A model generated the notes under the pieces. The model was not told the origin of the DNA. It searched no databases and worked only from the letters and a program-made list of their open reading frames with translations. Of a DNA stretch of 64,000 bases, positions 1 through 64,000 are shown in pieces. The stretch covers positions 31,333 through 95,332 of the forward strand of contig JACPHC010000010.1 in NCBI GenBank assembly GCA_016188775.1. The letters are read 5' to 3'. How positions within the stretch are numbered: position 1 is the stretch's first letter; each line of letters begins with the position of its first letter. A program made the translations under genes and the position numbers. The DNA is from Parcubacteria group bacterium (GTDB lineage: Bacteria; Patescibacteriota; Minisyncoccia; JACPHC01).

Positions 1-2
1 AA

Positions 3-317
3 TGCGAATATTACGCTCTTGAAGGATTGTCCCAGCTTTTCAGCACCATCGATTTGGTCAGGGAGAATTTGGGCGCTAATCCTAAAATCTTGGGAGCGGT
101 TTTGACGATGTTTGATCGAAAATCGCGTTTGAGCCGCGCGGTCTCAAAAGAAATTAAAAATAATTTTCCCGGATATGTTTTTGAAGCGATGATTCCCCGA
201 AATATTTCTTTAGCCGAGGCGCCCAGTTTCGGCAAATCAATTTTTCGTTACGACCCTTATTCGCACGGCGCCAAGGCTTATAGGCAATTAGCCGAAGAAG
301 TGATTAAAATGGTATAA
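3..317 (+). CDS. parA: ParA/Soj-family partitioning ATPase, C-terminal part (5' end outside window)
   Basis: ORF 27..317 reads as a ParA/Soj C-terminus (…MFDRKSRLSRAV…AKAYRQLAEEV); frame is open to the window edge; parB starts 7 bp downstream. Confidence 0.8.
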   Translation, partial: CEYYALEGLSQLFSTIDLVRENLGANPKILGAVLTMFDRKSRLSRAVSKEIKNNFPGYVFEAMIPRNISLAEAPSFGKSIFRYDPYSHGAKAYRQLAEEVIKMV

Positions 318-323
318 TTAATT

Positions 324-1232
324 ATGGCCAAATCAAGATTGGGAAGGGGACTTTCGTCTCTTATTCCTCAAAAAAAATCAAAAGCCCAAAACGAGCGGGA
401 GAATTTTAACGGCAATGGCTATGAAAATAACGGGAAAACTGAAAGCATTTTTTGGATTGAAATTGAAAAAATCCAGGCGAATCCGGAACAGCCGCGTCAG
501 GAATTCGACAAGGAAAGCTTGGAAGAGCTGGCGGATTCAATTCGCCGCCATGGCATTATTCAGCCCTTGGTAGTGACGAAAATAGAGACGCCGAGCGCTA
601 AAGGCATTGATGTTTCTTATCAGTTAATTGCCGGCGAGCGTCGGCTGAAAGCCGCCAAAATGGCCGGACTTTATCAAGTGCCGTCAATTATTCGCCGGAT
701 GGAATCCGAAAAAGAAAAATTGGAAGTGGCTTTAGTTGAAAATATTCAAAGAAAAGATTTAAATCCGATGGAAAAAGCCGAGGCCTATTTACGGCTGGCT
801 AAGGAGTTTAATTTGACTCAAGCGGAAGTCGGCAAAAAGGTGGGTAAATCAAGGGAATCGGTGGCTAACGCCATTCGTTTGCTTGAATTGCCGTCGGATA
901 TGAAACAAGCGCTTCGCGAAGGGAGGATTTCCGAAGGCCACGCTCGGGCGATTTTGGCCGCCGGCAACCAAGATCATCAAAAAGAAATTTTTTCAGCGAT
1001 TTTAACCGGCGGAGTTTCAGTCAGAAAAACCGAAGAGTTGATCGCTTCCAAAAATATTAAAATAAAATTAGATGCCGATCCTTATGTCAAACAGCTGATC
1101 AGCCGCTTGGAAGACAGATTAAACACGAAAGTTAAATTAAAAGGAAAAACGCATCGCGGCGTTTTGGCCATTGATTATTATTCAAAAGAAGAATTGCAAA
1201 ATATAGCCGATAAAATCGCTCCGGAAGAATAA
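324..1232 (+). CDS. parB: ParB/Spo0J chromosome partitioning protein
   Basis: ParB box GERRLKAAKMAGL; HTH region (LTQAEVGKKVGKSRESVANAIRLL); directly downstream of parA. Confidence 0.9.
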   Translation: MAKSRLGRGLSSLIPQKKSKAQNERENFNGNGYENNGKTESIFWIEIEKIQANPEQPRQEFDKESLEELADSIRRHGIIQPLVVTKIETPSAKGIDVSYQLIAGERRLKAAKMAGLYQVPSIIRRMESEKEKLEVALVENIQRKDLNPMEKAEAYLRLAKEFNLTQAEVGKKVGKSRESVANAIRLLELPSDMKQALREGRISEGHARAILAAGNQDHQKEIFSAILTGGVSVRKTEELIASKNIKIKLDADPYVKQLISRLEDRLNTKVKLKGKTHRGVLAIDYYSKEELQNIADKIAPEE

Positions 1233-1259
1233 AAGCCCCTTTATTTCGGGGCTTTTTCA
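1232..1259 (+). terminator. rho-independent terminator after parB
   Basis: aaagcccc-ttatttc-ggggcttttt: GC stem followed by T-run immediately after the parB stop. Confidence 0.7.
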
Positions 1260-1462
1260 ATTTTATGAGCGCAGTCGCAGCAGGTTCGTGTTTTTTCGCT
1301 CCATTCAGCATTATTTATAATCATTTTTTTTGCAATTTGGGCACAATCTTTTTATTTCGTAATGACGTAAAAATTTTTCTCTTAAATATAAAGTTAATAC
1401 AAGAAAAAACACAAGAAATAAAATAAAAATTGTTGCCGCTATTCATGGTTTTTCAAAACGAT

Positions 1463-1705
1463 TCATCTTTCCTCCTTAATTTTTTTATATTCCTTTTCCG
1501 CGCAAGTTTGGCAAATTTTTATTTTTGGATCGTTTAACGACCAAGTTAAAAAATTAACTTCGGCCTTACAGGAGGGGCAGATGATTTTTATGATATATTG
1601 ACGAAGAGCTTTTTCTCTTAGCCATGCCGATAAAATTATTCCGAAAATTAAAAAGATTCCAAAAGCTCCAAGAGCTAACCATGGATTTAAAATAGTGTTT
1701 ATCAT
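1463..1705 (-). CDS. small membrane protein with C-terminal zinc ribbon
   Basis: N-terminal hydrophobic helix (LALGAFGIFLIFGIILSAWL) then CPSCK…CQTCAEKE (2x CxxC). Confidence 0.45.
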   Translation of the reverse strand: MINTILNPWLALGAFGIFLIFGIILSAWLREKALRQYIIKIICPSCKAEVNFLTWSLNDPKIKICQTCAEKEYKKIKEER

Positions 1706-1767
1706 TTTTTTTCTCCTCTTTGTTAAAGATCAATTTTTATAAAAGTACAATAATCAACCGTCAATCG

Positions 1768-3498
1768 TCAAGTTTTTACAATCAATTTATGGCTGATTTC
1801 CGCCACGCCTTTAATGCCTTTTATTTTTGTCACCAAGGGAGGCAGTTGGCTTTTTTCCCTTAATCTTAAAGTCAGGCAAAGAGGCGAGCCTTTTTCTTTT
1901 GATTCGTTGAAAATATTTTCAATGTTTATTTTTGAAGCCGAGACGACAGAGCTGACCTCCTTAATCAAACCGATTCTGTCTCTTTCAAAAACAATGCGAA
2001 GTTCGGCTCGAGGAATTTTTTCCGCCTCCCATTGGGAAAGTCCGGAAAATTTACTTTGCTTTATAATTTTTCTGATTCGGTTTTTGGCAAAGCTGGTCTG
2101 AACAAATTCAAACCAGTCCGGCGACGGCTTTTTATTTTTTTGAATGACAATTTCAACAACATCCCCGTTTTTTAATTTTGTGTTTAAAGGCGCTATCCGA
2201 TTGTTGATTTTGGCGCCGGCGCAGGCGTCGCCAATTTCGGTGTGAATTTGGTAGGCAAAATCAACCGGCGTTGAGCCTTCCGGTAGATCAATGATTTGGC
2301 CTTTGGGCGTTAAGACGAAAATCCGATCCTGAAAAAAATCAATTTTTAGTCTTTCCAAGAATTCCTCCGGCTTGGAAAATTCTTTTTGCCATTCGGAAAG
2401 TTGTTTGACCCAGGCTAAGTTTTGCTCATCCGTTTCTATTTTTTTCCCCGTTTTGCCGGATTCGGAATAAAGCCAGTGAGCCACGATGCCGTATTCGGCT
2501 TCAGCATGCATTTCTTGGGTGCGGATTTGAAATTCAACGATTTTTTCGTCTTGGCAAAAAACGGTCGTGTGCAGCGAACGATAGCCATTGGGTTTCGGCA
2601 GGGCGATGTAATCTTTAATCCGGCCCGGCAAAGGTTTCCAGATTTTGTGAATCGCGCCCAAGGCGCCGTAGCAGGAAGCGAGGTCGGGCAGTATCAGGCG
2701 AACCGCCACTAAATCGTGCATTAAGTCCAGGTTCATTTCGTGTTTTAAAAGTTTTTGCCAGAGACTGAAATAATGTTTGGCCCGGTAATCAAAACGCAAA
2801 GGCGTTATGTTTTCTTTTTTTAATTCGGCTAAAATTATCGGCGTCACTTTTTCCAAATATTTTTCCCTTTCTTCGTAGCGGTTGCCGACATTAGCCATAA
2901 TCCAGCTATATTCCTCGGGCCATAAATAGCCGAAAGCCAAATCTTCAAGTTTACCTTTAATTTCTCCAATGCCCAACCGGTGCGCTAGCGGGGCGTAGAT
3001 TTCAATGGTTTCTTGGGCGATGCGGCGCCGTTTTCTTTCCGGAACATAATGGAGCGTTTCCATGTTATGAAGTCGATCGGCCAGTTTGATCAGAATAACT
3101 CTGATGTCTTGGGCCATGGCCAAAATCATTTTTCTTAAATTTTCCGCTTCTCGGGCGACGCCGTGATATTTTATTTTTCCGAGTTTAGTCACGCCATTGA
3201 CCAAAAAAACTATATCTTTTCCAAAATGACGCTCAATTTCTTCCTGATCCATCGGATGAGCCGCGTCATCTTCCAGGGTGTCGTGAAGCAGAGAGGCGGC
3301 GATGGTCGCTCCATCAAGCTTGAGGCGGGTTAAAATTTTGGCCGCGGCCAGCGGATGGCCGATGTAGTCTTCGTCGGAATATCTTTTTTGCCCTTGGTGA
3401 GAAATTTTGGCAAATTGAAAAGCTTTCCGAATCATTTCTTCGTCTTGGGGCGATTGATTATATTTTTTAAAATCTTTGATTATTGGTTCTATGTTCAT
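1768..3498 (-). CDS. relA: bifunctional (p)ppGpp synthetase/hydrolase RelA/SpoT family
   Basis: HD hydrolase motif (HPLAAAKIL…LLHDTLEDD); RelA_SpoT synthetase region (RIKDYIALPKPNGYRSLHTTV); TGS/ACT-like C-terminus. Confidence 0.9.
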   Translation of the reverse strand: MNIEPIIKDFKKYNQSPQDEEMIRKAFQFAKISHQGQKRYSDEDYIGHPLAAAKILTRLKLDGATIAASLLHDTLEDDAAHPMDQEEIERHFGKDIVFLVNGVTKLGKIKYHGVAREAENLRKMILAMAQDIRVILIKLADRLHNMETLHYVPERKRRRIAQETIEIYAPLAHRLGIGEIKGKLEDLAFGYLWPEEYSWIMANVGNRYEEREKYLEKVTPIILAELKKENITPLRFDYRAKHYFSLWQKLLKHEMNLDLMHDLVAVRLILPDLASCYGALGAIHKIWKPLPGRIKDYIALPKPNGYRSLHTTVFCQDEKIVEFQIRTQEMHAEAEYGIVAHWLYSESGKTGKKIETDEQNLAWVKQLSEWQKEFSKPEEFLERLKIDFFQDRIFVLTPKGQIIDLPEGSTPVDFAYQIHTEIGDACAGAKINNRIAPLNTKLKNGDVVEIVIQKNKKPSPDWFEFVQTSFAKNRIRKIIKQSKFSGLSQWEAEKIPRAELRIVFERDRIGLIKEVSSVVSASKINIENIFNESKEKGSPLCLTLRLREKSQLPPLVTKIKGIKGVAEISHKLIVKT

Positions 3499-3499
3499 T

Positions 3500-5593
3500 T
3501 TACATTTCCTTAAAATCGCAGGTTTTGTTTGAGCACTTTATTTGATTTCTCAAAGTTTTGACCAAAAGGGAGCCGCATTGGGGACATTTTTGGCCGGTGG
3601 GTTCGTCCCAGAGGGCAAAATCGCATTCCGGATACCTGGAGCAGCCGTAAAAAAATTTTCCTTTTCTGGTCCGTTTTTTAACGATTTCGCCTTTTTCGCA
3701 TTTCAGGCATTTAAGGCCAATGGTATTTTTAATCGGTTTGGCGTTGCGGCATTCCGGAAAGCCGGTGCAAGCCAAAAATTTTCCGAATCGGGACATTTTT
3801 ATCACCATCGGTTTGCCGCATTTTTCGCAAACTTCTTCGGTTTTTTCCTCTATTTTTTCTTTTTTGACTTCCTCATATTTTTCTTCCAGATTTTTTTTGA
3901 AAGGGCCGTAAAAATCATTAAGCAGCGTTTCGTATTTTATTTCGCCTTCGGCGATTTTATCAAGCCCTTCTTCCATTTGGGCCGTAAATTCCAAATCAAC
4001 TATTTTGGGAAAATGTTGGACGAGAATTTTATTGACTAAAATTCCCATTTCGGTCGGAGCCAGTCTTTTTTGATCGTTTTTTTGAACATAGCCGCGTTCT
4101 TGGATAGTGGAAAGAGTCGGAGCGTAAGTGGAGGGGCGGCCAATGCCGTTTTTTTCCAACGTTTTAATCAAAGAAGCTTCGGAATATCGGGCCGGCGGTT
4201 CTGTAAAATGCTGGAGAGGTTTTAATTCAAGAAGTTTGAGTTCGTCTTTTTCTTTGAGTTCGGGCAGAATTATTTCTTCTTTTTTTGACGGGTAAATTTT
4301 TAAAAAGCCGTCGAATTTAATAATGGAACCGCTGGCCCGAAAGATGTGTAATTTTTTATCAACATCGTTTTTGGCCTCGATGTCGTAATGCGTGTTTGAG
4401 AAAACGGCGTCGCTCATTTGCGAGGCGACGAATCTTCTCCAGATGAGGTCATAGACCTTAAACTGGCGGCTGTCCAGATATTTTTGAACTGACTCGGGAG
4501 TTCTGATCGCTTCAGTCGGCCTAATGGCTTCGTGCGCTTCTTGGGCGGTTTTGGATTTGGTTTTGTATAATCTTTTTCGCCAATAATTTTCGCCCATCTC
4601 TTTTTTAATATAAGCTTCGGCCGATTCTTGGGCGGACTCGGCGATATTAAGCGAATCGGTTCTCATATAGGTGATCAGGCCGGTTGTCCCTTCTTCGCCG
4701 ATTTCAACGCCTTCATATAATTGCTGGGCGAGCATCATTGTTTGTTTGGCCGAGAAATGATATTTAGCCCAAGCTTCTTGTTGAAGGGTGCTGGTGGAAA
4801 AAGGCGGCGAGGGTGATTTATTTATTTCTTTTTTTTCAATTTTCGCGATCAGCCAATTCCTATTGGCTAAATTTTTTAAAATGTTTTCCGCCTCGTTTTT
4901 CGTTTTAATCGCGAATTTTTCCAAAACCTTATCGTCAATCTTGATCAGCAAAGCCTCAATCGTTATCTCGTCTTTTTTCGGTTTTAATAAAGCGGCGATC
5001 GTCCAGTATTCTTCCGGTTGGAAATTTTTAATTTCTTCTTCCCGTTCGACAATTAGCCGAACAGCGACAGATTGGACTCGGCCGGCTGACAAGCCTTTAG
5101 CCACCTTTTTCCATAAAAACGGAGAAAGCTCGTAGCCGACCAGGCGATCTAAAATTCTCCGGCCTTGCTGAGCGTTAACTAGATTCATATCAATTTCGCG
5201 AGAATGCTTTAGGGCGTTTTCAATGGCCGATTTGGTGATTTCATGAAAAACAATTCTTTCTATCGTTTTTTCTTTTTCTTTTTTCGTTTTGACCTCATCA
5301 AGGCCTAAGGCTTTGGCCAGGTGCCAGGCGATAGCTTCTCCTTCCCGGTCTTCGTCAGTGGCCAGAATAATATTTTCCGATTCTTCCGCCGCTTCTTTGA
5401 GTTCTTTAACGTGTTTTTTCGCTTTGGCGGGAATGATATATTTGGGAATAAAATTATGCTCGACATCCACGCCGATTTTACTTTTGGGCAGATCCCGGAC
5501 ATGGCCGTAAGAGGATTCAACGCGATAATCTTTCCCTAAAAATCGGGAAATTGTTTTGGCTTTGGTTGGTGATTCAACTATGACGAGTTTCAT
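3500..5593 (-). CDS. topA: DNA topoisomerase I
   Basis: Toprim N-terminus (KLVIVESPTKAKTI…ILATDEDREGEAIAWH); active-site Tyr region (GLITYMRTDS); three C-terminal CxxC zinc ribbons. Confidence 0.9.
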   Translation of the reverse strand: MKLVIVESPTKAKTISRFLGKDYRVESSYGHVRDLPKSKIGVDVEHNFIPKYIIPAKAKKHVKELKEAAEESENIILATDEDREGEAIAWHLAKALGLDEVKTKKEKEKTIERIVFHEITKSAIENALKHSREIDMNLVNAQQGRRILDRLVGYELSPFLWKKVAKGLSAGRVQSVAVRLIVEREEEIKNFQPEEYWTIAALLKPKKDEITIEALLIKIDDKVLEKFAIKTKNEAENILKNLANRNWLIAKIEKKEINKSPSPPFSTSTLQQEAWAKYHFSAKQTMMLAQQLYEGVEIGEEGTTGLITYMRTDSLNIAESAQESAEAYIKKEMGENYWRKRLYKTKSKTAQEAHEAIRPTEAIRTPESVQKYLDSRQFKVYDLIWRRFVASQMSDAVFSNTHYDIEAKNDVDKKLHIFRASGSIIKFDGFLKIYPSKKEEIILPELKEKDELKLLELKPLQHFTEPPARYSEASLIKTLEKNGIGRPSTYAPTLSTIQERGYVQKNDQKRLAPTEMGILVNKILVQHFPKIVDLEFTAQMEEGLDKIAEGEIKYETLLNDFYGPFKKNLEEKYEEVKKEKIEEKTEEVCEKCGKPMVIKMSRFGKFLACTGFPECRNAKPIKNTIGLKCLKCEKGEIVKKRTRKGKFFYGCSRYPECDFALWDEPTGQKCPQCGSLLVKTLRNQIKCSNKTCDFKEM

Positions 5594-5638
5594 TTTATTT
5601 CACCCGCCAAAATTTCTTTGAAATTTAGGCGGGTGAAT

Positions 5639-5857
5639 TTATATTACCATATAAATATCGCCGCCGATATTTTTAATATAGCCGTTAAGTTCCATCAGGA
5701 CTAAAGAAGTGATAATTTCATTAACGCTTCTTTCGCCTTTTTTTATAATTTCGTCAATATGAGTTGGCTCATTCATAAATTCAAGAATCTTTTTTTCCAA
5801 TTCATTTAAAGATTTTTTTTGTTTTTGTTCGGGATTTTCAAGGCCATATTCTTCCAA
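5639..5857 (-). pseudogene. dprA: DprA C-terminal winged-helix domain, separated from the dprA body by a frameshift
   Basis: Translation (LNELEKKILEFMNEPTHIDEIIKKGERSVNEIITSLVLMELNGYI) matches the DprA C-terminal domain; this frame is open upstream to a TGA at 5897-5899 and overlaps the dprA stop (5883-5885) in a different frame; ORF-track start is TTG. Confidence 0.6.
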
Positions 5858-5882
5858 GACATCGTTGGCTTCCCGGACAAGT

Positions 5883-6731
5883 TTAGCCCATTTTAATCAG
5901 CGAATTCGGACCGATTGAATTTTCGGAAAAGATTGAGCCGGGTACGGCAAAAACATCGCGGTTTTGTTCCAGTGCGATGTCGGCCGTAATCAGGGCTCCG
6001 CTTTTGGCCTTAGCTTCAACGACAATTACGCCCTTGGAAAGACCGGAGATAATTCGATTCCTTAAAGGAAAATTTTGCGGCCAAGCTCCGGTGCCCAGAG
6101 GAAATTCCGAGATTAAAGCGCCGTTTTTGGCGATTTTTTTGGCCAGTTTTAAATTTTCTTTGGGATAAAGGTGAGCCTCGTCAAGGCCGGAACCCAAAAC
6201 CGCGATTGTCCGGCCGCCCGCCGACAGAGCGGCTTCATGAGCCGAGGCATCAATGCCCAAGGCCAAGCCGCTTACGATTGTCAGTCCGGCTTCAGCTAGT
6301 TTTTCGCTTAATTTTCGAGCGGTAGTGTCGCCGTATTGGCTTAAACGTCTGGTGCCGACAATGGCAATGGCCAGTTCGTCTTTTGGGTCCAGATTTCCTT
6401 TTATATACAAGAGAGCCGGCGCTTGGGGAATTTCTTTAAGCCGTAAAGGATAATTTTTATCTTTGATCGTTAAAAGTTCAATTTCTTCATCGGCTAATTT
6501 TTTAAATTCTTTTTCCGGATTTATTTTTTCTCTCTTTTTTTCAAATTGTTCAATTAATTCTTTTGTCTGAAGAGACGTTTCTCCTCTGGCAAAAACCGCT
6601 TCCAATTTTTCTCCGGATCCTTCCCAGGCATTTTTTAAAGATTTAAAATTTTTCATCAATCGGGCGAATCTTTGCGGCCCGAAAAGCCCGGTCAGGCTAA
6701 AAGCGTTAAAATATATTTTTTCCAAATCCAT
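5883..6731 (-). CDS. dprA: DNA processing protein A (Smf), Rossmann-fold body
   Basis: DprA signature LALGIDASAHEAALSAGGRTIAVLGSGLD; ends KMG* roughly 70 aa short of a typical DprA. Confidence 0.8.
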   Translation of the reverse strand: MDLEKIYFNAFSLTGLFGPQRFARLMKNFKSLKNAWEGSGEKLEAVFARGETSLQTKELIEQFEKKREKINPEKEFKKLADEEIELLTIKDKNYPLRLKEIPQAPALLYIKGNLDPKDELAIAIVGTRRLSQYGDTTARKLSEKLAEAGLTIVSGLALGIDASAHEAALSAGGRTIAVLGSGLDEAHLYPKENLKLAKKIAKNGALISEFPLGTGAWPQNFPLRNRIISGLSKGVIVVEAKAKSGALITADIALEQNRDVFAVPGSIFSENSIGPNSLIKMG

Positions 6732-6820
6732 TGAAACAATTTATACCGTAATTTAGCAACGAATGCAAATATCTTTTTTATTATTTTAATATTAAGATTG
6801 AAAGCGCTTTGCTTTACTAT

Positions 6821-6866
6821 ATTTCACTACAATGACCTCACGATCGTGAGGTCATTGTAGTGAATA
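6821..6866. repeat. perfect 42-46 bp palindrome (family C copy 1), TTCACTACAAT-GAC-CTCACGATCGTGAG-GTC-ATTGTAGTGAA
   Basis: Perfect palindrome centred on CGATCG between the mfd stop and the dprA start; second copy at 61307-61350 has a compensated 3-nt change. Confidence 0.8.
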
Positions 6867-6887
6867 ATTTACACTACTGGACGCCAG

Positions 6888-8840
6888 TTATTTTTTTAGT
6901 TTTTCAATCGCTTCATTGAGCAGTTGATAATAAAGATTCAATCCAACGGCATTAACGCAGCCGGATTGTTTGGCGCCAAGGATATTCCCGGCGCCGCGAA
7001 TTTTCAGGTCGGCCGTCGCGATTTCATAGCCGGCTCCCAAATGAGACATCTGACGCAAAGTCTCCAGCCGCTTTTTGGCTTTTTCCGGAATGCTTAAAGA
7101 GCGGTAAAGAAAATAAGCAAAAGCTTGCCGGTTGCCCCGGCCTACCCGGCCTCTTAATTGGTGCGCTTCGGCCAGACCCAAAAGCGATCCTTCTTCAACG
7201 ATCAGGGTGTTGACATTGGCTAAATCCAGGCCGTTTTCAATGATGGTCGTGGCCATTAAAACTTGAATTTTTTTCTCTCGAAAGTCTTGAATGATTTTAA
7301 GCAGAGATTTCTCGTTCATTCGGCCGTGAGCCGTTTCTATTTTCGGCCAATTTCCATGGCGGTTTTTCTTTAAAATCTTGATCAGATTTTTCTTGGCCGC
7401 TTCAATGGTTTCAATTCGGTTATGCAAAAAGAAAACTTGGCCGCCTCTCTGAAGTTCGTAATTAATCGCCTCTTGAATTATTTTTTTTGAGAACGGCAGG
7501 ACAAAAGTTTTAATCGGAGTTCTGCCCAGGGGCGCCTCGTCAATTCGCGAAAGCGACCTTAACGAAGAAAGAGCCAAAGAAAGAGTGCGGGGGATAGGGG
7601 TGGCCGATAAGCTTAAAATATCCAAAACAGCGCGCATCTTTTTCATTTTTTCTTTTTGGCGCACGCCGAATTTTTGCTCCTCGTCAATTATCAAAAGTCC
7701 GAGATTTTTAAATTCGATGTCCGGAGAAAGCAGGCGGTGGGTGCCGATAATAATGTCAATTTTGCCGTTTTTTAAATCAGCCAGAGTCTGTTTTGTTTCT
7801 TTTTTGGAAAAAAGACGGGAAACGCGCTCGATATTCAAAGGGAATTTTTTAAGCCGATTTTTAAAAGTTTCAAAATGCTGTTGGGCCAGTATTGTCGTTG
7901 GCGAAATCAAGGCGACCTGCGATCCGTTTAGAGCTACTCGAAAGGCCGCGCGCAGCGCGACTTCGGTTTTTCCAAAGCCGACATCGCCGACGACAATTCT
8001 ATCCATTGGGCGTTGACTTTCCAAATCCTTAAAAATTTCACTAATCGTTTTCTTTTGGCTTTCGGTTTCTTGATATTCAAAAGAATCCGTTAGCATTATT
8101 TCTAGGTGTCGGTCCGGAACATAAGGTTTTCGGCCGACCATTTCTCTTTTGGCGTAAATAGCGATTAATTCTTTGGCAAATTCAATTATATTTTCTTTGA
8201 TTTTTTTTCTGGTATTTCCCCAGAGAGGGCTGCCCAAGCGGTGAATTTTGGGAGTTTCAAATCCAAGATACGGGCTGATTTTTTCTTTGAGTCCAAAAGG
8301 AACAAAAAGCAAATCCGGACGACCGCCGATTTTAGGCGGAGCGTATTCTATGATGAAATATTTATTTTGTTTTTTTTCTTGAACGCCCCGAAAGATTCCA
8401 ATGCCGTGATCCAAGTGGACGACATAATCGCCGAGATTAAAGACATCCTCTTTTGATTTTTTGGGCTTTTGCCCGGACAACGTTGTCGGCTCTATTTCAA
8501 TAATTTCTTCAAGCCGGTTGTTTTCAAAATCAAGCCTGATAATTTTTTCAGAGTTTATCGGAAAGATGTCAATAATGCCGCCTTGTTTGGAAAATTCGCC
8601 GGCGGAAAAAACTTTGGAAACTTTTTTGTAGCCCAAATCGTCAAATTGTTTTAAAAGCCGGCTGATGGCAATGTTGTCGTCTTTTCGCAAAAAAAGAGTG
8701 TTTTTTTGGAAAAAAATCTGGGTTTTGGCCGAATTTTTTATTTGATGAAAATTTTCCGAAAACCACAAAACGGGCTTTTCCAAAAAAGAGGGGGTAAGCC
8801 CGGCGATTAAAATTTCTTTTTGTCTGATTAAATTATTCAT
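6888..8840 (-). CDS. mfd: transcription-repair coupling factor Mfd-like helicase, short form lacking the UvrB-homology N-terminal module
   Basis: RNAP-interaction motif GDYVVHLDHGIGIF; Mfd-type Walker A GDVGFGKTEVALRAAF; DEEQKFGV; helicase C motifs (QLRGRVGRG); 650 aa versus ~1150 for canonical Mfd. Confidence 0.7.
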   Translation of the reverse strand: MNNLIRQKEILIAGLTPSFLEKPVLWFSENFHQIKNSAKTQIFFQKNTLFLRKDDNIAISRLLKQFDDLGYKKVSKVFSAGEFSKQGGIIDIFPINSEKIIRLDFENNRLEEIIEIEPTTLSGQKPKKSKEDVFNLGDYVVHLDHGIGIFRGVQEKKQNKYFIIEYAPPKIGGRPDLLFVPFGLKEKISPYLGFETPKIHRLGSPLWGNTRKKIKENIIEFAKELIAIYAKREMVGRKPYVPDRHLEIMLTDSFEYQETESQKKTISEIFKDLESQRPMDRIVVGDVGFGKTEVALRAAFRVALNGSQVALISPTTILAQQHFETFKNRLKKFPLNIERVSRLFSKKETKQTLADLKNGKIDIIIGTHRLLSPDIEFKNLGLLIIDEEQKFGVRQKEKMKKMRAVLDILSLSATPIPRTLSLALSSLRSLSRIDEAPLGRTPIKTFVLPFSKKIIQEAINYELQRGGQVFFLHNRIETIEAAKKNLIKILKKNRHGNWPKIETAHGRMNEKSLLKIIQDFREKKIQVLMATTIIENGLDLANVNTLIVEEGSLLGLAEAHQLRGRVGRGNRQAFAYFLYRSLSIPEKAKKRLETLRQMSHLGAGYEIATADLKIRGAGNILGAKQSGCVNAVGLNLYYQLLNEAIEKLKK

Positions 8841-9016
8841 TTTTAGATGGAGCGTAGGCTTGACTCGCGGAACCGTTGTCGGCTCGCCCCAGCGGCTCGC
8901 CGCAACTTAATTCTCGGCGCCAAAACTTTTGCTTCGCAAAAGACCAATCTTTTGGCGCCTCCGAGATATTCCGCTAAGCAAGTTTACGCTCCGTCTATTT
9001 TAAAATAATCATCCGT

Positions 9017-9553
9017 CTATTTAATTTTAATCTCAATATCTTCAATTGTTTCTTTAATGATCTTTTTTAAAGTTTTTTCTTCGTTGGGGGCGAATTTTTG
9101 CAAAACCAGTTTTTCCGCTTTCATTCTTCTTTTTTCTTTTGGCGGTCGAATGCCGACGCGAAAACGCCATAATTCATTGGTTTTTAAATTTTTAATAACT
9201 GACTCCACTCCTTTGTGGCCGGCCGAATGTTTGCCAAAAGAAATTTTGATTTTGCCGAATTCAATGTCTGAATCGTCGTGGACGACAAATATGTTCGCCG
9301 GTTTGATTTTGTAATATTTAGCCGCCAAGCCGGCCGATTTTCCGGAATTGTTCATAAAAGTTTCCGGCAGAAGAAGGATAATCCCGCTTTTTTTAATTTT
9401 TGTTTGAGCTATTTTTCCGAACGCTTTTTTGTCTTCACGAAATTCAATTCCCAGTTTTTTAGCCAGTGCTTCAACAACCCGTCTTCCTATGTTATGGCGG
9501 GTATTTTCATATTTTTTGCCCGGATTGCCTAAGCCGATGATGAGATATGACAT
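9017..9553 (-). CDS. pth: peptidyl-tRNA hydrolase
   Basis: MSYLIIGLGNPGKKYENTRHNIGRRVVEALA: canonical Pth N-terminus. Confidence 0.9.
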   Translation of the reverse strand: MSYLIIGLGNPGKKYENTRHNIGRRVVEALAKKLGIEFREDKKAFGKIAQTKIKKSGIILLLPETFMNNSGKSAGLAAKYYKIKPANIFVVHDDSDIEFGKIKISFGKHSAGHKGVESVIKNLKTNELWRFRVGIRPPKEKRRMKAEKLVLQKFAPNEEKTLKKIIKETIEDIEIKIK

Positions 9554-9601
9554 TGCAATTTTAGATAGATTATTATATAATTAAAAAATTAAAAAAGCAA
9601 A

Positions 9602-10177
9602 ATGGAAAAATTAAGAATAATGTTTAAAAATTTTTTCAGGCAGGCTTGGGAGATCGCGAAAATCATCGTTGTTTCTTTGGCCATTATCATTCCCGTCCGT
9701 TATTTTCTTGTCCAGCCGTTTCTTGTCAAAGGTTCTTCAATGGAGCCGAATTTTCAAGACGGCAATTATCTTTTAATTGACGAAATATCGCCGCGGCTGC
9801 GCGATTACGGGAGAGGGGATATTATTGTTTTTCGCTTTCCGCAAAATCATGGCATTTATTTGATTAAAAGAATCATCGGACTGCCTGGCGAGGAAGTGGA
9901 AATAGACAATGGCCGGATTTATGTTTGGGACGCCGTTGGCCTTAAAAAAATCGCTTTAATCGAGCCGTATTTGGCCAATGGCGTTTTAACTCTTGGCAGT
10001 TCCCGGATTACTTTGGGCCAAAACGAATATTTTGTTTTGGGAGACAATCGCGCCGCCAGTTCCGATTCGCGGAGTTGGGGTTCGGTTAAAAAAGATAATA
10101 TTGTCGGTAAGGTTTGGCTGCGCGCTTGGCCCATAGCCGAGGCCGGTTTTTTTGAAACCCCGAACTACAGACCATAG
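9602..10177 (+). CDS. lepB: signal peptidase I
   Basis: TM anchor, catalytic Ser box (GSSMEP), Lys box (YLIKRIIGLPGE), GDNRAASSDSRSWG. Confidence 0.85.
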   Translation: MEKLRIMFKNFFRQAWEIAKIIVVSLAIIIPVRYFLVQPFLVKGSSMEPNFQDGNYLLIDEISPRLRDYGRGDIIVFRFPQNHGIYLIKRIIGLPGEEVEIDNGRIYVWDAVGLKKIALIEPYLANGVLTLGSSRITLGQNEYFVLGDNRAASSDSRSWGSVKKDNIVGKVWLRAWPIAEAGFFETPNYRP

Positions 10178-10180
10178 GTC

Positions 10181-10333
10181 TTTCGCTTATAATGATTAAA
10201 GAAGTTATTCTAAAAATTTTTAAGGTCGAGGCGCTTTAATTAAATTATATAATCCGCCGAGGGTGCCTAAAAAATTTTAGAATAACTTCTTGCCATTATT
10301 CCGAAAAATTATTTCGCAAAAAGTTTTATTAAA
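10181..10333. repeat. family A hairpin element copy 1 (A1 subtype) forming the hisS 5' region
   Basis: cgcTTATAATgattaaa + 22-bp arm (gaagttattctaaaaattttta) + conserved core GGTCGAGGCGCTTTAATTAAATTATATAATCCGCCGAGGGTGCC + complementary arm + conserved tail running to the hisS ATG; near-identical copies at 50363-50512 and 52665-52815. Confidence 0.8.
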
Positions 10334-11617
10334 ATGCCTAAAAAAAGACAAAAAGAATTATTTCAGCCGGCCAAAGGAACTTTTGATATTTTGCCGGAAG
10401 ACGAGTGGTATTGGGACAAGATTTATAAAGCCGCGAGCAAAGCGGCCGATGTTTACGGGTTTGGCAAGATAGAGACGCCGATTTTTGAAAATACCAATCT
10501 GTTTTTAAGAAGCGTGGGCGAGACTACCGATATAGCGGAGAAACAAATGTATAGCTTTAAGACCAGAGGCGGGGATGCGCTCACTTTGAGACCGGAAGGA
10601 ACGGCGCCGATTAGCCGGGCTTTTATTTCCAACGGACTTTTTGAATTGCCTCAACCGCTGAAGCTTTGGTATTGGGGTCCCTTTTTTAGGCACGAAAGTC
10701 CGCAGCATTTAAGATACCGGGAGTTTCATCAGTTCGGTTTTGAAATTTTTGGCGACCGGGATTCGGTTTATGACGCTTTAATTATTCAGATTTTTGCCAA
10801 TATTTTAAAGGAACTCGGATGGGCTGATTTTGTCGTGGAGATCAATAGCGTGGGCTGTCAGACTTGCCGGCCGGATTTTCGGCGCCTTCTTTTAAATTAT
10901 TATCGTTCTCGCCAGCGGCTTTTGTGCAAGGACTGCAAAAGGCGGTTTGTTTCCAATCCTTTGCGGCTTTTAGATTGCAAAGAAGAAAAATGCGCCGAGT
11001 TGAAATCGCGCGCGCCGCAAATTATCGATCATCTTTGTTCCGCTTGTCGTCCGCATTTTAAATCCACGCTTGAATTTTTGGATGATCTGGAAATTCCTTA
11101 TATGCTGAATCCGCATCTGGTGCGCGGTTTGGATTATTATTCCAAAACCGTGTTTGAATTTGTTTCAACTTCAAAAGAAGATAAGATGGCTATCGCTTCC
11201 GGCGGGCGTTATGACAATTTGGTGGAATTATTGGGAGGAAAAAGCGCGCCGGCCGTCGGCGGAGCCGCGGGCATTGAACGGCTCATCGCCAGTTTAAAAG
11301 AAATCGGCGTTCAGCCGGAGCCGAAAGAAAATCCGAAAGTTTTTGTGGTTCAGCTCGGTTCTTTAGCCAAAAGAAAATCTCTTTCTTTGATTGAAGATTT
11401 AAGAAAAGCGGAAATCACTTTTGCCGAATCCCTGGGTCGGGATTCCATTAAAGCTCAACTCAAGATTGCTGATCGCCTCAAGGCGCAATTAGCGCTAATT
11501 ATCGGCCAAAAAGAATCTTTGGATAATACGATTATTATTCGAGAGATGGATTCCGGCAATCAGGAAACCGTGACACGAGCGAAAATTATTGATAGATTAA
11601 AAAAGAGATTAAGTTAA
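10334..11617 (+). CDS. hisS: histidyl-tRNA synthetase
   Basis: Class II aaRS motifs (YSFKTRGGDALTLRPEGTAPISRAF; GGRYDNL); anticodon-binding C-terminus; Cys-rich insertion (CQTCRPDF…CKDCKRR…CSACRPHF). Confidence 0.85.
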   Translation: MPKKRQKELFQPAKGTFDILPEDEWYWDKIYKAASKAADVYGFGKIETPIFENTNLFLRSVGETTDIAEKQMYSFKTRGGDALTLRPEGTAPISRAFISNGLFELPQPLKLWYWGPFFRHESPQHLRYREFHQFGFEIFGDRDSVYDALIIQIFANILKELGWADFVVEINSVGCQTCRPDFRRLLLNYYRSRQRLLCKDCKRRFVSNPLRLLDCKEEKCAELKSRAPQIIDHLCSACRPHFKSTLEFLDDLEIPYMLNPHLVRGLDYYSKTVFEFVSTSKEDKMAIASGGRYDNLVELLGGKSAPAVGGAAGIERLIASLKEIGVQPEPKENPKVFVVQLGSLAKRKSLSLIEDLRKAEITFAESLGRDSIKAQLKIADRLKAQLALIIGQKESLDNTIIIREMDSGNQETVTRAKIIDRLKKRLS

Positions 11618-11623
11618 AATTTT

Positions 11624-11992
11624 ATGGCTGTTATTTTCGATCCCAATTGTATTTTTTGTAAAATCGGCAGAAAAGAATTGTCGGCGGATATTTTGTTTGA
11701 AAATGACGCTTATGTCGTTTTTAAAGATATTCAGCCCAAAGCGCCGGTTCATCTTTTAGTGGCGACTAAAAATCATATCAGCTCGATAATGGAAATTCAG
11801 GAAAAGGACAAGGAATTGATCGGCGGTTTGATTTTGCTGGCGAAAAAAATCGCCCAAGATCAGGGAATCGCCGCCAGCGGTTTTAAATTGGTTTTTAATG
11901 TCGGTCGAGGAGGCGGGCAGGTAATCGATCACCTTCACCTTCATCTTTTGGGGGGCTGGGCGGTTCCGGCTCAAAAAAAAGTGGAAGTGTAG
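11624..11992 (+). CDS. HIT-family (histidine triad) hydrolase
   Basis: HLHLHLLGG histidine-triad motif near the C-terminus. Confidence 0.8.
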   Translation: MAVIFDPNCIFCKIGRKELSADILFENDAYVVFKDIQPKAPVHLLVATKNHISSIMEIQEKDKELIGGLILLAKKIAQDQGIAASGFKLVFNVGRGGGQVIDHLHLHLLGGWAVPAQKKVEV

Positions 11993-12022
11993 AAAATTTG
12001 AAAAGAGATAATTTTAAGCATT

Positions 12023-12253
12023 ATGCCAATCATTGTTAGAAAAAGAGAAAAAGAAACCCCCGGCGGTTTAGTTCGACGTTTTACTAAAATAGTCAAACAA
12101 AGCGGCTTTGTTTTGAAGACGAGAAAAAAAAGATTTTATAAAAAACCGCTGACTAAAAAGAAAAAACGGGACGCGGCTCTGGGTCGGGCTAAAACGGCCA
12201 AAGAAATGGAACGGCTGGAAAAATTGGGAAAGAAAAAAGAAACCAAAAGATAG
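12023..12253 (+). CDS. rpsU: ribosomal protein S21
   Basis: MPIIVRKREKE…RRFTKIVKQSG…KKRFYKKPLTKKKKRDAA: S21 pattern. Confidence 0.75.
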   Translation: MPIIVRKREKETPGGLVRRFTKIVKQSGFVLKTRKKRFYKKPLTKKKKRDAALGRAKTAKEMERLEKLGKKKETKR

Positions 12254-12261
12254 TTTTCAAT

Positions 12262-12750
12262 ATGTTAAAAGTTCAGCTTCAAAATGATTTAAAAACCGCC
12301 ATGAAAGCGGTTGATATTTCGCGCCGGACCGTTTTGCAGTCATTGCTGGCCGCGATTCGGAATAAAGAAATAGAAAAACGGAGCCGGATTAAAGAAGTTG
12401 CCGGAAAAAGCGACGAAGAACTTCGAACACTTTCCGAATTAAAAGACGATGAAATTATTTCCGTCATTGCCGCGGAGGTTAAAAAAAGAAAAGACGCTTT
12501 AACGCTTTACGAAAAAAGCGGACGTTTGGATTTAATTGAAAAAGAAAAATCCGAACTGGAAATTTTATCGGCTTATTTGCCCGAACAGCTTTCGGAAGAA
12601 GAAATTAGAATAGAAGTTAAAAAAATTATTGAAACTTTAAAAGCCGGTCCCGGCGATTTCGGCAAAGCAATGAAAGAAGTTTCAGCTCGCCTTAAAGGAA
12701 AAGCCGAGGGCGGCCTAGTCAGTAAAATCGTCAAAGAAATGCTGGGTTAA
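12262..12750 (+). CDS. GatB/YqeY-domain protein
   Basis: N-terminus MLKVQLQNDLKTAMKA…LQSLLAAIRNKEIEK matches the YqeY family. Confidence 0.7.
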   Translation: MLKVQLQNDLKTAMKAVDISRRTVLQSLLAAIRNKEIEKRSRIKEVAGKSDEELRTLSELKDDEIISVIAAEVKKRKDALTLYEKSGRLDLIEKEKSELEILSAYLPEQLSEEEIRIEVKKIIETLKAGPGDFGKAMKEVSARLKGKAEGGLVSKIVKEMLG

Positions 12751-12754
12751 TTTT

Positions 12755-13237
12755 ATGATTGTTCTCGAGATTAATAATTTAACCGCGGTAAAAATTAATA
12801 AAACTCAATTAAAAAAAACCGCTCAAAAAATCATTGGGGCGGTAAGCAAAGAAAAAATCGAATTTAAAAAATTTAAAAAAATTGAAATTAGCTTGGCCTT
12901 TGTCGGCGATTCCCGTATAAAAAAATTAAACAAAATTTGGAGAGGAAAAAATCGGATCACGGATGTTTTATCTTTTGGCGTTGAGGAAATTGAATTTAAA
13001 AACTCGCCGGTTGGCGATGTTTTTATTTCTCCGGATAACGTTAAGAGAATCGGCGAGATTGTTATAGATCCGCATCAGGCGAAAAAACAGGCCAAAAAAT
13101 TTGGCCATAGTCTTGATAAAGAAATTATCCGCCTTTTAGCTCACGGCATCTTGCATCTTTTAGGTTACGATCATGAAAATGATAAAGAAGCCCTTGAAAT
13201 GGAAAGGCTGGAAGAGAAAATTTTAATGGATTTTTAG
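12755..13237 (+). CDS. ybeY: rRNA maturation endoribonuclease YbeY
   Basis: HGILHLLGYDHEND zinc-binding motif. Confidence 0.85.
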   Translation: MIVLEINNLTAVKINKTQLKKTAQKIIGAVSKEKIEFKKFKKIEISLAFVGDSRIKKLNKIWRGKNRITDVLSFGVEEIEFKNSPVGDVFISPDNVKRIGEIVIDPHQAKKQAKKFGHSLDKEIIRLLAHGILHLLGYDHENDKEALEMERLEEKILMDF

Positions 13238-13297
13238 CATTGCAATTGATTTAATTTCCAGTTATTCTATACAATATAGAATAACTTTTTTATTTAT

Positions 13298-14527
13298 ATG
13301 GCGCGGGAAAAAATAATTGTGGGATTGGATATCGGCACTTCAACGATCCAGACGATTGTGGCCAAAAAAAGAAAAGGGACTCGGCCGCAAGTAATCGGAA
13401 TTGGCGAATCGGGCGCCCTGGGAATCAGGCGCGGCGTTGTTGTCAATATCAATGAAGCCATTAAAAGCATTAAAGCGTCGGTTATGCAGGCGGAACGCGC
13501 TTCCGGCGTTCCCGTCTCTCGAGTCTACGTCAGTCTGGGCGGATCTCATATTCAGATCGCTCCTTCCAAAGGAGTGGTGGCGGTTTCTCGGGCCGACGGC
13601 GAAGTGTCGGAAGATGACGTGGATCGAGTGATTCGCGCCGCCGAGTCAATTTCTTTGCCGGCTAATTATGAAATTTTGCATATCATACCGCGCCGTTTTC
13701 GTCTGGACAGCCAAGAAGACATTAAAGATCCCAAAGGCATGACTGGCATTCGGCTTGAAACCGAGGCTTTAGTTGTTGAAGCTTTTACTCCCTCGGTTAA
13801 AAATTTAACCAAGGCCGTGAATGAGGCCGGATTGAAAATAGAAGAGCTGATTTTTTCCAGTTTAGCCGCGGCTGAATCCAGTTTAAGTCAGCAGCAAAAA
13901 GAACTGGGCGTTATCGGCATTGATATCGGCGGCGGCACAACCGGTCTCGTGGTTTACGAAGAAGGAGATCTTTTGCACGCCGGGGTTATTCCCGTTGGAG
14001 GAACGCATTTAACCAATGATGTGGCTATCGGGCTTAGAACTTCCATTGAGACGGCTGAGCGAGTCAAGGTGGCGGCCGGCTACGCGGTGCCGGAAAAAAT
14101 CGGCAAACGCGATTTGATTGATTTAGCTAAATTTTCCAAACACGAAGAAGGCGAGACGCAGAAGCGGTATTTGGCGGAAATCATTGAAGCCCGGCTTTCG
14201 GAAATTTTCGAGCTGGCGAATAAAGAATTAAAAAAGATTAATCGTTTGGGCGAACTGCCCGCCGGAGCGGTTTTGTTGGGCGGCTCGGCTCATTTAAATG
14301 ACATCGCGGAACTCGCTAAAAAACGATTGAAACTGCCGGTAATCACCGGTCGGCCAATAGAACTTGACGGATTAGGCGATCGCCTGTCCAAACCGGAATA
14401 CGCTACGGCTGTTGGTTTGATTTTAATCGCTTCCAAGCACCTTGAGAATGAAGAAAACGGTTTTCCTTTCCGAAAAGCTCCTCCAATCAGCGGATTTTTC
14501 AGATGGCTTAAAAACTTCCTTCCCTAA
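13298..14527 (+). CDS. ftsA: cell division protein FtsA
   Basis: Actin-fold N-terminus IVGLDIGTSTIQTIVA; GIDIGGGTT; ftsZ downstream. Confidence 0.85.
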   Translation: MAREKIIVGLDIGTSTIQTIVAKKRKGTRPQVIGIGESGALGIRRGVVVNINEAIKSIKASVMQAERASGVPVSRVYVSLGGSHIQIAPSKGVVAVSRADGEVSEDDVDRVIRAAESISLPANYEILHIIPRRFRLDSQEDIKDPKGMTGIRLETEALVVEAFTPSVKNLTKAVNEAGLKIEELIFSSLAAAESSLSQQQKELGVIGIDIGGGTTGLVVYEEGDLLHAGVIPVGGTHLTNDVAIGLRTSIETAERVKVAAGYAVPEKIGKRDLIDLAKFSKHEEGETQKRYLAEIIEARLSEIFELANKELKKINRLGELPAGAVLLGGSAHLNDIAELAKKRLKLPVITGRPIELDGLGDRLSKPEYATAVGLILIASKHLENEENGFPFRKAPPISGFFRWLKNFLP

Positions 14528-14572
14528 ATTAATTTTTTGTGCTAAGATTGTTTCGTCCAGAAAAAAATAAAA

Positions 14573-15055
14573 ATGAAGAAAACAAAAATAATAACGGACA
14601 AGAAAGATATTGAAAAACTTCTCGTAAAACAGACTGCGGTAATTTTAAACGCGGTTGATGAGAAAATTTCAAAGCTTGACAAGTCAGTTGATGAGAAAAT
14701 TTCAAAGCTTGACAAGTCAGTTGATGAGAAAATTTCAAAGCTTGACAAGTCAGTTGATGAGAAAATTTCAAAGCTTGACAAGTCAGTTGATGAGAAAATT
14801 TCAAAGCTTGACAAGTCAGTTGATGAGAAAATTTCAAGACTTAGTTTGGAAATAATTAAAAGAGAAGCCCATATGGACGCGCGACTTGGAAAGCTTGAAG
14901 AAAGATTGACTAAAAAAATCGATCAGCTTACTACGGCATTAGATAAGTTTCTCACCCGTCTTACTGGACTCGAGCAAGAATTTATATTTATGAAGGAAGA
15001 TATAAAAAGAATAAAATCAATTTTAAAAGAGAAAATTGGAGTCGATTTAACTTAG
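14573..15055 (+). CDS. hypothetical coiled-coil protein with 11-residue tandem repeats (VDEKISKLDKS x5, then a diverged copy), lying between ftsA and ftsZ
   Basis: 160-aa ORF; five perfect 33-bp DNA repeats encode a perfect hendecad repeat; C-terminal heptad-like region (LGKLEERLTKKIDQLTTALDKFLTRLTGLEQE). Confidence 0.55.
   Translation: MKKTKIITDKKDIEKLLVKQTAVILNAVDEKISKLDKSVDEKISKLDKSVDEKISKLDKSVDEKISKLDKSVDEKISKLDKSVDEKISRLSLEIIKREAHMDARLGKLEERLTKKIDQLTTALDKFLTRLTGLEQEFIFMKEDIKRIKSILKEKIGVDLT
14654..14851 (+). repeat. 33-bp direct tandem repeat, 5 perfect units plus 1 diverged unit
   Basis: gttgatgagaaaatttcaaagcttgacaagtca repeated head-to-tail with no spacers, so not CRISPR; lies inside the 14573..15055 CDS. 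Confidence 0.95.
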
Positions 15056-15070
15056 GCTTATTTAATTATG

Positions 15071-15210
15071 CCCAGTAGTGAAATTTCGATAGATTTTTTT
15101 TCTGTCATTTGATTATCACTCTCTACTTGGCAAAATATATTTATTATTAACAATTCCGACTTCTTGTCTTAAGAAATCTTAATGACAGAATCGAAATTCT
15201 ACTACTGGGT
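15071..15210. repeat. family B ~140-bp inverted-repeat element copy 1, ending exactly at the ftsZ ATG
   Basis: cccagtagtgaaatttcgat…atcgaaattctactactggg terminal inverted repeats plus inner tctgtcat/atgacaga pairing; ~93% identical copy at 51255-51394. Confidence 0.8.
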
Positions 15211-16374
15211 ATGCCTCGCATTAAACCAAGCATCGAAACATTTGCCAAAATTAAAGTCATTGGCATTGGCGGTTCCGGCTCTAACGCGGTTGACCATATG
15301 ATTGAGCGGCGAATTCAAGGCGTGGAATTTATCGCCATCAACACCGACGCGCAGGATTTGCATCATTCCCGGGCGCCGATTAAAATTCATATCGGGAAAA
15401 ATTTGACCCATGGCTTGGGCGCGGGAATGAATCCCGAAGTCGGCGAAAAAGCGGCTGAAGAAAGCAAGGAGGAAATCCAGGAAGCTTTAAAGGGCGCGGA
15501 CATGATTTTTATCGCCGGCGGTTTTGGCGGCGGCACTTGTTCCGGGGCCTCCCCCGTGGTGGCGGAAATCGCCGATGGCACCGGCGCTTTAGTCGTGGCG
15601 GTCATTACCCGTCCTTTTAGTTTTGAAGGCGCTCACAGAACTCGGATTGCCGATGAAGCTTTTGGCCGGATTGAAAGCCGAGTGGACACTTTAATCAGAA
15701 TCAGCAATGACAAACTTTTATCTTTAATTGACAAAAAAACTCCTCTTTTGAGCGCTTTCAATATTGTCGATGAAGTTTTGCTTCAGGCGGTGCAGGGAAT
15801 TTCCGATATCATCACTTTGCCCGGCATTGTTAATGTGGATTTTGCCGATGTCAAGGCGATTATGGGTCAAGGCGGAGCCTCTCTTTTGGGCATTGGCAAG
15901 GCCTCGGGCCAAGAGCGGGCGATAGAAGCGGCTCGAGCCGCCATGCATTCTCCTCTTTTAGATATTTCCATTGACGGGGCCAAAGGGCTTTTGTTTAACG
16001 TCAGCGGCGGCCCGGATTTGGCTATGTATGAAATCAATGACGCGGCAAAATTGATTACCGAATCAATAGATAAAGACGCCAAAGTTATTTTCGGCGCGGT
16101 TGAGGACGCTCGCCTTAAAAAAGGCGAAATTAAAATCACGATTATTGCCACTGGTTTTGATGATAAACCTTCCAATACCGACGGTGAATTAGGGAAAAAT
16201 GTTTCCAATAAGCCGTTAATTAAGACTGTCGGAGCGGTGGAAAGTTTTTTTGCCAGGGAAAGCAAAGAGGACAAAAATGATAAGAAATCTGAAAATAACG
16301 TTAAGATTGAAGAGAAAAAAAAAGAAGAATCCGACGAGTGGGATATTCCGGCCTTTTTAAGGAGAAAGAAATAA
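15211..16374 (+). CDS. ftsZ: cell division GTPase FtsZ
   Basis: IKVIGIGGSGSNAV; tubulin signature GGGTCSGASPVVAEIA; acidic C-terminal tail. Confidence 0.92.
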   Translation: MPRIKPSIETFAKIKVIGIGGSGSNAVDHMIERRIQGVEFIAINTDAQDLHHSRAPIKIHIGKNLTHGLGAGMNPEVGEKAAEESKEEIQEALKGADMIFIAGGFGGGTCSGASPVVAEIADGTGALVVAVITRPFSFEGAHRTRIADEAFGRIESRVDTLIRISNDKLLSLIDKKTPLLSAFNIVDEVLLQAVQGISDIITLPGIVNVDFADVKAIMGQGGASLLGIGKASGQERAIEAARAAMHSPLLDISIDGAKGLLFNVSGGPDLAMYEINDAAKLITESIDKDAKVIFGAVEDARLKKGEIKITIIATGFDDKPSNTDGELGKNVSNKPLIKTVGAVESFFARESKEDKNDKKSENNVKIEEKKKEESDEWDIPAFLRRKK

Positions 16375-16445
16375 AAAAAGCTCGACTTATCCCCAGAAGA
16401 ACGCCTTGACGGCGTTTTTTGTTCGTCTAAAATAAAGATACTTAT

Positions 16446-18752
16446 ATGTTAAAAAATCCCATCAAACAAGTTGAAAAACGCGACGGCCGGATTGTTGATT
16501 TTGATCAGGCGAGAATCACCAGCGCTATTTACCGGGCCATGGAAGCGGCGAACGAAGGCGATTTGGGTCGGGACCCTCAAAAAGTTTCCGATCGCGTGGT
16601 CAAAGAGTTGATAAAAAAATATTCCAAAGGAGGGATTCCAAAAATAGAAGAAATTCAGGACGTCGCGGAAGAGTCTTTAATTTTATTGGATTTCCCCAAA
16701 GTCGCCAAGGCTTACATTCTTTACCGGCATGAGCGTTCGCTGGTTCGGGAGAAACAAAAATTTATTCCGGAGCGCGTTAAAAAATTAGCCAGCGAGTCTA
16801 AAAAATATTTCCGCAATCCTTTGGGCGAATTTATTTTTTACCGGACTTATTCGCGCTGGATCGAAGAAGAAAATCGAAGGGAAACTTGGATTGAAACGGT
16901 TGATCGCTATGTTAATTTTATGAAAGAAAATTTGGGCCAGCGGCTGAAAGAAGATGAATACGCGACGATTCGCGAGGCGATTTTAAATCAGGAAGTAATG
17001 CCTTCAATGCGGCTTTTATGGAGCGCGGGCAAAAGCGCTAAAGCCACTAATGTTTCGGCCTATAATTGTTCTTATTTAGCACCCTCAAAAATAGAGGATT
17101 TTGCCGAGATTATGTATCTACTGATGTGCGGCGCCGGAGTCGGGTTTTCCGTGGAATCGCAGACAGTTCAAGAATTGCCGATCGTCAAGCGTCAGAATGG
17201 AAAAATAAGAGAGGCTTACGCGATAGCCGACAGCAAAGAAGGCTGGGCCGACGCTTTGACTCTTGGTTTAAAAACTTGGTACGAAGGAGAGGATATTGAA
17301 TTTGATTTTTCCCAGCTTCGGCCGGCTGGAGCCCGTCTTAAAACCATGGGCGGCCGAAGTTCCGGCCCGGCTCCTTTGGTCGCTCTTTTGGATTTTACTC
17401 GGAATAAAATTTTGTCCAGACAGGGAAAGAGATTGAGCAATTTAGATGTTCACGATATTATCTGCAAAATCGCGGATTTGGTGGTGATGGGCGGCGTTCG
17501 GCGATCGGCCCTGATTTCTTTATCGGACCTTGACGATGAAGAGATGCGATTTGCCAAAACCGGACAATTTTACTTGACTGACCCGCAGAGAATGCTGGCT
17601 AATAATTCGGCTGTTTATAATTATCGGCCGACTTCAACCCAATTTTTGGACGAGTGGCTGGCTTTGGCCAAAAGCGGCACGGGCGAGCGGGGAATTTTTA
17701 ACCGCGGCAGTCTAAAAAATCAATTGCCGGAGAGGCGTTGGAAGGTTTTTGAGAAATATTGGCAGACGTCCGGCACTAATCCCTGCGGCGAAATTATTCT
17801 AAGATCGAAGCAATTTTGCAATCTTTCGGAAGTGGTGGCGCGAGCCCAAGATACCGAAGAAACTTTGCTTAGAAAAGTTGAAATAGCGGCGATTTTGGGA
17901 ACTTATCAATCAACTTTCATTAATTTTCCATATATTTCCAAAGATTGGAGGAAAAATTGCGAAGAAGAAAGGTTGCTGGGAGTTTCCATAACCGGCCAGT
18001 GGGATAGTTCGGCCGCCCGATCTCCGGAAATTTTACGAAAATTAAAAGTTCAAGCCGTTAAAACAAATCGTCAATACGCCAAGAAATTCGGCGTTAACGA
18101 ATCAACGTGCGTGACGTGCGTTAAGCCGTCCGGCACGGTTTCGCAATTGGTGGATGCCGCTTCGGGCATGCATCCGCGCCACGCCAAATATTATATTCGC
18201 CGGATCCGTATTTCCGCCACTGATCCGCTTTTCCAAATGTTAAAGGAACAAAAATTTCCCTATCAGCCGGAAGTGGGGCAATTGGAAAATTCCGCCACTA
18301 CTTACGTGTTGGATTTTCCGGTTAAAGCCCCCAAAAGCGCGGCTTTAAGAAACGATTTGACGGCTATGAGTCAGTTGGAGTATTGGAAAATTGTTAAAAT
18401 GAATTACACCGAGCATAATCCTTCCGTGACCATTACCGTTGACGACGGCGAATGGATTGAGGTGGCCAATTGGCTTTATCAAAACTGGGACATGCTGGGC
18501 GGTCTTTCTTTTTTGCCTAAAGAAAAACACGTTTATCAATTGGCTCCTTATGAAGAAATTACCGAAGAGAAATATGTTGAGTTAATGTCTAGAATGCCCG
18601 ATATTGATTTTTCCCAAATTATCGCTTACGAAAAAGAAGATCAGACAACCGGCGCCAAAGAATTGGCCTGCGTGGGCGGAGTTTGCGAAATTGATCCGGA
18701 AGAAGGCAGCGTGCCAACAGCAGAGACAAAAATTATCGCGGCCAGTTATTAA
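16446..18752 (+). CDS. nrdJ: ribonucleotide reductase with N-terminal ATP-cone, probably class II (B12-dependent)
   Basis: ATP-cone (VEKRDGRIVDFDQARITSAI); NPCGEI active-site motif; C-terminal Cys pair; no adjacent NrdB-like gene; class assignment is inference. Confidence 0.65.
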   Translation: MLKNPIKQVEKRDGRIVDFDQARITSAIYRAMEAANEGDLGRDPQKVSDRVVKELIKKYSKGGIPKIEEIQDVAEESLILLDFPKVAKAYILYRHERSLVREKQKFIPERVKKLASESKKYFRNPLGEFIFYRTYSRWIEEENRRETWIETVDRYVNFMKENLGQRLKEDEYATIREAILNQEVMPSMRLLWSAGKSAKATNVSAYNCSYLAPSKIEDFAEIMYLLMCGAGVGFSVESQTVQELPIVKRQNGKIREAYAIADSKEGWADALTLGLKTWYEGEDIEFDFSQLRPAGARLKTMGGRSSGPAPLVALLDFTRNKILSRQGKRLSNLDVHDIICKIADLVVMGGVRRSALISLSDLDDEEMRFAKTGQFYLTDPQRMLANNSAVYNYRPTSTQFLDEWLALAKSGTGERGIFNRGSLKNQLPERRWKVFEKYWQTSGTNPCGEIILRSKQFCNLSEVVARAQDTEETLLRKVEIAAILGTYQSTFINFPYISKDWRKNCEEERLLGVSITGQWDSSAARSPEILRKLKVQAVKTNRQYAKKFGVNESTCVTCVKPSGTVSQLVDAASGMHPRHAKYYIRRIRISATDPLFQMLKEQKFPYQPEVGQLENSATTYVLDFPVKAPKSAALRNDLTAMSQLEYWKIVKMNYTEHNPSVTITVDDGEWIEVANWLYQNWDMLGGLSFLPKEKHVYQLAPYEEITEEKYVELMSRMPDIDFSQIIAYEKEDQTTGAKELACVGGVCEIDPEEGSVPTAETKIIAASY

Positions 18753-18815
18753 TTTACGAATTATTTGTTTTGTCATTGCGAGTCGGGAGCGAAGCAATCT
18801 CGCGATTATTTTTTT

Positions 18816-18916
18816 AAAGCCGGTCTAATCCGGCGGTCGTAAACTTTTTGGGTGTTTTTACTCTTTGGAGTATTGATCCTGAAAAAGGATGAAGGCCGCC
18901 GGATTAGACCGGCTTT
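18816..18916. other. long hairpin (23-bp stem, ~55-nt loop with an inner hairpin) downstream of the RNR gene
   Basis: aaagccggtctaatccggcggtc … ggccgccggattagaccggcttt, nearly perfect complement; possible terminator or sRNA. Confidence 0.5.
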
Positions 18917-19062
18917 GTCTACTTCATGCTCTAATAATAATTTTTAATTATTTTTTTTATTTTGTTATAATATTTCAAGCATTTACTTGCTATCGCTTAT
19001 AAATGCTAAAATGGATAGTTTATAGTTTTAAGTTTAAAAATTATTAATCTATTTTAAAATCT

Positions 19063-19623
19063 ATGTCTTTTGGTCCAGGAGTTGTGCAACGGAAAATTTT
19101 ACTTCTACTTTTAGGCGGGTTATCTCTTAGTTTTTCCAGATCGCCGCGGCAATATTTTAGTATTCTTAAAGAAATAAGAAAAAAGTGGAAAAAAATAAAT
19201 CAGCAATCCTTGCAGCGAGCAATAAGAAGTTTATACAAGAATCGTCTCATCACTGAAAAATATAATCGTGACGGAACAATTACGCTTGCGCTTTCCGATG
19301 CCGGCCGTAAGCGCGCTTTGATTTTTAACCTAAATGAAATGTCAATCAAGAAACCGAAGACGTGGGATAAAAAATGGAGAATTATTTTGTTTGATATCCC
19401 TGAAAATAGAAAAAAAATACGGGAAGCTTTACGTTTTCATCTTCAACGTTTAGGTTTTAGACAATTGCAGAAAAGCGTTTTTGTTTATCCTTATCCTTGC
19501 GATGATGAGGTGGATTTTCTTATTGAATTTTATCAAATTAAATCTTTTGTCAGAAAAATGTTCGCTGTTTCGATTGATAATGAATTGTATTTTAAACAAA
19601 AGTTTTCTCTTTTTAATAGTTAG
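19063..19623 (+). CDS. PaaX-family-like transcriptional regulator, short form (winged HTH plus PaaX middle domain, no C-terminal domain)
   Basis: N-terminal wHTH-like region (…LALSDAGRKRA, compare PaaX YSLSDKG); WDKKWRIILFDIPENRKKIREALRFHLQRLGFRQLQKSVFVY resembles the PaaX WDGKWLLLL…GFG core and is Cas2-fold-like. Confidence 0.5.
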   Translation: MSFGPGVVQRKILLLLLGGLSLSFSRSPRQYFSILKEIRKKWKKINQQSLQRAIRSLYKNRLITEKYNRDGTITLALSDAGRKRALIFNLNEMSIKKPKTWDKKWRIILFDIPENRKKIREALRFHLQRLGFRQLQKSVFVYPYPCDDEVDFLIEFYQIKSFVRKMFAVSIDNELYFKQKFSLFNS

Positions 19624-19781
19624 TTGGCTAATTAGAATAGCAATTTGATTAGTTAATAACTACATTATAGATTTTATTTTTAGCACTTAATCGCGATAGC
19701 AAGTAAGTGCTAAAAATAGTTAATTTAGCTAGTAAAGATAATTAAACTAATACTTGATTTTATTTAATTAAATTTTTAATC

Positions 19782-21206
19782 TTGTCTAATATGTCTAAAT
19801 CTCGGATTTTTTTAATTTGGCTTCTTTGTTTTATTGCCGGAATTTTTTTCGCTTCTTATATCAGTTGGCCGAAATTATTTTTAATATTTTTATCCATTGT
19901 CTCTTCGGCGGTTATTCTGGTTTTTAGAAAAGAAAAAATTATTTTTATTTTTGCGGGCGGAATTTTGATTTTTAGCCTCGGATTTTTAAGAATCGCGGGA
20001 ATCGCGGAGAAAAAATCGACGCTTGATCAATATTTAGATAAAAAAATTATTAGCCGAGGAATAGTAATGGCCGAGCCAAAAACAAAAGGAGAATCAACCA
20101 GTTTTCTTTTGGAAATTAGGGGAGAAAAAATTCAAATCAGAACCCGAAATTATCCGATTATCAATTATGGCGACGAATTAGAAGTTCAGGGCCAGCTTAA
20201 ATCGGTTCAAAATTCCGCTATCCGCTACGCTCTCAATTGGCCCAAAATTGAAATTCAAAAAAAAGATCAAGGGAATTTTTTCAAATCCAGTCTTTTTAAA
20301 TTAAAAGAAAAATTCAGCCAAAATATTTCTCAAAATATGCCCGAACCCGAAGCCTCGCTGCTGGCCGGCTATATTTTCGGCTCCCGAAATCTTCCTTCGG
20401 ATGTCGAGCAAAATTTTAAAACCCTCGGCCTTTCCCATATCGTCGCGGTTTCCGGTTTTAATTTAAGCGTTATCGCGCTTTTTATCAGTCAAATTTTTAC
20501 TTATTTTAATTGGCCTCGTTTTTTGAAATTTTGGAGCGCCGTTTCCATTATTTTTCTTTTTGTTTTAATGATCGGTTTTCCGTCTTCGGCCATGCGGGCC
20601 GCGATTATGGCTATTTTAGTTTTAGTGGCGGAAAAAGAAGGCCGCTTGTACGAATCCGCTCATGCCATAATTTTTGCCGGCGCTCTGATGCTTTTATTGG
20701 ATCCTTTAATTTTGCGTTTTGACCTGGGGTTTTCTTTGTCGTTCTTAGCGACTTTGGGGCTGATTTTTCTCTCGCCGATTTTACCGAAATATCTGCCTCA
20801 ACTCGTTTCCCAGACTTTGGCCGCCCAAATTTTTGTTTTACCGGTTCTGCTTTTAAATTTCGGCGTCGTCTCTCCCTACAGTTTATTGGTTAATTTTTTG
20901 ATTTTGCCCTTGGTGCCTCTGGCCATGCTTTTAGGATTTTTAGCCGGCCTGACTGGTTTTATTTTTCAAATTTTGGCCGAAATTATCAGTTGGCTGGCTT
21001 GGCCGATTTTATTTTATCAAATTAAAATCGCTCAATTTTTTTCTTTTTTCCCTTACGCCAAGATTAATTTCGGAAAAATCAGTTTGATTTTCGCCTTTAT
21101 TTATTACGCGGCGATTGGATTTATTATTTTTAAAAATAGAAATAAAGTACCCACTTCCACTTGCGGCGCTGATGTTTTGTTGGGGCATAATAAGCAGGTA
21201 TCCTAA
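19782..21206 (+). CDS. comEC: ComEC/Rec2 DNA-uptake channel, membrane part (DUF4131 + competence domain)
   Basis: Polytopic membrane protein; competence-domain motif LSHIVAVSGFNLSVIALF; the stop codon lies inside a family A repeat. Confidence 0.75.
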   Translation: MSNMSKSRIFLIWLLCFIAGIFFASYISWPKLFLIFLSIVSSAVILVFRKEKIIFIFAGGILIFSLGFLRIAGIAEKKSTLDQYLDKKIISRGIVMAEPKTKGESTSFLLEIRGEKIQIRTRNYPIINYGDELEVQGQLKSVQNSAIRYALNWPKIEIQKKDQGNFFKSSLFKLKEKFSQNISQNMPEPEASLLAGYIFGSRNLPSDVEQNFKTLGLSHIVAVSGFNLSVIALFISQIFTYFNWPRFLKFWSAVSIIFLFVLMIGFPSSAMRAAIMAILVLVAEKEGRLYESAHAIIFAGALMLLLDPLILRFDLGFSLSFLATLGLIFLSPILPKYLPQLVSQTLAAQIFVLPVLLLNFGVVSPYSLLVNFLILPLVPLAMLLGFLAGLTGFIFQILAEIISWLAWPILFYQIKIAQFFSFFPYAKINFGKISLIFAFIYYAAIGFIIFKNRNKVPTSTCGADVLLGHNKQVS

Positions 21207-21280
21207 AAAATTTTTGAGGTCGAGGCTCTTTAATGAAATTATATAATCCGCCGAGGGGACCTAAAAATTTTTAGGATACC
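21197..21280. repeat. family A hairpin element copy 2 (A2 subtype)
   Basis: gtatcctaaaaaattttt-GAGGTCGAGGCTCTTTAATGAAATTATATAATCCGCCGAGGGGACC-taaaaatttttaggatac; arms differ from A1 copies but remain mutually complementary. Confidence 0.8.
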
Positions 21281-21362
21281 TACGAAATTAGAAAAGATAA
21301 AGGCGATTTAAAAAATCTATTTCCGAAGCCTTGCTATAAAGTATTCGGCGAATACGTAAAAA

Positions 21363-22259
21363 ATGCTTAAGAAAATTATTAAAAATAAAAAAGGTTTAAT
21401 TTTCGGCTTTTTCGGGTTTTTAATTTTAGCCAATTTTTTAATCTGGACTTCGGTTTTCAGTAAAGCCGAGAGCCGATTTTTGCGCGTTTATTTTTTTGAC
21501 GTCGGCCAGGGAGACGCGATTTTTATTGAAACTCCGGGAAACAATCAAATTCTCATTGATGGCGGGCCGACCGATAGAATTATGGAAAAATTAGGCCGAA
21601 CTATGCCATTTTACGACCATTCAATAGATTTGATTATTTTGACTCATCCGCACGCGGATCACGTCAGCGGCCTGATTAATGTTTTAAAAAATTATGAAGT
21701 CAAAATGATTTTAATGAGCGATGTCAGCTATAACACGGCCGAATATCAGGAATTTTTAAGGCTGGTTAAAGAGAAAAATATTCCGGTTATTTTTGCCGAA
21801 CCGATGCGTTGGCGCTTGTCCAGCGGCGTTATTTTAGATATCTTAAACCCAGCGCAAGATTTGCAAGGAATTAGTTTAAAAAATGTTCATGACGGGGCGG
21901 TGGTCGGTCAATTAAAATACGGCCGAAATATTTTTCTTTTGACTTCGGATATTGAAGAAAATATAGAAAAACAACTTGTTCTGGCTTATGGCGATTCCTT
22001 GAATTCCGATATTTTAAAAGTCGGACATCACGGATCGAAAACTTCATCCTCTCCGGAATTTTTGAAAACAGTTTCTCCAAAAATTTCAGTAATTTCGACT
22101 GGCCGGAAAAACCGTTACGGCCATCCGCATCAAATAACGCTTGATCGTTTGCGAGAAATTGGCAGCCAAATTTTTCGCGCTGATCTGGACGGAGATATTG
22201 AGATTAAAAGCAACGGTGATATAATGGAAATAGATCTGTCGCGTAATAATTTTCGGTAG
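21363..22259 (+). CDS. ComEC-type metallo-beta-lactamase domain protein (separate ORF)
   Basis: N-terminal TM helix; FFDVGQGDAIFIETP…LTHPHADHVSGL…VGHHGSKTSSS: MBL-fold motifs typical of the ComEC C-terminal domain. Confidence 0.75.
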   Translation: MLKKIIKNKKGLIFGFFGFLILANFLIWTSVFSKAESRFLRVYFFDVGQGDAIFIETPGNNQILIDGGPTDRIMEKLGRTMPFYDHSIDLIILTHPHADHVSGLINVLKNYEVKMILMSDVSYNTAEYQEFLRLVKEKNIPVIFAEPMRWRLSSGVILDILNPAQDLQGISLKNVHDGAVVGQLKYGRNIFLLTSDIEENIEKQLVLAYGDSLNSDILKVGHHGSKTSSSPEFLKTVSPKISVISTGRKNRYGHPHQITLDRLREIGSQIFRADLDGDIEIKSNGDIMEIDLSRNNFR

Positions 22260-22307
22260 AAAGGTTATTACGCGACAGATCTAAGAATTAAATGAAATAG
22301 AAATAAA

Positions 22308-22775
22308 ATGAAAGAACGAACCTTGATTATAATTAAACCCGACGCTCTCCAAAGAAATCTTTTGGGCGAGATTATTTCCCGTTTTGAGAAAAAAGGGTTA
22401 AAAATTATCGGTTTTAAAATGATGGAATTGGGCGACGTTCTTTTGGAAGAACATTACGCTCATCATAAAGATAAAAGTTTTTTTGCCGGTTTGAAACGTT
22501 TTATGAAAAGTTCGCCGGTGATTTTGACGGTTCTTGAGGGCCCGAATATCATCAAAAGCGTTAGATTGATAGTCGGTCCGACTCGGGGATACGAGGCTGA
22601 CGCCGGAAGCATTCGGGGAGATTTTTCAATGAGCGCCCAATACAATATCGTTCACGCTTCGGATTCCCTAGAAAACGCCGAAATAGAAATCAGAAGATTT
22701 TTTGCCCCGGGAGAGCTTTTCGATTATCCCAAAGTTGATTTTGAATGGATTTATTCGGAGGAAGAGATTAAATAA
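22308..22775 (+). CDS. ndk: nucleoside diphosphate kinase
   Basis: ERTLIIIKPDALQRNLLGEIISRFE; NIVHASDS active-site His region. Confidence 0.85.
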   Translation: MKERTLIIIKPDALQRNLLGEIISRFEKKGLKIIGFKMMELGDVLLEEHYAHHKDKSFFAGLKRFMKSSPVILTVLEGPNIIKSVRLIVGPTRGYEADAGSIRGDFSMSAQYNIVHASDSLENAEIEIRRFFAPGELFDYPKVDFEWIYSEEEIK

Positions 22776-22782
22776 TGTCGGA

Positions 22783-23523
22783 TCAGGGTTTAATAAGAGT
22801 ATAGAGTTCGTCGTAGAGTCGGTAAAAATCTGGAGAGCGTTTGTTTCTGGGCCGAGGAAGCGAATTTTCAATGATTTTTTCAATGCGTCCGGGCAGAGGA
22901 GTCAGAACCGCGATACGGTCGGCCAACTCCAAGGCCTCTTCAATATTGTGACTGACCATGACGATGGTCATTTTTCTTTCATTCCATATCTTCAGCAGAT
23001 CCTGCCGCAATTCTTCGGCAGTAAAGGAATCCAATTCGGAAAAAGGCTCATCCATAAAAATAATCTTGGGATTGGTGCAAAGCGCGCGAGCCAGACCGAC
23101 GCGTTGCCTCATTCCTCCGGAAAGTTCTCGGGGAAAAGCTTGAGAAAATTTTTCCAGCTTGAAAAGTTTAAGTTCTTCGCTGACTCGTTTATTCCGGTCG
23201 GCCGAAGAAAGATTTCGACTCATCAGTCCCAGTCCTATATTTTCTCGCACGGTCAGCCAGGGAAGAAGCGCGAATTGCTGGAACACAAAGCTGAAATCAG
23301 ATTTGGCGATTTCGCCGGATAGGCTAAGATTTCCTTCATAGGATTTTTCCAGTCCGCTCATAACGCGCAGAAGCGTTGATTTGCCGGCGCCCGAAGGTCC
23401 GAGAAAAATAAAAAATTCCCCGAGCCGGATTTCCAGGGATATGTTTTTTAGCGCGACGAGAGTTTCCCCGGGTTTTTCTTGAAAGGATTTGGAAATATTT
23501 TTTAATTCAAGAGCGGTATTCAT
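22783..23523 (-). CDS. ABC transporter ATP-binding protein (SsuB/TauB-like)
   Basis: Walker A GPSGAGKST; ABC signature LSGGMRQRVGLARAL; Walker B IIFMDEPFS. Confidence 0.85.
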   Translation of the reverse strand: MNTALELKNISKSFQEKPGETLVALKNISLEIRLGEFFIFLGPSGAGKSTLLRVMSGLEKSYEGNLSLSGEIAKSDFSFVFQQFALLPWLTVRENIGLGLMSRNLSSADRNKRVSEELKLFKLEKFSQAFPRELSGGMRQRVGLARALCTNPKIIFMDEPFSELDSFTAEELRQDLLKIWNERKMTIVMVSHNIEEALELADRIAVLTPLPGRIEKIIENSLPRPRNKRSPDFYRLYDELYTLIKP

Positions 23524-23526
23524 ATT

Positions 23527-24255
23527 TTATTCTTCCATTTTGTGATGGCTCCATTCCAACAGCGGAAGCCAGATTAATTTATTAACGCTGAAAATAAAAA
23601 TAAGGAATCCGAAAATTCCCAGAGCGGTAATAGGGATGTTGCGCGAAAAAGTTTCAAAAAAGCCGCCGAGGCCCGATTTTACGCCGGTAATAATTTCCGT
23701 CGCGACCAGCGCTTCCCATCCTTCGCCGAGCCCGATAATGGAGCCAGTGATAAGGCCGGGCATCGTTATCGGCAGAAGGAAAATTTTTAAATAATTGAAA
23801 CCCGAAAGGCCTGCTATTTCCGCTACCTCTTGCCAGTCGCGCTTAATCAGTTTTAATGAGCTGATGATTGAGAAAAAAATCGGCCAAATGACGGTAATAA
23901 TAAGGAAAAAAATAACCACGAAATTAGAATGTCCCCACAGAAAAACCGCCATTGGCAAAGCGGCGAAAGTGGGGAAACTCTGGAGCACGTCAAAAATTGG
24001 CAAAGCGATGACGGCTCTTTTCCCGTGATAAAATAAAACCGCGGAGAGCCAACCAATTATCGCGGCCAGGCCATAGGCCGCGGCCAGCCGTCCGGCCGAG
24101 ATGAAAAGATCGCTAAATAATTTTCCGGTCGTTATATGCGCCAATCGAGAAAACACGAGAAGAAACAAAAACGGCACAACGATAAAAAGTAAAGTAACGA
24201 GGATATGCGTTCTTGATTGGTAGATTTTAGCCCGTTTTGTTCGGCGAGAAATCAT
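23527..24255 (-). CDS. ABC transporter permease
   Basis: Six predicted TM helices; binding-protein-dependent transport permease-like; translationally coupled to the ATPase. Confidence 0.7.
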   Translation of the reverse strand: MISRRTKRAKIYQSRTHILVTLLFIVVPFLFLLVFSRLAHITTGKLFSDLFISAGRLAAAYGLAAIIGWLSAVLFYHGKRAVIALPIFDVLQSFPTFAALPMAVFLWGHSNFVVIFFLIITVIWPIFFSIISSLKLIKRDWQEVAEIAGLSGFNYLKIFLLPITMPGLITGSIIGLGEGWEALVATEIITGVKSGLGGFFETFSRNIPITALGIFGFLIFIFSVNKLIWLPLLEWSHHKMEE

Positions 24256-24297
24256 ACGGATATAATATAATTTTTTACCAGAAATAGCGAATGCCTC

Positions 24298-24326
24298 TTG
24301 CTTATCTTCCGGAGATTTTTTATACT
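24298..24326 (+). promoter_or_regulatory. sigma70-like promoter TTGCTT-17-TATACT
   Basis: -35 TTGCTT (24298-24303), 17-nt spacer, -10 TATACT (24321-24326); reading of the sequence only. Confidence 0.4.
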
Positions 24327-24471
24327 GATGCCAGCTTCACTCTAAGGAAGGTTTTAGGACATTCGAATCTCCAGGGAGGCCTATATCTTGTTGTTCCAGT
24401 TCTTTGGAACAGAACAACTTTGCGGCCACCCACTTGGATTTTTGCTAAAACCTCTTGAGAGTTAAGCGTAT

Positions 24472-24503
24472 AAAAAAGTCCCGATTGCATCGGGGCTTTT
24501 TGC
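24472..24503 (+). terminator. rho-independent terminator-like hairpin 40 bp upstream of the Clp ATPase gene
   Basis: aaaaaGTCCCGATtgcATCGGGGCttttt. Confidence 0.6.
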
Positions 24504-24544
24504 TGTTTTATATTTTTTAAAATTTTGTTAAAATAATCACACTT

Positions 24545-26992
24545 ATGTATCAATACCTTTTTTGGCATTACACCGGCGGCATCAAAGGATTTATTGAAAT
24601 TTGGGGCAATTTCATCGAGTTTTTTTGGAATTATTTTTCCATTAAATTGCTTTCCAAAACGCTTTTCGCTCATTGGCATCGGGATATTTCCAAAAGAGGC
24701 CGAGCTTTTCGTTTTGGAGATTTTTTCCAAACCTTGGCTTTTAACGTTCTTAGCCGAATTATCGGCGCCGTTGTTAGATTAGTTGTTATTTTTGTCGGCC
24801 TGTTTTTTGTCATTTTAGCGATGATACTCGGTTTTCTTTTTTTCATAGTCTGGCTGTTTTTACCCGTTTTTATCATCGGCTGTTTGATTCTGGCTTTTGT
24901 TTTATTAAAAAATAATAATGTTTTCGGCAGTTTATCGTTTTTTGTTTTCGCCGCCTTCGCCGCTTTTTTACCCTGGCGTTTTTATTTAATCGCCTCGGAA
25001 AAAACTCCTTCGGAGCTGACCGAAGAAGAAATTTTGAAATCTTCGTTATTTAATTTGATTTTGCAAAGAGCCGGTATTGATCCGAAAATCGTTGGAAAAA
25101 TAAACGCGGGGAATATTAAGGCGGTTTTGGAAGAACATAATATTGCCGAAGAAGATTTTAACGAGATTATAAGTTGGGTTTTTCGAGAATATTATAAAAA
25201 AAGAGAAGCGAGCCGATTTTGGACCAAAGAAAATTTGGCGCGTCGTCGCGGCCTTGGCAAAAATTGGGCTTACGGATACACGATTAATCTTGATAAATTT
25301 TCCAAAGACTTAGGCGAGTTCGGGGCGGGAAAATTGAAGACAGAGCTTATTGGCCGGGACGAAGACATAGAAATAATCGAGAGAATTCTTTCCCGGGCCG
25401 AGGAAAACAATATTTTGATGATTGGCGAGCCGGGCGCGGGAAGAAAAATGGTTATCCAGGGATTGGCTAATTTAGTTTATGAGGGTATGGTTTTGCCGCC
25501 GCTCAAACACAAAAGAATTTTGGAAATAAATCTTGAAGCGTTAATAGCCAGCGCCGGAGCCGACGGGAATCTCGAGAGTCAATTGGCGCTGGTATTCAAC
25601 GAAGCCGTTGGAGCCGGCAATATTATTTTAGTTATCAATGATTTTCATAATTTCGTGGGCGCGGCTTCCGGAGTCGGCAAAATGGATATTTCCAGTTTTT
25701 TGACGCCGTATCTTTCTTCAAAAAATATTCAGATTATCGGCATTACCGATTATAAAGGGCTTCACCGTAACATGGAGGCTAACCCCGGACTTTTGATGTA
25801 TTTTGAAAAAGTTGAAATCAAAGAACCGGATGAAAAAACTTCAATGCTTATTTTGGAAGATATAGTCGGCCGTTTTGAAAAAAGGAGCAATGTTTTGGTA
25901 ACTTATCCGGCCTTGAAAGAAATAGTCAAACAATCCGCTCGTTATTTAAGCGCCGTTCCTATGCCTGAGCGAGCCATTGATTTGTTGGATGAGTCTATGG
26001 TTTATGCCGCGACCAAAACGGACGACCGGTTTTTAAAAATTGAACATATAGATAAAATTCTTTCAGAGAAAACAAAAATACCAATCGGCGAAGTCGGCAA
26101 AAGCGAAAAAGAAAAATTATCTCAATTGGAAAAAATTTTGCATCAAAGAGTGATTGATCAAGAAGAGGCGATTGTGGCTATTTCTCGGGCGATGAGAAGA
26201 TCGCGTTTGGGCGTTGGGGAGACGAAAAAACCCATTGGGACTTTTCTTTTTCTCGGGCCGACCGGCGTTGGCAAGACCGAGACCGCCAAAGCCTTGAGCG
26301 AAGCTTATTTCGGTTCCGAAGAACGAATGGTCCGTTTTGATATGTCCGAATATCAAAATACCGCTGACATCGCTCGATTAATCGGCTCTCCGGAGGGCGA
26401 ACCCGGAGTTTTAACGACCCGAATCAAGGAAAATCCTTTTTCATTGGTTTTGCTCGATGAACTTGAAAAAGCGCACCCGAATATTTTAAATCTTTTTCTT
26501 CAAGTTTTGGATGAAGGATTTTTAACCGACGCTTGGGGCCGAAAGGTGAATTTTCGGAATACTATCATTATCGCCACTTCCAACGCCGGAGCGGAGTTTA
26601 TCAGGGAAATGATTGAGAAAAATATTAACCCGGTCAAAGAAAAAGAAAAATTAATGGACTTTTTGCAGATGAATTCTCTTTTTAAGCCGGAATTTTTGAA
26701 CCGTTTTGACGAGATTGTTATTTTTCACGCTCTATCAAAAGAAAATCTTGTCAAAATCGCGATTCTGCTTTTGCGAAATTTAGCCAAAAGATTGGCGGAA
26801 CAAAAAATTACTTTATCAATAACTCCGGCCTTGGCCGAACGGGTCGCCGAATTGGGCTATAGTCCGGAATACGGCGCCCGGCCAATGAAGCGAGTGATTC
26901 AGGATAGAGTGGAAGATTTGATTTCAAGAAAATTATTGGACGGATCGCTCAAAAAGGGCGACACTTTGGAAATAAAACCGGAGGAAATTTGA
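24545..26992 (+). CDS. Clp/Hsp100-family double-ring AAA+ ATPase with N-terminal transmembrane domain in place of the Clp_N domain
   Basis: N-terminal ~170 aa with several hydrophobic helices; D1 (IGRDEDIEIIERILSR…GEPGAGRK); D2 (GPTGVGKTETAKALS…SNAG); no IGF/IGL ClpP-docking tripeptide seen. Confidence 0.75.
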   Translation: MYQYLFWHYTGGIKGFIEIWGNFIEFFWNYFSIKLLSKTLFAHWHRDISKRGRAFRFGDFFQTLAFNVLSRIIGAVVRLVVIFVGLFFVILAMILGFLFFIVWLFLPVFIIGCLILAFVLLKNNNVFGSLSFFVFAAFAAFLPWRFYLIASEKTPSELTEEEILKSSLFNLILQRAGIDPKIVGKINAGNIKAVLEEHNIAEEDFNEIISWVFREYYKKREASRFWTKENLARRRGLGKNWAYGYTINLDKFSKDLGEFGAGKLKTELIGRDEDIEIIERILSRAEENNILMIGEPGAGRKMVIQGLANLVYEGMVLPPLKHKRILEINLEALIASAGADGNLESQLALVFNEAVGAGNIILVINDFHNFVGAASGVGKMDISSFLTPYLSSKNIQIIGITDYKGLHRNMEANPGLLMYFEKVEIKEPDEKTSMLILEDIVGRFEKRSNVLVTYPALKEIVKQSARYLSAVPMPERAIDLLDESMVYAATKTDDRFLKIEHIDKILSEKTKIPIGEVGKSEKEKLSQLEKILHQRVIDQEEAIVAISRAMRRSRLGVGETKKPIGTFLFLGPTGVGKTETAKALSEAYFGSEERMVRFDMSEYQNTADIARLIGSPEGEPGVLTTRIKENPFSLVLLDELEKAHPNILNLFLQVLDEGFLTDAWGRKVNFRNTIIIATSNAGAEFIREMIEKNINPVKEKEKLMDFLQMNSLFKPEFLNRFDEIVIFHALSKENLVKIAILLLRNLAKRLAEQKITLSITPALAERVAELGYSPEYGARPMKRVIQDRVEDLISRKLLDGSLKKGDTLEIKPEEI

Positions 26993-27348
26993 TGGTCGCG
27001 ATTACTGAACGAAGCTCGAACCTTTTTCGAGCGAAAATCGCTCGAATGATTTGAAACCCCACCCCAGCGTTTCCGCCCGCCGAAACTCGGCGAGCAAAGC
27101 AAAACAATTTTCTTTTCAATTCTTTAATTTTTCGCGCGACCTTTTTTCTTTTAAAAGGAATTGAAAATTGTTTTGCTTTGATGTCTTGATACCAAGACGG
27201 CGGAAACTCTTCCCACCCCATTGCGCTTACGGCGCAGAACAGGCGGGCAAAAATTCCTTCCCCCCAACCCCCTTCCTTTTTGCCCGCCCGCTGGAAACTC
27301 CCAGCGGATTTTTCGGGCGGCGGGCCCTCAAATTGAGTGGTGGGTGGA

Positions 27349-28791
27349 TTATGTTGATTTTGGGATTAGGTTTTCCGCAACTTTCCTGCCAAGATATGAT
27401 AGCATTTTTCCTTCCTCTTCAAAACTTGTAGCGTCTGCCCAGATTAAATTCGCAATTTTTTGTCCCACCACGACTTCCCACGGTTTTGCGCTACCTATTA
27501 TGCCCATTAGATCATTTCGTACTTCTTTAATATCGTAATTTTTTCTATTGTACCCATCTTCTTTAAATCCGTTCATTACGAAAAAATGCGCATGTTGTGA
27601 ATTTGCTTTAAGCCAAGTTTCAATTCGTTGTTTTAATTCATCCCAAGTAACACTTAACGCCTCCAGAACATCATCAGAGAGCAAAAGATTTTCAGCGTTT
27701 CTACAAGATAATTTCATTCTGACTATCGGCAATAAATCGTCAATTGTTTCCTCGCCATCATCCCTATCTCTCAAAGAGTATCCTTTGGCGTTATCGTAAA
27801 CGGTCTGAACAATCTTTTGCGTCTCTTGTTCAAAGTCATTTATGTTACTAACACTATCAACCGAACAAGGGTATATCTTGATTTTGCCGCCGGCTGACCG
27901 GACAGCTTGTTGCCAAATTCGTTCGTCGTCTTCACCCTCAACTAATAAAATTGGAGCTTCATTAAAGAAATTTGATAGTGGATGCGCTCCAAACACCGGC
28001 AAAACTTTTTTATAAACTTCCGAGATAACTTTAAAATCTAATTCTTTTTGGTCATATACCATAAATGCCAAATGTGTATCGGCGTAGGATTCTAAGGCTC
28101 CCAAAATGGCGGTGCTATGAGTAGCAATTACTACTTGAAAGTTATTTTCAGCAACCAATCCTTTCAAGAAGTGCATCAACCGTACCTGTAAATCTGGGTG
28201 CAAATGCACGTCCGGCTCATCAAGAAATAAGATATTTCCTTTATCCGCCAAACATTCTTTACCAAAGATCAGGCACTCAATTCCCAAAGAAATAAGCTCA
28301 CTTTCGCCACTACTAATTGCGTTCGCGTCTAATTTATTCGTTGTTCCTTTTCGATATATCTCAAATGTCGTTTCGTGTCTTTTTATTTCGATATTGTCCA
28401 GCAAAGAGTTAATTTTATTGACGTAGATATCAAAGGTATAATCATTTTGTTGTCTTTTCTCTTTTTCAATTTCTCTCAAAACCAAGGTCTCAAGTTTACG
28501 ATATTGAGCAACGCTTTGCTGCCTAAATCCTGTTGCCTGATTTCGTCTTCTTTGGCCCGAAAGCCAATTTATATCATTTGTCAGACTTTGTTCAACCCCA
28601 GCCTCATAAATTAGCGCACCGCCTCTTTCCGGTGTGATATATTTCGTTTTGTCATAAGTTCCAGTTTGTGAGGAAAGACCTTGCTCAACCAGCCGAAGCA
28701 TTGTGCTCTTACCAGAGCCGTTCTTACCCAAAACGATATTTATTTTGTTTATGTTTTTTAGCGTATAACCGCTAACATTTGAAATATCCAT
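27349..28791 (-). CDS. OLD-family (overcoming lysogenization defect) nuclease: ABC-type ATPase + Toprim
   Basis: Walker A GKNGSGKST; Walker B/H-loop ILFLDEPDVHLHP; C-terminal Toprim-like LLVEGEDDERI … RDRDDGEE. Confidence 0.65.
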   Translation of the reverse strand: MDISNVSGYTLKNINKINIVLGKNGSGKSTMLRLVEQGLSSQTGTYDKTKYITPERGGALIYEAGVEQSLTNDINWLSGQRRRNQATGFRQQSVAQYRKLETLVLREIEKEKRQQNDYTFDIYVNKINSLLDNIEIKRHETTFEIYRKGTTNKLDANAISSGESELISLGIECLIFGKECLADKGNILFLDEPDVHLHPDLQVRLMHFLKGLVAENNFQVVIATHSTAILGALESYADTHLAFMVYDQKELDFKVISEVYKKVLPVFGAHPLSNFFNEAPILLVEGEDDERIWQQAVRSAGGKIKIYPCSVDSVSNINDFEQETQKIVQTVYDNAKGYSLRDRDDGEETIDDLLPIVRMKLSCRNAENLLLSDDVLEALSVTWDELKQRIETWLKANSQHAHFFVMNGFKEDGYNRKNYDIKEVRNDLMGIIGSAKPWEVVVGQKIANLIWADATSFEEEGKMLSYLGRKVAENLIPKST

Positions 28792-28793
28792 AG

Positions 28794-29249
28794 TTATTTA
28801 ATAGCTTTAAGAATCTTATCAGTAACGATTTTGCTTTCAGACTTTATCTGATGCTCCCAAAATCGCAATACGATCCAACCATTTTTTCGCAGATAAGTCG
28901 TAGTTTTTCTGTCTCGTTTGCGATTGTTTTCTATCTTTTCCCGCCAAAAATCGTTCTTTAGCAAATGCTTCCAGCGTGGGCAATACCAACCGTGCCAGAA
29001 ATTACTATCAAGAAAAATACATACCTTATCTTTTTGAAAAACTATATCTGGTTTTCCCTTGATTGACACAACATTCGCTTGGAATTTTTTGTGAGTAGCT
29101 TTCCCCAAAGAAACTATGAATTCTCGCTCGAATTTTGTGTCTCTGGAACGGATTTTTGCCATTAATTCCGACCGCTTTTTTGTCGGGAGTAAGTCGTCGC
29201 TCCGTTCTTTTTTGAAGTTTCTATTTAGATAGTTTTTCGTCTTTTTCAT
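28794..29249 (-). CDS. vsr: very short patch repair endonuclease
   Basis: DTKFEREF…DIVFQKDKVCIFLDSNFWHGW: Vsr signature. Confidence 0.85.
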   Translation of the reverse strand: MKKTKNYLNRNFKKERSDDLLPTKKRSELMAKIRSRDTKFEREFIVSLGKATHKKFQANVVSIKGKPDIVFQKDKVCIFLDSNFWHGWYCPRWKHLLKNDFWREKIENNRKRDRKTTTYLRKNGWIVLRFWEHQIKSESKIVTDKILKAIK

Positions 29250-30286
29250 AGAAGTCCAGCGTCAAAAATATCGGAAGCTTTGACGCCGGACTTAACGAGG
29301 GAAAATTTATCGTTCAAGAGTTTTTTCCACTGCTTCAAGCGATCACTTTCCAATTTTTCGCTTCTCCAATAGTAAGCGATGGTTTTGGCGTCCATCTCCT
29401 TGATTTTTCTTTCAATCGCTTTCGCTCTAACTTGCAAGCGATAAGCCAGTTGTGGCACTACGACATTTTTGCCTTTCACTTTTAATTTAATTTGACCGCC
29501 AGCCGTGAACAAATCTCGCAAGTTTGCGGATACGGCGTTGTATTCGGCGATAAGATAGGCGGCCGCACGCTCAAACTTTGTCGAGCTGTTACCAAACATT
29601 TCAGGAAACAGAATCATCGCTTCAACCACGAAATTTTCTTTTTCTTTGTCGCTCAAACCTCTGAAAGGCTTAATGATAGGACTAACCGCTTTTCCGTCTC
29701 CGTCTTGATCTATCCACCACAATTCCTCACCCTCTTTTAGTTGTGAGCGATAATAATCCTTGATTTTTTGAATTGGGTTAGTGTCATTCCGTAGCGTGTC
29801 ATAATCAATTCCAATCTTATCGAAAATTGATTTACCTGAAGGCAAATCCATGTTTATTCGATAGCGGGGAGAATGGGTAACGCTAATTTCTGGCAGACAT
29901 TCTTGGTAGAGTCGGTAGCGAACATCCAACTCACCGCCGAATTTTCCAAATACGATATAAATTCTTTCAACATCTTCAATACGTGAAGATTCAAGAACGC
30001 TGTTTCCGGTTGATGTCCAATGATCGTTCGCCGTCATTTTAACTTCAACGCCAAAGTATTTGTTGGCGATGATGTCTGGAAAAGCGTGCGTTCCCGTTTG
30101 TTTAACTGTTCCTTCGAAAGTCGTGCCTTTCGCCGCTTCACGAATTTGCTCAAAAACTATCGTTTCAAAATAAGTCGGCGAGATATTTTTCTTGCCACTC
30201 AAAAAGACCAGCATTAACCCCCTTGATTTTTCAAGCAAGGCGATAAAGTCTTTTTCTTTGGCGTTGGGTTTCGCGACGTAAATCAT
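29246..30286 (-). CDS. type II restriction endonuclease candidate (PD-(D/E)xK)
   Basis: FPDIIANKYFGVEVKM contains PD…(E)VK; flanked by dcm upstream and vsr downstream with 4-bp overlaps. Confidence 0.5.
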   Translation of the reverse strand: MIYVAKPNAKEKDFIALLEKSRGLMLVFLSGKKNISPTYFETIVFEQIREAAKGTTFEGTVKQTGTHAFPDIIANKYFGVEVKMTANDHWTSTGNSVLESSRIEDVERIYIVFGKFGGELDVRYRLYQECLPEISVTHSPRYRINMDLPSGKSIFDKIGIDYDTLRNDTNPIQKIKDYYRSQLKEGEELWWIDQDGDGKAVSPIIKPFRGLSDKEKENFVVEAMILFPEMFGNSSTKFERAAAYLIAEYNAVSANLRDLFTAGGQIKLKVKGKNVVVPQLAYRLQVRAKAIERKIKEMDAKTIAYYWRSEKLESDRLKQWKKLLNDKFSLVKSGVKASDIFDAGLL

Positions 30287-30288
30287 AG

Positions 30289-31260
30289 TTATTTCAAATT
30301 TTTATCTAAAAACTTTTCAATCGCCGTGGCGACATGCCAAGCTAAAACAGGCGGCACGGCGTTGCCAATCTGCTTATAAGCCGAGGAAGTGGACGGATAA
30401 AACACAAAATCGTCTGGAAAAGATTGAATCCGTGCCGCCTCTCTCGCCGACAATCTCCTTTTTCCGTTCCAATGATACTCTATGTTTCCGTGGTGTTCCG
30501 TTCGCATTGTTGGCCCCGGCTTATCCGCCGAGACGACCGAATTCCCTTGCCCGTTATTCTTTTTTGCCTTTGACCAGTAGTGATTGGCGATATTCCCTTC
30601 CTCCGCTTTCTCTAAATCGCCAATTGCTTGTTTTAAGCTAACCCAGCTTTTTTCGTCCAAAATCGGTTTTGGATGTTCAAAAGGAGGAAGTTTGTCTTTT
30701 CTTGTTCCAACAATAATAACTCTCTCTCGTGTTTGCGGCACTCCGTAATCAGCGGCCGTGAGTAATTTATAAACGACATGGTATCCCAATTTTTCAAAAT
30801 CCTTAATAATCGTTTGTATCGCTTCACCGCCGTTCATTGTGAGAAGTCCTCGGACATTTTCAGCGACAAATAAAACAGGTTTAGTTCTCTTGATAACTTC
30901 CGCCATGCTTTGATAAAGCAATCCTCGTTTACTATTAAATCCTTTTCTCTTTCCGGCATGGCTAAAATCTTGACAAGGAAAGCCGCCAAGCACTATATCC
31001 ACTTTTTGCGGGATTGGTTTTTCAAAAAAGCCCGAATTGTGTTTGCCGTCAAGAATTTTTCCGATATCGCCGCAAACTATATCGTGCTTAAAGTATTTTC
31101 TAAAGGTGGCACAGGCGGCCTCGTCAATATCGTTCGCCCAAGCAATCTCAAAGTTTCTTTTCGCGTATTTTTTGCCTAAAAATTCAAAATCGCCGACGAA
31201 GCCAAGATCGAGGCCACCGCAGCCCGCAAAAAGTGAAATTATGGAAAATTGTTTCTTCAT
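30289..31260 (-). CDS. dcm: DNA (cytosine-5)-methyltransferase
   Basis: Motif I FAGCGGLDLGF; motif IV GFPCQDFS; motif VI ENVRGL. Confidence 0.9.
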   Translation of the reverse strand: MKKQFSIISLFAGCGGLDLGFVGDFEFLGKKYAKRNFEIAWANDIDEAACATFRKYFKHDIVCGDIGKILDGKHNSGFFEKPIPQKVDIVLGGFPCQDFSHAGKRKGFNSKRGLLYQSMAEVIKRTKPVLFVAENVRGLLTMNGGEAIQTIIKDFEKLGYHVVYKLLTAADYGVPQTRERVIIVGTRKDKLPPFEHPKPILDEKSWVSLKQAIGDLEKAEEGNIANHYWSKAKKNNGQGNSVVSADKPGPTMRTEHHGNIEYHWNGKRRLSAREAARIQSFPDDFVFYPSTSSAYKQIGNAVPPVLAWHVATAIEKFLDKNLK

Positions 31261-31262
31261 AC

Positions 31263-31358
31263 TTTTACTTGATTAAATCATCAACACCAACATCCAACGC
31301 TTTGGCAATCTTGATTAGTGTTTCAATTGTATGGGTTAAAAAGTATTTTTTTACTTTC
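31263..31358 (-). pseudogene. remnant of an XRE-type HTH regulator (possible RM controller-protein fragment)
   Basis: Minus-strand 31-aa ORF MKVKKYFLTHTIETLIKIAKALDVGVDDLIK resembles the C-terminal half of an HTH_3 domain; too short to be functional. Confidence 0.3.
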
Positions 31359-31520
31359 ATCAATTACAATGATAACAAATTTCAAAACACTTATCTAAAC
31401 AAAAACGGAGTTTTTACTTGTTGCGCGCGCACGGGAAGGGTGGGGCAAACGCAACTATTCAACTCAACGCGCGAGCGAAGCGAGCGCGTACCTTCTTCCG
31501 AAAACTCTCAATACCTAACT

Positions 31521-31594
31521 TGGTCGGACCACCCGGAATCGAACCGGGGCTATACCCACCCCAAGGGTACGGACTGCCACTATCCGATGGTCCG
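31521..31594 (-). tRNA. tRNA-Pro (anticodon GGG), CCA encoded
   Basis: Folds by hand into a cloverleaf: acceptor CGGACCA/TGGTCCG, D-loop AGTGGCA, anticodon stem TACCC/GGGTA with loop TTGGGGT, T-arm CCCGG-TTCGATT-CCGGG, 3' ACCA. Confidence 0.8.
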
Positions 31595-31625
31595 ATGAAA
31601 AAATAGACCCTATGGAGTGTAGGAT

Positions 31626-31874
31626 CTAATTTTTGAGAGATTTTTTGATTTTTTCCAGGCTCATTTTTCCTTGAGCGATTGTTTTTCTGCAGTTGGAACA
31701 GGTTTTAATCCTTTTGATTGTTTTTTTACCAATCGTCAAGGCCGACGGCAAGGCGACCCATTGAAGATTAGGGTATTTTCTTTTGCGGCTTGTTGGATTA
31801 TACTTGCCTCGAAGGAGTTGACGATGAGTGACCATCGTCGAGCTCTTTTTGCAAGTTGGACAAATGTTTGCCAT
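31626..31874 (-). CDS. rpmB: ribosomal protein L28
   Basis: MANICPTCKKSSTMVTHRQLLRGKYNPTSRKRKYPNLQWV: L28 pattern. Confidence 0.75.
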   Translation of the reverse strand: MANICPTCKKSSTMVTHRQLLRGKYNPTSRKRKYPNLQWVALPSALTIGKKTIKRIKTCSNCRKTIAQGKMSLEKIKKSLKN

Positions 31875-31991
31875 AATTATTCACCCGCCAAAATTTCTAT
31901 GAAATTTAGGCGGAAAAATTTAAGTCTAAAAAGAAGGATAAACTATTTTTTATTTTTTTGCAAACTCGCAGTGAAACCGCGAAGAGTATAA

Positions 31992-32675
31992 ATGAATTTT
32001 TTTATGGCCGATTTATTCGACACAATTAGAATTTTCATCATTCAAATTGTTTTTTTGATTTTTTCCGTGATGGTTCACGAAGTTTTTCACGGCCTGTCCG
32101 CTCATTGGATGGGAGACGAGACGGCTAAAATGGAAGGCCGTTTGACTCTCAATCCCTTAAAACACTTGGATCCGTTCGGTTCGATAATTTTGCCTTTGAT
32201 CTTGGGATTGGCCGCGCTTTTTGGGGCCGGCGGAATTATTTTCGGCTGGGCCAAGCCCGTGCCTTATAATCCCAATAATTTAAAATATAAAAAATACGGG
32301 CCTTCTTTAGTGGCCTTGGCCGGGCCAATGGCTAATTTTTTAATAGCCGTGTCGGCCGGCCTTTTAATCAGATTTTTTTTAAGTTCCAATTTTTCCCCCG
32401 CTTATTTTAATTTTTTAAGCGATTTTGTCAGCATCATCGCTTTCGTGGTTTTTATAAATTTACTGTTGGGAATTTTTAATCTTTTGCCGATTCCGCCGCT
32501 GGACGGCTCAAAACTTCTTTTTGCCGTTTTGCCGTCCAAGTTTGACGAGTTAAAAATTTCTCTCGAGCAATATGGTTTTATAATACTGCTTCTCTTTTTA
32601 TTTATCGGATTTCAAATCATTATTCCGCCGATTCTTTTTCTTTTTCGAATTATTACCGGCCAGCCTTTTATTTAA
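31992..32675 (+). CDS. membrane zinc metalloprotease, site-2-protease/M50-like
   Basis: HEVFH (HExxH) in the first TM region; polytopic membrane protein. Confidence 0.5.
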   Translation: MNFFMADLFDTIRIFIIQIVFLIFSVMVHEVFHGLSAHWMGDETAKMEGRLTLNPLKHLDPFGSIILPLILGLAALFGAGGIIFGWAKPVPYNPNNLKYKKYGPSLVALAGPMANFLIAVSAGLLIRFFLSSNFSPAYFNFLSDFVSIIAFVVFINLLLGIFNLLPIPPLDGSKLLFAVLPSKFDELKISLEQYGFIILLLFLFIGFQIIIPPILFLFRIITGQPFI

Positions 32676-32814
32676 AAACTTACGGAATTTTAATTTGACA
32701 TTAAAATTTTATTTTGTTAATTTTTATAAAGCGCTAAGCGCTTTATTTATTTAAAGGGCTTTCTCTAAATTTTCAAGCGCCAAGTGCGCAGAAAATTTAG
32801 ATAGAAAACCTTTA

Positions 32815-32914
32815 CCCAGCACATAATTTTACATTCATTCCGTATATTATAAAAAGTTTTTTCGCTATTATACTTATATTTATAATAACGACTATTGTAA
32901 AGTTATGTGCTGGG
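32815..32914. repeat. family D inverted-repeat element copy 1 upstream of rpsL
   Basis: cccagcacataa … ttatgtgctggg perfect 12-bp arms around ~75 nt; second copy at 42153-42258. Confidence 0.7.
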
Positions 32915-32975
32915 CGCTCAATGTGATAGTAAAATTTACTTCGCATTGAGGCTCGTAAATTTTAATCACAATGGC

Positions 32976-33404
32976 ATGCCTACAATCAATCAATTGGTTA
33001 AAAAAGGAAATCAAATCCGCAAATTAAGAAAGTTGAGAAAGAAAACTCGTTCGGTCGCTCTTTTGCGGGGTTTTAACGCGAAAAAAAATCGCGCGATTTT
33101 TTATCCTTCGCCTTTTAAACGCGGCGTATGCGTTAAAGTGACGACCACGACTCCGAAAAAACCGAATTCGGCTTTGCGAAAAGTGGCCAGAGTTCGTTTG
33201 ACTAACGGAATGGAAGTGACGGCCTATATTCCCGGGGAAGGCCACTCCTTGCAGGAGCACTCGGTGGTTTTGATCAGGGGCGGCCGGGTCAAGGATTTGC
33301 CGGGCGTGCGCTACCATATTGTCCGAGGCATTTTAGACACGACGGGCGTGGAAAACAGAAAACAGCAAAGAAGCAAATACGGCGCCAAGCAGCCCAAAAA
33401 ATAA
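32976..33404 (+). CDS. rpsL: ribosomal protein S12
   Basis: [11 protein letters not shown]…; ORF-track start at 32907 is probably too far upstream, ATG at 32976 is the likely start. Confidence 0.9.
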
Positions 33405-33413
33405 CATTAACGT

Positions 33414-33881
33414 ATGCGCAGAAAACAAAACATAAAAAGAAACTTATTGCCCGATCCGCTTTACAATGACGCCGCGGTCGCGAAAATGATCAATCATATT
33501 ATGAAAGAGGGAAAAAAGACAACGGCTCAAAAAATAGTCTGGCAAGCTTTGGATGAAATCAATAAGCAAACCAAAAAAGAGGCGCTGGAAATTTTTGATT
33601 TGGCCATTAAAAACGCCTCCCCGCTTTTAGAAGTTAAATCCCGTCGGATCGGCGGCGCGACTTATCAGGTTCCCCGCGAGGTCAGAGGCGAGCGGCGTTT
33701 GGCTCTGGCCATGCGTTGGATTATTAACGCGGCCCGGGCTAAAAAAGGAAAGCCAATGGCTTTAAAATTAGCCGATGAGCTGGTTTTGGCTTCCAAAAAC
33801 GAAGGTTCGGCGATTAAGAAAAGAAATGACACCCACCGAATGGCCGAAGCCAATAAGGCTTTTGCTCATTTTGCCTGGTAA
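33414..33881 (+). CDS. rpsG: ribosomal protein S7
   Basis: [19 protein letters not shown]…. Confidence 0.9.
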
Positions 33882-33889
33882 AAAGAAAT

Positions 33890-35995
33890 ATGGCTGATTA
33901 TCCGATTGAGAAAATTAGAAATATTGGCATTATTGCCCACATTGACGCCGGTAAAACCACCGTTTCCGAGCGCGTTTTATTTTATACCGGCGTCTCGCAT
34001 AAAATTGGCGAGGTTCATGAAGGCACGACCGTGCTGGACTGGATGGAACAGGAAAGAGAGCGGGGCATCACTATCACGGCCGCGGCCACCACTGTTTTTT
34101 GGATCCCTTCTTATTTAAAAGAACGAAAAAAAGATCAGGAATACAAAATTAATATTATTGACACGCCCGGCCACGTTGATTTTACCGTTGAAGTGGAAAG
34201 ATCTTTAAGGGTGCTTGACGGAGGCGTGGTAGTTTTTGACGGCGTAGCCGGAGTTGAGCCGCAGTCCGAGACCGTTTGGCGCCAGGCGGATAAATATCAC
34301 GTTCCGCGAATTTGTTTTATTAATAAATTAGACCGCATGGGCGCTTCTTTTGAGCGGTCTTTTGAATCAATTTTAGAGAGGTTGACCGATAAGGCCGTGG
34401 CAGTGGCTATTCCGATGGGCTTGGAAGAAAAATTTATGGGCGTGATTGATCTGATTCGTCAAAAAGCCGTTAGTTTTGAAGGCGAGGCTGGCGAACGAAT
34501 TGTTGAAAACGATATTCCGGCCAATTATATTGAAGAAGCTAAAAAATGGCGGGAGAAACTTTTGGAAAATTTAGCCGATGAGGATGACCTGATCGCGGAA
34601 AAATATCTTTCCGGCCAGGAATTATCAATTGAGGAAATTAAAAAATCTTTGAGAATAGCGACATTAAAAAGCCGATTAGTGCCGGTTTTTTGCGGCTCGG
34701 CCTTGCAGAATAAAGGCGTTCAGTTGGTCATTGACGGCGTGATTGATTATTTACCCAGTCCGGTTGACGTGCCGCCGGTTAAAGGCATTGATTCTAAAAC
34801 CGGCCAAGAAATTTTCAGAGAGCCGAAAGAAGATACTCCTTTTTCCGCCCTCGCTTTCAAAGTCGCCACTGATCCGTTTGTCGGATCACTGACTTATTTC
34901 CGGGTTTATTCCGGAACCTTGACAGCCGGTTCTTATTTGTTAAACTCTACAAAAAATGACAAAGAAAGAATCGGCCGCATCCTTCAGATGCACGCCAATG
35001 ATCGCCGCGACTTGAAAGATATTTCCGCCGGCAATATCGGCGCGGCGGTTGGTTTGAAAAATACCACGACCGGAGACACTTTAACCGATCCGGAGCACTC
35101 TGTTATTTTGGAAAAAATCACTTTTCCCGAGCCGGTGGTCGGTTTAAGCATTGAGCCTAAGACGAAAGCCGATCAGGAAAAACTCGGCTTGGCCTTAAAG
35201 AGGCTTTCCGAAGAAGATCCGACTTTCAAAATTAAAGGCGATCTGGAAACCGGCCAAACGATTATTTCCGGCATGGGCGAATTGCATCTTGAAATTATCG
35301 TTGATCGGATGAAGAGGGAATTTAAGGTCGAGGCTAATGTCGGCCGGCCGGAAGTGGCTTATAAAGAAAGCGTTAAAGGAACGGCTGAAGCTGAAGGCAA
35401 ATACATTCGCCAAAGCGGCGGTCGAGGTCAATACGGCCATGTTTGGTTGAGAGTCGAGCCCAGAGAGCGCGGTCAAGGTTTTGAGTTCATTAACGCGATA
35501 AAAGGAGGCGTTATTCCCCAGGAATTTATTTCGGCCATTGAAAAAGGCGTTCGGGAAGCCATGGATAAAGGCGTTTTTGCCGGCTATCCTTTGGTTGATT
35601 TCGCCGTCACGCTTTATGACGGCTCTTATCATGAGGTTGATTCATCCGAAGCGGCTTTCAAAATTGCCGGTTCCATCGCTTTGCAGGAGGCGGTCAGGAG
35701 ATCCAATCCTTATCTTCTCGAGCCGATTATGAAAGTGGAAGTTGTGACGCCTGAGAAGTTTTTGGGAGAAGTGACCGGCAATATCAATTCTAAACGCGGT
35801 CGAATCGAGAAAATGGAAGAGCGTATCAATATCAAAGTCATAGACGCTAAAGTTCCTTTGTCGGAAATGTTTGGTTACGCGACAACGCTTCGTTCAATGA
35901 CTGAAGGTCGCGCTTCATTCACGATGGAATTCGATCATTACGATGAAGTGCCGTCCGGTATCGCTCAATTAATCATTGAAGGTAAAAAGAAATAA
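33890..35995 (+). CDS. fusA: elongation factor G
   Basis: [16 protein letters not shown]…DTPGHVDF; full five-domain length. Confidence 0.95.
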
Positions 35996-36006
35996 ATAAA
36001 AAGCAT

Positions 36007-36234
36007 ATGGATGGTTTCGTCAATAAAATGAAAACATTGATCAAGAACGGCGGAGATCGTTTTATCGTGGTGGATAATAATGAGCCGACTTTTGTTATTC
36101 TTAGTCTTTCCGAATACGAACAACTGGTGAACGGGAAAAGTAGCAACGATGAAAAAAATATTCAGCTGGGAAAAGATCAGGCCTTGTTTCAAGACGATGA
36201 AATCTTCAATGATCTTGACTTATCTTTAGATTAA
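36007..36234 (+). CDS. Phd/YefM-type antitoxin-like small protein (orphan)
   Basis: …DRFIVVDNNEPTFVILSLSEYEQL resembles YefM [23 protein letters not shown]; no toxin gene adjacent. Confidence 0.45.
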   Translation: MDGFVNKMKTLIKNGGDRFIVVDNNEPTFVILSLSEYEQLVNGKSSNDEKNIQLGKDQALFQDDEIFNDLDLSLD

Positions 36235-36341
36235 CATTATGATGTTAAAATCGTCGATTATTAAAATTTTTTTATATTAAATTTAAATTAAAATTAAATT
36301 TTTCTAGATTCTAATTTTTAGTTTCTAGATTCTAATTTTTT

Positions 36342-37535
36342 ATGGCAGAAAAATTTGAAAGAACAAAACCTCATTTAAACGTCGGCACTATTGGTCACGT
36401 TGACCATGGTAAAACCACTTTGACCGCTTCTATTCTTCATGTTTTGAATTTGGCGGGTTTGCGGGCCCAGCAAAAGTCGGTTGATCAGATTGATTCCGCG
36501 CCGGAAGAAAAAGCCCGTGGGATTACTATCAATTTGGCTCACGTTGAATACGAATCGGAAAAACGGCATTACGCTCACGTGGACGCTCCGGGTCACGCCG
36601 ACTATATTAAAAATATGATTACGGGCGCGGCTCAAATGGACGGCGCGATTTTAGTGGTTTCGGCCGCCGACGGCCCTATGCCTCAAACCCGAGAGCATAT
36701 TCTTTTAGCTCGCCAAGTCGGCGTTCCGGCTTTAGTTGTTTTTCTTAATAAAGTTGATCAGGTTACCGATCCGGAATTGACTGATTTGGTTGAGACCGAA
36801 GTCCGCGAACTTTTAACCAAATACGAATATCCGGGAGACACGACTCCGATTATCCGCGGTTCGGCCCTGAAAGCCTTGGAAGCGAAATCTAAAGACGATC
36901 CGGCCGCCAAACCGATCCTTGATTTAATAAAAGCCTTGGATGAATATATCGTGGAGCCGGTTCGGGAAATAGATAAGCCGTTTCTGATGCCTATTGAAGA
37001 CGTTTTTTCCATTGAAGGACGAGGCACGGTTGTGACCGGCCGAATTGAAAGAGGTATTATGAAAATTAACGACGAGGTGGAAGTGATCGGCATTCGTCCG
37101 ACTCAAAAATCCGTTGTTACCGGCATTGAAATGTTCAATAAATCTTTGGATGAAGGAAGGGCCGGAGATAACGCCGGAATTCTTTTGCGCGGTCTTAAAA
37201 AGGAAGACGTGGAACGGGGTCAAGTTTTAGCCAAGCCCGGATCAGCCACGCCGCATTCGGAATTTGAAAGCGAAGTTTATATTTTAAGCAAAGAAGAAGG
37301 CGGACGGCACACTCCGTTTTTGGCCGGCTACAAACCTCAATTTTATATCCGAACTACCGATGTAACCGGCGAGGTTACTTTGCCGTCAGGCACGGAAATG
37401 GTTATGCCCGGAGATACTGTTAAATTCACGGTTAAATTAATATCCCCGGTCGCCTTGGAAGAAAAACAGAGATTCGCCATCAGAGAAGGCGGGAAAACGG
37501 TAGGCGCGGGCGTGGTCACCAAAATTCTTAAATGA
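36342..37535 (+). CDS. tuf: elongation factor Tu
   Basis: [10 protein letters not shown]…DAPGHADY…NKVD. Confidence 0.95.
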
Positions 37536-37584
37536 TAAATAAGCTTGGGCGTTAAAATTTATTAAATCTGAAAAAGTTCTTTTT

Positions 37585-37911
37585 ATGGCCAAAATGGAAG
37601 AAGCAATTAAACAGAGAATTCGAATTAAAATTCGGGCTTATGACTCGAAGATTATTGATACATCGGCCAAGCAGATTGTCGAGACGGCTGAGCGATACGG
37701 GGCCGAGGTGATCGGGCCGGTTCCTTTGCCAACCGAGATCCATAAATATACCGTTAATCGTTCCACTTTTGTCCATAAAGATTCCCGAGAGCAGTTTGAA
37801 ATGAGAATTCATAAACGCTTGATTGATATTTTAAATCCAACGGCTAAAACCGTTGACGCTCTGATGAATCTGAATTTGCCGGCCGGCGTTGATATAGAAA
37901 TTAAGATGTGA
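37585..37911 (+). CDS. rpsJ: ribosomal protein S10
   Basis: [40 protein letters not shown]. Confidence 0.9.
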
Positions 37912-38009
37912 TTTTAATCGCCAATAATGGATATTGTTTAAAATTAATTTTTATTTTTTAAGAAAGCCCCGCGTTTGGCGAGCGGCTAGATGCGGGGCTT
38001 TTAAATTGT

Positions 38010-38624
38010 ATGACTTTTATTCTTGGAAAAAAATTAGGAATGTCTCAAGTTTTTGACGCCAAAGGAAATGTTCAGCCCGTCACCGTTGTCGAGGCCGGGC
38101 CGATTGTTGTCACTCAAATCAGAACAAAAGAGAGGGACGGCTATCTCGCCACTCAGGTTGGTTTCGGAATTAAAAAGAAATTAAATAAGCCGGCCAAAGG
38201 GCATCTTAAAGATTTGGGAAATTTCGCTTATTTAAGAGAATTCAGGATTAAAAAAGACAGCGAGAAGACGGAATTGAAAACCGGAGATAAGATAGACGTT
38301 TCAATGTTTCAAGAAGGCGAGTTCGTTAAAGTGACCGGCGTTTCCAAAGGAAAAGGATTTCAGGGAGTGGTGAAGAGGCACGGTTTCAGGGGCGCTTCCA
38401 AAACTCACGGCACCAAACACGCTTTAAGACAGCCCGGCTCCATTGGCGCCACGTGGCCCCAGCGGGTAATCAAAGGAAGAAGAATGGCCGGGCGAATGGG
38501 TTATGATAAGGTGACGGTGAAGAATTTAAAAATTATCCAAATCGACACAGAGAATAATTTATTGGCTCTGAAAGGAGCGGTGCCGGGATCAAAAGGTTCG
38601 TTAGTTAGAATCATTAGTATTTAA
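38010..38624 (+). CDS. rplC: ribosomal protein L3
   Basis: LGKKLGMSQVFD…; in order within the S10 cluster. Confidence 0.9.
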   Translation: MTFILGKKLGMSQVFDAKGNVQPVTVVEAGPIVVTQIRTKERDGYLATQVGFGIKKKLNKPAKGHLKDLGNFAYLREFRIKKDSEKTELKTGDKIDVSMFQEGEFVKVTGVSKGKGFQGVVKRHGFRGASKTHGTKHALRQPGSIGATWPQRVIKGRRMAGRMGYDKVTVKNLKIIQIDTENNLLALKGAVPGSKGSLVRIISI

Positions 38625-38670
38625 AATAAATCAAAAAGCGAGGCGTATTTTTTAATAAATTTTAGTAATT

Positions 38671-39342
38671 ATGATTTCCGTTGATTATTACAATCAGAAA
38701 GGGGAAAAAGTCGGAACTCTGGATTTATCAGAGAAAATTTTTGGTTTGAAATTTAAAGCCGATTTGGTTCATCAGGTTTTGACGGCCGTGGAGGCGAATC
38801 AAAGAAAATCGATTGCCCATACAAAAAATAGAGCGGAAGTTTCGGGCGGAGGCAAAAAGCCCTGGAAACAGAAAGGCACGGGCCGGGCGCGCCAAGGCTC
38901 AATCCGTTCACCGATTTTTCGTCACGGCGGCGTTGTTTTTGGGCCGAGAAAAGAAAAAAATTTCAGCCAAGACATCAATAAAAAAATGCGAAGAAAAGCT
39001 CTGTTGATGGTTCTTTCGGCCAAATTAAACGACCAAGAAATTTTATTTTTAGATAATATTAAAATTAAAGAACCAAAGACAAGATTGATGGCTGAATTTT
39101 TCAATAATTTTTTGAGCAAAGTAATTTACTCGTCCGGCAGGCGGGAAGGAGAAATTAAAAAACCAACTTTTCTTTTGAGCGCGAGCGAGCAAGGGAAAGA
39201 ACTTTTGAGAGGAACTCGAAATATTCCTTCAGCTGTTTTTTTAAGGCCTCAAGACTTGAATTTAAAAGAAGTTTTGGCTAAAAAATTTTTGATTTTCACC
39301 AAAGACGCGGTTTCGGTGATTGAAAAAACTTTTGTTAAATAA
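38671..39342 (+). CDS. rplD: ribosomal protein L4
   Basis: KPWKQKGTGRARQGSIRSPIFRHGG. Confidence 0.9.
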   Translation: MISVDYYNQKGEKVGTLDLSEKIFGLKFKADLVHQVLTAVEANQRKSIAHTKNRAEVSGGGKKPWKQKGTGRARQGSIRSPIFRHGGVVFGPRKEKNFSQDINKKMRRKALLMVLSAKLNDQEILFLDNIKIKEPKTRLMAEFFNNFLSKVIYSSGRREGEIKKPTFLLSASEQGKELLRGTRNIPSAVFLRPQDLNLKEVLAKKFLIFTKDAVSVIEKTFVK

Positions 39343-39347
39343 ATTTT

Positions 39348-39764
39348 ATGTTAAAAGGCATTAAGAAAATTTTTTCTGACCAGGCGAGTCAATCGGAATC
39401 AAAGATTGTCGTCCCCGCGGGAGACCTCTCGCGAGTTAAAAATGAAAAAGGCTATTTTAAAGACGCGCCGGAAACATTACGGGGAAGCGAGCTGAGTCTT
39501 TTAGTTTTGCGGCCGATTATAACGGAAAAAAGCACTTCTTTGGAAACGGAGGGAAAATATGTTTTTGAAGTTTTACCGAAATCAACAAAACAGGAAGTTA
39601 AAAAAGCGATTGAAAAATTTTATTCCGTTAAAGTGAATTCGGTCAGAATGATCAATACTCACGGAAAAGTTCGAAAAGTTGGCCGTCACGAAGGCAGAGT
39701 CTCGGGCAAAAGGAAAGCGATTGTCACTATCAATAAAGAACAAAAAATTGATCTGACGATTTAA
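39348..39764 (+). CDS. rplW: ribosomal protein L23 with N-terminal extension
   Basis: …LRPIITEKSTSLETEGKYVFEV…; position between L4 and L2. Confidence 0.8.
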   Translation: MLKGIKKIFSDQASQSESKIVVPAGDLSRVKNEKGYFKDAPETLRGSELSLLVLRPIITEKSTSLETEGKYVFEVLPKSTKQEVKKAIEKFYSVKVNSVRMINTHGKVRKVGRHEGRVSGKRKAIVTINKEQKIDLTI

Positions 39765-39769
39765 ATATT

Positions 39770-40594
39770 ATGAAGATTTACAATCCCACAACCAATGCCA
39801 GAAGGAATATGACCGGAGTGGATTACGGTGTTTTAAGCAAGGTTCGGCCGACAAAATCTCTTGTCAGGCCTCTTAAAAAAACCGGCGGACGAAATTCACA
39901 AGGCCGGATTACTTCCCGTCATCGCGGCGGAGGAAATAAAAGACTTTATCGAATGATTGATTTTGGCGAAAATAAAAGAGACGTCAAAGCAAAAGTTTTA
40001 ACGCTTGAATACGATCCGAACCGAACGGCTTTTATAGCCTTGATTCAATACGCGGACAATGAAAAAAGATATATTTTGGCCCCGTTTGACCTGAAAGTCG
40101 GAGATGAAATTATTTTCAGTGAAAGCGCGCCTTTAAAAATCGGCAACCGCCTTCCTTTAACAAAAATTCCGGTTGGTACTTTTGTTTATAATGTTGAATT
40201 GGTGGCTGGGAATGGCGGACAATTAGGACGTTCGGCCGGTTCTTCTTTGCAAGTAATGGCTCAAGAAGGCGGCTGGACTCATTTGCTTTTGCCCTCTTCG
40301 GAAATTCGCCGCGTCTCCGGCGATTCTTGGGCGAGCCTTGGAACCTTGTCAAACCCGGAATGGAATATTATAAATTGGGGAAAGGCCGGAAAATCCAGAT
40401 GGAAAGGAATTCGGCCTCATGTTCGAGGCAGCGTGATGAACCCGAGAGATCATCCGCACGGCGGCGGCGAAGGCAAAACAACCATCGGTCTCAAAGGGCC
40501 GAAGACTCCGTGGGGAAAGCCGGCTCGGGGAGTGAAAACCAGAAAAAGAAAAAAATCGTCAAATAAATTTATAATGAGAAGAAGAATCAAATAA
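39770..40594 (+). CDS. rplB: ribosomal protein L2
   Basis: …[16 protein letters not shown]…HPHGGGEGK. Confidence 0.95.
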
Positions 40595-40595
40595 C

Positions 40596-40922
40596 ATGGC
40601 CAGAAGCGTTAAAAAAGGTCCGTGGGTGGATCCAAAATTATTAAAAAAGATAGGCCGACTCAAATTCGGCGATAAAACTTTGATTAAAACCTGGTCGCGA
40701 AATTCAATGATTAGCCCGGAAATGATCGGTTTTAACATCGGAGTTCATAACGGTAAGAATTTTATCGAGGTTGTGATTACCGAAGAAATGGTCGGCCATA
40801 AGCTTGGCGAATTTTCTCCAACCAGAAAATTCACCAGACACGGCGGTAAGATGCAGAGAGAAATAGAGGCCAAAGCCAAAGCGGCTGAATCGGTCAAAGC
40901 GGAGACGCCCGAGAAAAAATAA
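40596..40922 (+). CDS. rpsS: ribosomal protein S19
   Basis: [19 protein letters not shown]. Confidence 0.9.
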
Positions 40923-40934
40923 TTTTAAATCAAA

Positions 40935-41441
40935 ATGAATGAAGTCAAAGCCCAATTAAATTCTTTAAGAATGAGCCCAAGAAAGGTTCGTTTGGTTGTT
41001 GATCTTCTTCGGGGGCTCGACGCCGGTCAAGCGAAATCGGTTTTACGATTTGTCGTCAAGAAAACCGCCAAACCTCTGCTCAAGCTTTTAAATTCAGCGA
41101 CCGCCAACGCCGAACACAATTTCGGACTGAATAAAAATAATCTTTATGTTTCGGAAATTAAAGTTGACGCCGGCCGGACCTTGAAGCGATTTAGACCCAG
41201 AGCTTTCGGCCGGGCTTCGGCTATCGGCAAAAGAACTTCAAAAATATCTCTGGTTTTAAAAGAAAAATTGGGACCGTCTTTAGGAACGGTTTCCAAGGTT
41301 CAGGCGGTTAAGGAATCTTCGGATAAAAAATCGGAAAAAATAGAGAAACGGCCTAAATACGCGAGACCGGAAACGCAAGAGAAGCAAAAAATAAATCAGC
41401 CTATTTTAAAGAAGAAAATTTTTCAAAGAAAAACCATTTAA
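40935..41441 (+). CDS. rplV: ribosomal protein L22 with C-terminal extension
   Basis: LRMSPRKVRLVVDLLRG. Confidence 0.85.
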   Translation: MNEVKAQLNSLRMSPRKVRLVVDLLRGLDAGQAKSVLRFVVKKTAKPLLKLLNSATANAEHNFGLNKNNLYVSEIKVDAGRTLKRFRPRAFGRASAIGKRTSKISLVLKEKLGPSLGTVSKVQAVKESSDKKSEKIEKRPKYARPETQEKQKINQPILKKKIFQRKTI

Positions 41442-41445
41442 TATT

Positions 41446-42096
41446 ATGGGACAAAAAACACATCCAATTGGTTTTAGAACCGGCTACGTTTTTCCCTGGC
41501 AATCCCGCTGGTTTTCAAAAAAGGATTTTAATAAAATCCTGCAAGAGGATTTTAAAATTCGAAGTTTTATCAATGAACGTTTTTCTCGGGCCGGCCTCAA
41601 GGCTGTTGAGATTGAACGAACTTCAAGTACTCTTTTGATAACGATTCATACTTCCAAGCCCGGTGTTTTGATTGGCCGAGGCGGAGAGGGAATAGAGAAA
41701 ATCAGAGGAGAATTAAAAAAACTTTTTAATAGAAAAGGAAATCGCGTTAAAGAAAAAGATTTTCGTCTCAACGTCGAAGAAGTCAGAGCGCCGGAAACGC
41801 AAGCCCTGATAGTGGCTTCTAACGTAGCGCAGGATCTTGAAAAGCGTTTGCCTTTTCGGAGAGTGATGCGGAAAACGGTAGATTCGGTCTCCGGCCAAAA
41901 AGACGTCAAAGGAGTGAAGATCCTTTTGTCCGGCCGGCTAAATGGCGCGGAAATCGCCCGATCCGAATGGCTTAAAAAGGGCGAGCTTCCTTTGAGCACG
42001 TTAAGAGCCAATATTGATTACGCCGGTCAAACGGCCTTCACGACTTACGGAACCATTGGCATAAAAGTTTGGATTTATAAAGGAGAAATATTTTAA
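41446..42096 (+). CDS. rpsC: ribosomal protein S3
   Basis: MGQKTHPIGFRTGY…KH domain. Confidence 0.9.
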   Translation: MGQKTHPIGFRTGYVFPWQSRWFSKKDFNKILQEDFKIRSFINERFSRAGLKAVEIERTSSTLLITIHTSKPGVLIGRGGEGIEKIRGELKKLFNRKGNRVKEKDFRLNVEEVRAPETQALIVASNVAQDLEKRLPFRRVMRKTVDSVSGQKDVKGVKILLSGRLNGAEIARSEWLKKGELPLSTLRANIDYAGQTAFTTYGTIGIKVWIYKGEIF

Positions 42097-42152
42097 AGGC
42101 TTGACCTAAAAATTCGAGCCGAAGACGAAGAATTTTTAGCTGTCAAACTTTA

Positions 42153-42258
42153 CCCAGCACATAAATTTATGAAAATATCTTTAAACAAAAATCAATCACT
42201 GGAACCAATAAATTTTATTTTATTAAACGGTCGTCGGGTTGAATTTATGCGCCGGGTG
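42153..42258. repeat. family D inverted-repeat element copy 2 in the S3-L16 spacer
   Basis: cccagcacataaattt … aatttatgcgccgggt (arms with 2 mismatches) around ~75 nt; the interior is unrelated to copy 1. Confidence 0.65.
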
Positions 42259-42278
42259 CTTAATTAGAACACATTAGC

Positions 42279-42686
42279 ATGTTATCGCCAAAAAAAGTAA
42301 AACATAGAAAATGGCATAAGGGTCGTTCCCGCGCCAAAGTCGCCGCCAGGGGCGCTAAATTAAGTTTTGGCAGTTTTGGAATTAAAGCTGAAGGAGAGCA
42401 GTGGATTAATGCCAGACAAATTGAAGCGGCGCGCCGAGCTATTATCCATTTTATTGAAAAACGCGGCAAAATTTGGGTCAGAATTTTCCCGGACAAACCA
42501 GTGACGACTAAAGGCAATGAAGTGCCGATGGGTCACGGAAAAGGCGCGGTTGATCGTTACGTGGCGCCGGTTAAGCCGGGGCAAGTTATTTTTGAAATCG
42601 ACGGCGTCACTAAAGAAATAGCTCAAAAGGCCATGTATCGAGCGGCGGCGAAATTGCCGGTTAAAACAAGATTTATTTCAAGATAA
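42279..42686 (+). CDS. rplP: ribosomal protein L16
   Basis: MLSPKKVKHRKWHKGR…. Confidence 0.9.
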   Translation: MLSPKKVKHRKWHKGRSRAKVAARGAKLSFGSFGIKAEGEQWINARQIEAARRAIIHFIEKRGKIWVRIFPDKPVTTKGNEVPMGHGKGAVDRYVAPVKPGQVIFEIDGVTKEIAQKAMYRAAAKLPVKTRFISR

Positions 42687-42710
42687 AATTATGATAAATA
42701 TGATAAATAA

Positions 42711-42791
42711 GTATCCTAAAAATTTTTGAGGTCGAGGCACTTTAATGAAATTATATAATCTGCCGAGGGTACCTAAAAATTTTTAGGATAC
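42711..42791. repeat. family A hairpin element copy 3 (A2 subtype) in the L16-L29 spacer
   Basis: gtatcctaaaaatttttGAGGTCGAGGCACTTTAATGAAATTATATAATCTGCCGAGGGTACCtaaaaatttttaggatac. Confidence 0.8.
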
Positions 42792-42803
42792 TTATTAAAC
42801 ATT

Positions 42804-42986
42804 ATGAAAATAAAAAAATTAAAAAATAAATCTTTTGAGGAATTAAAAAAAACGCTTGCCGCCGCAAGAGCTAAATTGAAATCTTTGCGATTTGAAAGAG
42901 CTCTGGGCGGAAAGATAAAAGACAATCAAGAGATGAAGAAAACTAAAAAAGAAATTGCCAGAGTTTTAACTTTAATAAATTTATGA
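42804..42986 (+). CDS. rpmC: ribosomal protein L29
   Basis: [31 protein letters not shown]. Confidence 0.85.
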
Positions 42987-43216
42987 GTAAAAGAATTTTA
43001 AAAGGCCAAATAGTTTCGGAAAAAATGGATAAGACGCGGGTTGTTTTAGTGGAAAGATTAAAAGAGCATCCGAAGTATAAAAAGCGCTATAAAATTAGCC
43101 GCCGTTATAAAGCGCATGATGAAAAAAACGAATATCATATCGGCGATCAAGTTTATATTGAGGAAACAAAGCCGATGTCTCGGGATAAAAGATGGATTGT
43201 TGTGAAAAAAATTTGA
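42983..43216 (+). CDS. rpsQ: ribosomal protein S17
   Basis: …[30 protein letters not shown]…. Confidence 0.85.
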
Positions 43217-43227
43217 ACTAATTTTTT

Positions 43228-43593
43228 ATGATTCAAACTCGCACAATGTTAAAAGTGGCTGATAACACGGGAGCGAAAATCGCTCAGTGCATTCGAGTTT
43301 TCGGAGGCTCCAAAAGAAAATACGGCCAGCTGGGCGATATTATTAAAGTGGTGATCAAAAAAGCCGAGCCGAGAAAAATAGTTAAAGCCAAAGAAAAACA
43401 CAGAGCCGTTATCGTTCGCCAACGTAAAACTTATCGCCGAGCCGATGGTTCTTACATCCGTTTCGATGATAACGCCATTGTTTTGTTGGACGGCCAAGAG
43501 CCGAAAGGCAGTCGAGTTTTCGGCCCGATTCCGAGAGAAATAAGGGAAAAAGGTTTTATAAAAATCGTTTCTTTAGCGGAAGAAATAGTGTAA
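43228..43593 (+). CDS. rplN: ribosomal protein L14
   Basis: MIQTRTMLKVADNTGAK. Confidence 0.95.
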   Translation: MIQTRTMLKVADNTGAKIAQCIRVFGGSKRKYGQLGDIIKVVIKKAEPRKIVKAKEKHRAVIVRQRKTYRRADGSYIRFDDNAIVLLDGQEPKGSRVFGPIPREIREKGFIKIVSLAEEIV

Positions 43594-43594
43594 C

Positions 43595-43900
43595 ATGAAA
43601 ATAAAAAAAGGAGACAATGTGTTAATTATCGCGGGAAAAGATAAGGGTAAAAAAGCCCCGGTGATTAAGGTTTTTCCAAAAAATAAATCTATTTTAGTTG
43701 AAGGAGTAAATTTGGTAAAAAAGCACCGGAAACCGAAAAAATCCGGCGAAAAAGGCGAAATTATAATTTTGCCCCGGCCTTTTTCCGTTTCCCGCGTTAT
43801 GTTGGTCTGTCCAAGATGTTCGAAGCCCGCCCGCGTTGGAATTAAAATCGAAGGAAATAAAAAAAACCGTTTTTGTAAAAAATGTCAAACGTCAATTTAA
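43595..43900 (+). CDS. rplX: ribosomal protein L24 (KOW) with C-terminal CxxC…CxxC tail
   Basis: MKIKKGDNVLIIAGKDKGKK…; C-terminus CPRCSKPARVG…CKKCQ. Confidence 0.85.
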   Translation: MKIKKGDNVLIIAGKDKGKKAPVIKVFPKNKSILVEGVNLVKKHRKPKKSGEKGEIIILPRPFSVSRVMLVCPRCSKPARVGIKIEGNKKNRFCKKCQTSI

Positions 43901-44442
43901 ATTTAAAAGATAAATACGAGAAGAAAGTGATCGCGGAAATGATGGAAAAATTCGGATATAAAAGCCGTCTTAATGTTCCGCGTCTGGAAAAAGTCGCGAT
44001 TAACGTCGGCATTGGCAGACTGGCTCAAGCCAAAGACGAGAAAAAAATAGAACGAATCAAAAACAGTTTCGCCTTGATCGCGGGCCAAAAACCGGCCTTA
44101 GCTCGGGCTCGAAAAGCGATTGCCGGCTTCAAAACAAGACAAGGAATGGTCATCGGTTTTTTCGCTATTTTAAGAGGAAATCGAATGTATGATTTTTTAG
44201 ACAGACTTATTTATATCGCTTTGCCGCGGACTCGAGATTTTCGCGGCTTGGAAGAAAAATCCATTGATCAGGGAGGAAATTTGACTATTGGCGTAAAAGA
44301 GCATATTGTTTTTCCGGAAATACAAGCCGAGTCTCAAGAAACTATGTTCGGTTTTCAAATTACCGTTGTCTCCAACGCTAAAAAAAGAGAAGAAGCGGTC
44401 GAATTATTTAGATTACTCGGTTTCCCCATTAAAAATGGCTAA
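43882..44442 (+). CDS. rplE: ribosomal protein L5
   Basis: …[14 protein letters not shown]…. Confidence 0.9.
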
Positions 44443-44620
44443 AGAATCACAAATTGCCAGAGCCCTGAAAACCCCCAAGTTTTCCACTCGGGTTATTCGG
44501 CGCTGTTTTATTTGCGGACGACGGAGGGGCTATATCAGAAAATTCGGCCTTTGCCGGATAGACTTCCGTTCCCTGGCTTTAAAAGGGGAAATTCCGGGCA
44601 TTAAAAAATCTTCGTGGTAA
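44435..44620 (+). CDS. rpsZ: ribosomal protein S14 type Z (zinc-binding, 61 aa)
   Basis: [41 protein letters not shown]; ORF-track start at 44306 is too far upstream, ATG at 44435 fits. Confidence 0.85.
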
Positions 44621-44631
44621 TCCCGTTAGAA

Positions 44632-44714
44632 ATTAAAAAGGCAAAATCAATGTTTTATAGCATAAAAAAGTCAAATAATAATTATAATAATCTTGTTAGA
44701 AATTTTCTAACGGG
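44632..44714. repeat. family E inverted-repeat element copy 1 in the S14-S8 spacer
   Basis: cccgttagaaatt … aattttctaacggg 12-bp arms around ~57 nt; second copy at 56016-56080. Confidence 0.65.
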
Positions 44715-44729
44715 ACTATTCCTAACGAG

Positions 44730-45119
44730 ATGAACGATCCTATTTCAGATATGTTAGCGCGAATAAAAAACGCTCAAGCGGTTCAAAAAGAAACCGTGAC
44801 GGTTCCGTTTTCCGAAATTAAATGGCGGATCGCTGAAATTCTTAAAGCCAACCATTATATAGATGACATTGAAAAAAAAGGCAAGACCGTTAAACGTTTT
44901 ATCGCCATAACTTTGAAATATATTGACGGAAAACCGGCCATTGTCAGTTTAAGGCGAGTTTCCAAGCCGGGACAAAGATTGTATATTCAGTCAAAAGACT
45001 TGAGGCCGTTTAAGAGCGGATTTGGGTTAAGAATTATTTCCACCTCAAAAGGACTGATGACTAATCTGGAAGCAAAAAATTTGAAATTAGGCGGAGAATT
45101 AATTTGTGAAGTTTGGTAA
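44730..45119 (+). CDS. rpsH: ribosomal protein S8
   Basis: MNDPISDMLARIKNA. Confidence 0.9.
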   Translation: MNDPISDMLARIKNAQAVQKETVTVPFSEIKWRIAEILKANHYIDDIEKKGKTVKRFIAITLKYIDGKPAIVSLRRVSKPGQRLYIQSKDLRPFKSGFGLRIISTSKGLMTNLEAKNLKLGGELICEVW

Positions 45120-45663
45120 TATGAGTCGAATCGGTAAAAAATCTATTTTAATTCCGACGGGCGTTAATGTCGCGATTGTTGACGATGTAGTTAAAGTTGA
45201 AGGCCCGAAAGGAAAATTGGAACGACATTTGAGTCCGGGGATTAAAGCTGAAGTTAAGGATAACGGTATTTTTGTTTTTCCAACCGGCAAAAACGGAATG
45301 TCCCGTCTTTGGGGTCTTGAACGCAGTCTTTTAGCCAATATAGTAGCGGGAGTTTCTCAAGGATTTGAAAAAATATTGGAATTTGAAGGCATTGGATTTA
45401 AAGCGGAAATTCAGGGCGATGATTTAGTTTTAAGTTTGGGCTTTAGTCATCCGATACGAATTAAAACTCCGGCCGGAATTGCTCTTAAAGTTGCTAAAAA
45501 CATGATTTATATTTCAGGCATTAACAAAGAATTGGTTGGCGAGACGGCGGCGAAAATTCGCGCTCTTAAAAAACCCGAACCCTACAAAGGCAAAGGCATC
45601 AGATATCAAGGAGAGATTATTAGAAGAAAAGCCGGCAAAAAAGCCGTTGCTTCGGCCGGTTAA
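45106..45663 (+). CDS. rplF: ribosomal protein L6
   Basis: SRIGKKSILIPTGVNVAIV…. Confidence 0.9.
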   Translation: MKFGNMSRIGKKSILIPTGVNVAIVDDVVKVEGPKGKLERHLSPGIKAEVKDNGIFVFPTGKNGMSRLWGLERSLLANIVAGVSQGFEKILEFEGIGFKAEIQGDDLVLSLGFSHPIRIKTPAGIALKVAKNMIYISGINKELVGETAAKIRALKKPEPYKGKGIRYQGEIIRRKAGKKAVASAG

Positions 45664-45672
45664 TAAAATGAT

Positions 45673-46026
45673 ATGTCTAATCTTCGTGTAAAAAATCAAA
45701 GCCATAGAATAAGAAGACATAAAAAAGTCCGGGCTGTCATTTCGGGCAGCGCCGAGATACCTCGTCTTTATGTTTTTCGTTCCTCTAAACATATTTACGC
45801 CGCCATTGTGGATGATAAAACGAGCAGAACCTTGACCCAAGTTTCAGATTTAGACATTAAAAAAGGTTTAAAGAGCGAAAAGGCCGGTTTGATTGGAAAA
45901 AAAATAGCCGAGGCGGCTAAGAAAATAAAAATTAAGAAAGTGGTTTTTGATCGCGGCGGCTATAAATATCACGGACGGATCAAGCAATTGGCCGAGGCGG
46001 CCAGACTGGGAGGATTAGAATTTTAA
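45673..46026 (+). CDS. rplR: ribosomal protein L18
   Basis: …[19 protein letters not shown]…[26 protein letters not shown]. Confidence 0.9.
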
Positions 46027-46036
46027 GACCTTTTAT

Positions 46037-46552
46037 ATGGATACTAATAAAGAAAAAGAAATAAAAAAAGAAACAAAATTTTCCGGCGGAAAAAGGCTTG
46101 AAAAAGACGCTTTTGATTCCAAGGTCCTGGATTTAAGAAGAGTGGCGCGGGTGGTGGCTGGCGGACGGCGTTTTAGTTTTCGGGCGACGGTCGTGGCCGG
46201 CAATCGCAAAGGCGAGGTCGGAGTGGGTATAGCCAAAGGCTTGGATGTCCAGCAATCGGTTAATAAAGCGACTCGAATGGCTAAAAAAGATTTAATTCGG
46301 GTTTCGTTCAGAAACGGCACTATCGTTCACGAGGTGGACGGAAAATTTGGGTCGGCTTTCGTTCGGCTCAAGCCGGCCGCCAAGGGACGCGGGATTATCG
46401 CCGGTGGGGCGGTTAGGACCGTTTTATCCTTGGCCGGCCTGTCCGACGTCACTTCCAAAATTATTTCCACTTCTTCCAATAAATTAAATATCGCCCGCGC
46501 GACTTTGGAAGCGTTAAAGCATTTAAAAAATAAAAATAGACCTACTGCTTAA
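46037..46552 (+). CDS. rpsE: ribosomal protein S5
   Basis: …VLDLRRVARVVAGGRRFSFRATVVAGN…. Confidence 0.9.
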   Translation: MDTNKEKEIKKETKFSGGKRLEKDAFDSKVLDLRRVARVVAGGRRFSFRATVVAGNRKGEVGVGIAKGLDVQQSVNKATRMAKKDLIRVSFRNGTIVHEVDGKFGSAFVRLKPAAKGRGIIAGGAVRTVLSLAGLSDVTSKIISTSSNKLNIARATLEALKHLKNKNRPTA

Positions 46553-46710
46553 TAACCTTTTCTACTCCAATGATAATTTTTCGGCTACAAACAACTCACC
46601 GCTCGTCAATGAATACGTTGCGTTCACTTCCTCGCGTTTCGTTGTTTTCGCTCGAAAAATTATCATTTCGCTACGAAAAATTATTAAGCAGTGGGTCTAA
46701 ATAAAAACAT

Positions 46711-47112
46711 ATGCAGCTCCATCAAATTCAGCCAATTCATAAAGGCAAAAAATCAAGGAGAATCGGCCGAGGGGGAAAGCGGGGCAGTTATTCCGGCCGG
46801 GGCATTAAGGGTCAAAGATCCAGAGCGGGCGCTCGGATCAGGCCGGCTATCCGCGATTTAATTTTACGGCTGCCGAAATTAAGAGGCGCCCGTTTTAAAT
46901 CTCTCAAAGAAAAATCCGTCGCTTTAAATATCAAAAAAATCGGAAGATATTTTTCCGATGGAGATAAAATTAATCTCGAGGCGTTAGAGAAGGCCGGACT
47001 AATAAATCGTTTTGGCGGGAAATTGCCGGAGGTGAAGATTATTGGCCAAAATTTTTCCGGTAAAAAATTTGAATTTGAAGGGATAAAATTATCTAAGAGT
47101 ATTAATAAATGA
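46711..47112 (+). CDS. rplO: ribosomal protein L15
   Basis: MQLHQIQPIHKGKKSRRIGRGGKRGSYSGRG. Confidence 0.9.
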   Translation: MQLHQIQPIHKGKKSRRIGRGGKRGSYSGRGIKGQRSRAGARIRPAIRDLILRLPKLRGARFKSLKEKSVALNIKKIGRYFSDGDKINLEALEKAGLINRFGGKLPEVKIIGQNFSGKKFEFEGIKLSKSINK

Positions 47113-48374
47113 AAATTCCGCGCGTTTTACAAGATCCGGATTTAAGAAAAAAGATTTTTTGGGTTTTAGCGATCCTGGCGGTTTTTAGATTGGCGGCTTC
47201 TATTCCGGTTCCCGGAGTCAATCCGGACGCTCTGCGGGCTTTTTTCGCCCAGAATCAATTTTTTAATCTTTTAAATTTATTTTCCGGCGGCGGACTGGAG
47301 AATCTTTCCATTGTTATGCTGGGCGTGGGGCCTTATATCACCGCCTCGATTATTATGCAGCTTTTTACGATTATTTTTCCTAAGCTTAAAGAGATGCATG
47401 AGGAATCGGGCGAGCAGGGCCGGGCTAAATTTAATCAATACACGCGTTATTTGACAGTCCCTTTAGCTTTCCTTCAGGCTTTTGGACTTATAAAATTGCT
47501 TTCCCGACAGGGAGTTTTTGGAGAGACGACAACTTTTTCTTTTATCACTAATCTTGTTGTCGTGGTGGCCGGCACTTTATTTTTAATGTGGCTGGGCGAA
47601 ATTATTTCCGAATATAAAATCGGCAACGGCATTTCTCTTTTGATCTTTGCCGGCATTGTCGCCCGTCTGCCAAGAGAAATTTTGAATCTAGCTTTAAGTT
47701 TCAATGTTTCCCAGTTGCCTTACATTATCGGTTTTGTTTTAATCGGCCTTTTAGTTATCGCGGCGGTGGTATTTGTCACCGAAGGTGAAAGAGATATTCC
47801 GGTTTCTTACGCCAAACGGGTTCGGGGAACGCGGATGTACGGCGGAATTTCCACTCATCTGCCGCTTCGGGTTAATCAGGCCGGAGTGATCCCGATTATT
47901 TTCGCTCTTTCGATTATACTTTTGCCGGGTATGATTGCCACTTTTTTATCAGCGGCTAAATTTGAAACTCTGGCTAAAATCGCCTCCAGTCTCGCCAATC
48001 TTTTCAATCGCCAGAGCTTTTACGGCGGCCTTTATTTTATTCTGGTTGTTGTTTTCACGTATTTTTACACGGCCATCGCTTTTGATCCCAAAAAAATATC
48101 CGAAAACATCCAGAAACAAGGCGGATTTATTCCCGGGATTCGGCCGGGCAGCCACACGGTTGATTATTTGTATAAAATAGTCAATCGGATTACTTTAGTC
48201 GGCGCTATTTTTCTCGGACTAATCGCGATTTTGCCGTTTATCGTTCAGACTTTTACCAAAATTAGCACTATTACCATTGGCGGCACCTCGCTTTTAATCG
48301 TGGTCAGCGTTGTTTTGGAAACAATTAAACAAATTGAAGCGCAAATGGTCATGCGCGAATATGATACCGTTTAA
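47109..48374 (+). CDS. secY: preprotein translocase SecY
   Basis: 10-TM profile; …GVNPDAL…GIMPYITASIIMQL-like segment. Confidence 0.9.
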   Translation: MKIPRVLQDPDLRKKIFWVLAILAVFRLAASIPVPGVNPDALRAFFAQNQFFNLLNLFSGGGLENLSIVMLGVGPYITASIIMQLFTIIFPKLKEMHEESGEQGRAKFNQYTRYLTVPLAFLQAFGLIKLLSRQGVFGETTTFSFITNLVVVVAGTLFLMWLGEIISEYKIGNGISLLIFAGIVARLPREILNLALSFNVSQLPYIIGFVLIGLLVIAAVVFVTEGERDIPVSYAKRVRGTRMYGGISTHLPLRVNQAGVIPIIFALSIILLPGMIATFLSAAKFETLAKIASSLANLFNRQSFYGGLYFILVVVFTYFYTAIAFDPKKISENIQKQGGFIPGIRPGSHTVDYLYKIVNRITLVGAIFLGLIAILPFIVQTFTKISTITIGGTSLLIVVSVVLETIKQIEAQMVMREYDTV

Positions 48375-48969
48375 AAAAGGAATTGTTATAGCTTTTTTGG
48401 GGCGTTCCGGGTCCGGCAAAGGAACGCAAGCGAATCTTTTGGCGAAAAAATTTAATTTGAGAATTATTTCGACGGGCAATCTGGCTCGCGATTTTTCCAA
48501 AGAGAAATCAATGAGCGGAAAATTAATCGCTCAAATCCTGGAAAAAGGCGGATTTTTGCCTCATTGGCTGGCCAGTTTTTTATGGATGAGAGAAATAATC
48601 CAGAGTCAAGAACCTTTTTTGAGAATAGCGTTTGAAGGGTCGCCCAGAAAATCGGGCGAAGCTCGCGATATTGACGAGGTTTTTAATTTTTACGGCTTGA
48701 AAAATAATATTATCGCGTTTTATATTAATATCTCTCGCCAAGAAGCGATTAAAAGATTGCTTGCCAGGGGACGGGAAGATGATACAAAAAAAGCCATTGA
48801 AAATCGGTTGGATGAATTTGAAAAATTTGTCATTCCGGTTATTGAATATTACAAAAAAACTAAAAGACTAATCACCATTAACGGTCAACAGAGCGTGGAA
48901 GATGTTTTTAAAGAAATCGTCAAAAAACTAAAAGTAAAGAATGATTGCTCGATCCGAAAACGAAATTAA
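48361..48969 (+). CDS. adk: adenylate kinase
   Basis: IVIAFLGRSGSGKGTQANLLAKKF (P-loop); ORF-track start at 48310 is probably too far upstream. Confidence 0.8.
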   Translation: MIPFKKGIVIAFLGRSGSGKGTQANLLAKKFNLRIISTGNLARDFSKEKSMSGKLIAQILEKGGFLPHWLASFLWMREIIQSQEPFLRIAFEGSPRKSGEARDIDEVFNFYGLKNNIIAFYINISRQEAIKRLLARGREDDTKKAIENRLDEFEKFVIPVIEYYKKTKRLITINGQQSVEDVFKEIVKKLKVKNDCSIRKRN

Positions 48970-49702
48970 AAAATTAAGAGAAGCCGGCGGTATTTTAGCC
49001 GTGATTTTAAACGATGTCGCTAAGAAAGTTGTTCCCGGCATCTCGACTTTTGAACTTGATCAATACGCCGAAGAAGCTATTTTAAAATCCGGCAGTCAGC
49101 CGTCTTTTAAGGGTTATCGTCCGTGGGGCGTGGCAACGGCTTATCCGGCCAGTCTTTGCGTTTCCGTAAACGATACGGTTGTTCACGGATTGCCTTCTCA
49201 AAGACGCTTGAAAGAGGGAGAGATTATTAGTCTTGATTTAGGCTTGGAATGGCAAGGGCTTTTCGTGGACGCGGCCTTGACCGTTTCGGTCGGAATTCCC
49301 TTGCCGGAAATAAAGAGATTTTTGGAAATTACAAAACATTCTCTTGACATTGGCGTTGAAAAAGCGAGAGTCGGCAATCATATCGGCGATATCGGAGCCG
49401 CTATTGCCGATTACGCGGAAAAAGCGGGTTATTCAATAATTCGCGAACTGGTCGGACACGGCGTGGGAGAAGCGGTGCACGAGCCGCCGCAAATCCCGAA
49501 TTTTGGCCGGCCCGGCTCCGGCCCTTTGATCTTGGAAGGCATGGTTCTGGCCATTGAACCGATGGTCAGTCTTGGAAAATTTGACGTGATTTTAGCCGAT
49601 GACGGCTGGAGCTGGAAAACTAAAGACGGCAGTTTGGCGGCTCATTTTGAGCATACGATTTTGGTGACTAAAGAAGGGCCGGAGATTCTAACTAAAATCT
49701 AA
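48941..49702 (+). CDS. map: methionine aminopeptidase type I
   Basis: …VVHGLPS…DLGLEWQGLFVDAA…ELVGHGVGEAVHEPP…. Confidence 0.9.
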   Translation: MIARSENEIKKLREAGGILAVILNDVAKKVVPGISTFELDQYAEEAILKSGSQPSFKGYRPWGVATAYPASLCVSVNDTVVHGLPSQRRLKEGEIISLDLGLEWQGLFVDAALTVSVGIPLPEIKRFLEITKHSLDIGVEKARVGNHIGDIGAAIADYAEKAGYSIIRELVGHGVGEAVHEPPQIPNFGRPGSGPLILEGMVLAIEPMVSLGKFDVILADDGWSWKTKDGSLAAHFEHTILVTKEGPEILTKI

Positions 49703-49716
49703 TTTGTAAAATTTTA

Positions 49717-49906
49717 CAGCGTTGTTTACATTATCCTGCAGGTAATGAGCGCGAAAACACGCTATCAAATTTCCCAGCGAGAAATTTTCGCTTGTTTTCG
49801 GGCTCGCTCGTCTCCCTGCGGGAGACACCTGCCCGCTCGCCTTGCGAGACAGCTTTCTTAGCTCATTACCTGCAGGATACAATACATAAAAGTGTAAACA
49901 ACGCTC
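49717..49906. other. ~190-bp structured element with long two-part terminal inverted repeat and GC-rich hairpin interior
   Basis: cagcgttgtttaca…ttatcctgcaggtaatgagc at the left pairs with gctcattacctgcaggatac…tgtaaacaacgctc at the right; inner hairpins tctccctgcgggaga and gcgagaaattttcgc. Confidence 0.55.
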
Positions 49907-49928
49907 GGAATTCTTAAATCTAATTATT

Positions 49929-50312
49929 ATGCGTTATCTTGGTGTTGATTTTGGGACGAAAAAAATCGGTCTGGCTATTTCCGACGAGAAAGGCCAGATG
50001 GCTTTTCCGCTTCAGACGATCCTTTATAAAAGCGATCGTTTTGTTTTCGCTCGGCTTAAAGAAATTGTTGAAAAAAATCAAATTGAGCGGATTGTGGCCG
50101 GATTACCCGTCAGCATTCAAAAAACTCAAACGGATATTTCAAAGAAAGTTGAAAGATTCGCTCAAAAACTTTCCCAATCGACTGATCTTTCCGTTGATTT
50201 TGAACGGGAATTTATGACTACTAAAATCGCCAAAATCAGTTCGTCTAAAAAAATTGACGAAGCCTCGGCGGCCTTGATTCTCCAAAGTTATTTGGACAGA
50301 AAGAATCGTTAA
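49929..50312 (+). CDS. ruvX: Holliday junction resolvase-like YqgF/RuvX
   Basis: MRYLGVDFGTKKIGLAISDE. Confidence 0.85.
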   Translation: MRYLGVDFGTKKIGLAISDEKGQMAFPLQTILYKSDRFVFARLKEIVEKNQIERIVAGLPVSIQKTQTDISKKVERFAQKLSQSTDLSVDFEREFMTTKIAKISSSKKIDEASAALILQSYLDRKNR

Positions 50313-50362
50313 GGTATAATAATATTATAGACTTCTTGCGAAATAATTTTTTAAAAATCCAT

Positions 50363-50512
50363 TTCCTTCGCTTATAATGATTAAAGAAGTTATTCTAAAA
50401 ATTTTTAAGGTCGAGGCGCTTTAATTAAATTATATAATCCGCCGAGGGTGCCTAAAAAATTTTAGAATAACTTCTTGTTATTATTCTGAAAAATTATTTC
50501 GCAAAAAGTCTT
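50363..50512. repeat. family A hairpin element copy 4 (A1 subtype) forming the 5' region of the GT2 gene
   Basis: Same TTATAAT + arm + core + arm + conserved tail as copy 1; ends at the ATG of the 50513 gene. Confidence 0.85.
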
Positions 50513-51262
50513 ATGAAACCATATTTATCAATTATTATTCCGGCTTATTACGAAGAGCATCGGATTGAAAAAACGCTTCGCGAGTCGGATAAATATCTGC
50601 GATCTCAAAAATACGATTACGAAATTTTAGTCGTTAACGACGGTTCAAAAGACAAAACCGCTGATGTCGTGAAAAGGCTTGTTTCGGAAATCGCGAATTT
50701 AAGATTGATTGACAATAAAATCAATCAAGGCAAGGGTAGCGTGGTTAGGCAAGGAATGCTGGAGGCTCAAGGCCAGTTTCGGCTTTTTATGGACGCGGAT
50801 AATTCAGTTTCTTTAGATCAGGTCGCGAATTTTTTTCCTCGTCTTTGCGGCGCCAAAAACGCCGGTTCGGAATGTTTTGATATTGTTATTGGCTCGATTG
50901 AGGTGGAGGGCGCTAAAATCGAAGAGCAGTCCCAGTGGTATCGGAGAGCTTTGGGGAGATTTTCCAAATATTTAATCAGATTGATTTCCGGCCTTCGGGA
51001 GATTCACGATTCCCAGCGGGGTTTTAAAATTTTTTCGGAAAAGGCCGCTTTGCGAATATTTCCCAAACAGACAATCGCGCGCTGGGGTTTTGATATTGAA
51101 ATTTTGCTTATTGCCAAGCGTCAAGGATTTAAAATCAAAGAGGTGCCGGTGGTTTGGATTAATCCGCCGGAATCCAAAGTGACTTTAAAGGCTTATATTA
51201 AAACTTTCGGCGAGCTTTTGAAAATCAAATGGAATGATATAAGAGGAAGATATGCCCAGTAG
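50513..51262 (+). CDS. family 2 glycosyltransferase (dolichyl/polyprenyl-phosphate glycosyltransferase-like)
   Basis: LSIIIPAYYEE…VVNDGSKDKT…DAD: GT-A fold motifs. Confidence 0.8.
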   Translation: MKPYLSIIIPAYYEEHRIEKTLRESDKYLRSQKYDYEILVVNDGSKDKTADVVKRLVSEIANLRLIDNKINQGKGSVVRQGMLEAQGQFRLFMDADNSVSLDQVANFFPRLCGAKNAGSECFDIVIGSIEVEGAKIEEQSQWYRRALGRFSKYLIRLISGLREIHDSQRGFKIFSEKAALRIFPKQTIARWGFDIEILLIAKRQGFKIKEVPVVWINPPESKVTLKAYIKTFGELLKIKWNDIRGRYAQ

Positions 51263-51394
51263 TGAAATTTCGATAGATTTCTTTTCTGTCATCTGATTAT
51301 TACTCTCTACTTGGCAAAGTATATTTATTATTAACAATTCCGACTTCTTGTCTTAAGAAATCTTAATGACAGAATCGAAATTCTACTACTGAGT
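51255..51394. repeat. family B inverted-repeat element copy 2, ending at the galT ATG
   Basis: cccagtagtgaaatttcgat … atcgaaattctactactgagt. Confidence 0.8.
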
Positions 51395-52411
51395 ATGTCC
51401 GGTAAAAATCAAATTCAAAAATCCGTTTCCGAATTACGGCAAGATTTGGTTTCCGGCGATTGGGTGGTTATTGCCACCGGTCGGGCCAAAAGGCCGAATT
51501 TTTTTAAAGAAAAAAAGATTATGCCGGATCAACCGGTCCAAGCTTGCCCTTTTGAAAATCCGCAAAAATCAACTCACGGCGACCCTTTCTATGTTAGTCC
51601 GAATTTAAAAAATTGGTGGGTGCAGGTGGTTGGCAATAAATATCCGGCTTTTGGCCCGGGCAATTGCCTTATTTTGACTAAAAACGGGCCGTATTCTCAA
51701 ATAGACGGAGCCGGTTTTCACGAATTAGTGATTACTCGCGATCACAAAAGAAGCATTGCCGAAATGTCGGCTAAAGAAGTGGAAGCGATAATTTTAGCCT
51801 ATAAAAATCGTTATTCAGAACATTCCAAAAGCGAATGCGTGGAATATATTTCTATTTTTCACAATCACGGCCCGGCGGCCGGCGCTTCCATTTCCCATCC
51901 CCATTCGCAAATTATCGCTATTCCGGTCGTGCCGCCTGACGTGGGTCGGTCATTGAACGGTTCGGCCGATTATTTTAAAAAAAATAAAAAGCGCGTTCAT
52001 GACGTGATGCTGGATTTTGAAATGAAAGAGCAAACGAGAATCGTTTACGAAAATAAAGATTTTGTTTCGCTTTGCCCTTTTGTTTCCCGCTCCATTTTTG
52101 AAGTTCGGATTTTTCCCAAAAAACACAATCCTTATTTTGAAGATATAAAAACCGAAGAAGTTAAAACTTTAGCCGATATTTTACAAAAAACGCTAAGCAA
52201 GATTTTTAAGGGATTAAATAATCCTTCTTATAATTTTTTTATTCATACCAGTCCGACCAAGGATCGGGAATTTTACGATCATTATCATTGGCATATTGAA
52301 ATTTTGCCTCGGGCTTCGGTTTGGGGCGGAGTGGAGTTGGGCATTGGCATTGAAATTTTAACCGTTTTGCCCGAAGACGCGGCCGAATACTTGCGCGGCA
52401 TAAAAATATAG
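51395..52411 (+). CDS. galT: galactose-1-phosphate uridylyltransferase family (HIT superfamily)
   Basis: …CPFENPQ…ISHPHSQIIAIPVVP: HxHxQ nucleotidyl-transfer motif. Confidence 0.7.
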   Translation: MSGKNQIQKSVSELRQDLVSGDWVVIATGRAKRPNFFKEKKIMPDQPVQACPFENPQKSTHGDPFYVSPNLKNWWVQVVGNKYPAFGPGNCLILTKNGPYSQIDGAGFHELVITRDHKRSIAEMSAKEVEAIILAYKNRYSEHSKSECVEYISIFHNHGPAAGASISHPHSQIIAIPVVPPDVGRSLNGSADYFKKNKKRVHDVMLDFEMKEQTRIVYENKDFVSLCPFVSRSIFEVRIFPKKHNPYFEDIKTEEVKTLADILQKTLSKIFKGLNNPSYNFFIHTSPTKDREFYDHYHWHIEILPRASVWGGVELGIGIEILTVLPEDAAEYLRGIKI

Positions 52412-52502
52412 ACTTTTTTCAAAATAATTTTTCAGAAATAAATCGCTTCGGAAACGGATTTTTAAAATCGCCATAGCCATGAGATCGTACAAAAATTCAA
52501 TC

Positions 52503-52638
52503 ATTTGTCATTGCGAGAAGCGAAGAGACGAAGCAATCTCATTTGTCATTGCGAGGAGGAATGAAGCGACGAAGCAATCTCTAAAATCAGCCAAGAAATG
52601 AGATTTCTTCGGCGATTCCATCGCCTCGCAATGACGAT
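52503..52638. repeat. family F: two direct ~40-bp repeats (TTTGTCATTGCGAG…GCGAAGCAATCTC) plus an inverted partial copy
   Basis: Units 52503-52540 and 52541-52581 abut; cctcgcaatgacgat at 52624-52638 is the reverse complement of the unit start; a related unit lies at 18768-18808; no spacers, so not CRISPR. Confidence 0.7.
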
Positions 52639-52664
52639 TGTTTCGCAATATTTTAAAAATCTAT

Positions 52665-52815
52665 TTCCTTCGCTTATAATGATTAAAGAGATTATTCTAA
52701 AAATTTTTAAGGTCGAGGCTCTTTAATTAAATTATATAATCCGCCGAGGGTACCTGAAAAATTTTAGAATAACTTCTTGTTATTATTTCGAAAAATTATT
52801 TCGCAAAAAAGTTTT
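52665..52815. repeat. family A hairpin element copy 5 (A1 subtype) forming the tpiA 5' region
   Basis: Same architecture as copies 1 and 4; ends at the ATG at 52816. Confidence 0.85.
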
Positions 52816-53556
52816 ATGAAAAAAATTATTATTGCCAATTGGAAAATGAATCCCCAAAGCGCCAAAGAGGCGATTAGTCTTTTTGATCAAGTTATTAAAG
52901 CGGCCGCCCGATTAAAAAATCTTGATTTAATTTTTTGTCCGCCTTTTGTTTGGCTTGGCGTCATTTCGGAAAAATTGAAAAAAATAAAAAAGATCCTGCC
53001 TGCCGCAGGCAGGATCTTTTTGGGAGCCCAGGATATTTTTTGGCAATCCAGGGGCGCTTTTACCGGCGAAATTTCCGGCCCGATGCTGAAAAATTTAGAC
53101 TGTCAATATGTCATTATCGGCCATTCGGAGCGGCGATGGATAATCGGAGAGACCAATGAAATCGTCAATAAAAAATTTTTAGCCGCTCTGAATTTCGGTC
53201 TCATTCCCATTTTGGCCGTGGGAGAGAAAGAAAGAAAAAAGGATTTTCTGGATTTTTTGAAAAATCAACTTGAAGAATCAATAAAAGACGTTTCGAAAGA
53301 AGCGAAATTTATTATCGCTTACGAACCGGTCTGGGCGATTGGAACCGGTCTTCCCGATCGGCCCGAAGATACTGAATTAGCGGTTAATTTTATTAAAAAA
53401 ATAGCGGGAGAAAATTTGATTTTATACGGCGGTTCGGTGACATCAAAAAATATCAAGAGTTTTTTGGAAAAAGCCGGAGTGGACGGCGCCTTGGTGGGCG
53501 GAGCGAGTTTGGACGCGAAAGAATTCGCCAAGATATTAAAAATTGCCAATTTATGA
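52816..53556 (+). CDS. tpiA: triosephosphate isomerase
   Basis: MKKIIIANWKMN…AYEPVWAIGTG; ORF-track start at 52777 lies inside the repeat element. Confidence 0.9.
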   Translation: MKKIIIANWKMNPQSAKEAISLFDQVIKAAARLKNLDLIFCPPFVWLGVISEKLKKIKKILPAAGRIFLGAQDIFWQSRGAFTGEISGPMLKNLDCQYVIIGHSERRWIIGETNEIVNKKFLAALNFGLIPILAVGEKERKKDFLDFLKNQLEESIKDVSKEAKFIIAYEPVWAIGTGLPDRPEDTELAVNFIKKIAGENLILYGGSVTSKNIKSFLEKAGVDGALVGGASLDAKEFAKILKIANL

Positions 53557-54719
53557 TTCGCTCCATCACTAAAGTTAAATTAAAAAATAAGAAAGTTCTT
53601 GTTAGGGTTGATTTTAACGTGCCAATTAAAAACGGCAAAGTTGTTGACGATTTCCGAATCAAAGAAGCGATTCCAACGATTCAATATGTTTTAAAAAAAG
53701 GAGGGAGTATTATCGTAGCGGCTCATTTGGGCCGGCCTCAAGGGAAAATTGTTCCGGAATTAAGCATGAAGCCGGTGGCGAAAAAACTTTCCCAGCTTAT
53801 TAAAAGAAAAGTGGATTTTATCGCTGATTCTCCGGATTCAAAAAATATTTTTGAAAAGATTAAAAAAAGGGGGGAAATATTTTTTTTGGAAAATTTGCGT
53901 TTTAGCGGCCAAGAAGAAGCGAATGATGAAAATTTTGCCCGGCATTTAGCCGGCCTGGCTGACGTTTACGTCAATGAAGCGTTTTCCGATTCTCATCGAA
54001 CTCACTCTTCCATTGTCGGCGTTCCGAAATTTTTGCCTTCCTGTGCCGGACTTTTGTTTATGAAAGAATACAGGGCGCTTTCAAGGGCTCTGCATCAAAA
54101 GAAACGACCTTACGTGGTGATTATGGGCGGGGCAAAAGTGGCGACTAAATTTCCGTATTTAGTGAAATTTTTTACCATTGCCGATGAGGTAATTTTAGGC
54201 GGTATCATCGCCAACACCTTTTTAAAAGCCAAAGGGCTTTCGGTCGGTAAATCTTTATTTGAAGAAGAAGTGGCCGAAGAGGCCAGAAAAATGGAAATTA
54301 CTTCTCTCAAGCTTCATTTGCCGGTTGATGTCGTGGTTTCAATAAATTTATCCGGGCGAGGCGAGGTTTTCGCTCGAGGAGCCGGCGGAGTTTTAAAAAA
54401 TGAGTATATTTTGGATATCGGACCGGATTCAGTATTGCTTTTTGAAAGCATTATTAAAAAAGCGAAAATGATTATTTGGAACGGGCCGATGGGACTGACC
54501 GAAGTTCCGAAATTCGCCAAAGGGACCGAGGCTATTGCTTTGGCTGTTGCCAAGGCCAAAGCTTGGAGTTTGGTTGGCGGCGGGGACGTTATCGCCGCGA
54601 TTGACAAATTAGGCCTTCGGCATAAAATGAATCATATTTCCACGGCCGGCGGCGCCATGCTTGCCTATTTAGCCGGCGAGAAATTACCTGGAGTGGAAGC
54701 GTTAAAAAATCAAAATTAA
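53553..54719 (+). CDS. pgk: phosphoglycerate kinase
   Basis: …KVLVRVDFNVP…; overlaps the tpiA stop by 4 bp. Confidence 0.9.
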   Translation: MIRSITKVKLKNKKVLVRVDFNVPIKNGKVVDDFRIKEAIPTIQYVLKKGGSIIVAAHLGRPQGKIVPELSMKPVAKKLSQLIKRKVDFIADSPDSKNIFEKIKKRGEIFFLENLRFSGQEEANDENFARHLAGLADVYVNEAFSDSHRTHSSIVGVPKFLPSCAGLLFMKEYRALSRALHQKKRPYVVIMGGAKVATKFPYLVKFFTIADEVILGGIIANTFLKAKGLSVGKSLFEEEVAEEARKMEITSLKLHLPVDVVVSINLSGRGEVFARGAGGVLKNEYILDIGPDSVLLFESIIKKAKMIIWNGPMGLTEVPKFAKGTEAIALAVAKAKAWSLVGGGDVIAAIDKLGLRHKMNHISTAGGAMLAYLAGEKLPGVEALKNQN

Positions 54720-54721
54720 AA

Positions 54722-55558
54722 ATGCCTAAAATTTTAGTCACTCATATTAATCCTCATTTGGACGATATCGCCGCTTTTTGGCTTTTTCAGCGTTTCCATC
54801 CGGATTTTCAAGACGCTGAATTGAAATTTTTAAGCCAGCATCACAGTCCGACCTGGGAAAATAAACCCGTTGATTCCGATCTGGACGTGATTCATCTTGG
54901 CGTGGGACGGGGAATGTTTGATGAGCACCGAGGCCTGCCGGACGAATCAACCACATCTTTAGTTTGGAAGTGGCTCAAAGAAAAAAAATTAGGACCCCAA
55001 GAAGAAATTTTGGAAAAAGCGATTGATAAGTTTGTGGAGCAGGTGCGGCTTGAAGACACCGGACATTTCATTCAAAGAGAATTCAGTCTGCCTTCCGTTA
55101 TTTCCGGCCTCAATATTTTTTTTCGCGATTCTATAAAAACTTCGAAAACTATTTTTCCCATTTTGGACGGACTGGTTGAATTTTTGAAGACCGAAGTTAT
55201 TTTGGATCAGGATTGGCCCAAGAGAATTGAGTTTGAAACGGCTTGGGGGAAAGGGGTGGCTTTGGAAAGTCAATCCCGGCCGTATGATTACGGTTATCAT
55301 CGAGGATTTGAGATTGTCATTTCCCTCAATCCCGTCAATGGTTGGCGAAGCATTCGGGCCAAAGGTCCAAGCAATATTGATTTGACGCCGGTTTATGGAA
55401 AATTAAAAGAAATTGATCTCAAAACCGACTGGTATTTTCACCATTCCAAAAAAATGATTATTAATGGCGGCGATGTGGCGCCCGAGGTCAAAGTTTCCCG
55501 ATTATCACTTTCCGAGTTAATTAAAATTGTCGTTCAATCCAAGCCCTCCGCCTTATAG
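54722..55558 (+). CDS. hypothetical protein, possibly MYG1/UPF0160-like metal-dependent hydrolase
   Basis: ILVTHINPHLDDIAAFWLF and GMFDEHRG resemble MYG1 motifs; weak. Confidence 0.35.
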   Translation: MPKILVTHINPHLDDIAAFWLFQRFHPDFQDAELKFLSQHHSPTWENKPVDSDLDVIHLGVGRGMFDEHRGLPDESTTSLVWKWLKEKKLGPQEEILEKAIDKFVEQVRLEDTGHFIQREFSLPSVISGLNIFFRDSIKTSKTIFPILDGLVEFLKTEVILDQDWPKRIEFETAWGKGVALESQSRPYDYGYHRGFEIVISLNPVNGWRSIRAKGPSNIDLTPVYGKLKEIDLKTDWYFHHSKKMIINGGDVAPEVKVSRLSLSELIKIVVQSKPSAL

Positions 55559-55672
55559 GGCCTATTTTTAGCTATTTTTTGCAAAGGAATCACAAAATCG
55601 TTTAAGAAATAATCTTCGCGCATAACATAACTATTGCGCTTATTCTATTTTTTCGTTATCATTTGAATAAGT

Positions 55673-56008
55673 ATGCAAAAGAGAAATATTTATGGCGAGC
55701 GAAGTCGAATCACCAAGCAAATAAAGAAAGAGCTAAAAGATAAAAAAGCGCTTGTTCAGTGCGCGGAGAATTTCAATGTGATAGGCGATTTTACCCGGCT
55801 TAAGGTTTGTTATCTTCTATGCCATCATAAGGGGCTGTCGGTCGGAGAAATCGCCGATGTTGTGGGAATTTCAATATCGGCCGTCTCGCACACCCTCAAA
55901 AAATTGCAGGAGGCTAAAATTGCTGAAAGTTATCGAGTTCACCGCAATGTCTATTATCAACTAAAAAAGTCGCCATTTACCAACATCATAAAAAGCCAAT
56001 TTAAATAA
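55673..56008 (+). CDS. ArsR/SmtB-family metalloregulator
   Basis: wHTH …LKVCYLLCHHKGLSVGEIADVVGISISAVSHTLKKLQEAKIAES; candidate metal-sensing Cys (CYLLCHH). Confidence 0.8.
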   Translation: MQKRNIYGERSRITKQIKKELKDKKALVQCAENFNVIGDFTRLKVCYLLCHHKGLSVGEIADVVGISISAVSHTLKKLQEAKIAESYRVHRNVYYQLKKSPFTNIIKSQFK

Positions 56009-56015
56009 CATGAAC

Positions 56016-56080
56016 CCCGTTAGAAACTAAAAAGCGGGACAATAAAATTATGACTAAGCAAAATAAAATTTCTAACGGGG
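56016..56080. repeat. family E inverted-repeat element copy 2, overlapping the merA start
   Basis: ccccgttagaaa … tttctaacgggg. Confidence 0.65.
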
Positions 56081-57513
56081 TGGAAGCATTTGATTATCAA
56101 TTTATTATAGTCGGGGGCGGAGCCGCGGGTTTCGCGGCCGCCATCAAGGCGGATTCTTTGAAAATTAAAACTTTGATGATTTCGGGCGGAAAAGTGCCTC
56201 TTGGCGGCACATGCATCAATGTCGGCTGCATGCCGTCTAAAAGATTGCTTGCCGTGGCGGAGGCCTACTGGAATGCTAAACACAGCAAATTTGATGGAGT
56301 ACAAAATTCCGCGCCAAAATTAAATTTTGAAGAAGTCGTCAAATCAAAAGACGCTCTTATCGGTAAACTTCAAAGCAAGGCGTACGCCGGCACTCTTAAA
56401 TTTTTGGTTTACGTGACGCTTAAAGAAGGAGACGCGAAATTTATTGATGAGCGCGCGATCGAAGTAAATGGCGAGAAAATCACGGGGGAAAAGTTCCTTA
56501 TTTCAACGGGGTCATCCGCTTTTATTCCGCCGATTTCCGGATTGGATAGCGTGGATTATTTGACCAATATTGAAGCGTTGAGTTTAAAAGAATTGCCGAA
56601 ATCAATGATTATTTTAGGTGGCGGGCCCCTGGGTCTTGAATTTTCCCAAATCTATAGCCGTTTTGGAACAAAGGTTACGGTCTTGCAATCAGCTGAAAGA
56701 ATTGCCGACCGCGAAGAGCCGGAATTATCCAATTTTCTCCGAAAAAAATTAGAAGAGGAAGGAATTACAATCTATACTTCCGCGCGAACTAAAAGTGTTA
56801 GCCGGCGCGATGGCTTTATCGAGGTTCAAACAGATGTGCGCGGTAAAGAAATTATAATCAAGGCGGAAAAAATTTTGGTGGCAACTGGAGTAAGAGCCAA
56901 TACTCAATCTTTGAACCTCGAAAGCATCGGTGTCGGTATCGGCAAAAAAGGAGGAGTAATAACCAACGAATTTTTACAGACAGACCTCCCTCATATATTT
57001 GCGGCTGGCGATGTTGTGGACCAGTATGGCGATGAGGTTAATCCCAAATTAGAGACAACCGCCGGAAGAGAGGGCTTTGTCGCCGCGTCCAATCTTCTCG
57101 AAAATAAGGGCATCAAAATAGATTTTCGCTCTACTCCGCGTGCTATTTTCACCGACCCGTCGCTCGTCAGCGTCGGCCTTACCGATGCCCAAATCGTCAA
57201 GCAAAGCGGGCTTACCTGTGGCTGCCGCGCTCTGAGCTTGGAACTTGTTCCAAAAGCGCATATTTTAGAAGCGGCGGACGGCTTAATTAAAATGGCAATA
57301 GACGCCAAAACAGAAGAAGTTATCGGTATCCACATGGCGGGAGCAAGAGCGGACGAAATTATTTCAATGGCAAGTTTTATTATCAAGAACAGAATGAAGT
57401 TGGACGACATTATTGAAAACACGTTTATCTTTCCGACTATGGCCGAATCAATCAAATGGGTCGCCCAATCCTTCAGGAAAGATGTCAGCAAACTTTCCTG
57501 CTGCACGGAATAG
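56050..57513 (+). CDS. merA: mercuric reductase (core, without NmerA domain)
   Basis: FAD site FIIVGGGAAGFAAA; redox-active GGTCINVGCMPSK; C-terminal vicinal Cys pair (KLSCCTE) characteristic of MerA. Confidence 0.7.
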   Translation: MTKQNKISNGVEAFDYQFIIVGGGAAGFAAAIKADSLKIKTLMISGGKVPLGGTCINVGCMPSKRLLAVAEAYWNAKHSKFDGVQNSAPKLNFEEVVKSKDALIGKLQSKAYAGTLKFLVYVTLKEGDAKFIDERAIEVNGEKITGEKFLISTGSSAFIPPISGLDSVDYLTNIEALSLKELPKSMIILGGGPLGLEFSQIYSRFGTKVTVLQSAERIADREEPELSNFLRKKLEEEGITIYTSARTKSVSRRDGFIEVQTDVRGKEIIIKAEKILVATGVRANTQSLNLESIGVGIGKKGGVITNEFLQTDLPHIFAAGDVVDQYGDEVNPKLETTAGREGFVAASNLLENKGIKIDFRSTPRAIFTDPSLVSVGLTDAQIVKQSGLTCGCRALSLELVPKAHILEAADGLIKMAIDAKTEEVIGIHMAGARADEIISMASFIIKNRMKLDDIIENTFIFPTMAESIKWVAQSFRKDVSKLSCCTE

Positions 57514-57517
57514 AATT

Positions 57518-57961
57518 ATGGAGAATAAAAAAGCGCCGGAATTTATAACCGATGACGAGAAATGGCTGAATTCAAGGCCGTTGAAACTCGCTGATCTAAA
57601 AGGCAAGATAGTATTGATTAAATTCTGGACTTTTATGTGCTCGTGGTGTCAGCAGGATTTGCCGGGCATTATGGAACTTGAAAAGAAATATAAAGACAAG
57701 GGGTTGGCGGTAATTGGTATCCATTCACCAGAGACAACTTTTGAAAGAGACATCGAAGCCCTTAAAAAACAGATGAAAGTTTTAAAAGTGGATTTTCCGG
57801 TGCTTACCGATAATGCCCAACAAAACTGGAAAGCCTATAAAGTTGAGAATTGGCCGGCGTATTATCTGATTGATAAGGAGGGAAACATCGCGTTTCACAT
57901 TCTTGGTCCGGGGATCGAAGGCCGGCTAGAAAATAAGATTAAGGAAATTCTCGGCATATGA
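57518..57961 (+). CDS. thioredoxin-fold thiol:disulfide oxidoreductase (TlpA/redoxin-like)
   Basis: FWTFMCSWCQ CxxC motif; start ATG 57518 chosen just after the merA stop. Confidence 0.7.
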   Translation: MENKKAPEFITDDEKWLNSRPLKLADLKGKIVLIKFWTFMCSWCQQDLPGIMELEKKYKDKGLAVIGIHSPETTFERDIEALKKQMKVLKVDFPVLTDNAQQNWKAYKVENWPAYYLIDKEGNIAFHILGPGIEGRLENKIKEILGI

Positions 57962-58668
57962 ATAAAAAAGAGGCAATTCCCGCCATTACCCGAGGTCAAA
58001 TGCGCGAAATTGACCGATTGATGATGGATGGCCTTGGCATTTCTTTTTTTATGATGGCCGAAAATGCGGCGCGTGAAATCGCGCGCGTGGCGCGCGATCA
58101 GGCGGGAAATGGCCGTCGGGTTCTGGTTCTTGCCGGAACCGGCGGCAATGGCGGAGACGGCTTAATCACGGCAAGAAGATTGTCGGGGTGGGGATACGAA
58201 CCTCGCGTTATTCTTGTCGGCGGCCGCGTTAGAGACGAGATAAATATATTGAGTTCCATATTGGTAAAAATGAAGATTTTTATACAGAGCAATTCTCTAG
58301 GAATAAATGAATTGTTTGCGTGGGCGGATATTATCGTCGATTCCTTGTTGGGCTACGGAGCTTCAGGAAATCCGCGAGGGGAAATGGTTAAATTGATAGA
58401 AATGGCCAATAACTCCGGAAAAACAATTGTCTCCGTTGATATGCCCACGGGGCTTGACGCTGATACGGGAGCGCCCGCTGAATTTACAATTAAGGCGCGT
58501 CATACCGTATCCATTGGACTTCCCAAGGTAGGGCTTTTAAAAGATGCCGCAAGTTTATATGTTGGAAAATTATGGCTATGCGATATTGGCATCCCACCAT
58601 CTCTCTATAAGGAGATTGGCGTCGAGGTGGGGCCTATATTCCGCGATGATACGCTTATTAGTATTTAA
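57958..58668 (+). CDS. YjeF N-terminal domain protein (NAD(P)H-hydrate epimerase)
   Basis: VLVLAGTGGNGGDGLITARRL. Confidence 0.75.
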   Translation: MNKKEAIPAITRGQMREIDRLMMDGLGISFFMMAENAAREIARVARDQAGNGRRVLVLAGTGGNGGDGLITARRLSGWGYEPRVILVGGRVRDEINILSSILVKMKIFIQSNSLGINELFAWADIIVDSLLGYGASGNPRGEMVKLIEMANNSGKTIVSVDMPTGLDADTGAPAEFTIKARHTVSIGLPKVGLLKDAASLYVGKLWLCDIGIPPSLYKEIGVEVGPIFRDDTLISI

Positions 58669-58679
58669 TTATAAATTTT

Positions 58680-58940
58680 ATGGAACAAACAAATCACAAA
58701 ATAACCATTTACTCGACTTCTACCTGTCCTTCCTGCAAAATGCTAAAATCTTATCTTCAGGAAAAAGGATTTGAGTATGAAAATAAAGATGTGGGGGAAG
58801 ACGCGAAAGCCCGCGAAGAGATGATGGAAAAAAGCGGCGGACTTTTGAGTACGCCGACGATGGAAATTGACGGAAAAGTAATTGTTGGTTTTGACAAGGA
58901 AAAAGTTGATGTTTTGCTGGGGATAAACTCCCATGCCTAA
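58680..58940 (+). CDS. glutaredoxin-like protein (NrdH/YruB-like)
   Basis: ITIYSTSTCPSCKMLKSYLQEKGFEYENKDV. Confidence 0.8.
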   Translation: MEQTNHKITIYSTSTCPSCKMLKSYLQEKGFEYENKDVGEDAKAREEMMEKSGGLLSTPTMEIDGKVIVGFDKEKVDVLLGINSHA

Positions 58941-58943
58941 TGT

Positions 58944-59213
58944 TTGAACATTACCACCAGCGGCGCGATTACCGCGGGTGAAAAATCAGAGTTTGGGAAA
59001 CTCACGAATATAATTCTTTTAACTCGCGCTAGGGAAGAAGCTTGTAAAATTTGCGCTACTTTCAATTTGGCTCCTACGATGAGCGCATTAGTTGAGTCGG
59101 CCTTAGGAGACGCGATTTCAAGAGCGCTTCAGGAAATGAAAGGATTTAAACAAGAACATTTTGCTAAATTTCATCTCGGAGGCGCGCTTGGCAAGCTAGA
59201 TAAAACAGCTTGA
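58944..59213 (+). pseudogene. fragment of a SIS-domain (KpsF/GutQ-like sugar-phosphate isomerase) gene
   Basis: …PTMSALVESALGDAISRALQEMKGFKQEHFAKFHLGGALGKL matches the SIS C-terminal half; only 89 aa with a TTG start, so probably a remnant. Confidence 0.45.
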
Positions 59214-59234
59214 TTTTATTTCTAAATTTTATAT

Positions 59235-59256
59235 CATTTGAATAATTATTCAAATG
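59235..59256. promoter_or_regulatory. perfect 22-bp palindrome CATTTGAATAATTATTCAAATG upstream of the aroE-like gene; the half-site is shared with the arsR upstream region (55657-55670)
   Basis: Perfect dyad; tatcatttgaataa recurs ~15 bp upstream of the arsR start. Confidence 0.4.
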
Positions 59257-59271
59257 TTGATACATTAAACA

Positions 59272-60756
59272 ATGACAAGCTGTTGCGAAGAACCACAATT
59301 TAACAAGGAGGGCGGAGAAGTGGAAAAAATGGACGTTGACAAACATGAAAAGCCGGCAATCGCGCAAGAGCTTTGGTTTCAAGAAGACGAAAAAGAGCTT
59401 GTCGCAAAACACAGCATTGGCGCAACCGTAAGAGCCGGTGACAGAACCGCGAAAACCGCCGACCTCAAGGGCGGATATCAGGAAGGCGGATTTGTTAACT
59501 TGAAAATTCAAAAAAATGACGGCAGTTTTGATCCCCTAGAGACAAGAGTGATAGTCTACTCCGTTGTGAAAAAGATGTTGGAAGAAATTGAGCCGGAAGA
59601 TTTAGAAGGTACGCCATTGCTCCAAAAAACCAAAGCAGATCTCATTGAAAAATTAAAACGGCTTTACGGAAGAGATTTTACCGACAACGATGTTGTTACG
59701 ATTGTGCGATTTGAATACGCGGATAACTTAAAAGAGGCCGGTGATTTAATCAGGGTAAAAACCTTGACTTACGCTCATGAGCCGAAAGAAAACCCAAAAA
59801 ACATGGACATCCCTTCGTATACCATTCCGCTCATAGAGCATGACTATCCTGCCAAAACGCCGGTAATGTGGAATGCGGCATACCGAAAATTCGGAATTGA
59901 TGCTGGAAATATTATGCTGGTCGGCGATTCGCAGAGCGCTGGCCACATATTGGATGTGTTCCGCAAAGACGCGAAATACAGAGGCGGCGGGGCTGGCGTT
60001 GGCTTTAAAAATGAAGTTATTACTTACCTTGACGAACTTGAACCGCTAGCAAAAGAGATTGGCGCCGTGAACTTTATCATGAAAACGCCGGAAGGAAAGC
60101 TCAAGGGTTTTAATACTGACGGAATAGGCTATGCGCAGAGTTTGGAAGAAGTATTCAAGCAGAGACAAGAAGAATTGCGGGGCAAAAAAGCAGTTGTTTT
60201 GGGCGCTGGCGGAGCCGGCAACGCGGTCGCCTTCGCTCTTGCAGAAAAAGGCATGAGGGTTGTGATTCTCAATAGAACTGTCGCGAAAGCCCGCGATTTA
60301 GCGGATAAGATAAATAGATACTTCAAGAAAATGAGAATAAATGAGACGTTGAGATTCGGCGGTGAAGAATTGATTGCCGCAGAAATAAGAGATGCCGATG
60401 CAGTAATTAATGTTTCAACAAAAGGCTCGGCCGGAGAACTGGAAAAGTATTCAGCTTTAGCTCCGGCTGTATTGCCGGCAAGCCAAGAAAACATCCAAGA
60501 AAATCTCGATCGGACAAAAGAGCTGTTGCGTGTCATACCCCAAGATGCTATTATCAGTGATATTGTGCTGGGCAAAGAAGCTACTCCATTACTAAAATCC
60601 GCCAAAGCTGCCGGATTTGAAACTCTTGATGGCATTCCAATGGTAATCAATCAAGGAGTGGAAGCGTTTTGGCTGCTCTATGACAAAGAGCTTCAATCAA
60701 AAAACATTACCAAAGAACAAGTTGCCGAAGTTATGAAACGAGCCGCAAGCTCTTAA
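59272..60756 (+). CDS. aroE: shikimate dehydrogenase-family protein with ~180-aa N-terminal extension of unknown function
   Basis: C-terminal ~300 aa: …MWNAAYRKFGIDA…NTDGIGYAQSL…GKKAVVLGAGGAGNAVAFALAEKG…NRTVAKARDLA. Confidence 0.6.
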   Translation: MTSCCEEPQFNKEGGEVEKMDVDKHEKPAIAQELWFQEDEKELVAKHSIGATVRAGDRTAKTADLKGGYQEGGFVNLKIQKNDGSFDPLETRVIVYSVVKKMLEEIEPEDLEGTPLLQKTKADLIEKLKRLYGRDFTDNDVVTIVRFEYADNLKEAGDLIRVKTLTYAHEPKENPKNMDIPSYTIPLIEHDYPAKTPVMWNAAYRKFGIDAGNIMLVGDSQSAGHILDVFRKDAKYRGGGAGVGFKNEVITYLDELEPLAKEIGAVNFIMKTPEGKLKGFNTDGIGYAQSLEEVFKQRQEELRGKKAVVLGAGGAGNAVAFALAEKGMRVVILNRTVAKARDLADKINRYFKKMRINETLRFGGEELIAAEIRDADAVINVSTKGSAGELEKYSALAPAVLPASQENIQENLDRTKELLRVIPQDAIISDIVLGKEATPLLKSAKAAGFETLDGIPMVINQGVEAFWLLYDKELQSKNITKEQVAEVMKRAASS

Positions 60757-60772
60757 ATTTTCAGGCACCTTC

Positions 60773-61210
60773 ATGTTATTGAGGGTGCTTTTTTATATGA
60801 TTATTCATGAAAAATTAATTATCTATACCGACGGCGGAGCCCGGGGCAATCCCGGACCGGCGGCTCTGGGCGCGGTGGTTCAAACCGCTGAAGGGAAATT
60901 GGTAAAAACTTATTCGGAGTATTTGGGAGAAAAAACTAATAATCAGGCCGAATACGAGGCGCTGATTTTCGCTCTGCGGAAAGTCAAGATATACAAGCCC
61001 AAAGAAATTACCTGTTTTTTAGACAGCGAGTTGGTGGTCAAGCAACTAAACGCCGAATATAAAATTAAAGACCCGGATCTTGGGCCGCTTTTTATTAAAG
61101 TTTGGAATTTAAAACTGGATTTTGAAAAAGTGATTTTTAATCATATTTCGCGCGAAAAAAACAAAGAAGCGGATAAATTGGTTAATCAAAAATTAGATCA
61201 GAAAATATAA
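60773..61210 (+). CDS. rnhA: ribonuclease HI
   Basis: IYTDGGARGNPGPAALGAV…NNQAEYEALIFAL. Confidence 0.85.
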   Translation: MLLRVLFYMIIHEKLIIYTDGGARGNPGPAALGAVVQTAEGKLVKTYSEYLGEKTNNQAEYEALIFALRKVKIYKPKEITCFLDSELVVKQLNAEYKIKDPDLGPLFIKVWNLKLDFEKVIFNHISREKNKEADKLVNQKLDQKI

Positions 61211-61306
61211 AATGTCGCCGCATATTATTCTTCAAATTTTTTTACATATTTTTAAACGATCGTTTGAAAAGAAGAAGGGATTTTAAAAAAATAAAGGATT
61301 TAAAAT

Positions 61307-61350
61307 TTTCACTACAATCAACTCACGATCGTGAGTTGATTGTAGTGAAA
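61307..61350. repeat. perfect palindrome, family C copy 2 (TTCACTACAAT-CAA-CTCACGATCGTGAG-TTG-ATTGTAGTGAA)
   Basis: Same outer and core sequence as 6821-6866 with the internal triplet swapped and compensated. Confidence 0.8.
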
Positions 61351-61441
61351 TAAATGAAATAGTGGAATAAAATAAAGCAAATTAATATTTGGGTCATGAT
61401 AAATTTTGATGTGGATAAGTAATATGGTATAATAATTATCT

Positions 61442-61756
61442 ATGGGAAAAATCAATTTAAAAGAATTAATCATTATTTTACTTTTAACTTCGTTTATTCT
61501 TTTTGTCGGCGTAGCCATTGGCTTGTCTGTTGGTTGGATCCAGGGCGATGCGATAGGATTGAAAGAAGGAATAGCTAAAGGTTTTGAACAGGGAAAATTG
61601 GAAGGCCAGGCGATTTTGCGCGCCGAGTTAAAGGCCGAGGCGGAAAAAGCGGCGGCCGAAGCGGCTAATCCTTTTAAAGAAACAACCGTTAATCCTTTTG
61701 AAAAAGCTATTACTAATCCTTTTGAAAATATCAAATTAAATCCCTTTGACCGGTAG
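61442..61756 (+). CDS. small membrane-anchored protein with 4x NPF(E/K/D) C-terminal repeats
   Basis: N-terminal TM helix; Ala/Glu-rich helix; NPFKE, NPFEK, NPFEN, NPFD repeats. Confidence 0.45.
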   Translation: MGKINLKELIIILLLTSFILFVGVAIGLSVGWIQGDAIGLKEGIAKGFEQGKLEGQAILRAELKAEAEKAAAEAANPFKETTVNPFEKAITNPFENIKLNPFDR

Positions 61757-61790
61757 GTCTGTTGCGTAATGGTTAGCAAAATTAATTGCT

Positions 61791-63737
61791 ATGAACGAGT
61801 TTAAAAAATATTTTTTCGTCTTTTTTTTAATTTTCGGGGTTTTATTTTTTTTGGGTGTTTTCACACCTGATTTTTTTGTCTTGGCTTCCTCTCCTTTTGA
61901 TATTACTTATCCGATTTCCGAGCTGTCTAGTTGCGCCACTCAAGACGAGTGTCGGGTTTATTGCGATAATTTGGCTAATAAAGACGTTTGTTTCGCTTTT
62001 GCTCAAAAGCACGGTTTTGTTTCCAAAGACGACGCGGAAAAGATTAAAAATTTGCCTTTGGTCGGTCCGGGCGGCTGTCAGGGCGAGAATCAGTGCCGAG
62101 AATTTTGCGGCAAATCGGAAAATCAAAATGAATGCTTTAATTTTGCCAAGACAAACGGCTTGATTTCTCAGGATGAAATTCGGCGTTTTGAAAAATTTAA
62201 CAAAATTAAAGGGCCGGCTGGCTGCCGCGGTTTTGAAGAATGCCATCAAGCTTGCGGCGATCCCCGGAATGCTCGGGCTTGTTTGGAAATTTCCAGAAAA
62301 GAAGGACTGATTGAAGAAAAAGAGTTCGGACTTTTAGAAGATGTTTTGGAAAAAGGCGGCCCGGGGGGGTGTTTGGGTCCGGAAGAGTGTCAGATCTATT
62401 GCCAAGATTCAAATCATCTCGCCGAATGCGTTAATTTTGCCAAAGAACATCATTTTATATCCGAAGCAGAAGCGGCCAAAATTCAGGCTTTGCCTCAAAT
62501 CGGTCCGGGCGGTTGTCAAGGGGAGGTTTGCCGAACTTATTGCCAAGTTCCGGCTCATCAGACGGAATGTATAAATTTTGCCGTGGAAAATGGATTTATG
62601 TCTGAAGAAGAAGCTCTCCATGCGAGAAAAGCCATGGAAGCGATGCGGGCCGGCGGACCCGGAGGATGTTCGGGCCCGGATGAATGCCGAGTTTATTGCG
62701 AAAATCCGGACAATTTTGAAGCATGCGCTGGATTTGGAGAAAAAAATGGTTTGGTAAACAAAGAAGACATTAGGCGCGGTCGGGAATTTTCAAGAACTAT
62801 TCGAGAGAAAGGCGGCCCCGGCGGTTGCCATAAGCCTGAAGAATGCCGAGTTTATTGCGAAAATCTGGATCACGGAGATGAATGTTTTGAGTTTGGAAAG
62901 AAACAGGGGCTTATTCGCGAAGAAGATATTAAAAATTTTGAACGCGGAAAAGAGATCCGGAAAAAAGTAATGGAAACCGGCGGCCCCGGCGGATGCAAAT
63001 CCGATAATGAGTGCCGCTCTTATTGCCAAGATTCTTCTCGTGCCGAAGAGTGTCTCGCTTTCGCGGTTGAGCATGGCGGAATTCCTCCCGAAGACGCCAA
63101 AATGATGCTCGAAAATTTTGTCCGTGAAACTCATCGGCCGGAATTCGGTCCTCCGTCGAGAGATTTTGAAAAATTTGAGCAGGAAAAATTTAGAAGATTT
63201 GATGAATTTCGAGGATTAGAACGTCAATTTCGACAAGGTCCGGCGACTCAATTTCAAGGCGGTCCGGGCGGTTGTTTGAGTCCGGAAGAATGCATCAAAT
63301 TTTGTTCCGATCCGGCCAATCGCGATACTTGCGCTCATTTTGGTCCGCCTTCCGGAGGTCCGCCGTCAGGAGAAATATTTAAACAAGTTCCTTCCGGTTC
63401 TGAATCCGAATTTAGAAATATTGAGCCGTTTATACTGCCCAAAAATACGCCTTATCCGCGAATGATGCCGCCAACCGAGGTCGCTTCTCCTTTTTCCCCG
63501 GATTTAATAAATCCTCAATATCCGCAATACGCGCCTCGGCAATTTGGCCCCGGCGGTTGCGCTTCAGAGGCTGAATGCAAAGCTTACTGTTCGGATCCGG
63601 CGCGCGCCACTGAATGCGGAATTTATGTTCCGCCTTCGATAACTCCAGAGTTAAAAAATTCTTCCTCGCCTCAAAGCGGTTTTCTAAGATTTTTATCCGC
63701 GATGTTAGGCGTTATTTTGCCCGGATTTAGATATTAA
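61791..63737 (+). CDS. secreted/membrane-anchored cysteine-rich modular repeat protein (~10 modules GPGGC-x4-EC-x2-YC-x7-EC-x2-FA…G[LF]I…EE)
   Basis: N-terminal signal/TM (FFVFFLIFGVLFFLGVF); ~48-aa modules with 4 Cys each; Pro-rich C-terminal region and a hydrophobic C-terminus (FLRFLSAMLGVILPGF). Confidence 0.6.
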   Translation: MNEFKKYFFVFFLIFGVLFFLGVFTPDFFVLASSPFDITYPISELSSCATQDECRVYCDNLANKDVCFAFAQKHGFVSKDDAEKIKNLPLVGPGGCQGENQCREFCGKSENQNECFNFAKTNGLISQDEIRRFEKFNKIKGPAGCRGFEECHQACGDPRNARACLEISRKEGLIEEKEFGLLEDVLEKGGPGGCLGPEECQIYCQDSNHLAECVNFAKEHHFISEAEAAKIQALPQIGPGGCQGEVCRTYCQVPAHQTECINFAVENGFMSEEEALHARKAMEAMRAGGPGGCSGPDECRVYCENPDNFEACAGFGEKNGLVNKEDIRRGREFSRTIREKGGPGGCHKPEECRVYCENLDHGDECFEFGKKQGLIREEDIKNFERGKEIRKKVMETGGPGGCKSDNECRSYCQDSSRAEECLAFAVEHGGIPPEDAKMMLENFVRETHRPEFGPPSRDFEKFEQEKFRRFDEFRGLERQFRQGPATQFQGGPGGCLSPEECIKFCSDPANRDTCAHFGPPSGGPPSGEIFKQVPSGSESEFRNIEPFILPKNTPYPRMMPPTEVASPFSPDLINPQYPQYAPRQFGPGGCASEAECKAYCSDPARATECGIYVPPSITPELKNSSSPQSGFLRFLSAMLGVILPGFRY

Positions 63738-64000
63738 AAAAGTAAGTTGACGTTTAGTTTTTGCTTTCTCAAGTGTTTTAACTTGCTCACAAATATCCTC
63801 TTTGAGCAAATCAAACTCCTTTATGAAGGGCCGACTGGCAAGCTCAGGAATCGACTTTCCATGCTCCAGATGGAGCTTTATCCATTGTTCTTTTATTGTG
63901 GCCCTACAATGAAGGTATATTTTGTTTATTGTAGCTATTCCGCATTATATGCGTGGAAGCATTTTGATCAAGAACTCAGACAATTGCATATGACTTATTA

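Follow-up and report, generated by a model that had tools for sequence, protein, structure and literature searches.

Positions 26993-31460 of the window, the whole stretch of 64,000 nucleotides of Parcubacteria DNA analysed here, hold a defence cassette on the 3' side of a tRNA-Pro(GGG) gene, which we read as horizontally spread and partly decayed, with an ATPase that may act as a guardian of its restriction-modification (RM) unit; we give this reading a probability of about 0.55. The data establish the identities of the genes, the layout of the operon, the boundaries of the cassette, the swapping of its cargo, its linkage to tRNA-Pro, and, across its family, the place of the ATPase as the closing gene of RM operons. 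The role of the ATPase is proposed by analogy with known systems and is worded accordingly below.

Gene content of the cassette

Four close-set genes occupy 27349-31260, all on the minus strand in the ORF list; in 5' to 3' operon order the first two are 2 nt apart, the second and third overlap by 4 nt, and the third and fourth are again 2 nt apart. The original prediction had named them as a C5-cytosine methyltransferase, a PD-(D/E)xK endonuclease, Vsr, and an ABC-ATPase, and these identities are borne out by profile matches. The tRNA-Pro(GGG) gene had been described as facing the island with its 3' terminus, and on this ARAGORN and Rfam agree: it lies at 31521..31594 on the minus strand (Rfam tRNA, 53.6 bits), with the CCA encoded. 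The 60 nt that separate it from the leader of the cassette (31461-31520) are without homologue. On the other side of the block, the nearest homologues of the neighboring Clp gene are 59% identical and not syntenic.

The first gene of the operon (30289..31260, minus strand) encodes a C5-cytosine DNA methyltransferase of 323 aa (PF00145, 2.5e-80; TIGR00675, 4.1e-77; PADLOC MTase_II, 5.6e-103). The motifs FAGCGG, GFPCQDFS, ENV, QTRERV, and GNAVPP can all be read in its translation, the catalytic PCQ and ENV among them, and its closest solved structure in the PDB is M.HaeIII (7e-44). Adjacent to it is a type II restriction endonuclease of 346 aa (29246..30286, minus strand) with a PD-(D/E)xK catalytic core, belonging to the EcoRV-like branch of the fold. 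The third gene (28794..29249, minus strand), which has the 4-nt overlap with the endonuclease gene, encodes a Vsr very-short-patch repair endonuclease of 151 aa (PF03852, 5.8e-16; TIGR00632; PADLOC Vsr, 1.7e-18) that scores above the curated cutoffs of both TIGR00632 (100.2 bits versus 97.85) and PF03852 (58.6 versus 27). Vsr repairs the T:G mismatches that arise from deamination of 5-methylcytosine. All three genes are intact, with lengths typical of their families. Palindrome avoidance in the 64-kb window gave no clear candidate for the recognition site (GGCC 0.85, CCGG 1.01, GCGC 0.87).

This RM+Vsr part of the cassette is ordinary. The type II m5C RM and Vsr triad on Klebsiella plasmid pINF177.2 consists of the same three adjacent families and has an endonuclease of the same family (31% identity); nothing essential differs. 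The methyltransferase-endonuclease-Vsr unit is also found without the ATPase in Omnitrophica and Azambacteria MAGs, where endonuclease identity reaches 85-86%. At 80 other loci of the ATPase, no homologue of the methyltransferase, the endonuclease, or Vsr was found (0/80), so the RM+Vsr unit and the ATPase are separable modules, and their pairing, as far as these sequences tell, is unique to this lineage.

A conserved frame beside tRNA-Pro

Upstream of the methyltransferase gene there is a conserved non-coding leader (31326..31460, minus strand), delineated by blastn homology and a promoter scan and bearing a sigma-70-like promoter. The candidate promoter, 31397-31369, has a -35 box TAGATA, 17 nt, and a TG-extended -10 box TATCAT, and both boxes are conserved in the alignment with the leader homologues found by blastn (L013:2325-2458, 87%; L017:183-244; L172:2976-3037). 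It is followed by a remnant of an HTH_XRE regulator gene (31262..31357, minus strand; 31 codons, MKVKKYFLTHTIETLIKIAKALDVGVDDLIK), recognized by reading the sequence and from the alignment. Three related contigs have intact 71-aa HTH_XRE genes at the head of the cassette (L013:2484-2699, L017:270-485, L172:3063-3278; the intact form matches Pfam HTH_3 at 4.6e-12), and aligned with these the window gene shows a 179-nt deletion that took out about 48 codons along with a second TATAAT box. A small HTH_XRE gene heading the operon in intact copies is also what is seen in C-protein-controlled RM cassettes; here it stands ahead of the methyltransferase gene, and the window copy is cut short.

The related contigs have a frame in common that consists of tRNA-Pro, the leader with its promoter, the small HTH gene, a cargo, the ATPase gene, and a structured element. 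The cargo slot extends from the stop codon of the HTH gene to the start codon of the ATPase gene, and the relatives fill it with differing, complete type II RM systems: a PstI/BsuBI-type system in L012, AlwI-type systems in L013 and L172, a HinfI-type system in L174, and a D12 methyltransferase plus restriction endonucleases in L017. DNA homology to the window ends a few nucleotides from the methyltransferase start and from the ATPase start. The tRNA-Pro gene directly adjoins the homologous cassette in four contigs: L012, L013, and L174 share the orientation of the window, and in L172 the cassette is inverted.

The structured element (26993..27348, minus strand; 356 nt, non-coding) had been taken for a GC-rich, hairpin-dense flank that bounds the island. 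GC-rich and strongly folded it is, with a GC content of 0.50 versus 0.414 in the window and folding z-scores against shuffles of -7.7 on the plus and -5.8 on the minus strand, but it is part of the cassette and not its boundary, as copies follow the ATPase gene elsewhere: directly 3' of that gene in L017 (90% identical), L012 (77%), and L172 (81%), with partial copies in L013, L016, L173, and L020. The stretch was also considered as host flank, a reading ruled out because in other metagenomic contigs the element accompanies the ATPase gene. Its core is an invariant hairpin, CAGGCGGGCAAAAA-GGAAGGGGGTTGGGGGGAAGGAA-TTTTTGCCCGCCTG; compensatory changes are seen in 8 of the 92 consensus pairs among four copies, and the element ends with ...GTTCAGTAATCGCGACCA, 1 nt past the stop codon of Clp. 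An Rfam search of the element gave no match. Second, inverted copies are present at the opposite cassette end in L172, L013, L174, and L017, and in the window cassette the inverted copy on the tRNA side is lost.

Horizontal acquisition, as proposed originally, is supported by the recurrence of the same frame at tRNA-Pro in four other contigs with differing distal flanks and RM cargo, by the existence of the RM+Vsr unit alone elsewhere, and by oligonucleotide usage: the tetranucleotide distance of the block is 0.246 versus 0.167 +/- 0.027, a deviation equalled in only 2 of 121 windows. Like tRNA-linked islands, the cassette sits at a tRNA 3' end and has foreign-looking oligonucleotide usage; unlike them, it lacks both an integrase and a significant direct repeat, and its relatives are bounded by long inverted repeats of the structured element instead of direct repeats. 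That an integrase is missing had been stated, and indeed no further ORF of useful size is present in the block (none in 26993-31520), nor does any related cassette have an integrase. Two other expectations were not clearly borne out. The GC content of the island, 0.401, is not distinct from that of the window, 0.414 (0.8 sd), and no att-like direct repeat of the tRNA-Pro 3' half rises clearly above chance: the ungapped local alignment scores 18 versus 17.5 +/- 2 for shuffles, and the gapped alignment, in which the ordered motifs TGGTCG..TCGAACC..CCCACCCCA fall at the exact cassette end, has a score also attained in 2.4% of the control windows and in 12% of the shuffled sequences.

Because there is no integrase, no significant att repeat, and a genome-like GC content, in situ evolution at a lineage-specific hotspot is possible. 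On this account there would be no mobile island at all: a variable locus at tRNA-Pro would be reshaped where it stands as it recombines homologously with incoming DNA, with the tRNA as no more than a landmark that is conserved and with the inverted structured repeats as local terminators or insulators. The points at which homology breaks off coincide exactly with gene boundaries, as recombination in conserved arms predicts, and L172 and the window have tRNA-Pro(GGG), a small zinc-ribbon gene, and an M50 protease in common. We nevertheless consider such remodelling a somewhat unlikely explanation, since the distal flank is different in every contig (Clp in the window, other genes in L012, L013, L172, and L174), since the cassette is found beside two tRNA-Pro isoacceptors, GGG and CGG, in both orientations, and since, besides the tetranucleotide outlier, its component genes share 78-86% identity with genes of MAGs assigned to other phyla.

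The ATPase-Toprim protein and its family

The last gene of the operon (27349..28791, minus strand) encodes a compact, single-chain PARIS-like (AriAB-like) protein of 480 aa, in which an ABC ATPase is followed by a predicted DUF4435/AriB-type Toprim-like domain. The ATPase domain comprises residues 1 to about 255 (Walker A 21-29, signature 159-166, Walker B 191-196) and scores 61.9 bits with AAA_21 and 59.5 bits with AAA_15, both above the Pfam cutoffs; thresholds of 32 bits for AAA_15 and 27 bits for AAA_21 are the rule used for PARIS ATPases (PMC9122126). The Toprim-like part is marked by E285, D342xD344, and CRxAENL (363-369). Among 67 homologues (50-100% identity), D342 and D344 never vary and E285 is kept in 95% or more, these acidic residues sitting in LLVEGEDDE and SLRDxD. 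The family has members of 470-500 aa and about 270 clusters at 50% identity.

The top PADLOC match of the window protein is AriAB PDLC02981 (1.1e-26, 91.7 bits), aligned over residues 150-378, a span that begins in the ATPase and reaches the Toprim part, and covering about one-third of the 694-position profile. Distant members score 51-71 bits with AriAB, and AriAB or AriA is within the top four PADLOC matches for three of them, ranking first for the CPR2 homologue, second for that of L088, and second to fourth for that of E. coli, whose best match is PDC-M01A.

The protein had been called an OLD-family nuclease. This stands in the broad sense of an ABC ATPase plus Toprim; strictly, however, the C-terminal domain matches AriB/DUF4435. 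In the C-terminal domains of the 67 members, PADLOC AriB is matched in 55, AriAB in 43, and Pfam DUF4435 in 41 (best 4e-6), whereas OLD-like_TOPRIM (PF20469) is matched in one (E 0.042) and in the window protein not at all at E up to 10. DUF4435 (PF14491) gives 15.4-15.8 bits for the window protein (E 0.012-0.016), below the 27-bit Pfam cutoff. By its sequence the nuclease domain belongs with DUF4435/AriB; an OLD-type domain was rejected because the matches are to AriB/DUF4435 and not to OLD-like_TOPRIM. Please note that a profile of this domain found no Toprim structure by sequence among solved structures, and the AF2 model is unreliable over its Toprim core.

The genomic neighborhood was surveyed in 53 non-redundant loci. 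The upstream neighbor is co-oriented in 47 of them, and 26 of those 47 are within 30 nt of the ATPase gene; downstream neighbors lie within 30 nt in only five. The ATPase gene is thus usually the last gene of its operon, and among the genes upstream, components of various RM types are enriched: type I HsdS (7/53), N6_N4 methyltransferases (4/53), and also Eco57I/MmeI-type, GmrSD, ResIII/HsdR, and BsuBI/PstI genes. At some loci it lies within a type I operon, after hsdS. Members without an RM neighbor are the lone gene at the CPR2 locus (L007) and the E. coli copy, which is located between yfgI and guaA.

Proposed role of the ATPase-Toprim protein

The closest known system is PARIS in its single-gene, merged AriAB clades (Rousset et al. 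2022, PMC9122126; Burman et al. 2024, PMC11464382). Single-gene AriAB fusions have been published, and PARIS is described as an anti-anti-restriction system (PMC9122126, PMC11464382). In these fusions and in the window protein alike, an AAA_15/AAA_21 ABC ATPase precedes a DUF4435-type Toprim-like domain in one polypeptide, and the genomic link of the present family to restriction fits the role of PARIS as an anti-restriction sensor. The differences are in size and setting. The window protein has 480 aa versus 694 positions in the AriAB model and 464 aa for AriA alone, and its ATPase insertions are much shorter; with an ATPase part of about 255 aa, the Ocr-sensing insertions of PARIS are largely absent. 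PARIS is carried by P4-like satellites, whereas the present family usually ends an RM operon. In this it is like PrrC, an anticodon nuclease whose gene belongs to the type Ic RM locus EcoprrI: PrrC likewise joins an ABC-type NTPase to a nuclease domain and is encoded inside an RM operon or as its last gene. PrrC is the established case of a latent nuclease guarding restriction, and a review names PrrC and PARIS under the concept of an RM guardian (PMC12707154). Unlike the ACNase domain of PrrC, the nuclease of the present family is Toprim-like, no sequence relationship beyond the P-loop was found, and the RM partner in the window and its closest relatives is type II, not type I.

By analogy with PARIS and PrrC, we infer that the ATPase-Toprim protein may be a guardian of restriction, and the second-line role suggested in the original prediction is plausible, since members of this PARIS-like family close RM operons of various kinds. 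The protein would stay inactive until a phage anti-restriction factor or a failure of restriction is sensed; the Toprim nuclease would then cut an essential nucleic acid (tRNA in the case of PARIS), and the infection would be aborted. Cargo would probably be exchanged by homologous recombination within the conserved frame, and the inverted copies of the structured element would probably permit inversion of the cassette.

A doubtful competitor to the guardian role is a self-contained, OLD/Gabija-like DNA nuclease that stands near RM genes through island clustering, with neither coupling to restriction nor a tRNA target. The likeness to the OLD family (P2 Old, class 1/2 OLD, GajA, the retron Eco8 effector) is real in its N-terminal ABC ATPase and C-terminal Toprim-like domain with E and DxD as metal ligands; PADLOC Old (2.8e-13), GajA, and ATPase-Toprim_I-B models match the window protein, and its ATPase region matches Old, GajA, and Eco8 models. 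The lone genes in CPR2 and E. coli, the existence of the RM+Vsr unit alone, and the 80 ATPase loci without that unit would also fit. However, the Old and GajA matches fall mainly on the ATPase part, the C-terminal matches in the family are to AriB and DUF4435 instead of OLD-like_TOPRIM, and the window locus is without the UvrD/GajB-like or retron partner of Gabija and retron Eco8. Mere clustering is also at odds with the survey, in which the ATPase typically abuts RM genes as the terminal gene and in some copies sits inside type I operons.

Taking the guardian role further, we tentatively suggest, as an unlikely but specific proposal, that the 470-500-aa family is a distinct minimal, single-chain PARIS-like "restriction guardian", the terminal gene of type I, II, IIG, and IV RM operons, which in Parcubacteria anchors an invertible tRNA-Pro cassette with inverted repeats and a cargo slot where entire type II RM systems are exchanged; the strongly conserved 356-nt element, with a G-rich hairpin loop that does not vary and compensatory changes in its stems, might then be functional as a recombination or inversion site or as an RNA regulating or neutralizing the nuclease.

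That the ATPase is a decaying passenger without present function, as the truncated HTH gene might suggest for the whole cassette together with the missing inverted repeat on the tRNA side and the fragmented HsdR that adjoins the ATPase copy in L174, is very improbable, because its ORF is full length and keeps every residue invariant in the 67 homologues, the upstream promoter-like site is kept, and the three RM/Vsr genes are intact.

The four-gene block and its RM+Vsr unit

Four minus-strand genes form a compact block at 27349-31260 (junctions: 2-nt gap, 4-nt overlap and 2-nt gap), and tRNA-Pro(GGG), also on the minus strand (31521-31594), has its 3' end towards the block. The original prediction had described this block and this tRNA orientation, and both are borne out by the ORF list and the family models; its remark that no integrase is present was upheld as well, since the block holds no further ORF of meaningful size. 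The genes encode a C5 methyltransferase (Dcm, 323 aa; PF00145, 2.5e-80; TIGR00675), the nearest solved relative of which is M.HaeIII; a type II endonuclease (REase, 346 aa), which matches the PADLOC type II REase model (5.7e-46) and no Pfam family; Vsr (151 aa), with a score exceeding the TIGR00632 cutoff; and a 480-aa protein with an AAA_21/AAA_15 ABC ATPase domain (the ATPase, 27349-28791). The P70-D71...E81-x-K83 motif of the REase is invariant across 39 homologues (59-96% identity). In a repeat search, the two 2-nt junctions, Dcm/REase (30284-30294) and Vsr/ATPase (28789-28799), gave the same coding-strand sequence, AAATAACTATG, which may be due to chance or to a shared stop/RBS/start design.

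The RM+Vsr unit by itself is ordinary. Dcm-REase-Vsr is found without the ATPase in Omnitrophica and Azambacteria MAGs (REase identity 85-86%) and on a Klebsiella plasmid, and Dcm-REase minus Vsr is present in another patescibacterium. Palindrome avoidance within the window gave no signal for the recognition site.

A PARIS-like ATPase and its place in RM operons

The top PADLOC match of the ATPase is the fused AriAB model (1.1e-26), with an alignment spanning the ATPase into the nuclease part. The C-terminal domain alone scores weakly (DUF4435, E 0.012; AriAB, 1e-4; AriB, 2e-3); among the C-terminal domains of 67 homologues (50-100% identity), 55 match PADLOC AriB, 43 AriAB and 41 Pfam DUF4435, and OLD-like_TOPRIM is matched by one. 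The earlier naming of the protein as an OLD-family nuclease is thus right as to the ABC-ATPase domain but not as to the C-terminal domain, which is of the AriB/DUF4435 type, and the original interpretation taken as a whole was partly right. The Toprim fold is unconfirmed, because the AF2 model is poor across the Toprim core and a profile search of the PDB with the C-terminal domain gave no match. Judged from these profile matches, the ATPase is a PARIS-like single chain rather than OLD, i.e., a protein of a known kind. PARIS, an abortive-infection system directed against anti-restriction in which tRNA-Lys is cleaved, does occur as single-gene AriAB fusions (PMC9122126, PMC11464382). Compared with canonical AriA+AriB, the window protein is much smaller and most of the ATPase insertions are missing.

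The family is discrete: at E<=1e-30, a set of 1.84 billion representatives yielded 272 clusters, with lengths of 470-500 aa in nearly all of them, and a phage collection gave weak partial matches only. The exact window protein is present in the metagenome runs SRR12113420-24. That the protein is a functionless passenger appears the least attractive explanation when set beside its motifs, in that Walker A, signature, Walker B and H-loop as well as LLVEGEDDE (E285), SLRDxD (D342, D344) and CRxAENL are invariant or nearly so among the homologues.

We collected 80 metagenomic loci with ATPase homologues, 53 of which remained after redundancy removal. Homologues of the window's Dcm, REase and Vsr were absent from all 80. 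The upstream neighbour is co-oriented at 47 of the 53 non-redundant loci and lies within 30 nt at 26, whereas a downstream neighbour within 30 nt is seen at just 5; the ATPase gene is usually the terminal gene of its operon. The genes upstream are rich in RM parts, the immediate neighbours including type I HsdS (7/53), N6_N4 methyltransferases (4), Eco57I/MmeI-type enzymes, GmrSD, ResIII/HsdR and BsuBI/PstI, and for the family this terminal place in RM operons is established. At some loci the gene sits inside a type I operon, 3' of hsdS, a placement that recalls prrC in EcoprrI. PrrC and PARIS have been classed together as "RM guardians" in a review (PMC12707154). A conserved downstream partner was suggested by genes of 215-237 aa lying 3' of the homologues in L004 and L010 (two of the comparison loci); all-against-all clustering of the neighbours found no recurrent downstream family.

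In the manner of PARIS and PrrC, the ATPase-Toprim protein would act as a second-line guardian of restriction. A less likely alternative is an autonomous OLD/Gabija-like DNA nuclease that only clusters with RM genes: one family member stands alone in CPR2, and 28 of 5426 complete E. coli genomes carry a homologue between yfgI and guaA; on the other side stand the AriB-type C-terminal domains and the terminal place in RM operons. We favor the guardian reading. One of the E. coli copies (L182, NZ_CP062824.1 4404241-4405710; 489 aa, 34% identity, annotated "AAA family ATPase") is a lone gene between yfgI and guaA with an adjoining IS fragment, and its best PADLOC matches are PDC-M01A, AriA and AriAB.

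PARIS and PrrC, both discovered in E. coli, are the two textbook examples of a nuclease that protects restriction from phage anti-restriction. A compact PARIS-like family that closes RM operons of several types, and does so in several phyla, the genome-reduced Patescibacteria among them, offers a third case to test. If the ATPase is a guardian, in-cis guardianship would be a general design, and a 480-aa single protein would serve as a model for sensing restriction failure without the large AriA scaffold. New in a modest but real sense is a compact family of AriAB-like proteins with ties to RM operons in different phyla.

A modular cassette with an exchangeable cargo slot

The segment 31326-31460 of the window carries a conserved promoter-like site and has homology to a leader in three comparison contigs (L013, L017 and L172), in which an intact 71-aa HTH_XRE gene follows 3' of the leader. 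A clean 179-nt deletion has reduced this gene in the window to its last 31 codons (31262-31357), and in L012 the gene was truncated independently; with the HTH gene lost, the operon would be driven by the upstream promoter, which is retained. DNA homology between cassettes ends within a few bases of the start of the first cargo gene and is picked up again 3-9 nt ahead of the start of the ATPase gene. The slot in between holds Dcm-REase-Vsr in the window, an M.BsuBI/PstI-like methyltransferase with R.BsuBI/PstI in L012, a RadC-D12 methyltransferase with R.AlwI and an N4/N6 methyltransferase in L013 and L172, a split methyltransferase with R.HinfI in L174, and a D12 methyltransferase with REase_II proteins in L017. 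The parts of the cassette, their order, its limits and the exchange of cargo are established by these comparisons; the swaps may have proceeded through recombination in the conserved arms.

The stretch 26993-27348, 3' of the ATPase gene, is GC-rich (0.50 vs 0.414 window-wide) and strongly structured (folding z -7.7 and -5.8 on its two strands); in Rfam searches (gathering thresholds for the whole window, E up to 10 for the two intergenic regions) the tRNA was the only match. The stretch had been read as a boundary of the island, and this was not upheld: blastn places it in L017 (90%), L012 (77%) and L172 (81%), each time directly 3' of the stop codon of the ATPase gene, with partial copies in L013, L016, L173 and L020, and its homology stops one base past the Clp stop codon. 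It is part of the cassette and travels with the ATPase gene. In L017 the element is 90% identical to the window's vs 75% for the ATPase gene. A consensus of four full copies has 92 pairs, 8 with compensatory changes, and a hairpin of CAGGCGGGCAAAAA, a G-rich 23-nt loop and TTTTTGCCCGCCTG is almost invariant where the segment is present. The most conserved piece, window 27230-27280 (minus strand CAGGCGGGCAAAAAGGAAGGGGGTTGGGGGGAAGGAATTTTTGCCCGCCTG; 14-bp stem, 23-nt G-tract loop), is nearly identical in six loci with the segment, the ATPase genes of which are just 75-80% identical, and may be a G-quadruplex or a protein-binding site. With a covariance model built on the first 144 nt of the element, copies were detected in the cassette subclade only, and IMG/VR, scanned for exact matches to the core as a sign of a phage-borne element, gave 0.

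A second, inverted copy of the element lies at the opposite cassette end in L172 (195 nt, 91% identical, and longer still by covariance-model search), L013 (46 nt, 87%), L174 and L017 (83 nt, 100%; located where the contig ends and perhaps artefactual); in the window it is lost. Such inverted repeats could allow inversion of the cassette. In L172 (2477-2492 and 9513-9535) the inverted repeat reaches as far as the tRNA, and at the far cassette end 16 nt repeat, in inverted form, the 3' end of tRNA-Pro plus 6 nt (GGCAGCCCGACTTCAT). In L174 the element ends early, after ~40 nt, and a type I HsdR gene in four ORF fragments (11674-13797) lies directly 3' of the ATPase gene.

The cassette is a natural modular construct: a conserved regulator and promoter lie to one side of the slot, the conserved putative guardian and the structured repeat to the other, and the RM systems that the slot receives are interchangeable. 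It shows how one restriction specificity can replace another with the proposed second-line defence left in place, which bears on the diversification of immunity in CPR bacteria, whose genomes are tiny. This modular Parcubacteria cassette adjoining tRNA-Pro, with inverted-repeat flanks and a conserved structured element, is likewise new in a modest but real sense.

Linkage to tRNA-Pro and the flanking genes

Association with tRNA-Pro is established: the tRNA directly adjoins the cassette in a window-like orientation in L012 and L174 (both GGG) and in L013 (CGG), the L013 tRNA abutting the inverted repeat. The L172 cassette, too, has tRNA-Pro(GGG) as its neighbour, and after it come the same small zinc-ribbon gene and M50 protease as in the window; this cassette is inverted and therefore its ATPase end faces the tRNA. 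A hotspot that evolved in place beside tRNA-Pro, rather than an integration, is a plausible alternative. An att-like direct repeat of the tRNA had been proposed as a check; repeat finding and ungapped local and gap-tolerant alignments found nothing beyond chance against controls, and the ordered TGGTCG..TCGAACC..CCCACCCCA at the very cassette end, which resembles the tRNA 3' part, fails to beat the controls. The block's tetranucleotide usage, on the other hand, is an outlier (2 of 121 windows equally deviant), although its GC is normal, so that the compositional anomaly looked for was seen in part, and the distal cassette flanks differ in every contig. Two Yanofskybacteria contigs carry Clp followed by tRNA-Ala and tRNA-Pro(CGG) without the island. 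Relatives of the Clp protein reach <=50% identity in a GTDB genome scan, without shared synteny, and <=59% in a protein database search, with no relative close enough to offer an empty site; PolX/NUDIX lies downstream of Clp homologues at two neighbourhoods inspected.

Several further features of the flanks were noted. The zinc-ribbon gene (31626-31874, minus strand) and M50 protease (31992-32675, plus strand) flanking tRNA-Pro(GGG) have their counterpart at L172:9616-10519, relative to which the L172 cassette is inverted; the zinc-ribbon protein is bL28-like by eye and has a weak NrdR-ribbon match only in Pfam. The cassette ends 1 nt past the stop codon of the Clp/ClpB-like AAA+ gene (24545-26992, plus strand), the product of which has a long hydrophobic N-terminal region (~residues 60-150) replacing the Clp N domain. 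Two genes upstream of a Clp homologue (58% identical) in L180 is a diversity-generating-retroelement pair (bAvd and reverse transcriptase, 627-2025), with a Memo/AMMECR1 gene in between. The lowest-GC 1-kb stretches of the window, 19001-20000 and 61001-62000 (0.296 and 0.332 vs 0.41), could represent additional DNA that is foreign or does not code.

Follow-up and report, generated by a model that had tools for sequence, protein, structure and literature searches.

Between two convergent genes of a Parcubacteria genome, encoding a ClpC/ClpB-type ATPase and an OLD/AriAB-like ATPase, lies a non-coding gap of 356 bp (26993-27348, as delimited by the open reading frames of the window, i.e., the whole 64,000-nucleotide stretch of DNA that was analysed). 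The gap is rich in hairpins, and the question is what kind of element it holds. A reading of the sequence alone had considered either an island-boundary scar with degenerate tRNA 3' fragments or a structured non-coding RNA. Comparison with other genomes, whose loci are referred to below by L numbers, demonstrates that the gap holds a complete copy of a folded repeat of ~330 bases, which is found at the ends of a horizontally transferred restriction-modification (R-M)/defence cassette in candidate-phyla-radiation (CPR) bacteria. The databases and literature that we searched, including for a CPR counterpart, contained no description of such folded island bookends.

Composition, folding and genomic setting of the gap

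The GC content of the flagged region (27000-27345) is 0.494 compared with 0.414 for the window, which corresponds to the 95th percentile of 350-nt windows (maximum 0.56), so that the earlier description of a value far above the window average is correct in direction but overstated. The gap stands out mainly against the other intergenic gaps, which range from 0.21 to 0.43 with one other at 0.50, and is itself a mosaic, with GC contents of 0.70 in 27058-27100, 0.27 in 27095-27180 and 0.59 in 27181-27348. The hairpins named in the sequence-only reading are all present, including GCTCGAA/TTCGAGC (27014-27032), the fully complementary 12-bp stem GGCGGGCAAAAA/TTTTTGCCCGCC (27242-27288) and CCGCTGG/CCAGCGG (27288-27307), and the inverted repeat described there as ~25 bp long has arms of 23 nt with 91% complementarity (27095-27117 / 27158-27180). 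The minimum free energy of the gap is -137 kcal/mol on the plus strand (z -7.66, with none of 100 dinucleotide shuffles as good) and -148 kcal/mol on the minus strand (z -5.79 against dinucleotide shuffles). In a scan of GC-regressed folding energies, several further gaps in the window fold equally well or better. Five gaps (18815-18925, 49720-49890, 8844-8990, 6820-6870 and 32676-32906) contain long near-perfect inverted repeats or hairpins, with arms of 19 to ~30 bp that in some cases enclose ~100 nt, and fold at least as strongly as the flagged region; apart from weak miRNA-like matches, they have no Rfam match at E up to 1. A structured gap of 289 bp upstream of ClpC has a match to the rimP leader (24440-24529, plus strand; 34 bits versus a gathering threshold of 47, E 0.1), which is probably a chance match, though the leader region folds strongly.

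The R-M/ATPase island starts at a tRNA-Pro gene and has the gap as its outer boundary (Table 1), as the suggestion of an island boundary had anticipated. Neither a transposase nor an integrase was found in the cargo of the window, for which Pfam and PADLOC searches recovered only the methyltransferase (MTase), restriction endonuclease (REase), Vsr and ATPase genes. At the left end of the island, the remnant of the C gene is fused behind an intact-looking C promoter, and the start codon of the MTase follows 5 nt further on. Only 65 nt separate the tRNA-Pro gene from this left frame (31265-31460), and therefore the left repeat copy is absent in the window. Thus, the island in the window is decayed, having no left copy and a truncated C gene, which makes any role of the repeat at the DNA level a historical one at this locus.

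Table 1. Features of the repeat unit and of the adjoining island, in window coordinates
Feature	Coordinates	Strand	Basis or remark
ClpC/ClpB-type ATPase gene	24545-26992	+	Gene 5' of the gap
Complete right-hand copy (IR-R) of the structured repeat unit	26995-~27327	+	Homology to the L168, L156 and L203 copies
Hairpin P1	27014-27020/27026-27032	+	5' hairpins, 27014-27046
Hairpin P1b	27026-27034/27038-27046	+	Mutually exclusive with P1
Three-way-junction domain	27069-27207	+	Covariance model R1
P2, closing helix	27069-27077/27199-27207	+	
P2a	27078-27083/27087-27092	+	
P2b, long AU-rich hairpin	27095-27112/27163-27180	+	18 bp
P2c	27183-27188/27193-27198	+	
Linker motif CCCACCCCA	27212-27220	+	Kept in the type-1 copies L168_R, L203 and L170
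P3, GC hairpin	27222-27236	+	TGCGC-TTACG-GCGCA
P4, 12-bp stem and conserved C-rich loop	27242-27288	+	23-nt loop TTCCTTCCCCCCAACCCCCTTCC
P5, intrinsic terminator	27288-27313	+	CCGCTGG-AAACTC-CCAGCGG, then ATTTTT; points from ClpC into the island
Conserved right-end tail TCAAATTGAGTGGTGGGTGGA, 20 nt	27328-27348	+	Outside the inverted repeat, between it and the last cargo gene
OLD/AriAB-like ATPase (AAA_15/AAA_21), 480 aa	27349-28791	-	Best PADLOC matches AriAB, AriA, PtuA, GajA and Old
Vsr	28794-29249	-	Cargo operon
Type II REase	29246-30286	-	Cargo operon
C5 cytosine MTase	30289-31260	-	Cargo operon, 27349-31260
C-gene remnant, last 21 codons only	31265-31330	-	Translated as TIETLIKIAKALDVGVDDLIK*, corresponding to the C-terminus of the C-protein
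Conserved C-protein promoter region	31326-31460	-	87% identical to L166 325-458
tRNA-Pro(GGG), 3' end towards the island	31521-31594	-	ARAGORN; 53.6 bits in Rfam (gathering 29)

Left island ends share the promoter region and a 71-aa HTH C (controller) protein. This family is extremely conserved across many CPR lineages and phyla, with 1769 homologues found, the best 120 of which are at least 87% identical. The R-M genes between the shared parts of the frame differ from island to island. The ATPase is found as the last gene of very different defence operons (L166-L186), and since homologues with 62-85% identity occur in unrelated CPR and other lineages, it is horizontally mobile. This level of identity is seen across hosts whose housekeeping proteins are 44-59% identical, and the partners of the ATPase elsewhere include AlwI, HinfI, MmeI-like type IIG, GmrSD, a DUF559 helicase and HARE-HTH/PDDEXK proteins. 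The ATPase seems to be a portable module that accompanies R-M systems in an accessory role.

We compared the gap with known families of RNA and with the neighbouring tRNA. No Rfam 15 family was recognized in the region, whether in a local search (E up to 10) or across the whole window (E up to 1); the copies of L203 and L156 described below were negative too. The best local match, CRISPR-DR22, scored 21.7 bits versus a gathering threshold of 50 (E 0.067), and the remaining ones were generic miRNA hairpins. These negatives rest on the E-value mode, as the gathering mode misses even the tRNA-Pro gene, which scores well above its threshold. Local alignments of both strands with the tRNA-Pro gene, its 3' half, and the tRNA plus trailer gave p-values of 0.14, 0.46 and 0.06, respectively, against 300 shuffles, and degenerate tRNA 3' fragments are thus not supported for this copy. 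The motif CCCACCCCA, which the earlier reading had placed twice in the region and once in the anticodon arm of the tRNA, is present at 27058, 27212 and 31555, with the original positions off by one, but its count is not beyond chance (five occurrences versus 6.1 expected when one mismatch is allowed). The tRNA resemblance proposed for the region around this motif is not significant, the shared TGGGGTGGG being only the anticodon arm of a GGG tRNA. It had also been reasoned that without an Rfam match, a tRNA alignment or expression the region would be simply a compositional remnant; the two sequence comparisons are negative, but other genomes have conserved the element, and the general lesson of the case is that the lack of an Rfam match and of tRNA similarity does not equal a remnant.

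Several other identities were considered and rejected. A conserved RNA linked to ClpC was sought at 160 loci of ClpC homologues from CPR genomes and metagenomes (the nearest 54-59% identical), of which ~150 have a measurable downstream gap, and the downstream spacers are mostly short and never similar by blastn or nhmmer. Nine short open reading frames (21-105 aa) overlap the region, but none has a plausible translation, and those of 245-258 aa called across some copies in other genomes are judged spurious, because the indels between copies are not multiples of three. No blastn match was found in phages or plasmids, and three pattern scans of viral contigs returned either nothing or chance matches without the element. 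A dispersed repeat of the MITE or REP type was rejected as the unit has a single copy in the 64-kb window, and in 1.46 Mb of other CPR DNA the covariance model R1 recovered only the L156 copy, which lies beside an ATPase gene (the remaining matches have E-values of 0.04-0.08). The element is not a general trailer of tRNA-Pro, being absent from three tRNA-Pro genes without islands. Finally, retrons, T-boxes, RNase P, tmRNA, 6S and SRP RNAs were dismissed, as there is no reverse transcriptase, regulated downstream gene or matching model.

Copies, fold and inversion of the repeat unit

Full-length homologues of the window unit were identified at L168 (7449-7797, minus strand, and 826-1174, plus strand), L156 (11839-12150, plus strand) and L203 (4223-4552, plus strand, and 9671-9328, minus strand), and the conservation of the 330-bp unit in other genomes is 73-86%. 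At L168, the DNA downstream of the ATPase gene (7449-7797) is homologous to the whole gap of the window, and the 3' end of a tRNA-Pro(GGG) gene lies 13 nt further on. The second copy at this locus is inverted at the opposite end of the island, is identical to the first at 274 of 325 positions and is preceded by a 16-nt tRNA 3' fragment. At L156, a diverged copy adjoins the 3' end of the ATPase gene and infC is located on the other side. The copies at L166, L170 and L176 are partial and occupy one end of the island or both. In L166 and L168, the unit begins 0-13 nt from the 3' end of tRNA-Pro and in the same orientation; L170 has only a partial copy, ~90 nt downstream of tRNA-Pro and also in the same orientation. 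For the family as a whole, the earlier suggestion of a link to the tRNA 3' end therefore came close.

A second type of island was found via the C-protein homologues and comprises ten loci (L203-L212) with an HTH-MTase-HinfI-UvrD cassette. These cassettes lack the OLD-like ATPase, yet carry the unit at both ends in inverted orientation, with partly deleted copies in L205 and L206. At L203, both copies are identical at all 330 positions, spanning from GTCGCAATTACTGAACG to ...CGGGCGGCGTGGCC, and we set the boundaries of the unit where these two copies cease to be identical. Past the repeat, the right copy continues into the tail TCAAATTGGGTGGGTGGGG after a UvrD-like gene, and the same tail follows the ATPase gene in the window, L168 and L166, whereas the left copies run on into the C-protein promoter in place of the tail. 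Thus, a terminal inverted repeat is present in L203 (330/330) and in L168 (274/325), the second copy being absent in the window. Of the features of an integrase-mediated tRNA island, adjacency to tRNA-Pro was found, but the repeats are inverted and there is no integrase inside the unit. Neither a transposase nor an integrase was found inside the L166, L168, L170 and L203 cassettes. The only recombinase near the unit is a large serine recombinase at L203 (2349-3953, minus strand), which lies outside the cassette, between a tRNA-Pro(CGG) gene and the left repeat. At L206, the left repeat is replaced by a sequence containing a fragment of an IS110-family transposase (2590-2985). As several copies are partly deleted (L166, L170, L176, L205 and L206) or missing (the left copy in the window), individual copies are dispensable.

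Although the L203 and L204 loci share 99.8-100% identity, their cassettes point in opposite directions with respect to the SecA flank, with the switch located within the repeat. This pair represents a live inversion polymorphism and shows that recombination between the copies inverts the cassette. In a similar way, the window and L168 carry their islands in opposite orientations at the same host locus, which consists of an M50 protease, a small protein and tRNA-Pro. Between them, the repeat is 86% identical in nucleotides and the ATPase 85% identical in amino acids, compared with 44% for the M50 protease; it follows that the repeat moves together with its island and recurs at tRNA-Pro. For comparison, the best relative of the window's ClpC in the databases is 59% identical. 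No target-site duplication was seen at L203, where the flanks ...TTTAGATTG and AAGGTTAATTG... form no direct repeat.

The unit in the window extends from its outer end GTCGCGATTACTGAACG, 2 nt past the stop codon of ClpC, to the inner end ...CGGGCGGCGGGCCC. Every copy starts with the outer terminus GTCGCRATTACTGAACG, beyond which the sequences are unrelated between copies. Downstream of this terminus, the unit is organized as a series of helices (Table 1), and its copies vary by module, with type-1 and type-2 3' halves. At the position of P1/P1b, L203 has a different hairpin, TTTCTGCCC-TAAC-GGGCAGAAA. The linker at 27212-27220 is complementary to the G-rich tail at 27338-27346. P3 is longer in L168_R and L203 and has a C(UUCG)G-type loop there. 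The P4 stem reads GGCGTGGCGGAA/TTCCGCCACGCC in L168_L, which amounts to five double compensatory changes with the loop unchanged, and it is rewritten in L156 too, again with the loop kept; P3 and P5 vary likewise. The C-rich loop of P4 is found in seven out of eight copies, whereas in a rearranged copy at L166 (8177-8250) the usual stem encloses a loop inverted to its G-rich complement, which suggests a hairpin-mediated inversion of DNA. P5 consists of seven pairs (six of them GC) with a 6-nt loop followed by ATTTTT and is the sole terminator-like site on the plus strand in 26500-27900; its variants in L170, L176, L168_L and L156 retain a T-run of T4 to T7, and the loop of the L205 variant carries an insertion. 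In addition, an alternative pairing of the 3' arm of P4 with a downstream GGCGG segment is conserved in both 3' variants.

Two side observations concern the sequence of the unit. An exact 19-mer, CGCCCCAGCGGCTCGCCGC, is common to the P2/P2a region of the L203 copy and to window positions 8885-8903, where it sits within another structured GC-rich (0.50) gap, and it may represent a hairpin module common to both sites. Short-read contigs of the same strain in the Logan assemblies of three runs (L001, L002 and L163-L165) all break inside the unit. Contigs coming from the ClpC side end at window positions 27034 and 27058, and those coming from the ATPase side end at 27267, within the poly-C loop of P4; the breaks are caused either by strain variation or by sequencing trouble in G/C runs. 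The strain occurs in SRR12113420, SRR12113422 and SRR12113424.

The covariance model R1 represents the junction domain and was built from three copies. It finds the copies of L156 (73.6 bits) and L203 (53.1 bits), which were not used in training, over the whole length of the model. In an alignment of five distinct sequences, compensatory changes occur in 24 out of 39 pairs of the junction domain and 96% of cells are paired. This set consists of five independent full-length sequences, three of them from the training of R1, in an alignment fitted to the structure. In slid controls, pairing dropped to 40-54% with 4-10 compensatory pairs, and among 1000 permutations it reached at most 85% with at most 15 compensatory pairs. 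Judging from these comparisons, the fold of the unit is conserved as well as its sequence and appears to be under selection. The wobble counts are neutral (four G.U versus three A.C), and therefore pairing alone selects neither a strand nor RNA over single-stranded DNA. Strand-specific features, namely the T-run after P5 in all variants, the C-rich loop of P4 and the UUCG-type loops of P3, favour the plus strand.

Proposed role and alternative readings

The unit forms the terminal inverted repeat of a mobile cassette of defence genes, and in the reading that we favour, and consider reasonably probable, its copies serve as recombination arms and as a transcriptional insulator. Complete islands carry the second copy in inverted orientation at the other end, so that both terminator hairpins point inward, and the unit moves between distant hosts together with its cargo frame, which comprises the promoter and gene of the C-protein at the left end and, at the right end, the tail, frequently accompanied by the OLD-like ATPase. 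Transcription arriving from outside would, as far as can be read from the sequence, enter the hairpins and stop at P5, and this stop would shield the R-M genes, whose mis-expression is toxic, from the context of insertion. In the window, P5 would stop read-through from ClpC that would otherwise be antisense to the ATPase-Vsr-REase-MTase operon, whereas in the relatives the incoming transcript would be that of tRNA-Pro. The 18-bp duplex of P2b and the other hairpins could, speculatively, add processing or stability. Consistent with an insulator, the P5 hairpin and its T-run face inward at both ends of the L203 island, where the terminator precedes a promoter-like site of the C gene by ~90 nt, and in the window ClpC ends 2 nt before the unit without any other terminator. 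On the other side, a single terminator hairpin would be enough for insulation, leaving ~300 nt of conserved structure unexplained; the cassettes have no transposase or integrase inside and no target-site duplication at L203; and the five independent sequences, three of which were used for training, are few.

In two other readings, the fold itself would be active. The unit may encode a stable structured RNA of ~300 nt that is cut from tRNA-Pro or ClpC read-through, has its 3' end at P5 and acts in island biology, e.g., as a regulator of R-M establishment via its C-rich loops or as a scaffold or guide in recombination, but we regard this as unlikely. The strong covariation of a multi-helix fold with conserved loops argues for such an RNA, together with the plus-strand features (the T-run after P5, the C-rich P4 loop in seven of eight copies and the C(UUCG)G loops of P3 in L168_R and L203), the alternative pairing of the 3' arm of P4 with GGCGG kept in both 3' variants, and the position of the unit in relatives, where it starts 0-13 nt past the tRNA-Pro 3' end and reads in the same direction, as a processed tRNA trailer would. 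The structured non-coding RNA of the sequence-only reading is thus upheld as far as a conserved, covarying fold is concerned, but no Rfam family was recognized even at E up to 10 and no promoter-like site was found on the plus strand in 26500-27900. Moreover, the P4 loop is flipped to its G-rich complement in one copy, many copies are truncated with the cargo apparently unaffected, and the sole copy in the window, the right-hand one, faces the 3' end of a convergent gene, with nothing downstream for regulation in cis.

The strand-neutral pairing statistics would also suit folded single-stranded or cruciform DNA that is recognized by a trans-acting recombinase or transposase, as in integron attC sites and IS200/IS605 ends, in which case the unit would mark the actual terminus of a non-autonomous transposon with the tRNA-Pro 3' end as its target. 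We consider this quite improbable, although a number of observations are in line with it: the outer terminus is sharp and identical in all copies whatever the flank, the structure is more conserved than the sequence, the same tRNA-Pro target is used in hosts that are 44% identical in a neighbouring protein, a tRNA 3' fragment adjoins the distal copy in L168, and the large serine recombinase is encoded just outside the left copy of L203. There are also published R-M units that lack a transposase and have inverted repeats on both sides (PMC2853133). A recombinase is, however, not consistently linked to the unit, as none was found in the island of the window or in L166, L168 and L170; furthermore, no target-site duplication was seen at L203, ~330 bp far exceeds the known hairpin recombination sites, and the conserved T-run after P5 would have no role. 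The adjacency of the island to tRNA-Pro, the position of the unit directly after the tRNA in relatives and the 16-nt tRNA fragment at the far end of L168 could also be taken as signs of a decayed attachment site of which degenerate 3' fragments of tRNA-Pro are left, and there is a loose resemblance between the first bases, TGGTCGCGATTA, and the 3' strand of the acceptor, TGGTCCGACCA. Such a scar is highly improbable and, while the outermost ~10 nt may conceivably derive from one, is already contradicted for the bulk of the element: alignments of tRNA-Pro to both strands fall within the shuffle distribution, ARAGORN detects no tRNA-like gene in the region, and 330 bp conserved at 73-86% with covarying helices in other genomes are unexpected of a decaying scar.

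It is also conceivable, though unlikely, that the ~330-nt unit represents a new class of structured nucleic acid, carried by islands and active in the mobility or control of the cassette. The unit would be produced as RNA, either a tRNA-Pro trailer or a read-through product, or be exposed as folded single-stranded DNA, and would serve, for example, as a guide or scaffold for insertion at tRNA-Pro and for the flipping or exchange of the R-M cargo, or as a riboregulator of R-M establishment in a new host. A role of this kind would explain why the whole fold, beyond the terminator, is conserved across CPR phyla.

Significance and comparison with known systems

The genomes of CPR/Patescibacteria are tiny, and little is known about how these bacteria acquire and exchange defence genes. 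The element marks a compact and widespread vehicle for such genes in CPR bacteria, with interchangeable R-M modules and an OLD-like ATPase, which sits at tRNA-Pro and flips in natural populations. A covarying fold at island boundaries is unusual and provides a covariance-model signature with which such cassettes can be searched for. If the fold does act in mobility or regulation beyond termination, it would add a new kind of component, made of RNA or single-stranded DNA, to what is known of mobile defence elements.

BOX, REP/BIME and Correia elements are modular structured intergenic repeats that are dispersed in genomes. Similar to these, the unit is a mosaic of hairpin modules located at gene ends, with variants formed by module loss, insertion and swap; in contrast, it is not dispersed and always occurs at the edge of one type of island. 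Rho-independent terminators serve as insulators at the ends of mobile elements, and the GC hairpin with a T-run at the inner edge of each copy, oriented against incoming transcription, corresponds to this arrangement, although here ~300 nt more of conserved structure lie upstream and the insulator role is a prediction. As in integron attC sites and IS200/IS605 ends, the fold is conserved while the sequence of the stems drifts, but the unit has no IntI or TnpA partner, is several times longer and includes a three-way junction and a terminator. Islands targeting tRNA genes are characterized by insertion at the tRNA 3' end, a distal tRNA 3' fragment, foreign cargo, an integrase, direct repeats and a short att core. 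The cassettes share with them the insertion at a tRNA 3' end, the distal tRNA fragment (L168), the foreign cargo and a common target across hosts, whereas no integrase is found within the unit and the repeats are inverted and hundreds of base pairs long.

One R-M example of a tRNA-targeting island has been described by Furuta, Abe and Kobayashi 2010 (PMC2853133). The same work defines the nearest published category, i.e., 'transposon-like' R-M units with inverted repeats of 26-65 bp and 8-bp target duplications, and reports no structure for these repeats. Both those units and the cassettes described here contain R-M genes without a transposase of their own, inverted repeats that are unique to the inserted unit and cargo that varies between related units, and both are linked to genome rearrangement. 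The cassettes of CPR bacteria differ in that no target duplication was seen and that they combine a tRNA-Pro site and a conserved C-protein frame with repeats of ~330 bp, each of which forms a covarying multi-hairpin module with an inward terminator.

Follow-up and report, generated by a model that had tools for sequence, protein, structure and literature searches.

What kind of protein is encoded by gene X, and why does this gene stand directly behind the genes of a type II RM system? The window, which is the whole stretch of 64,000 nucleotides from a Parcubacteria group bacterium that was analyzed, carries the gene on its reverse strand, and a preliminary description had read it as a lone, unusually short class-1-like OLD nuclease. 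However, X closes a tight four-gene operon, C5-methylase/REase/Vsr/X (Table 1), with its ATG only 2 nt past the Vsr stop codon, and can therefore not be regarded as a lone gene. Its neighbors here are the Vsr, REase and MTase genes and a clpB-like gene. The absence of a UvrD-like partner, which had been pointed out before, is confirmed for the vicinity of X, and a partner gene conserved across the 44 loci compared is likewise absent, which backs the autonomy of X. No RT-like ORF is present within 22–34 kb of the window, and an Rfam scan of 26.9–31.7 kb returned a tRNA-Pro only. This tRNA-Pro borders the block of RM genes and X; an att-like direct repeat, looked for at the island boundaries of the block, was not found. 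Upstream of X there is no conserved junction or promoter, as homology among the relatives begins at the ATG, and promoter and terminator scans at the locus gave nothing above shuffled expectation. A structured RNA 3' of X as part of the system was considered and rejected, as the region yields no Rfam match and is not a repeat, and no comparable spacer follows X in relatives.

Table 1. Coordinates of gene X, its predicted domains and motifs, and the preceding RM genes (positions in the window)
Feature	Position	Strand	Residues or length	Remarks
Gene X, ABC-ATPase/Toprim-like nuclease fusion	27349..28791	-	480 aa	ATG start; from ORF list
ABC ATPase head	28027..28791	-	1-255	
Walker A/P-loop GKNGSGKST	28702..28728	-	22-30	K28; from translation
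ABC signature-like motif SSGESELISL	28285..28314	-	160-169	aligns with AriA 'ssgerqll'
Walker B and D-loop ILFLDEPDVHLHP	28195..28233	-	187-199	D191, E192
H-loop/switch histidine in ATHST	28111..28125	-	223-227	H225
Linker motif LPVFGAHPLS	27973..28002	-	264-273	between ATPase and Toprim-like part
C-terminal half	27349..28026	-	256-480	Toprim-like core ~278-372, helical tail ~373-480
Putative Toprim motif 1 LLVEGEDDERI	27916..27948	-	282-292	putative catalytic E285, second acidic ligand D289
Putative Toprim motif 2 SLRDRDDGEE	27748..27777	-	339-348	DxD pair D342, D344
Putative motif 3 CRNAENL	27685..27705	-	363-369	E367, N368
C5 cytosine DNA methyltransferase	30289..31260	-	323 aa	first gene of block; Pfam DNA_methylase 2.5e-80; TIGR00675 dcm 4.1e-77
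Type II restriction endonuclease	29246..30286	-	346 aa	PADLOC REase_II PDLC03508 5.7e-46; 4-nt overlap with Vsr
Vsr very-short-patch repair endonuclease	28794..29249	-	151 aa	TIGR00632 vsr 8.6e-29 (above cut-off); Pfam Vsr 5.8e-16

Since X fuses an ABC-type ATPase (AAA_15/AAA_21) to a Toprim-like nuclease domain, it is a member of the OLD superfamily. The ATPase is recognized by Pfam AAA_21 and AAA_15 with scores over their cut-offs, its N-terminal position in the protein is marked by the complete set of Walker A, signature, Walker B and H-loop, and the motifs with the putative catalytic Glu and the DxD pair are present in the C-terminal part; all motif strings quoted in the preliminary description are found in the translation. 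Within the superfamily X belongs to a family of compact ATPase-Toprim proteins that carries no name and has 1775 database homologs. The protein is indeed shorter than the PADLOC Old profile (578 positions), GajA (~627) and AriAB (694), but its length is the norm of the family: 118 of the 120 top database homologs have 474-498 aa, and the full-length representatives from an exhaustive search mostly have ~470-520 aa. The compactness is thus not the peculiarity of a minimal variant, as had been suggested, and it is shared with HEC-04 and IbfA. Of the long relatives, one contains a Ulp1-like protease domain, and in two the ATPase insert is enlarged.

Conservation, assessed in two alignments of 28 and 24 homologs with 41-85% identity, shows that the quoted motifs did not arise by chance. 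In both, G22, K23, N24, G25, G27, K28 and S29 of Walker A and S160, S161, G162 and E163 of the signature motif are invariant, and in the 28 sequences so are E165, I167, S168 and L169 of the signature motif. L188 to Q202 are invariant in the family alignments as well, and the motif ILFLDEPDVHLHP within this region aligns with the Walker B regions of AriA, PtuA, GajA and OLD. This motif had been labeled “Walker B/H-loop”, of which the Walker B part holds; the remainder is the D-loop with the 'LHP' hallmark of AAA_15/21, whereas the H-loop histidine is H225 in IATHST, which lies outside ILFLDEPDVHLHP (T224, H225 and S226 invariant in both alignments, T227 in that of 28 sequences). Walker A and the signature motif are only ~130 residues apart. 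In the full-length AF2 model (pLDDT 80.5) the space between them is occupied by a short helical insert of ~70 residues (~57-128), which consists of one long helix (76-110) and short elements with pLDDT 43-71 and stands where a long coiled coil or dimerization domain would be. The ABC head and a Toprim-type strand-helix alternation are modeled; apart from this low-confidence insert no dimerization domain is recognizable in the model. Behind the head, the linker motif LPVFGAHPLS is invariant at 41-85% identity and still recognizable in the 34%-identical homolog of E. coli; residues 269-276 of the linker have an AF2 pLDDT below 50.

The C-terminal half is most likely Toprim-like, as suggested by its motifs, the full-length AF2 model and sub-threshold HMM matches. 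Both alignments show invariant E285, G286, D288 and D289 in motif 1, where E285 is placed at the end of a predicted strand, S339, L340, R341, D342 and D344 in motif 2, in which RDRDDGEE comprises residues 341-348, and C363, E367, N368 and L369 in motif 3. The Toprim hallmarks noticed before thus stand up to closer inspection, since the acidic motif set is present, E285 and the DxD residues D342 and D344 do not vary in the 28- and 24-homolog alignments, and the model predicts strands 281-284, 307-310, 337-341 and 356-360 with helices between them. The pLDDT of this core is ~59-86 (10-residue block means), and the helical tail ~373-480 is modeled confidently. When the C-terminal half is searched in isolation, it gives only weak matches, namely to AriAB (2.6e-5), AriB (2.7e-3) and DUF4435 (PF14491; E 0.018, 15.2 bits against a cut-off of 27 bits), and weak DUF4435 matches occur in 17 of 24 family members (best 4.8e-5). 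Against 1.84 billion proteins, an exhaustive HMMER run with the C-terminal profile does not leave a set of 334 representatives, and judged from these searches the C-terminal domain is a small separate, self-contained family. The C-terminal alignment profile matched no solved structure among the PDB sequences, and a model of the C-terminal part alone reached pLDDT 40-57 in the Toprim part, with no Foldseek match below E = 1.

Among known defense systems, PARIS is closest to X. In the profile comparison the fused PARIS protein AriAB is the best PADLOC defense model (1.1e-26), whereas Old reaches only 2.8e-13 and Toprim_OLD is not matched. AriAB is also the best match for three divergent family members (1e-26 to 1e-19), and the match always spans the C-terminal half of the ATPase through the Toprim core. 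Furthermore, X has an ABC ATPase of the AAA_15/21 type of AriA, which is its best sequence match among solved structures (8.8e-7). The three putative Toprim motifs are spaced as in the AriB core: there, E26 is followed by core residues 80-87, which fits the distance from E285 to the DxD pair, and motif 3 of X at E285 +82 corresponds to AriB core residues 109-115 relative to E26. Merged AriAB, which represents OLD class 4 and combines the ABC ATPase AriA with the DUF4435 Toprim tRNase AriB, is a single-chain ATPase-Toprim protein like X. However, X is ~200 residues shorter than the AriAB profile and matches only its positions ~290-529. It is devoid of the long coiled-coil inserts IS1 and IS2, which build the hexamer of AriA (PMC11464382), its DUF4435 match stays below the Pfam cut-off, and its C-terminal profile is confined to its own 334-member family.

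HEC-04 (490 aa) and IbfA (518 aa) are validated single-chain ABC ATPase-Toprim phage-defense proteins that reside within Hma systems and on IncI1 plasmids; they have the same domain order as X and are nearly equal in size. HEC-04 was discovered via “guilt by embedding” inside another methylase-containing defense system, and its activity in defense depends on the lysine of Walker A and on the E/DxD residues of the Toprim domain. The distance between the Walker A lysine and the Toprim glutamate is 257 residues in HEC-04 and identical in X, and the E-to-DxD distances are 56/58 (E319, D375, D377) compared to 57/59 in X. This spacing suggested that X might be HEC-04/IbfA itself, which was ruled out by BLASTP and hhalign: in the comparison with the first 399 of the 490 residues of HEC-04 (WP_044502283.1), BLASTP aligned the Walker A and Walker B segments only (E 3e-4 over 56 residues, and 6e-3), and hhalign gave the ATPase a probability of 43% and the C-terminal half one of 0.1%. 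A sequence relationship is thus undetectable beyond the ATPase motifs, the HEC-04 model is not among the C-terminal PADLOC matches of X, and X has a helical tail and a linker motif of its own.

The linkage to RM genes is not restricted to this locus. At ≥62% identity, 12 of 18 relatives are RM-adjacent, and at least eight different RM kinds are found beside these close relatives, covering types I-like, II, IIS, IIG and III. The gene is usually located 3' on the same strand, 2-12 nt past the preceding stop codon, in four loci (L004, L039, L059, L060) it is inserted between RM subunits, and the same RM+X block was found in two different downstream contexts. This RM linkage of the close relatives, a mostly Patescibacteria-rich clade, is a new observation. 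By contrast, RM genes are nearby in only five of 40 distant relatives. Other neighbors include AbiJ, HEPN, Schlafen-like, recombinase and conjugation genes, and many distant homologs adjoin housekeeping genes. Beside the 44 genome homologs no Vsr, C5-MTase or REase of the type present in the window was found, and all-against-all clustering of the neighbors at these loci yielded no family in more than four of them. Because neither a neighbor family nor an RM partner recurs there, the idea of a fixed multi-gene system around X was dropped. The homologs are patchily distributed and horizontally transferred across many phyla; in E. coli the gene (WP_000868467.1) is accessory, as it is present in 28 of 5426 genomes (0.5%), where it adjoins an IS fragment. 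A phage collection contained no full-length homolog, and the family is essentially absent from a plasmid collection, in which the sole full-length match is a mislabeled E. coli chromosome.

Taken together, X is probably a compact OLD-superfamily nuclease that works by itself against phages, acts as an abortive-infection effector and is co-expressed with the RM system as a second line of defense. This reading is supported by the architecture, the kinship with AriAB, the RM linkage of close relatives, the other defense and mobile-element neighbors, the accessory status in E. coli and the precedents HEC-04, IbfA, AriB and P2 OLD, whereas the results with the phage and plasmid collections and the housekeeping neighbors of many distant homologs speak against it. 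The N-terminal ABC ATPase head would be a nucleotide-dependent sensor or switch, and the C-terminal two-metal Toprim nuclease would be the effector. Since X ends a type II RM operon as its fourth gene, it would be transcribed with the C5-methylase, the restriction enzyme and the Vsr repair nickase and be made together with this first-line defense. We infer an ATP-controlled activation, in which the resting protein is most likely an inactive oligomer that is switched on by an infection cue, whereupon the putative Toprim site of E285, D289, D342, D344 and E367 would cut nucleic acid and thereby abort the infection. The leading candidate for the substrate is tRNA, because of the analogy with AriB and P2 OLD, which both cleave tRNA, the latter as an abortive-infection tRNase; DNA, the substrate of GajA and TsOLD, is the alternative.

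The position of X could also point to a more specific task, i.e., that X keeps watch over the RM system next to it or detects anti-restriction proteins of phages, and becomes active only once restriction is blocked, in the manner of PrrC with EcoprrI and Stp, and of PARIS with Ocr. In favor of this, X directly follows RM genes on their 3' side in 12 of the 18 close contexts, with tight coupling, and separates RM subunits in four loci; its nearest defense model, PARIS, is triggered by anti-restriction proteins (Ocr, Stp) and cleaves tRNA-Lys. PrrC, which is a back-up when restriction is inhibited, is a precedent for an RM-embedded nuclease with an ABC-like NTPase: like X, PrrC and RloC combine an ABC-type NTPase with a C-terminal nuclease, and their genes lie co-oriented within RM operons or as the last gene of these. 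The nuclease domain of PrrC/RloC is not known to be of the Toprim type; PrrC and RloC models are not among the reported matches of X, the C-terminal half of which carries putative Toprim motifs. However, PrrC goes with a single type Ic system, but X with many RM kinds, and since these are at least eight unrelated ones, a specific contact with an RM enzyme is unlikely. Moreover, 35 of the 40 distant homologs, including that of E. coli, have no RM system nearby, fusions to RM parts are absent among the 150 listed representatives, of which the long relatives were inspected, and the adjacency is also accounted for by shared regulation or co-mobility. We therefore consider such a guarding function possible, but rather unlikely.

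A bolder and more doubtful version is that the X type is a portable “restriction back-up cassette”, i.e., a generic guard for the 3' end of any RM operon (I, II, IIS, IIG, III), which senses RM failure and then cleaves tRNA. The cue would be common to all RM failures rather than the RM proteins themselves, with DNA-mimic anti-restriction proteins or replicating unmodified DNA as candidates, and the Toprim-mediated tRNA cleavage would stop translation. The invariant, apparently disordered FGAHPLS linker might serve as an autoinhibitory latch between sensor and nuclease.

That X is a classical class 1 OLD protein, hence a minimal ATP-dependent DNA exo/endonuclease that works on its own as P2 Old and T. 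scotoductus OLD (TsOLD) do, is improbable. Neither these two proteins nor X have an obligatory partner gene, the Old match and that of the NCBIfam model retron_eff_Eco8 (NF038234; 4.2e-12, 45.5 bits against a cut-off of 250) begin at Walker B and run into Toprim motif 1, and TsOLD (6p74) is among the Foldseek matches of the full-length model. However, the Old profile scores 13 orders of magnitude worse than AriAB, Toprim_OLD (PF20469) has no match in X (E up to 10) or in any of the 24 members (E up to 1), and the sequence match to TsOLD is borderline (E 0.039, confined to the Walker B region). X is also shorter than the Old profile, and in the model its ATPase shows, apart from the low-confidence insert of ~70 residues, no recognizable dimerization domain. 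Class 1 is defined by single genes away from other defense genes (PMC10568477), contrary to X, which here and in most close relatives adjoins other defense genes. The designation as class-1-like thus fails by sequence as well as by context. The ABC ATPase-Toprim fold is also common to X, GajA of Gabija and retron Eco8, and Foldseek aligned GajA and the retron Eco8 OLD nuclease with the full-length model over 463-475 columns. However, the UvrD/PcrA/Rep-like helicase GajB of Gabija is absent beside X, as is the reverse transcriptase or ncRNA partner of retron Eco8 (class 3), and the helical insert that class 2 has in its Toprim domain is missing from X, in agreement with its shorter length.

It is very unlikely that X is an accessory of the RM system that degrades REase-cut DNA in an ATP-dependent manner, the job of RecBCD elsewhere, a function of this type that the reduced genomes of Patescibacteria may lack. 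The constant 3' place in RM operons of the close, mostly Patescibacteria-rich clade would fit, and P2 Old and TsOLD show 5'-3' exonuclease activity in vitro (PMC10568477). Yet the RM partners are too diverse, stand-alone homologs occur in RecBCD-containing bacteria (E. coli, Legionella, Halomonas), and according to recent work the physiological target of P2 OLD is tRNA, not DNA. Weak SMC_N (7.7e-7) and AAA_23 matches and the cohesin and Rad50 heads among the fold matches could point to an SMC/RecF/RecN-like housekeeping ATPase of DNA repair that has no role as a nuclease, but this is almost certainly not the explanation: the SMC_N score of 29 bits falls short of the cut-off of 40, the acidic residues of the Toprim motifs do not vary, the distribution is patchy and horizontal, with only 0.5% of the E. 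coli genomes, and the neighborhoods contain defense and mobile-element genes. With this SMC_N score, X does not have its best homology among such ATPases without a Toprim domain, which would have overturned the preliminary description.

ABC-ATPase/Toprim proteins such as OLD, Gabija, PARIS and HEC-04 form one of the major groups of anti-phage effectors and are under active study. The family of X is a good, although not revolutionary, candidate for a new anti-phage defense gene, because it stands repeatedly at the tail end of unrelated RM operons. It is among the smallest versions of this architecture, and as its coiled-coil/dimerization insert is cut to ~70 residues, X could serve as a tractable minimal model. 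PADLOC v2.0.0 has no model for the family, and Pfam and NCBIfam recognize only the ATPase half; therefore, current defense finders would probably miss X. Since a homolog is present in 28 complete E. coli genomes, the family is directly testable. The attachment to RM systems widens “guilt by embedding” from type I RM, BREX, DISARM and Hma to types II, IIS, IIG and III, and it points to layered RM-plus-abortive-infection operons in Patescibacteria, the immune systems of which are poorly known.

The N-terminal half of the 480-aa protein under study, here called X, is an ABC ATPase, recognized by the Pfam models AAA_21 (1.3e-16) and AAA_15 (6e-16), both above their cut-offs, with SMC_N staying below its Pfam cut-off. 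A full-length AlphaFold model (mean pLDDT 80.5, pTM 0.70), built on an alignment of 28 database homologs with 63-85% identity (A1), has strands at residues 281-284, 307-310, 337-341, and 356-360 alternating with helices in the C-terminal half, and places E285 directly after strand 1 and D342 directly after strand 3, as in Toprim domains. In Foldseek searches the model aligns with GajA (8u7i_A, 8x5i_D) and the retron Eco8 OLD nuclease (9lpa_B) over 463-475 columns, and thus well past the ATPase head of about 200 aligned residues. [quoted passage not shown] The predicted Toprim fold is based on the motifs, on sub-threshold HMM matches and on a medium-confidence region of the full-length model; a model of the C-terminal half alone was of poor quality.

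Features of X and of the operon in which it lies (window nucleotides unless given as residues of X)
Feature	Position	Strand	Remark
tRNA-Pro(GGG)	31521-31594	minus	directly upstream of the MTase-REase-Vsr-X block
C5 cytosine methyltransferase (MTase)	31260..30289	minus	Pfam 2.5e-80
Type II restriction endonuclease (REase)	30286..29246	minus	PADLOC REase_II 5.7e-46
Vsr mismatch endonuclease	29249..28794	minus	TIGR00632 8.6e-29
X	28791..27349	minus	ATG-initiated, 480 aa; last of four tightly packed genes
Walker A GKNGSGKST	residues 22-30		from translation
Walker B + D-loop ILFLDEPDVHLHP	residues 187-199		from translation
Linker LPxFGAHPLS	27973-28002, residues 264-273		between ATPase and Toprim domains
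Toprim motif LLVEGEDDERI	residues 282-292		from translation
Toprim motif RDRDDGEE	residues 341-348		from translation

X is identical to P0001, a database protein from a Parcubacteria group MAG annotated as 'AAA family ATPase', and its translation contains all motifs that had been quoted before, although the segment designated Walker B/H-loop comprises Walker B plus the D-loop and the H-loop histidine is H225. In A1, the P-loop (G22, K23, N24, G25, G27, K28, S29), the ABC-signature-like SSGE (S160-E163), the Walker B and D-loop stretch L188-Q202 and the switch histidine region (T224, H225, S226) are invariant. Invariant in A1 and also in a second alignment (A2), made of 24 C-terminal halves with 44-69% identity that come from genomes across many phyla, are the three acidic motifs in this half, E285-G286-x-D288-D289, S339-L340-R341-D342-x-D344 and C363...E367-N368-L369, which include all Toprim E/DxD residues (E285, D342, D344). 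The motifs are therefore under strong constraint, with both the ATPase and the Toprim sets intact and under strong purifying selection. The linker between the two domains is modelled as disordered and matches none of the known motifs; it is invariant down to 41% identity, still recognizable in a 34% identical Escherichia coli homolog, and may be a latch or docking element.

X had been regarded as unusually short. However, 118 of the best 120 database homologs have 474-498 aa, and the 34 intact genome homologs as well as the full-length representatives from an exhaustive search are of similar length, so that X, at 480 aa, has the usual size of its family and is not truncated. Its compactness is mainly due to the short insert that separates Walker A from the signature motif, which has about 70 residues and is modelled at low confidence, with one long helix at residues 76-110. 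Compact validated proteins of this architecture are already known with HEC-04 (490 aa) and IbfA (518 aa). Rare long relatives (P0145, P0190, P0208) occur among the exhaustive-search representatives: one of 1153 aa has an N-terminal Ulp1/RickCE-like cysteine protease domain before the ATPase, and two of about 880 aa have an ATPase insert enlarged by about 250 residues.

Since the Walker A lysine and the Toprim glutamate are 257 residues apart in both HEC-04 and X, identity with this family was tested directly, using the first 399 of the 490 HEC-04 residues (preprint Table S2). Defence by HEC-04 requires the Walker A lysine and the Toprim E/DxD residues, and the mutated residues K62, E319, D375, and D377 correspond to K28, E285, D342, and D344 of X. 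BLASTP aligned only the Walker A (E 6e-3) and Walker B (3e-4) segments, and hhalign assigned a probability of 43% to the ATPase segment but of 0.1% to the Toprim part; judged by sequence over these 399 residues, X belongs to another family, and the common geometry would be convergent or very distantly shared.

Within the OLD superfamily, the proposal that X is class-1-like and unusually short is only partly supported. Pfam Toprim_OLD matches neither the C-terminal half of X at E values up to 10 nor any of 24 family members, and PADLOC ranks the fused PARIS AriAB (1.1e-26) before GajA (1.7e-15) and Old (2.8e-13). This ranking recurs in three divergent members, which come from a gammaproteobacterial MAG, Halomonas, and Paraconexibacter. 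The isolated C-terminal half matches AriAB (2.6e-5) and AriB (2.7e-3) only, AriA is the best sequence match among solved structures (8.8e-7), and the sole recurring C-terminal match is the AriB-type Toprim family DUF4435, which is weak and below cut-off (15.2 bits for X, cut-off 27; 17/24 members, best 4.8e-5). Moreover, the Toprim motif spacing of X (E285, +57/59, +82) fits the AriB core with E26, residues 80-87, and residues 109-115 (PMC12409363). Nevertheless, X is no bona fide merged AriAB, as its match is confined to positions ~290-529 of a profile with 694 positions, its length falls about 200 residues short, and it has no room for IS1 and IS2, the coiled-coil inserts from which the AriA hexamer is assembled. 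When 1.84 billion representative proteins were searched exhaustively by HMMER with a C-terminal family profile, only 334 proteins were reached at E <=1e-3 (147 at <=1e-30), almost all of ~470-520 aa with the domain at residues ~255-485; the C-terminal half is hence a small self-contained family, for which HMMER gives no tie to the large DUF4435 and Toprim_OLD families. The DUF4276 protein HEC-01B carries the pattern MRDQD...ACRELEAFYLAD, which recurs in X (residues 339-372) as LRDRD...SCRNAENLLLSD. Although hhalign does not score this match as significant, the likeness hints at a possible shared OLD-like Toprim lineage taking in DUF4276 and DUF4435.

Within the methyltransferase-REase-Vsr-X block, the MTase and REase genes are 2 nt apart, those of REase and Vsr overlap by 4 nt, and X again follows Vsr after 2 nt. 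The MTase-REase (30284-30304) and Vsr-X (28789-28809) junctions share an identical 11-nt AAATAACTATG (stop codon, 2 nt, ATG), which suggests translational coupling of one design. A tRNA gene is a typical island insertion site; neither an integrase nor an att-like direct repeat was found at the tRNA-Pro(GGG) and this block. As described before, a UvrD-like partner is absent around X in the window, and so is a reverse transcriptase. Between X and a convergent clpB-like gene ending at 26992 lies an unusually G+C-rich spacer of 356 nt (26993-27348). It folds into several long hairpins, and in this is far superior to shuffled sequences (z = -5.79). It belongs to no Rfam family, is not repeated within the window, has no comparable counterpart downstream of X in relatives, and may simply be a pair of terminators.

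Homologs with 41-78% identity were found at 44 loci of species-representative genomes in a horizontal, patchy distribution comprising Patescibacteria, Gamma- and Alphaproteobacteria (Legionella, Halomonas, Salinisphaera, Herbaspirillum), Actinomycetota, Bacteroidota, Cyanobium, Planctomycetes, Verrucomicrobia, and others. Homologs of the Vsr, MTase, and REase of the window are present nearby at 0/44 loci, and no neighbour family recurs at more than four; therefore X has no obligatory partner gene. RM and mobile-element genes are abundant among the neighbours, and X resides in defence islands and RM operons. Among close relatives, inspected one by one with Pfam-annotated genes, X follows C-protein, D12 MTase, AlwI REase, and N4/N6 MTase at 2 nt (P0004, 84%), C-protein, MTase, and HinfI REase (P0007, 81%), an MTase-S fusion and HsdS at 2 nt (P0030, 78%), an Eco57I-like type IIG enzyme and one ORF (L001, 78%), a BglII system (P0038, 76%), type III Mod and Res (P0043, 75%; P0062, 70%), or HsdM/HsdS (L011, L036). 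It lies near an Alw26I system (P0064, 70%) or between MTase and HsdS (L039), and in P0102, P0111, and L004 (63-64%) it is flanked by a Mod-like methylase on one side and a Res-like helicase on the other. By a seed-based count with Pfam tables over 58 distinct contexts, X is RM-linked in 12/18 at >=62% identity and in 5/40 below, with at least eight kinds of RM partners; by a rough estimate of a few methylases per 1-5 Mb genome, one would lie <=3 kb from a random gene in ~1-3% of cases. The RM-X block of P0004 occurs in two different downstream contexts and therefore moves as a unit. In relatives no sequence is conserved upstream of X: the homology starts with the ATG, which usually follows the stop codon of the gene before it after 2-12 nt. 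This implies that X would be co-transcribed with the RM genes.

At L059 (3569-10449), L060 (2-5223), and L004, X lies between an 806-aa N6_N4 methylase and a ~990-aa helicase (ResIII/DEAD/SWI2_SNF2/YagJ), an arrangement reminiscent of a type III-like or Hma-like (helicase, methylase, ATPase) system, in which X would be either an embedded gene or the ATPase component. Candidate defence genes tightly coupled upstream of X homologs encode a 1010-aa RelA/SpoT-domain protein (L007, 4315-7344) and an AbiJ_NTD4 + DUF7014 protein (L021, 6827-7972). Downstream of X at the P0007 locus (L049, 7674-9797), four short ORFs with HSDR_N, ResIII, T1R_D3, and EcoR124_C fragments together resemble a decayed HsdR gene of type I. 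The full-length E. coli homolog WP_000868467.1 (34% identical, E 6e-96), annotated only as 'AAA family ATPase', is present in 28/5426 complete E. coli genomes, alone between yfgI and guaA and adjoining an IS fragment. The 4.9-Mb E. coli record L045 (NZ_CP134663.1), labelled 'plasmid unnamed1' in a plasmid collection, is evidently a chromosome, so that this single full-length 'plasmid' match is no evidence of plasmid carriage of the family.

Single-chain ABC-ATPase/Toprim defence proteins are already known with P2 Old, merged AriAB, and HEC-04/IbfA, and genes of this sort have been described as embedded within Hma, BREX, DISARM, and type I RM systems (bioRxiv 10.1101/2024.01.29.577857). The X family itself is new: PADLOC contains no model for it, no curated Pfam model is passed by the C-terminal half, and the NCBIfam matches are sub-threshold and restricted to the ATPase region. 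New are also the very compact ATPase insert, the invariant FGAHPLS linker, and the promiscuous 3' attachment to type II, IIS, IIG, and III RM operons, mostly in uncultivated small-genome bacteria.

ABC-ATPase/Toprim proteins are known to sense infection and, in response, to set free or switch on a two-metal nuclease. AriA senses Ocr, upon which AriB cuts tRNA-Lys (PMC11464382, PMC12409363), P2 OLD is inactive as a tetramer and cleaves tRNA once destabilized (bioRxiv 10.64898/2026.07.10.737580), and GajA and TsOLD cut DNA (PMC10568477). In a stronger version of an RM-linked function, X would guard the RM system by sensing anti-restriction proteins or RM failure, like PrrC and PARIS. This would fit the operon position, but it is weakened by the diversity of the RM partners and by the distant homologs, of which the great majority lack an RM system in the vicinity, and we consider it rather improbable. 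By analogy, X most likely acts on its own as an abortive-infection nuclease, which would cleave tRNA as the leading candidate substrate, or alternatively DNA, and would be co-expressed with the RM system as a second layer of defence.

Follow-up and report, generated by a model that had tools for sequence, protein, structure and literature searches.

The map-ruvX gap

In the 64-kb stretch of DNA that we analyzed (the window), map (48941-49702) and ruvX (also known as yqgF; 49929-50312) are encoded one after the other on the plus strand. The map gene encodes a type I methionine aminopeptidase. Both genes are intact, and the identities that were assigned to them in an earlier note on this DNA are confirmed by matches to PF00557 and PF03652, respectively, and by the NCBI names of the proteins. 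The two genes are separated by 226 bp.

Within this gap, the earlier note described a 190-bp structured element (49717-49906) bounded by a 34-bp composite terminal inverted repeat. A repeat finder recovered both pairs of arms. The outer arms (49717-49730 and 49893-49906) are 14 nt long and form 13 pairs; their outermost bases are a mismatched C/C. The inner arms are 20 nt long and form 19 pairs, with T/C at the outer end; we will refer to them as the closing stem, or P1. The left arm of P1 is TTATCCTGCAGGTAATGAGC (49731-49750) and the right arm is GCTCATTACCTGCAGGATAC (49861-49880). A 12-nt bulge (49881-49892) is present on the right side of the inverted repeat only. The 20-mer inner arm has two matches in the window, which are the two arms themselves, and none in 100 shuffles; neither the inner nor the outer arm has any further copy in the window. 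The 20-bp arm also has no matches in the GTDB species-representative genomes.

The interior is GC-rich, as described (55-60% G+C, versus 41% for the window), and it contains the hairpins tctccctgcgggaga and gcgagaaattttcgc. The predicted fold of 49710-49915 is very stable on either strand: -89.7 kcal/mol on the plus strand (z = -10.5 relative to shuffles) and -94.3 kcal/mol on the minus strand (z = -8.75). The only open reading frames inside the element are spurious ones of 41 and 64 amino acids.

Two features were missed in the earlier reading. The repeat extends further out, as far as 49705 and 49918, and just beyond it there is a 7-bp direct repeat, TCTAATT. The 190-bp inner part is real, but the element is 214 bp long (49705-49918). 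Likewise, the 34 bp of pairing are real, but they do not form a single unit: the outer arm is a transposon end, and the inner arm closes an unrelated internal module. It is this GC-rich module, sitting between the transposon ends and closed by a 20-bp stem, that gave the ends their composite appearance.

We propose that the 214-bp element is a MITE (miniature inverted-repeat transposable element) of an IS481-type insertion sequence (IS) that is common in Patescibacteria, and that it was inserted between map and ruvX. We estimate the probability of this at about 90%. MITEs are non-autonomous derivatives that are mobilized by a transposase supplied in trans. The earlier note had listed a MITE as one of several options. 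The evidence for it includes the ends, which match the terminal inverted repeats of an IS481-family IS, and a flanking 7-bp target-site duplication that is typical of this family. It also includes the autonomous partners that share these ends, elements with a homologous core at unrelated loci, and the element-free map-ruvX gaps of distant relatives.

A probable IS481-type insertion sequence with the same ends

We scanned metagenomes for an exact 18-mer, comprising the right arm and its conserved flanks (AAGTGTAAACAACGCTCG). The 18-mer matched 119 metagenome stretches (L090-L208), many of them at contig ends. Nearly all of these stretches share ...AAAAGTGTAAACAACGCTCGGAATTCTTACA around the match and then continue into unrelated sequence. 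In most of them, what precedes the arm is the beginning of an open reading frame on the minus strand, MTIHKRARLTP...

One stretch, L099, contains a complete IS of 887 bp (4410-5296), with inverted ends and a single open reading frame of 268 amino acids. About 20 near-full-length copies (887-889 bp) are present among the loci. These are 70-100% identical to each other, and many of them have an intact 268-amino-acid reading frame. Typical members of the IS481 family are longer than 887 bp.

The predicted protein is a transposase. In NCBIfam, its best match is NF033577 (IS481 family transposase; E = 4.5e-54), although its score of 183.9 bits is below the curated cutoff of 224. The next best match is to IS3 (E = 9.5e-21). 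In Pfam, it matches rve and rve_3, both above their cutoffs. NCBI uses the name "IS481 family transposase" for identical proteins from Kuenenbacteria, Falkowbacteria, and the Patescibacteria group, and one exact transposase sequence is present on 54 contigs. The 887-bp IS occurs widely among Patescibacteria (CPR bacteria).

The terminal inverted repeat of the family is 27 bp long, with the consensus TGTAAGAATTCCGAGCGTTGTTTACAC, and the outer 14-bp arm of the earlier note is its inner half. In a fuzzy search, the right end of the window's element matched the consensus at 26/27 positions and the left end at 21/27, in inverted orientation. The right repeat (49892-49918, minus strand; reverse complement TTTAAGAATTCCGAGCGTTGTTTACAC) includes the outer arm at 49893-49906, and its one mismatch to the consensus is at the tip, which is TTT instead of TGT. 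Apart from the tip, it is identical to an end of the 887-bp IS in L099, and it corresponds to the end that is proximal to the start of the transposase. The left repeat (TGTAAAATTTTACAGCGTTGTTTACAT; 49705-49731, plus strand) includes the outer arm at 49717-49730 and has six mismatches to the consensus. It resembles the end that is proximal to the transposase's stop codon (compare TGTAAGAAATCAGCGCGTTGTTTACAG from the full IS in L099). Between P1 and the right repeat lies an unpaired spacer, aatacataaaa (49881-49891), and its final AAAA continues the IS-end consensus of ...CACTTTT.

The window contains a single copy of the element, with no second copy of the element or of its ends. Related copies are found at unrelated loci in other organisms. 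Using tblastn with the IS transposase as the query, we found no transposase in the window. Because of the change from TGT to TTT at one tip, the six mismatches at the other end, and the lack of a transposase in the 64-kb window, the window's copy is probably a fixed and immobile relic.

The interior of the element (49731-49891) is not a deletion derivative of the IS, which counts against its being a MITE of this IS. The single copy in the window, the lack of a transposase there, the below-cutoff score and short length of the partner IS, and the lack of GTDB matches to the inner arm also count against it. Between its transposon ends, the element has no IS-derived sequence; this space is taken up by the GC-rich module and its 20-bp closing stem. 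Separately, we noticed that the sequence around the spacer (49879-49892; ACAATACATAAAAG) is identical to codons 2-5 of the family's transposase (ATG ACA ATA CAT AAA AG), but in the opposite orientation to the IS end beside it. The identity may be due to chance, or it may be the remnant of a rearranged IS fragment.

The IS family also has longer variants. L168 (8931-9901) and L100 (2494-3467) contain forms of 971-974 bp. The transposase from L168 has 296 amino acids; 28 additional residues directly follow MTIHKRAR and close with another copy of ARLTPVQRREIF, which resembles the outcome of an internal duplication or of an insertion close to the 5' end.

Target-site duplications

We searched both strands for the 27-mer, allowing mismatches, and paired up the ends, which yielded 49 distinct two-ended elements of 89-974 bp. 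Exact 7-bp duplications flank only 13 of the 49, which is a further point against our proposal. All 13 duplications fit the pattern NNTWANN, the third base being T and the fifth A. As a control, we compared flanks that were offset by 20 nt, which gave no exact duplications. The elements with exact duplications include full-length ISs (in L106, L110, L120, and L143) as well as MITEs of 173-472 bp.

The window's duplication, TCTAATT, fits this consensus. The left copy (49698-49704) contains the stop codon of map (TAA, 49700-49702), and the right copy (49919-49925), which is an exact repeat of it, ends 3 nt before the ATG of ruvX (49929). We also considered a 13-nt flanking direct repeat as the duplication, but this was narrowed to 7 bp once the true tips of the element were known. 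If the element and one copy of the duplication are removed in silico, then the junction becomes TAA-TTATT-ATG, with a spacer of just 5 nt between map and ruvX.

This suggests a mechanism for the insertion. The transposase would have been supplied by the IS481-family IS of ~887 bp, whose 268-amino-acid DDE transposase is predicted to recognize the 27-bp terminal inverted repeats (TGTAAGAATTCCGAGCGTTGTTTACAC...). This enzyme would make staggered cuts, 7 bp apart, at NNTWANN. The target, TCTAATT, would have spanned the stop codon of map, in what was then a 5-nt gap between the genes. Repair would have duplicated the 7 bp and left ruvX pushed 221 bp away from map. Thanks to the duplication, map would have kept its stop codon and ruvX its start codon.

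The map-ruvX locus in relatives

Among 5.8 billion proteins, we identified only one close relative, in the Logan assembly SRR22387820; its Map is 78% identical and its RuvX is 69% identical to those in the window. A query for records identical to the window's RuvX returned nothing. Downstream, this relative has ruvX-GT2-galT-TIM-PGK. Its two contigs (L082 and L089) both end in the map-ruvX gap, and they contain exact copies of the outer arm (CAGCGTTGTTTACA and TGTAAACAACGCTC) without the inner arm. We considered whether the outer arm is conserved at this locus, but the insertion point, the flanks, and the interior all differ between the two organisms; the arm is simply a transposon end. The ends in the relative belong to the same family but show no visible duplication. 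Given their different position and interior, they probably reflect an independent insertion. Both contigs break ~46-57 nt inside the insertion, so it is possibly a full IS.

More distant relatives, with 58% identity to Map, have map, then two inserted open reading frames, and then ruvX-GT2-galT-TIM-PGK. In L084, the region that is homologous to 49703-49928 of the window is at 6759-7761 (the same arrangement is present in L083 and L085-L088), and it contains a minus-strand reading frame of 89-95 amino acids and another of 216-241 amino acids. The larger one has a weak match to the IS200-like Y1_Tnp (E = 1.6e-4; 22.2 bits, with the cutoff at 23). The hairpin ctgagatccgatctcag is present in three copies, around and inside this reading frame, which has the appearance of a gene for a REP-associated tyrosine transposase (RAYT) accompanied by its REP hairpins. 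A RAYT-like gene in this same gap suggests that the gap is a repeated landing site for different mobile elements.

For comparison across greater distances, we used loci from GTDB that were selected by similarity to Map. At ~50% identity, these are unusable for aligning the gap, but they are usable for synteny. Three distant Parcubacteria (L006, L013, and L016) have map, ruvX, and GT2 in that order. In distant Parcubacteria, the element-free gaps between map and ruvX are 3-30 nt (3 nt in L013 and 30 nt in L006). In contrast, two loci from Patescibacteria or Peribacteria (L076 and L044) have the canonical order, in which map is followed by infA-, rpsM-, and rpsK-like reading frames.

These comparisons bear on whether the element marks a breakpoint, as the earlier note had suggested: a rearrangement or deletion might have removed infA-rpmJ-rpsM-rpsK-rpoA from downstream of map. 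The window's gene order does differ from the canonical order that is seen in L076 and L044. But the order map-ruvX-GT2 is shared with the 58% and 78% relatives (both of which have galT-TIM-PGK after GT2), and also with L006, L013, and L016, which have short gaps and no element. Since this order is common to distant Parcubacteria, the loss of infA and rpsM after map must long predate the insertion. Furthermore, removing the element and one duplication restores a tight junction between the genes. We therefore view a breakpoint as very improbable. The gene order is ancient in this clade and is independent of the element.

Another way to account for the element is as a native regulatory hairpin of a map-ruvX operon, acting in cis as a terminator, an attenuator, or a processing site for RNase III. 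The plus-strand hairpin is very stable, and since the flanking genes are co-oriented, transcripts that read through from map would contain the 34-bp interrupted stem. There is also a terminator-like hairpin followed by TTGTTTTC at 49776-49792. However, terminator-like sites are not in excess, with three found versus 1.9 expected from shuffles. In none of the relatives that we examined is the element conserved between map and ruvX, and its sequence is demonstrably derived from a transposon. A native regulatory role is improbable; if the element does affect regulation, it would do so as a by-product of having inserted here. In particular, the strong hairpin in a read-through transcript and the weak terminator-like site are possible side effects of having a MITE between these genes. 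We also considered a promoter inside the element, but a promoter scan identified none, and the only matches were weak ones that were found by eye.

A folded core with covarying stems

The GC-rich module inside P1, which we will call the core (49751-49860; minus strand), is the short form of a sequence that recurs elsewhere. It has a helix whose strands are CGAAAACA (49752-49759) and TGTTTTCG (49793-49800), and it includes a hairpin in which AAATTTC (49767-49773) pairs with GAAATTT (49781-49787) around an invariant loop, CCAGCGA (49774-49780). The invariant sequence CTCGCTC (49803-49809) is followed by a short central hairpin (49810-49826), by another invariant sequence, TGCCCGCTCG (49830-49839), by a small hairpin (49836-49848), and by TTTCTTA (49854-49860). 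At the site of the short central hairpin, the long forms of the core carry a domain of 150-190 nt. The window's core is a short variant that lacks the central domain.

Using BLAST and nhmmer, we found the core in five other distinct elements at unrelated loci. Short forms are present in L133 and L191, and long forms are present in L165, in L171, and at a locus that is represented by L132, L135, L170, and L139. Every copy lies inside an element that is bounded by the same IS ends, and searching all of the loci with nhmmer and profiles of the core did not identify any copies outside of such elements. As judged by eye from the reading frames nearby, the neighbors of the core-bearing elements in other organisms are housekeeping genes that are unrelated to each other: nifS/nifU/ferredoxin, dnaG, rtcB, and trmD. 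In viral contigs, the 18-mer and two motifs from the core gave either no matches or chance matches within coding sequence.

Across the six copies, CCCAGCGAG, CTCGCTC, and TGCCCGCTCG are invariant. The stems, in contrast, change sequence and remain paired. The closing stem of ~20 bp has a wholly different sequence in each copy but is still complementary, with 12 of 16 pairs changed on both sides. The 8-bp stem under the CCAGCGA loop is AAATTTCC, CAAAATCC, GAAAACCC, or ATTTTGCC, depending on the copy, and these differences are compensatory. In the minus-strand alignment of the six copies, 88% of cells are paired, as compared to 35-46% if the partners are slid relative to each other, and 25 of the 51 pairs have changed on both sides. 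None of 500 shuffles reached these values. The covariation set is limited to six independent sequences, and a single alignment served both to derive the structure and to test it.

Helix H4 has 13 G.U pairs if it is read from the minus strand, but just one if it is read from the plus strand. This bias suggests that the strand that folds is probably the minus strand of the window, running inward from the end that is proximal to the transposase's start. The mismatches in the closing stem show no strand bias. The long forms have an invariant hairpin loop, GCCGCTGGAGC, that is complementary to the CCAGCG loop. Since the window's copy lacks the central domain, it also lacks this proposed kissing partner.

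Other classes of MITEs with the same ends have unrelated interiors that are equally well folded (z = -6 to -14). For instance, L102 (1689-2160) and L147 (2022-2493) contain a 472-bp class with a different interior of 57% G+C (z = -9 to -14). This interior includes a GGCGGC-CGCTGGA-GCCGCC hairpin, whose loop matches the invariant loop in the long forms of the window's type of core. This loop may be a module that is common to several classes of MITEs.

The core does not match any described RNA family that we searched for. In a scan with all 4,227 Rfam families, including the transposon-associated motifs, there were no matches at the gathering score in the entire window. At E ≤ 10, the element and the long form in L132 gave only noise (Ysr206 at E = 0.6; PyrR204, CRISPR-DR23, and GRIK4 at E > 4). 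We also considered some specific candidates. A variable closing stem around conserved hairpins is reminiscent of the noncoding RNA of retrons, but by inspection of the reading frames, the neighbors of all six core-bearing elements appear to be housekeeping genes, and none of them looks like a reverse transcriptase. Domain 5 of group II introns, RNase P, and SRP were rejected as well, as their defining motifs are absent and Rfam was silent.

The earlier note had also suggested a small RNA. For the element as a whole at this locus, a small RNA is at most a candidate: no Rfam family matches the element, and it is not conserved between map and ruvX in relatives. But the core does covary across copies in other genomes. 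So, it is conceivable that the MITE carries a functional molecule, a structured RNA or a structured single-stranded DNA that is made up of the core and its closing stem (49731-49880); this would complement our proposal, not replace it. Such a molecule might regulate transposition, or it might be processed into a small RNA. It may be read from the minus strand, which is the direction from the IS end that carries the transposase's promoter, and in the long forms, it may form a loop-loop contact between CCAGCG and CGCUGG. The maintenance of single-stranded motifs in six copies whose stems change sequence yet stay paired, the proportion of paired cells and the 25 two-sided changes (0/500 shuffles were as high), and the G.U pairs in H4 all point in this direction. 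So does the complementarity of GCCGCTGGAGC to CCAGCG, along with the similar loop in L102 and L147, whose interiors are otherwise different. On the other hand, template switching can make the two arms of an inverted repeat co-evolve without selection, and the signal comes from only six sequences and an alignment that also provided the structure. Strong folding may be a general trait of MITEs, given that the other classes fold as well. The closing stem's mismatches do not favor either strand, and a promoter scan of the minus strand gave no call. Also, the core does not always face the same way with respect to the two IS ends: it is reversed in L191, and in L133 the same type of end is found on both sides. 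Finally, the window's copy is without its central domain and hence without a kissing partner. On balance, we consider a functional molecule to be a tentative possibility.

Similarly, it seems rather unlikely, but worth stating, that the core and its covarying 20-bp stem are a previously undescribed module, consisting of structured RNA or single-stranded DNA, which IS481-type MITEs carry around the genomes of Patescibacteria. The window's copy would then be a short variant that has lost the central domain by deletion. Such a module may control transposition or may be processed to a small RNA, and its CCAGCGA loop could kiss the CGCUGGA loop of the long forms.

Comparison to known elements

The partner IS resembles the IS481 family in having a single reading frame that contains an rve DDE domain and whose best match is the IS481 profile. 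It also has TGT...ACA termini and terminal inverted repeats of ~27 bp, and the stop codon of the transposase lies within one of the repeats. Members of the IS481 family have TGT...ACA termini and target-site duplications of 2-15 bp, most commonly of 6 bp (PMC10045372), so the family consensus termini (TGTAAG...CTTACA) with 7-bp duplications are within the IS481 pattern. The 7-bp duplications at NNTWANN do differ from the most common length (PMC10045372). The partner IS is also very compact (887 bp, with a 268-amino-acid reading frame), and its profile score is below NCBIfam's cutoff. Unlike an IS481 member, the element in the window does not encode a transposase. We found no description of IS481 MITEs from CPR bacteria in the literature.

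Other bacterial MITEs with folded interiors include the Correia elements of Neisseria and the ERIC (or IRU) elements of enterobacteria. These are intergenic, non-coding elements of 100-350 bp, with terminal inverted repeats and target-site duplications, and they form long hairpins when transcribed. They have short and long variants, which differ by internal insertions or deletions. The window's element is similar in that it is short, non-coding, folded, and located between genes, has terminal inverted repeats and a target-site duplication, and belongs to a set with short and long variants. It differs in the sequence of its terminal repeats, in the family of the transposase, and in being found in Patescibacteria. 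Also, its interior is not a simple palindrome: the loops of this GC-rich module are invariant, and its stems covary. Structured RNAs in Rfam have conserved loops and covarying stems as the core does, but none of those families match it.

Overall, the element is ordinary mobile DNA, but it carries an undescribed and conserved folded core, whose function is putative. For annotation, our interpretation removes a false lead, as the site would be neither a breakpoint nor a native small RNA gene; instead, an insertion has split the tightly coupled map-ruvX pair by 221 bp. For CPR bacteria, our analysis defines a compact and presumably active IS of the IS481 type and a variety of MITEs, along with the 27-bp ends of this family and its 7-bp NNTWANN target. 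The core, with its covarying stems, may represent a new structured nucleic-acid motif.

The definitions of the IS and the MITEs can be used to mask repeats that break assemblies of CPR genomes, as several contigs end inside these elements. Contigs from short reads often end within an IS or MITE or at its edge: examples are the end of L082, the start of L089, and many of L090-L208, and many of the matches to the 18-mer are less than 100 nt from a contig's end. The window organism's own Logan contig (L001) ends at position 49787 of the window, on the 3' side of the CCAGCGA hairpin. This family of elements probably fragments CPR assemblies.

Other features of the window

Although the window includes a ribosomal-protein/secY cluster, it does not have any Rfam match at the gathering score. 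The window has one tRNA only, Pro-GGG (31521-31594, minus strand). Upstream of map, the longest reading frame for adk (48310-48969) begins at 48310 with TTG and shares 65 nt with the end of secY (47109-48374). On the identical Logan contig, the adk gene was called as a shorter protein of 202 amino acids, which suggests that the real start of adk is probably downstream.
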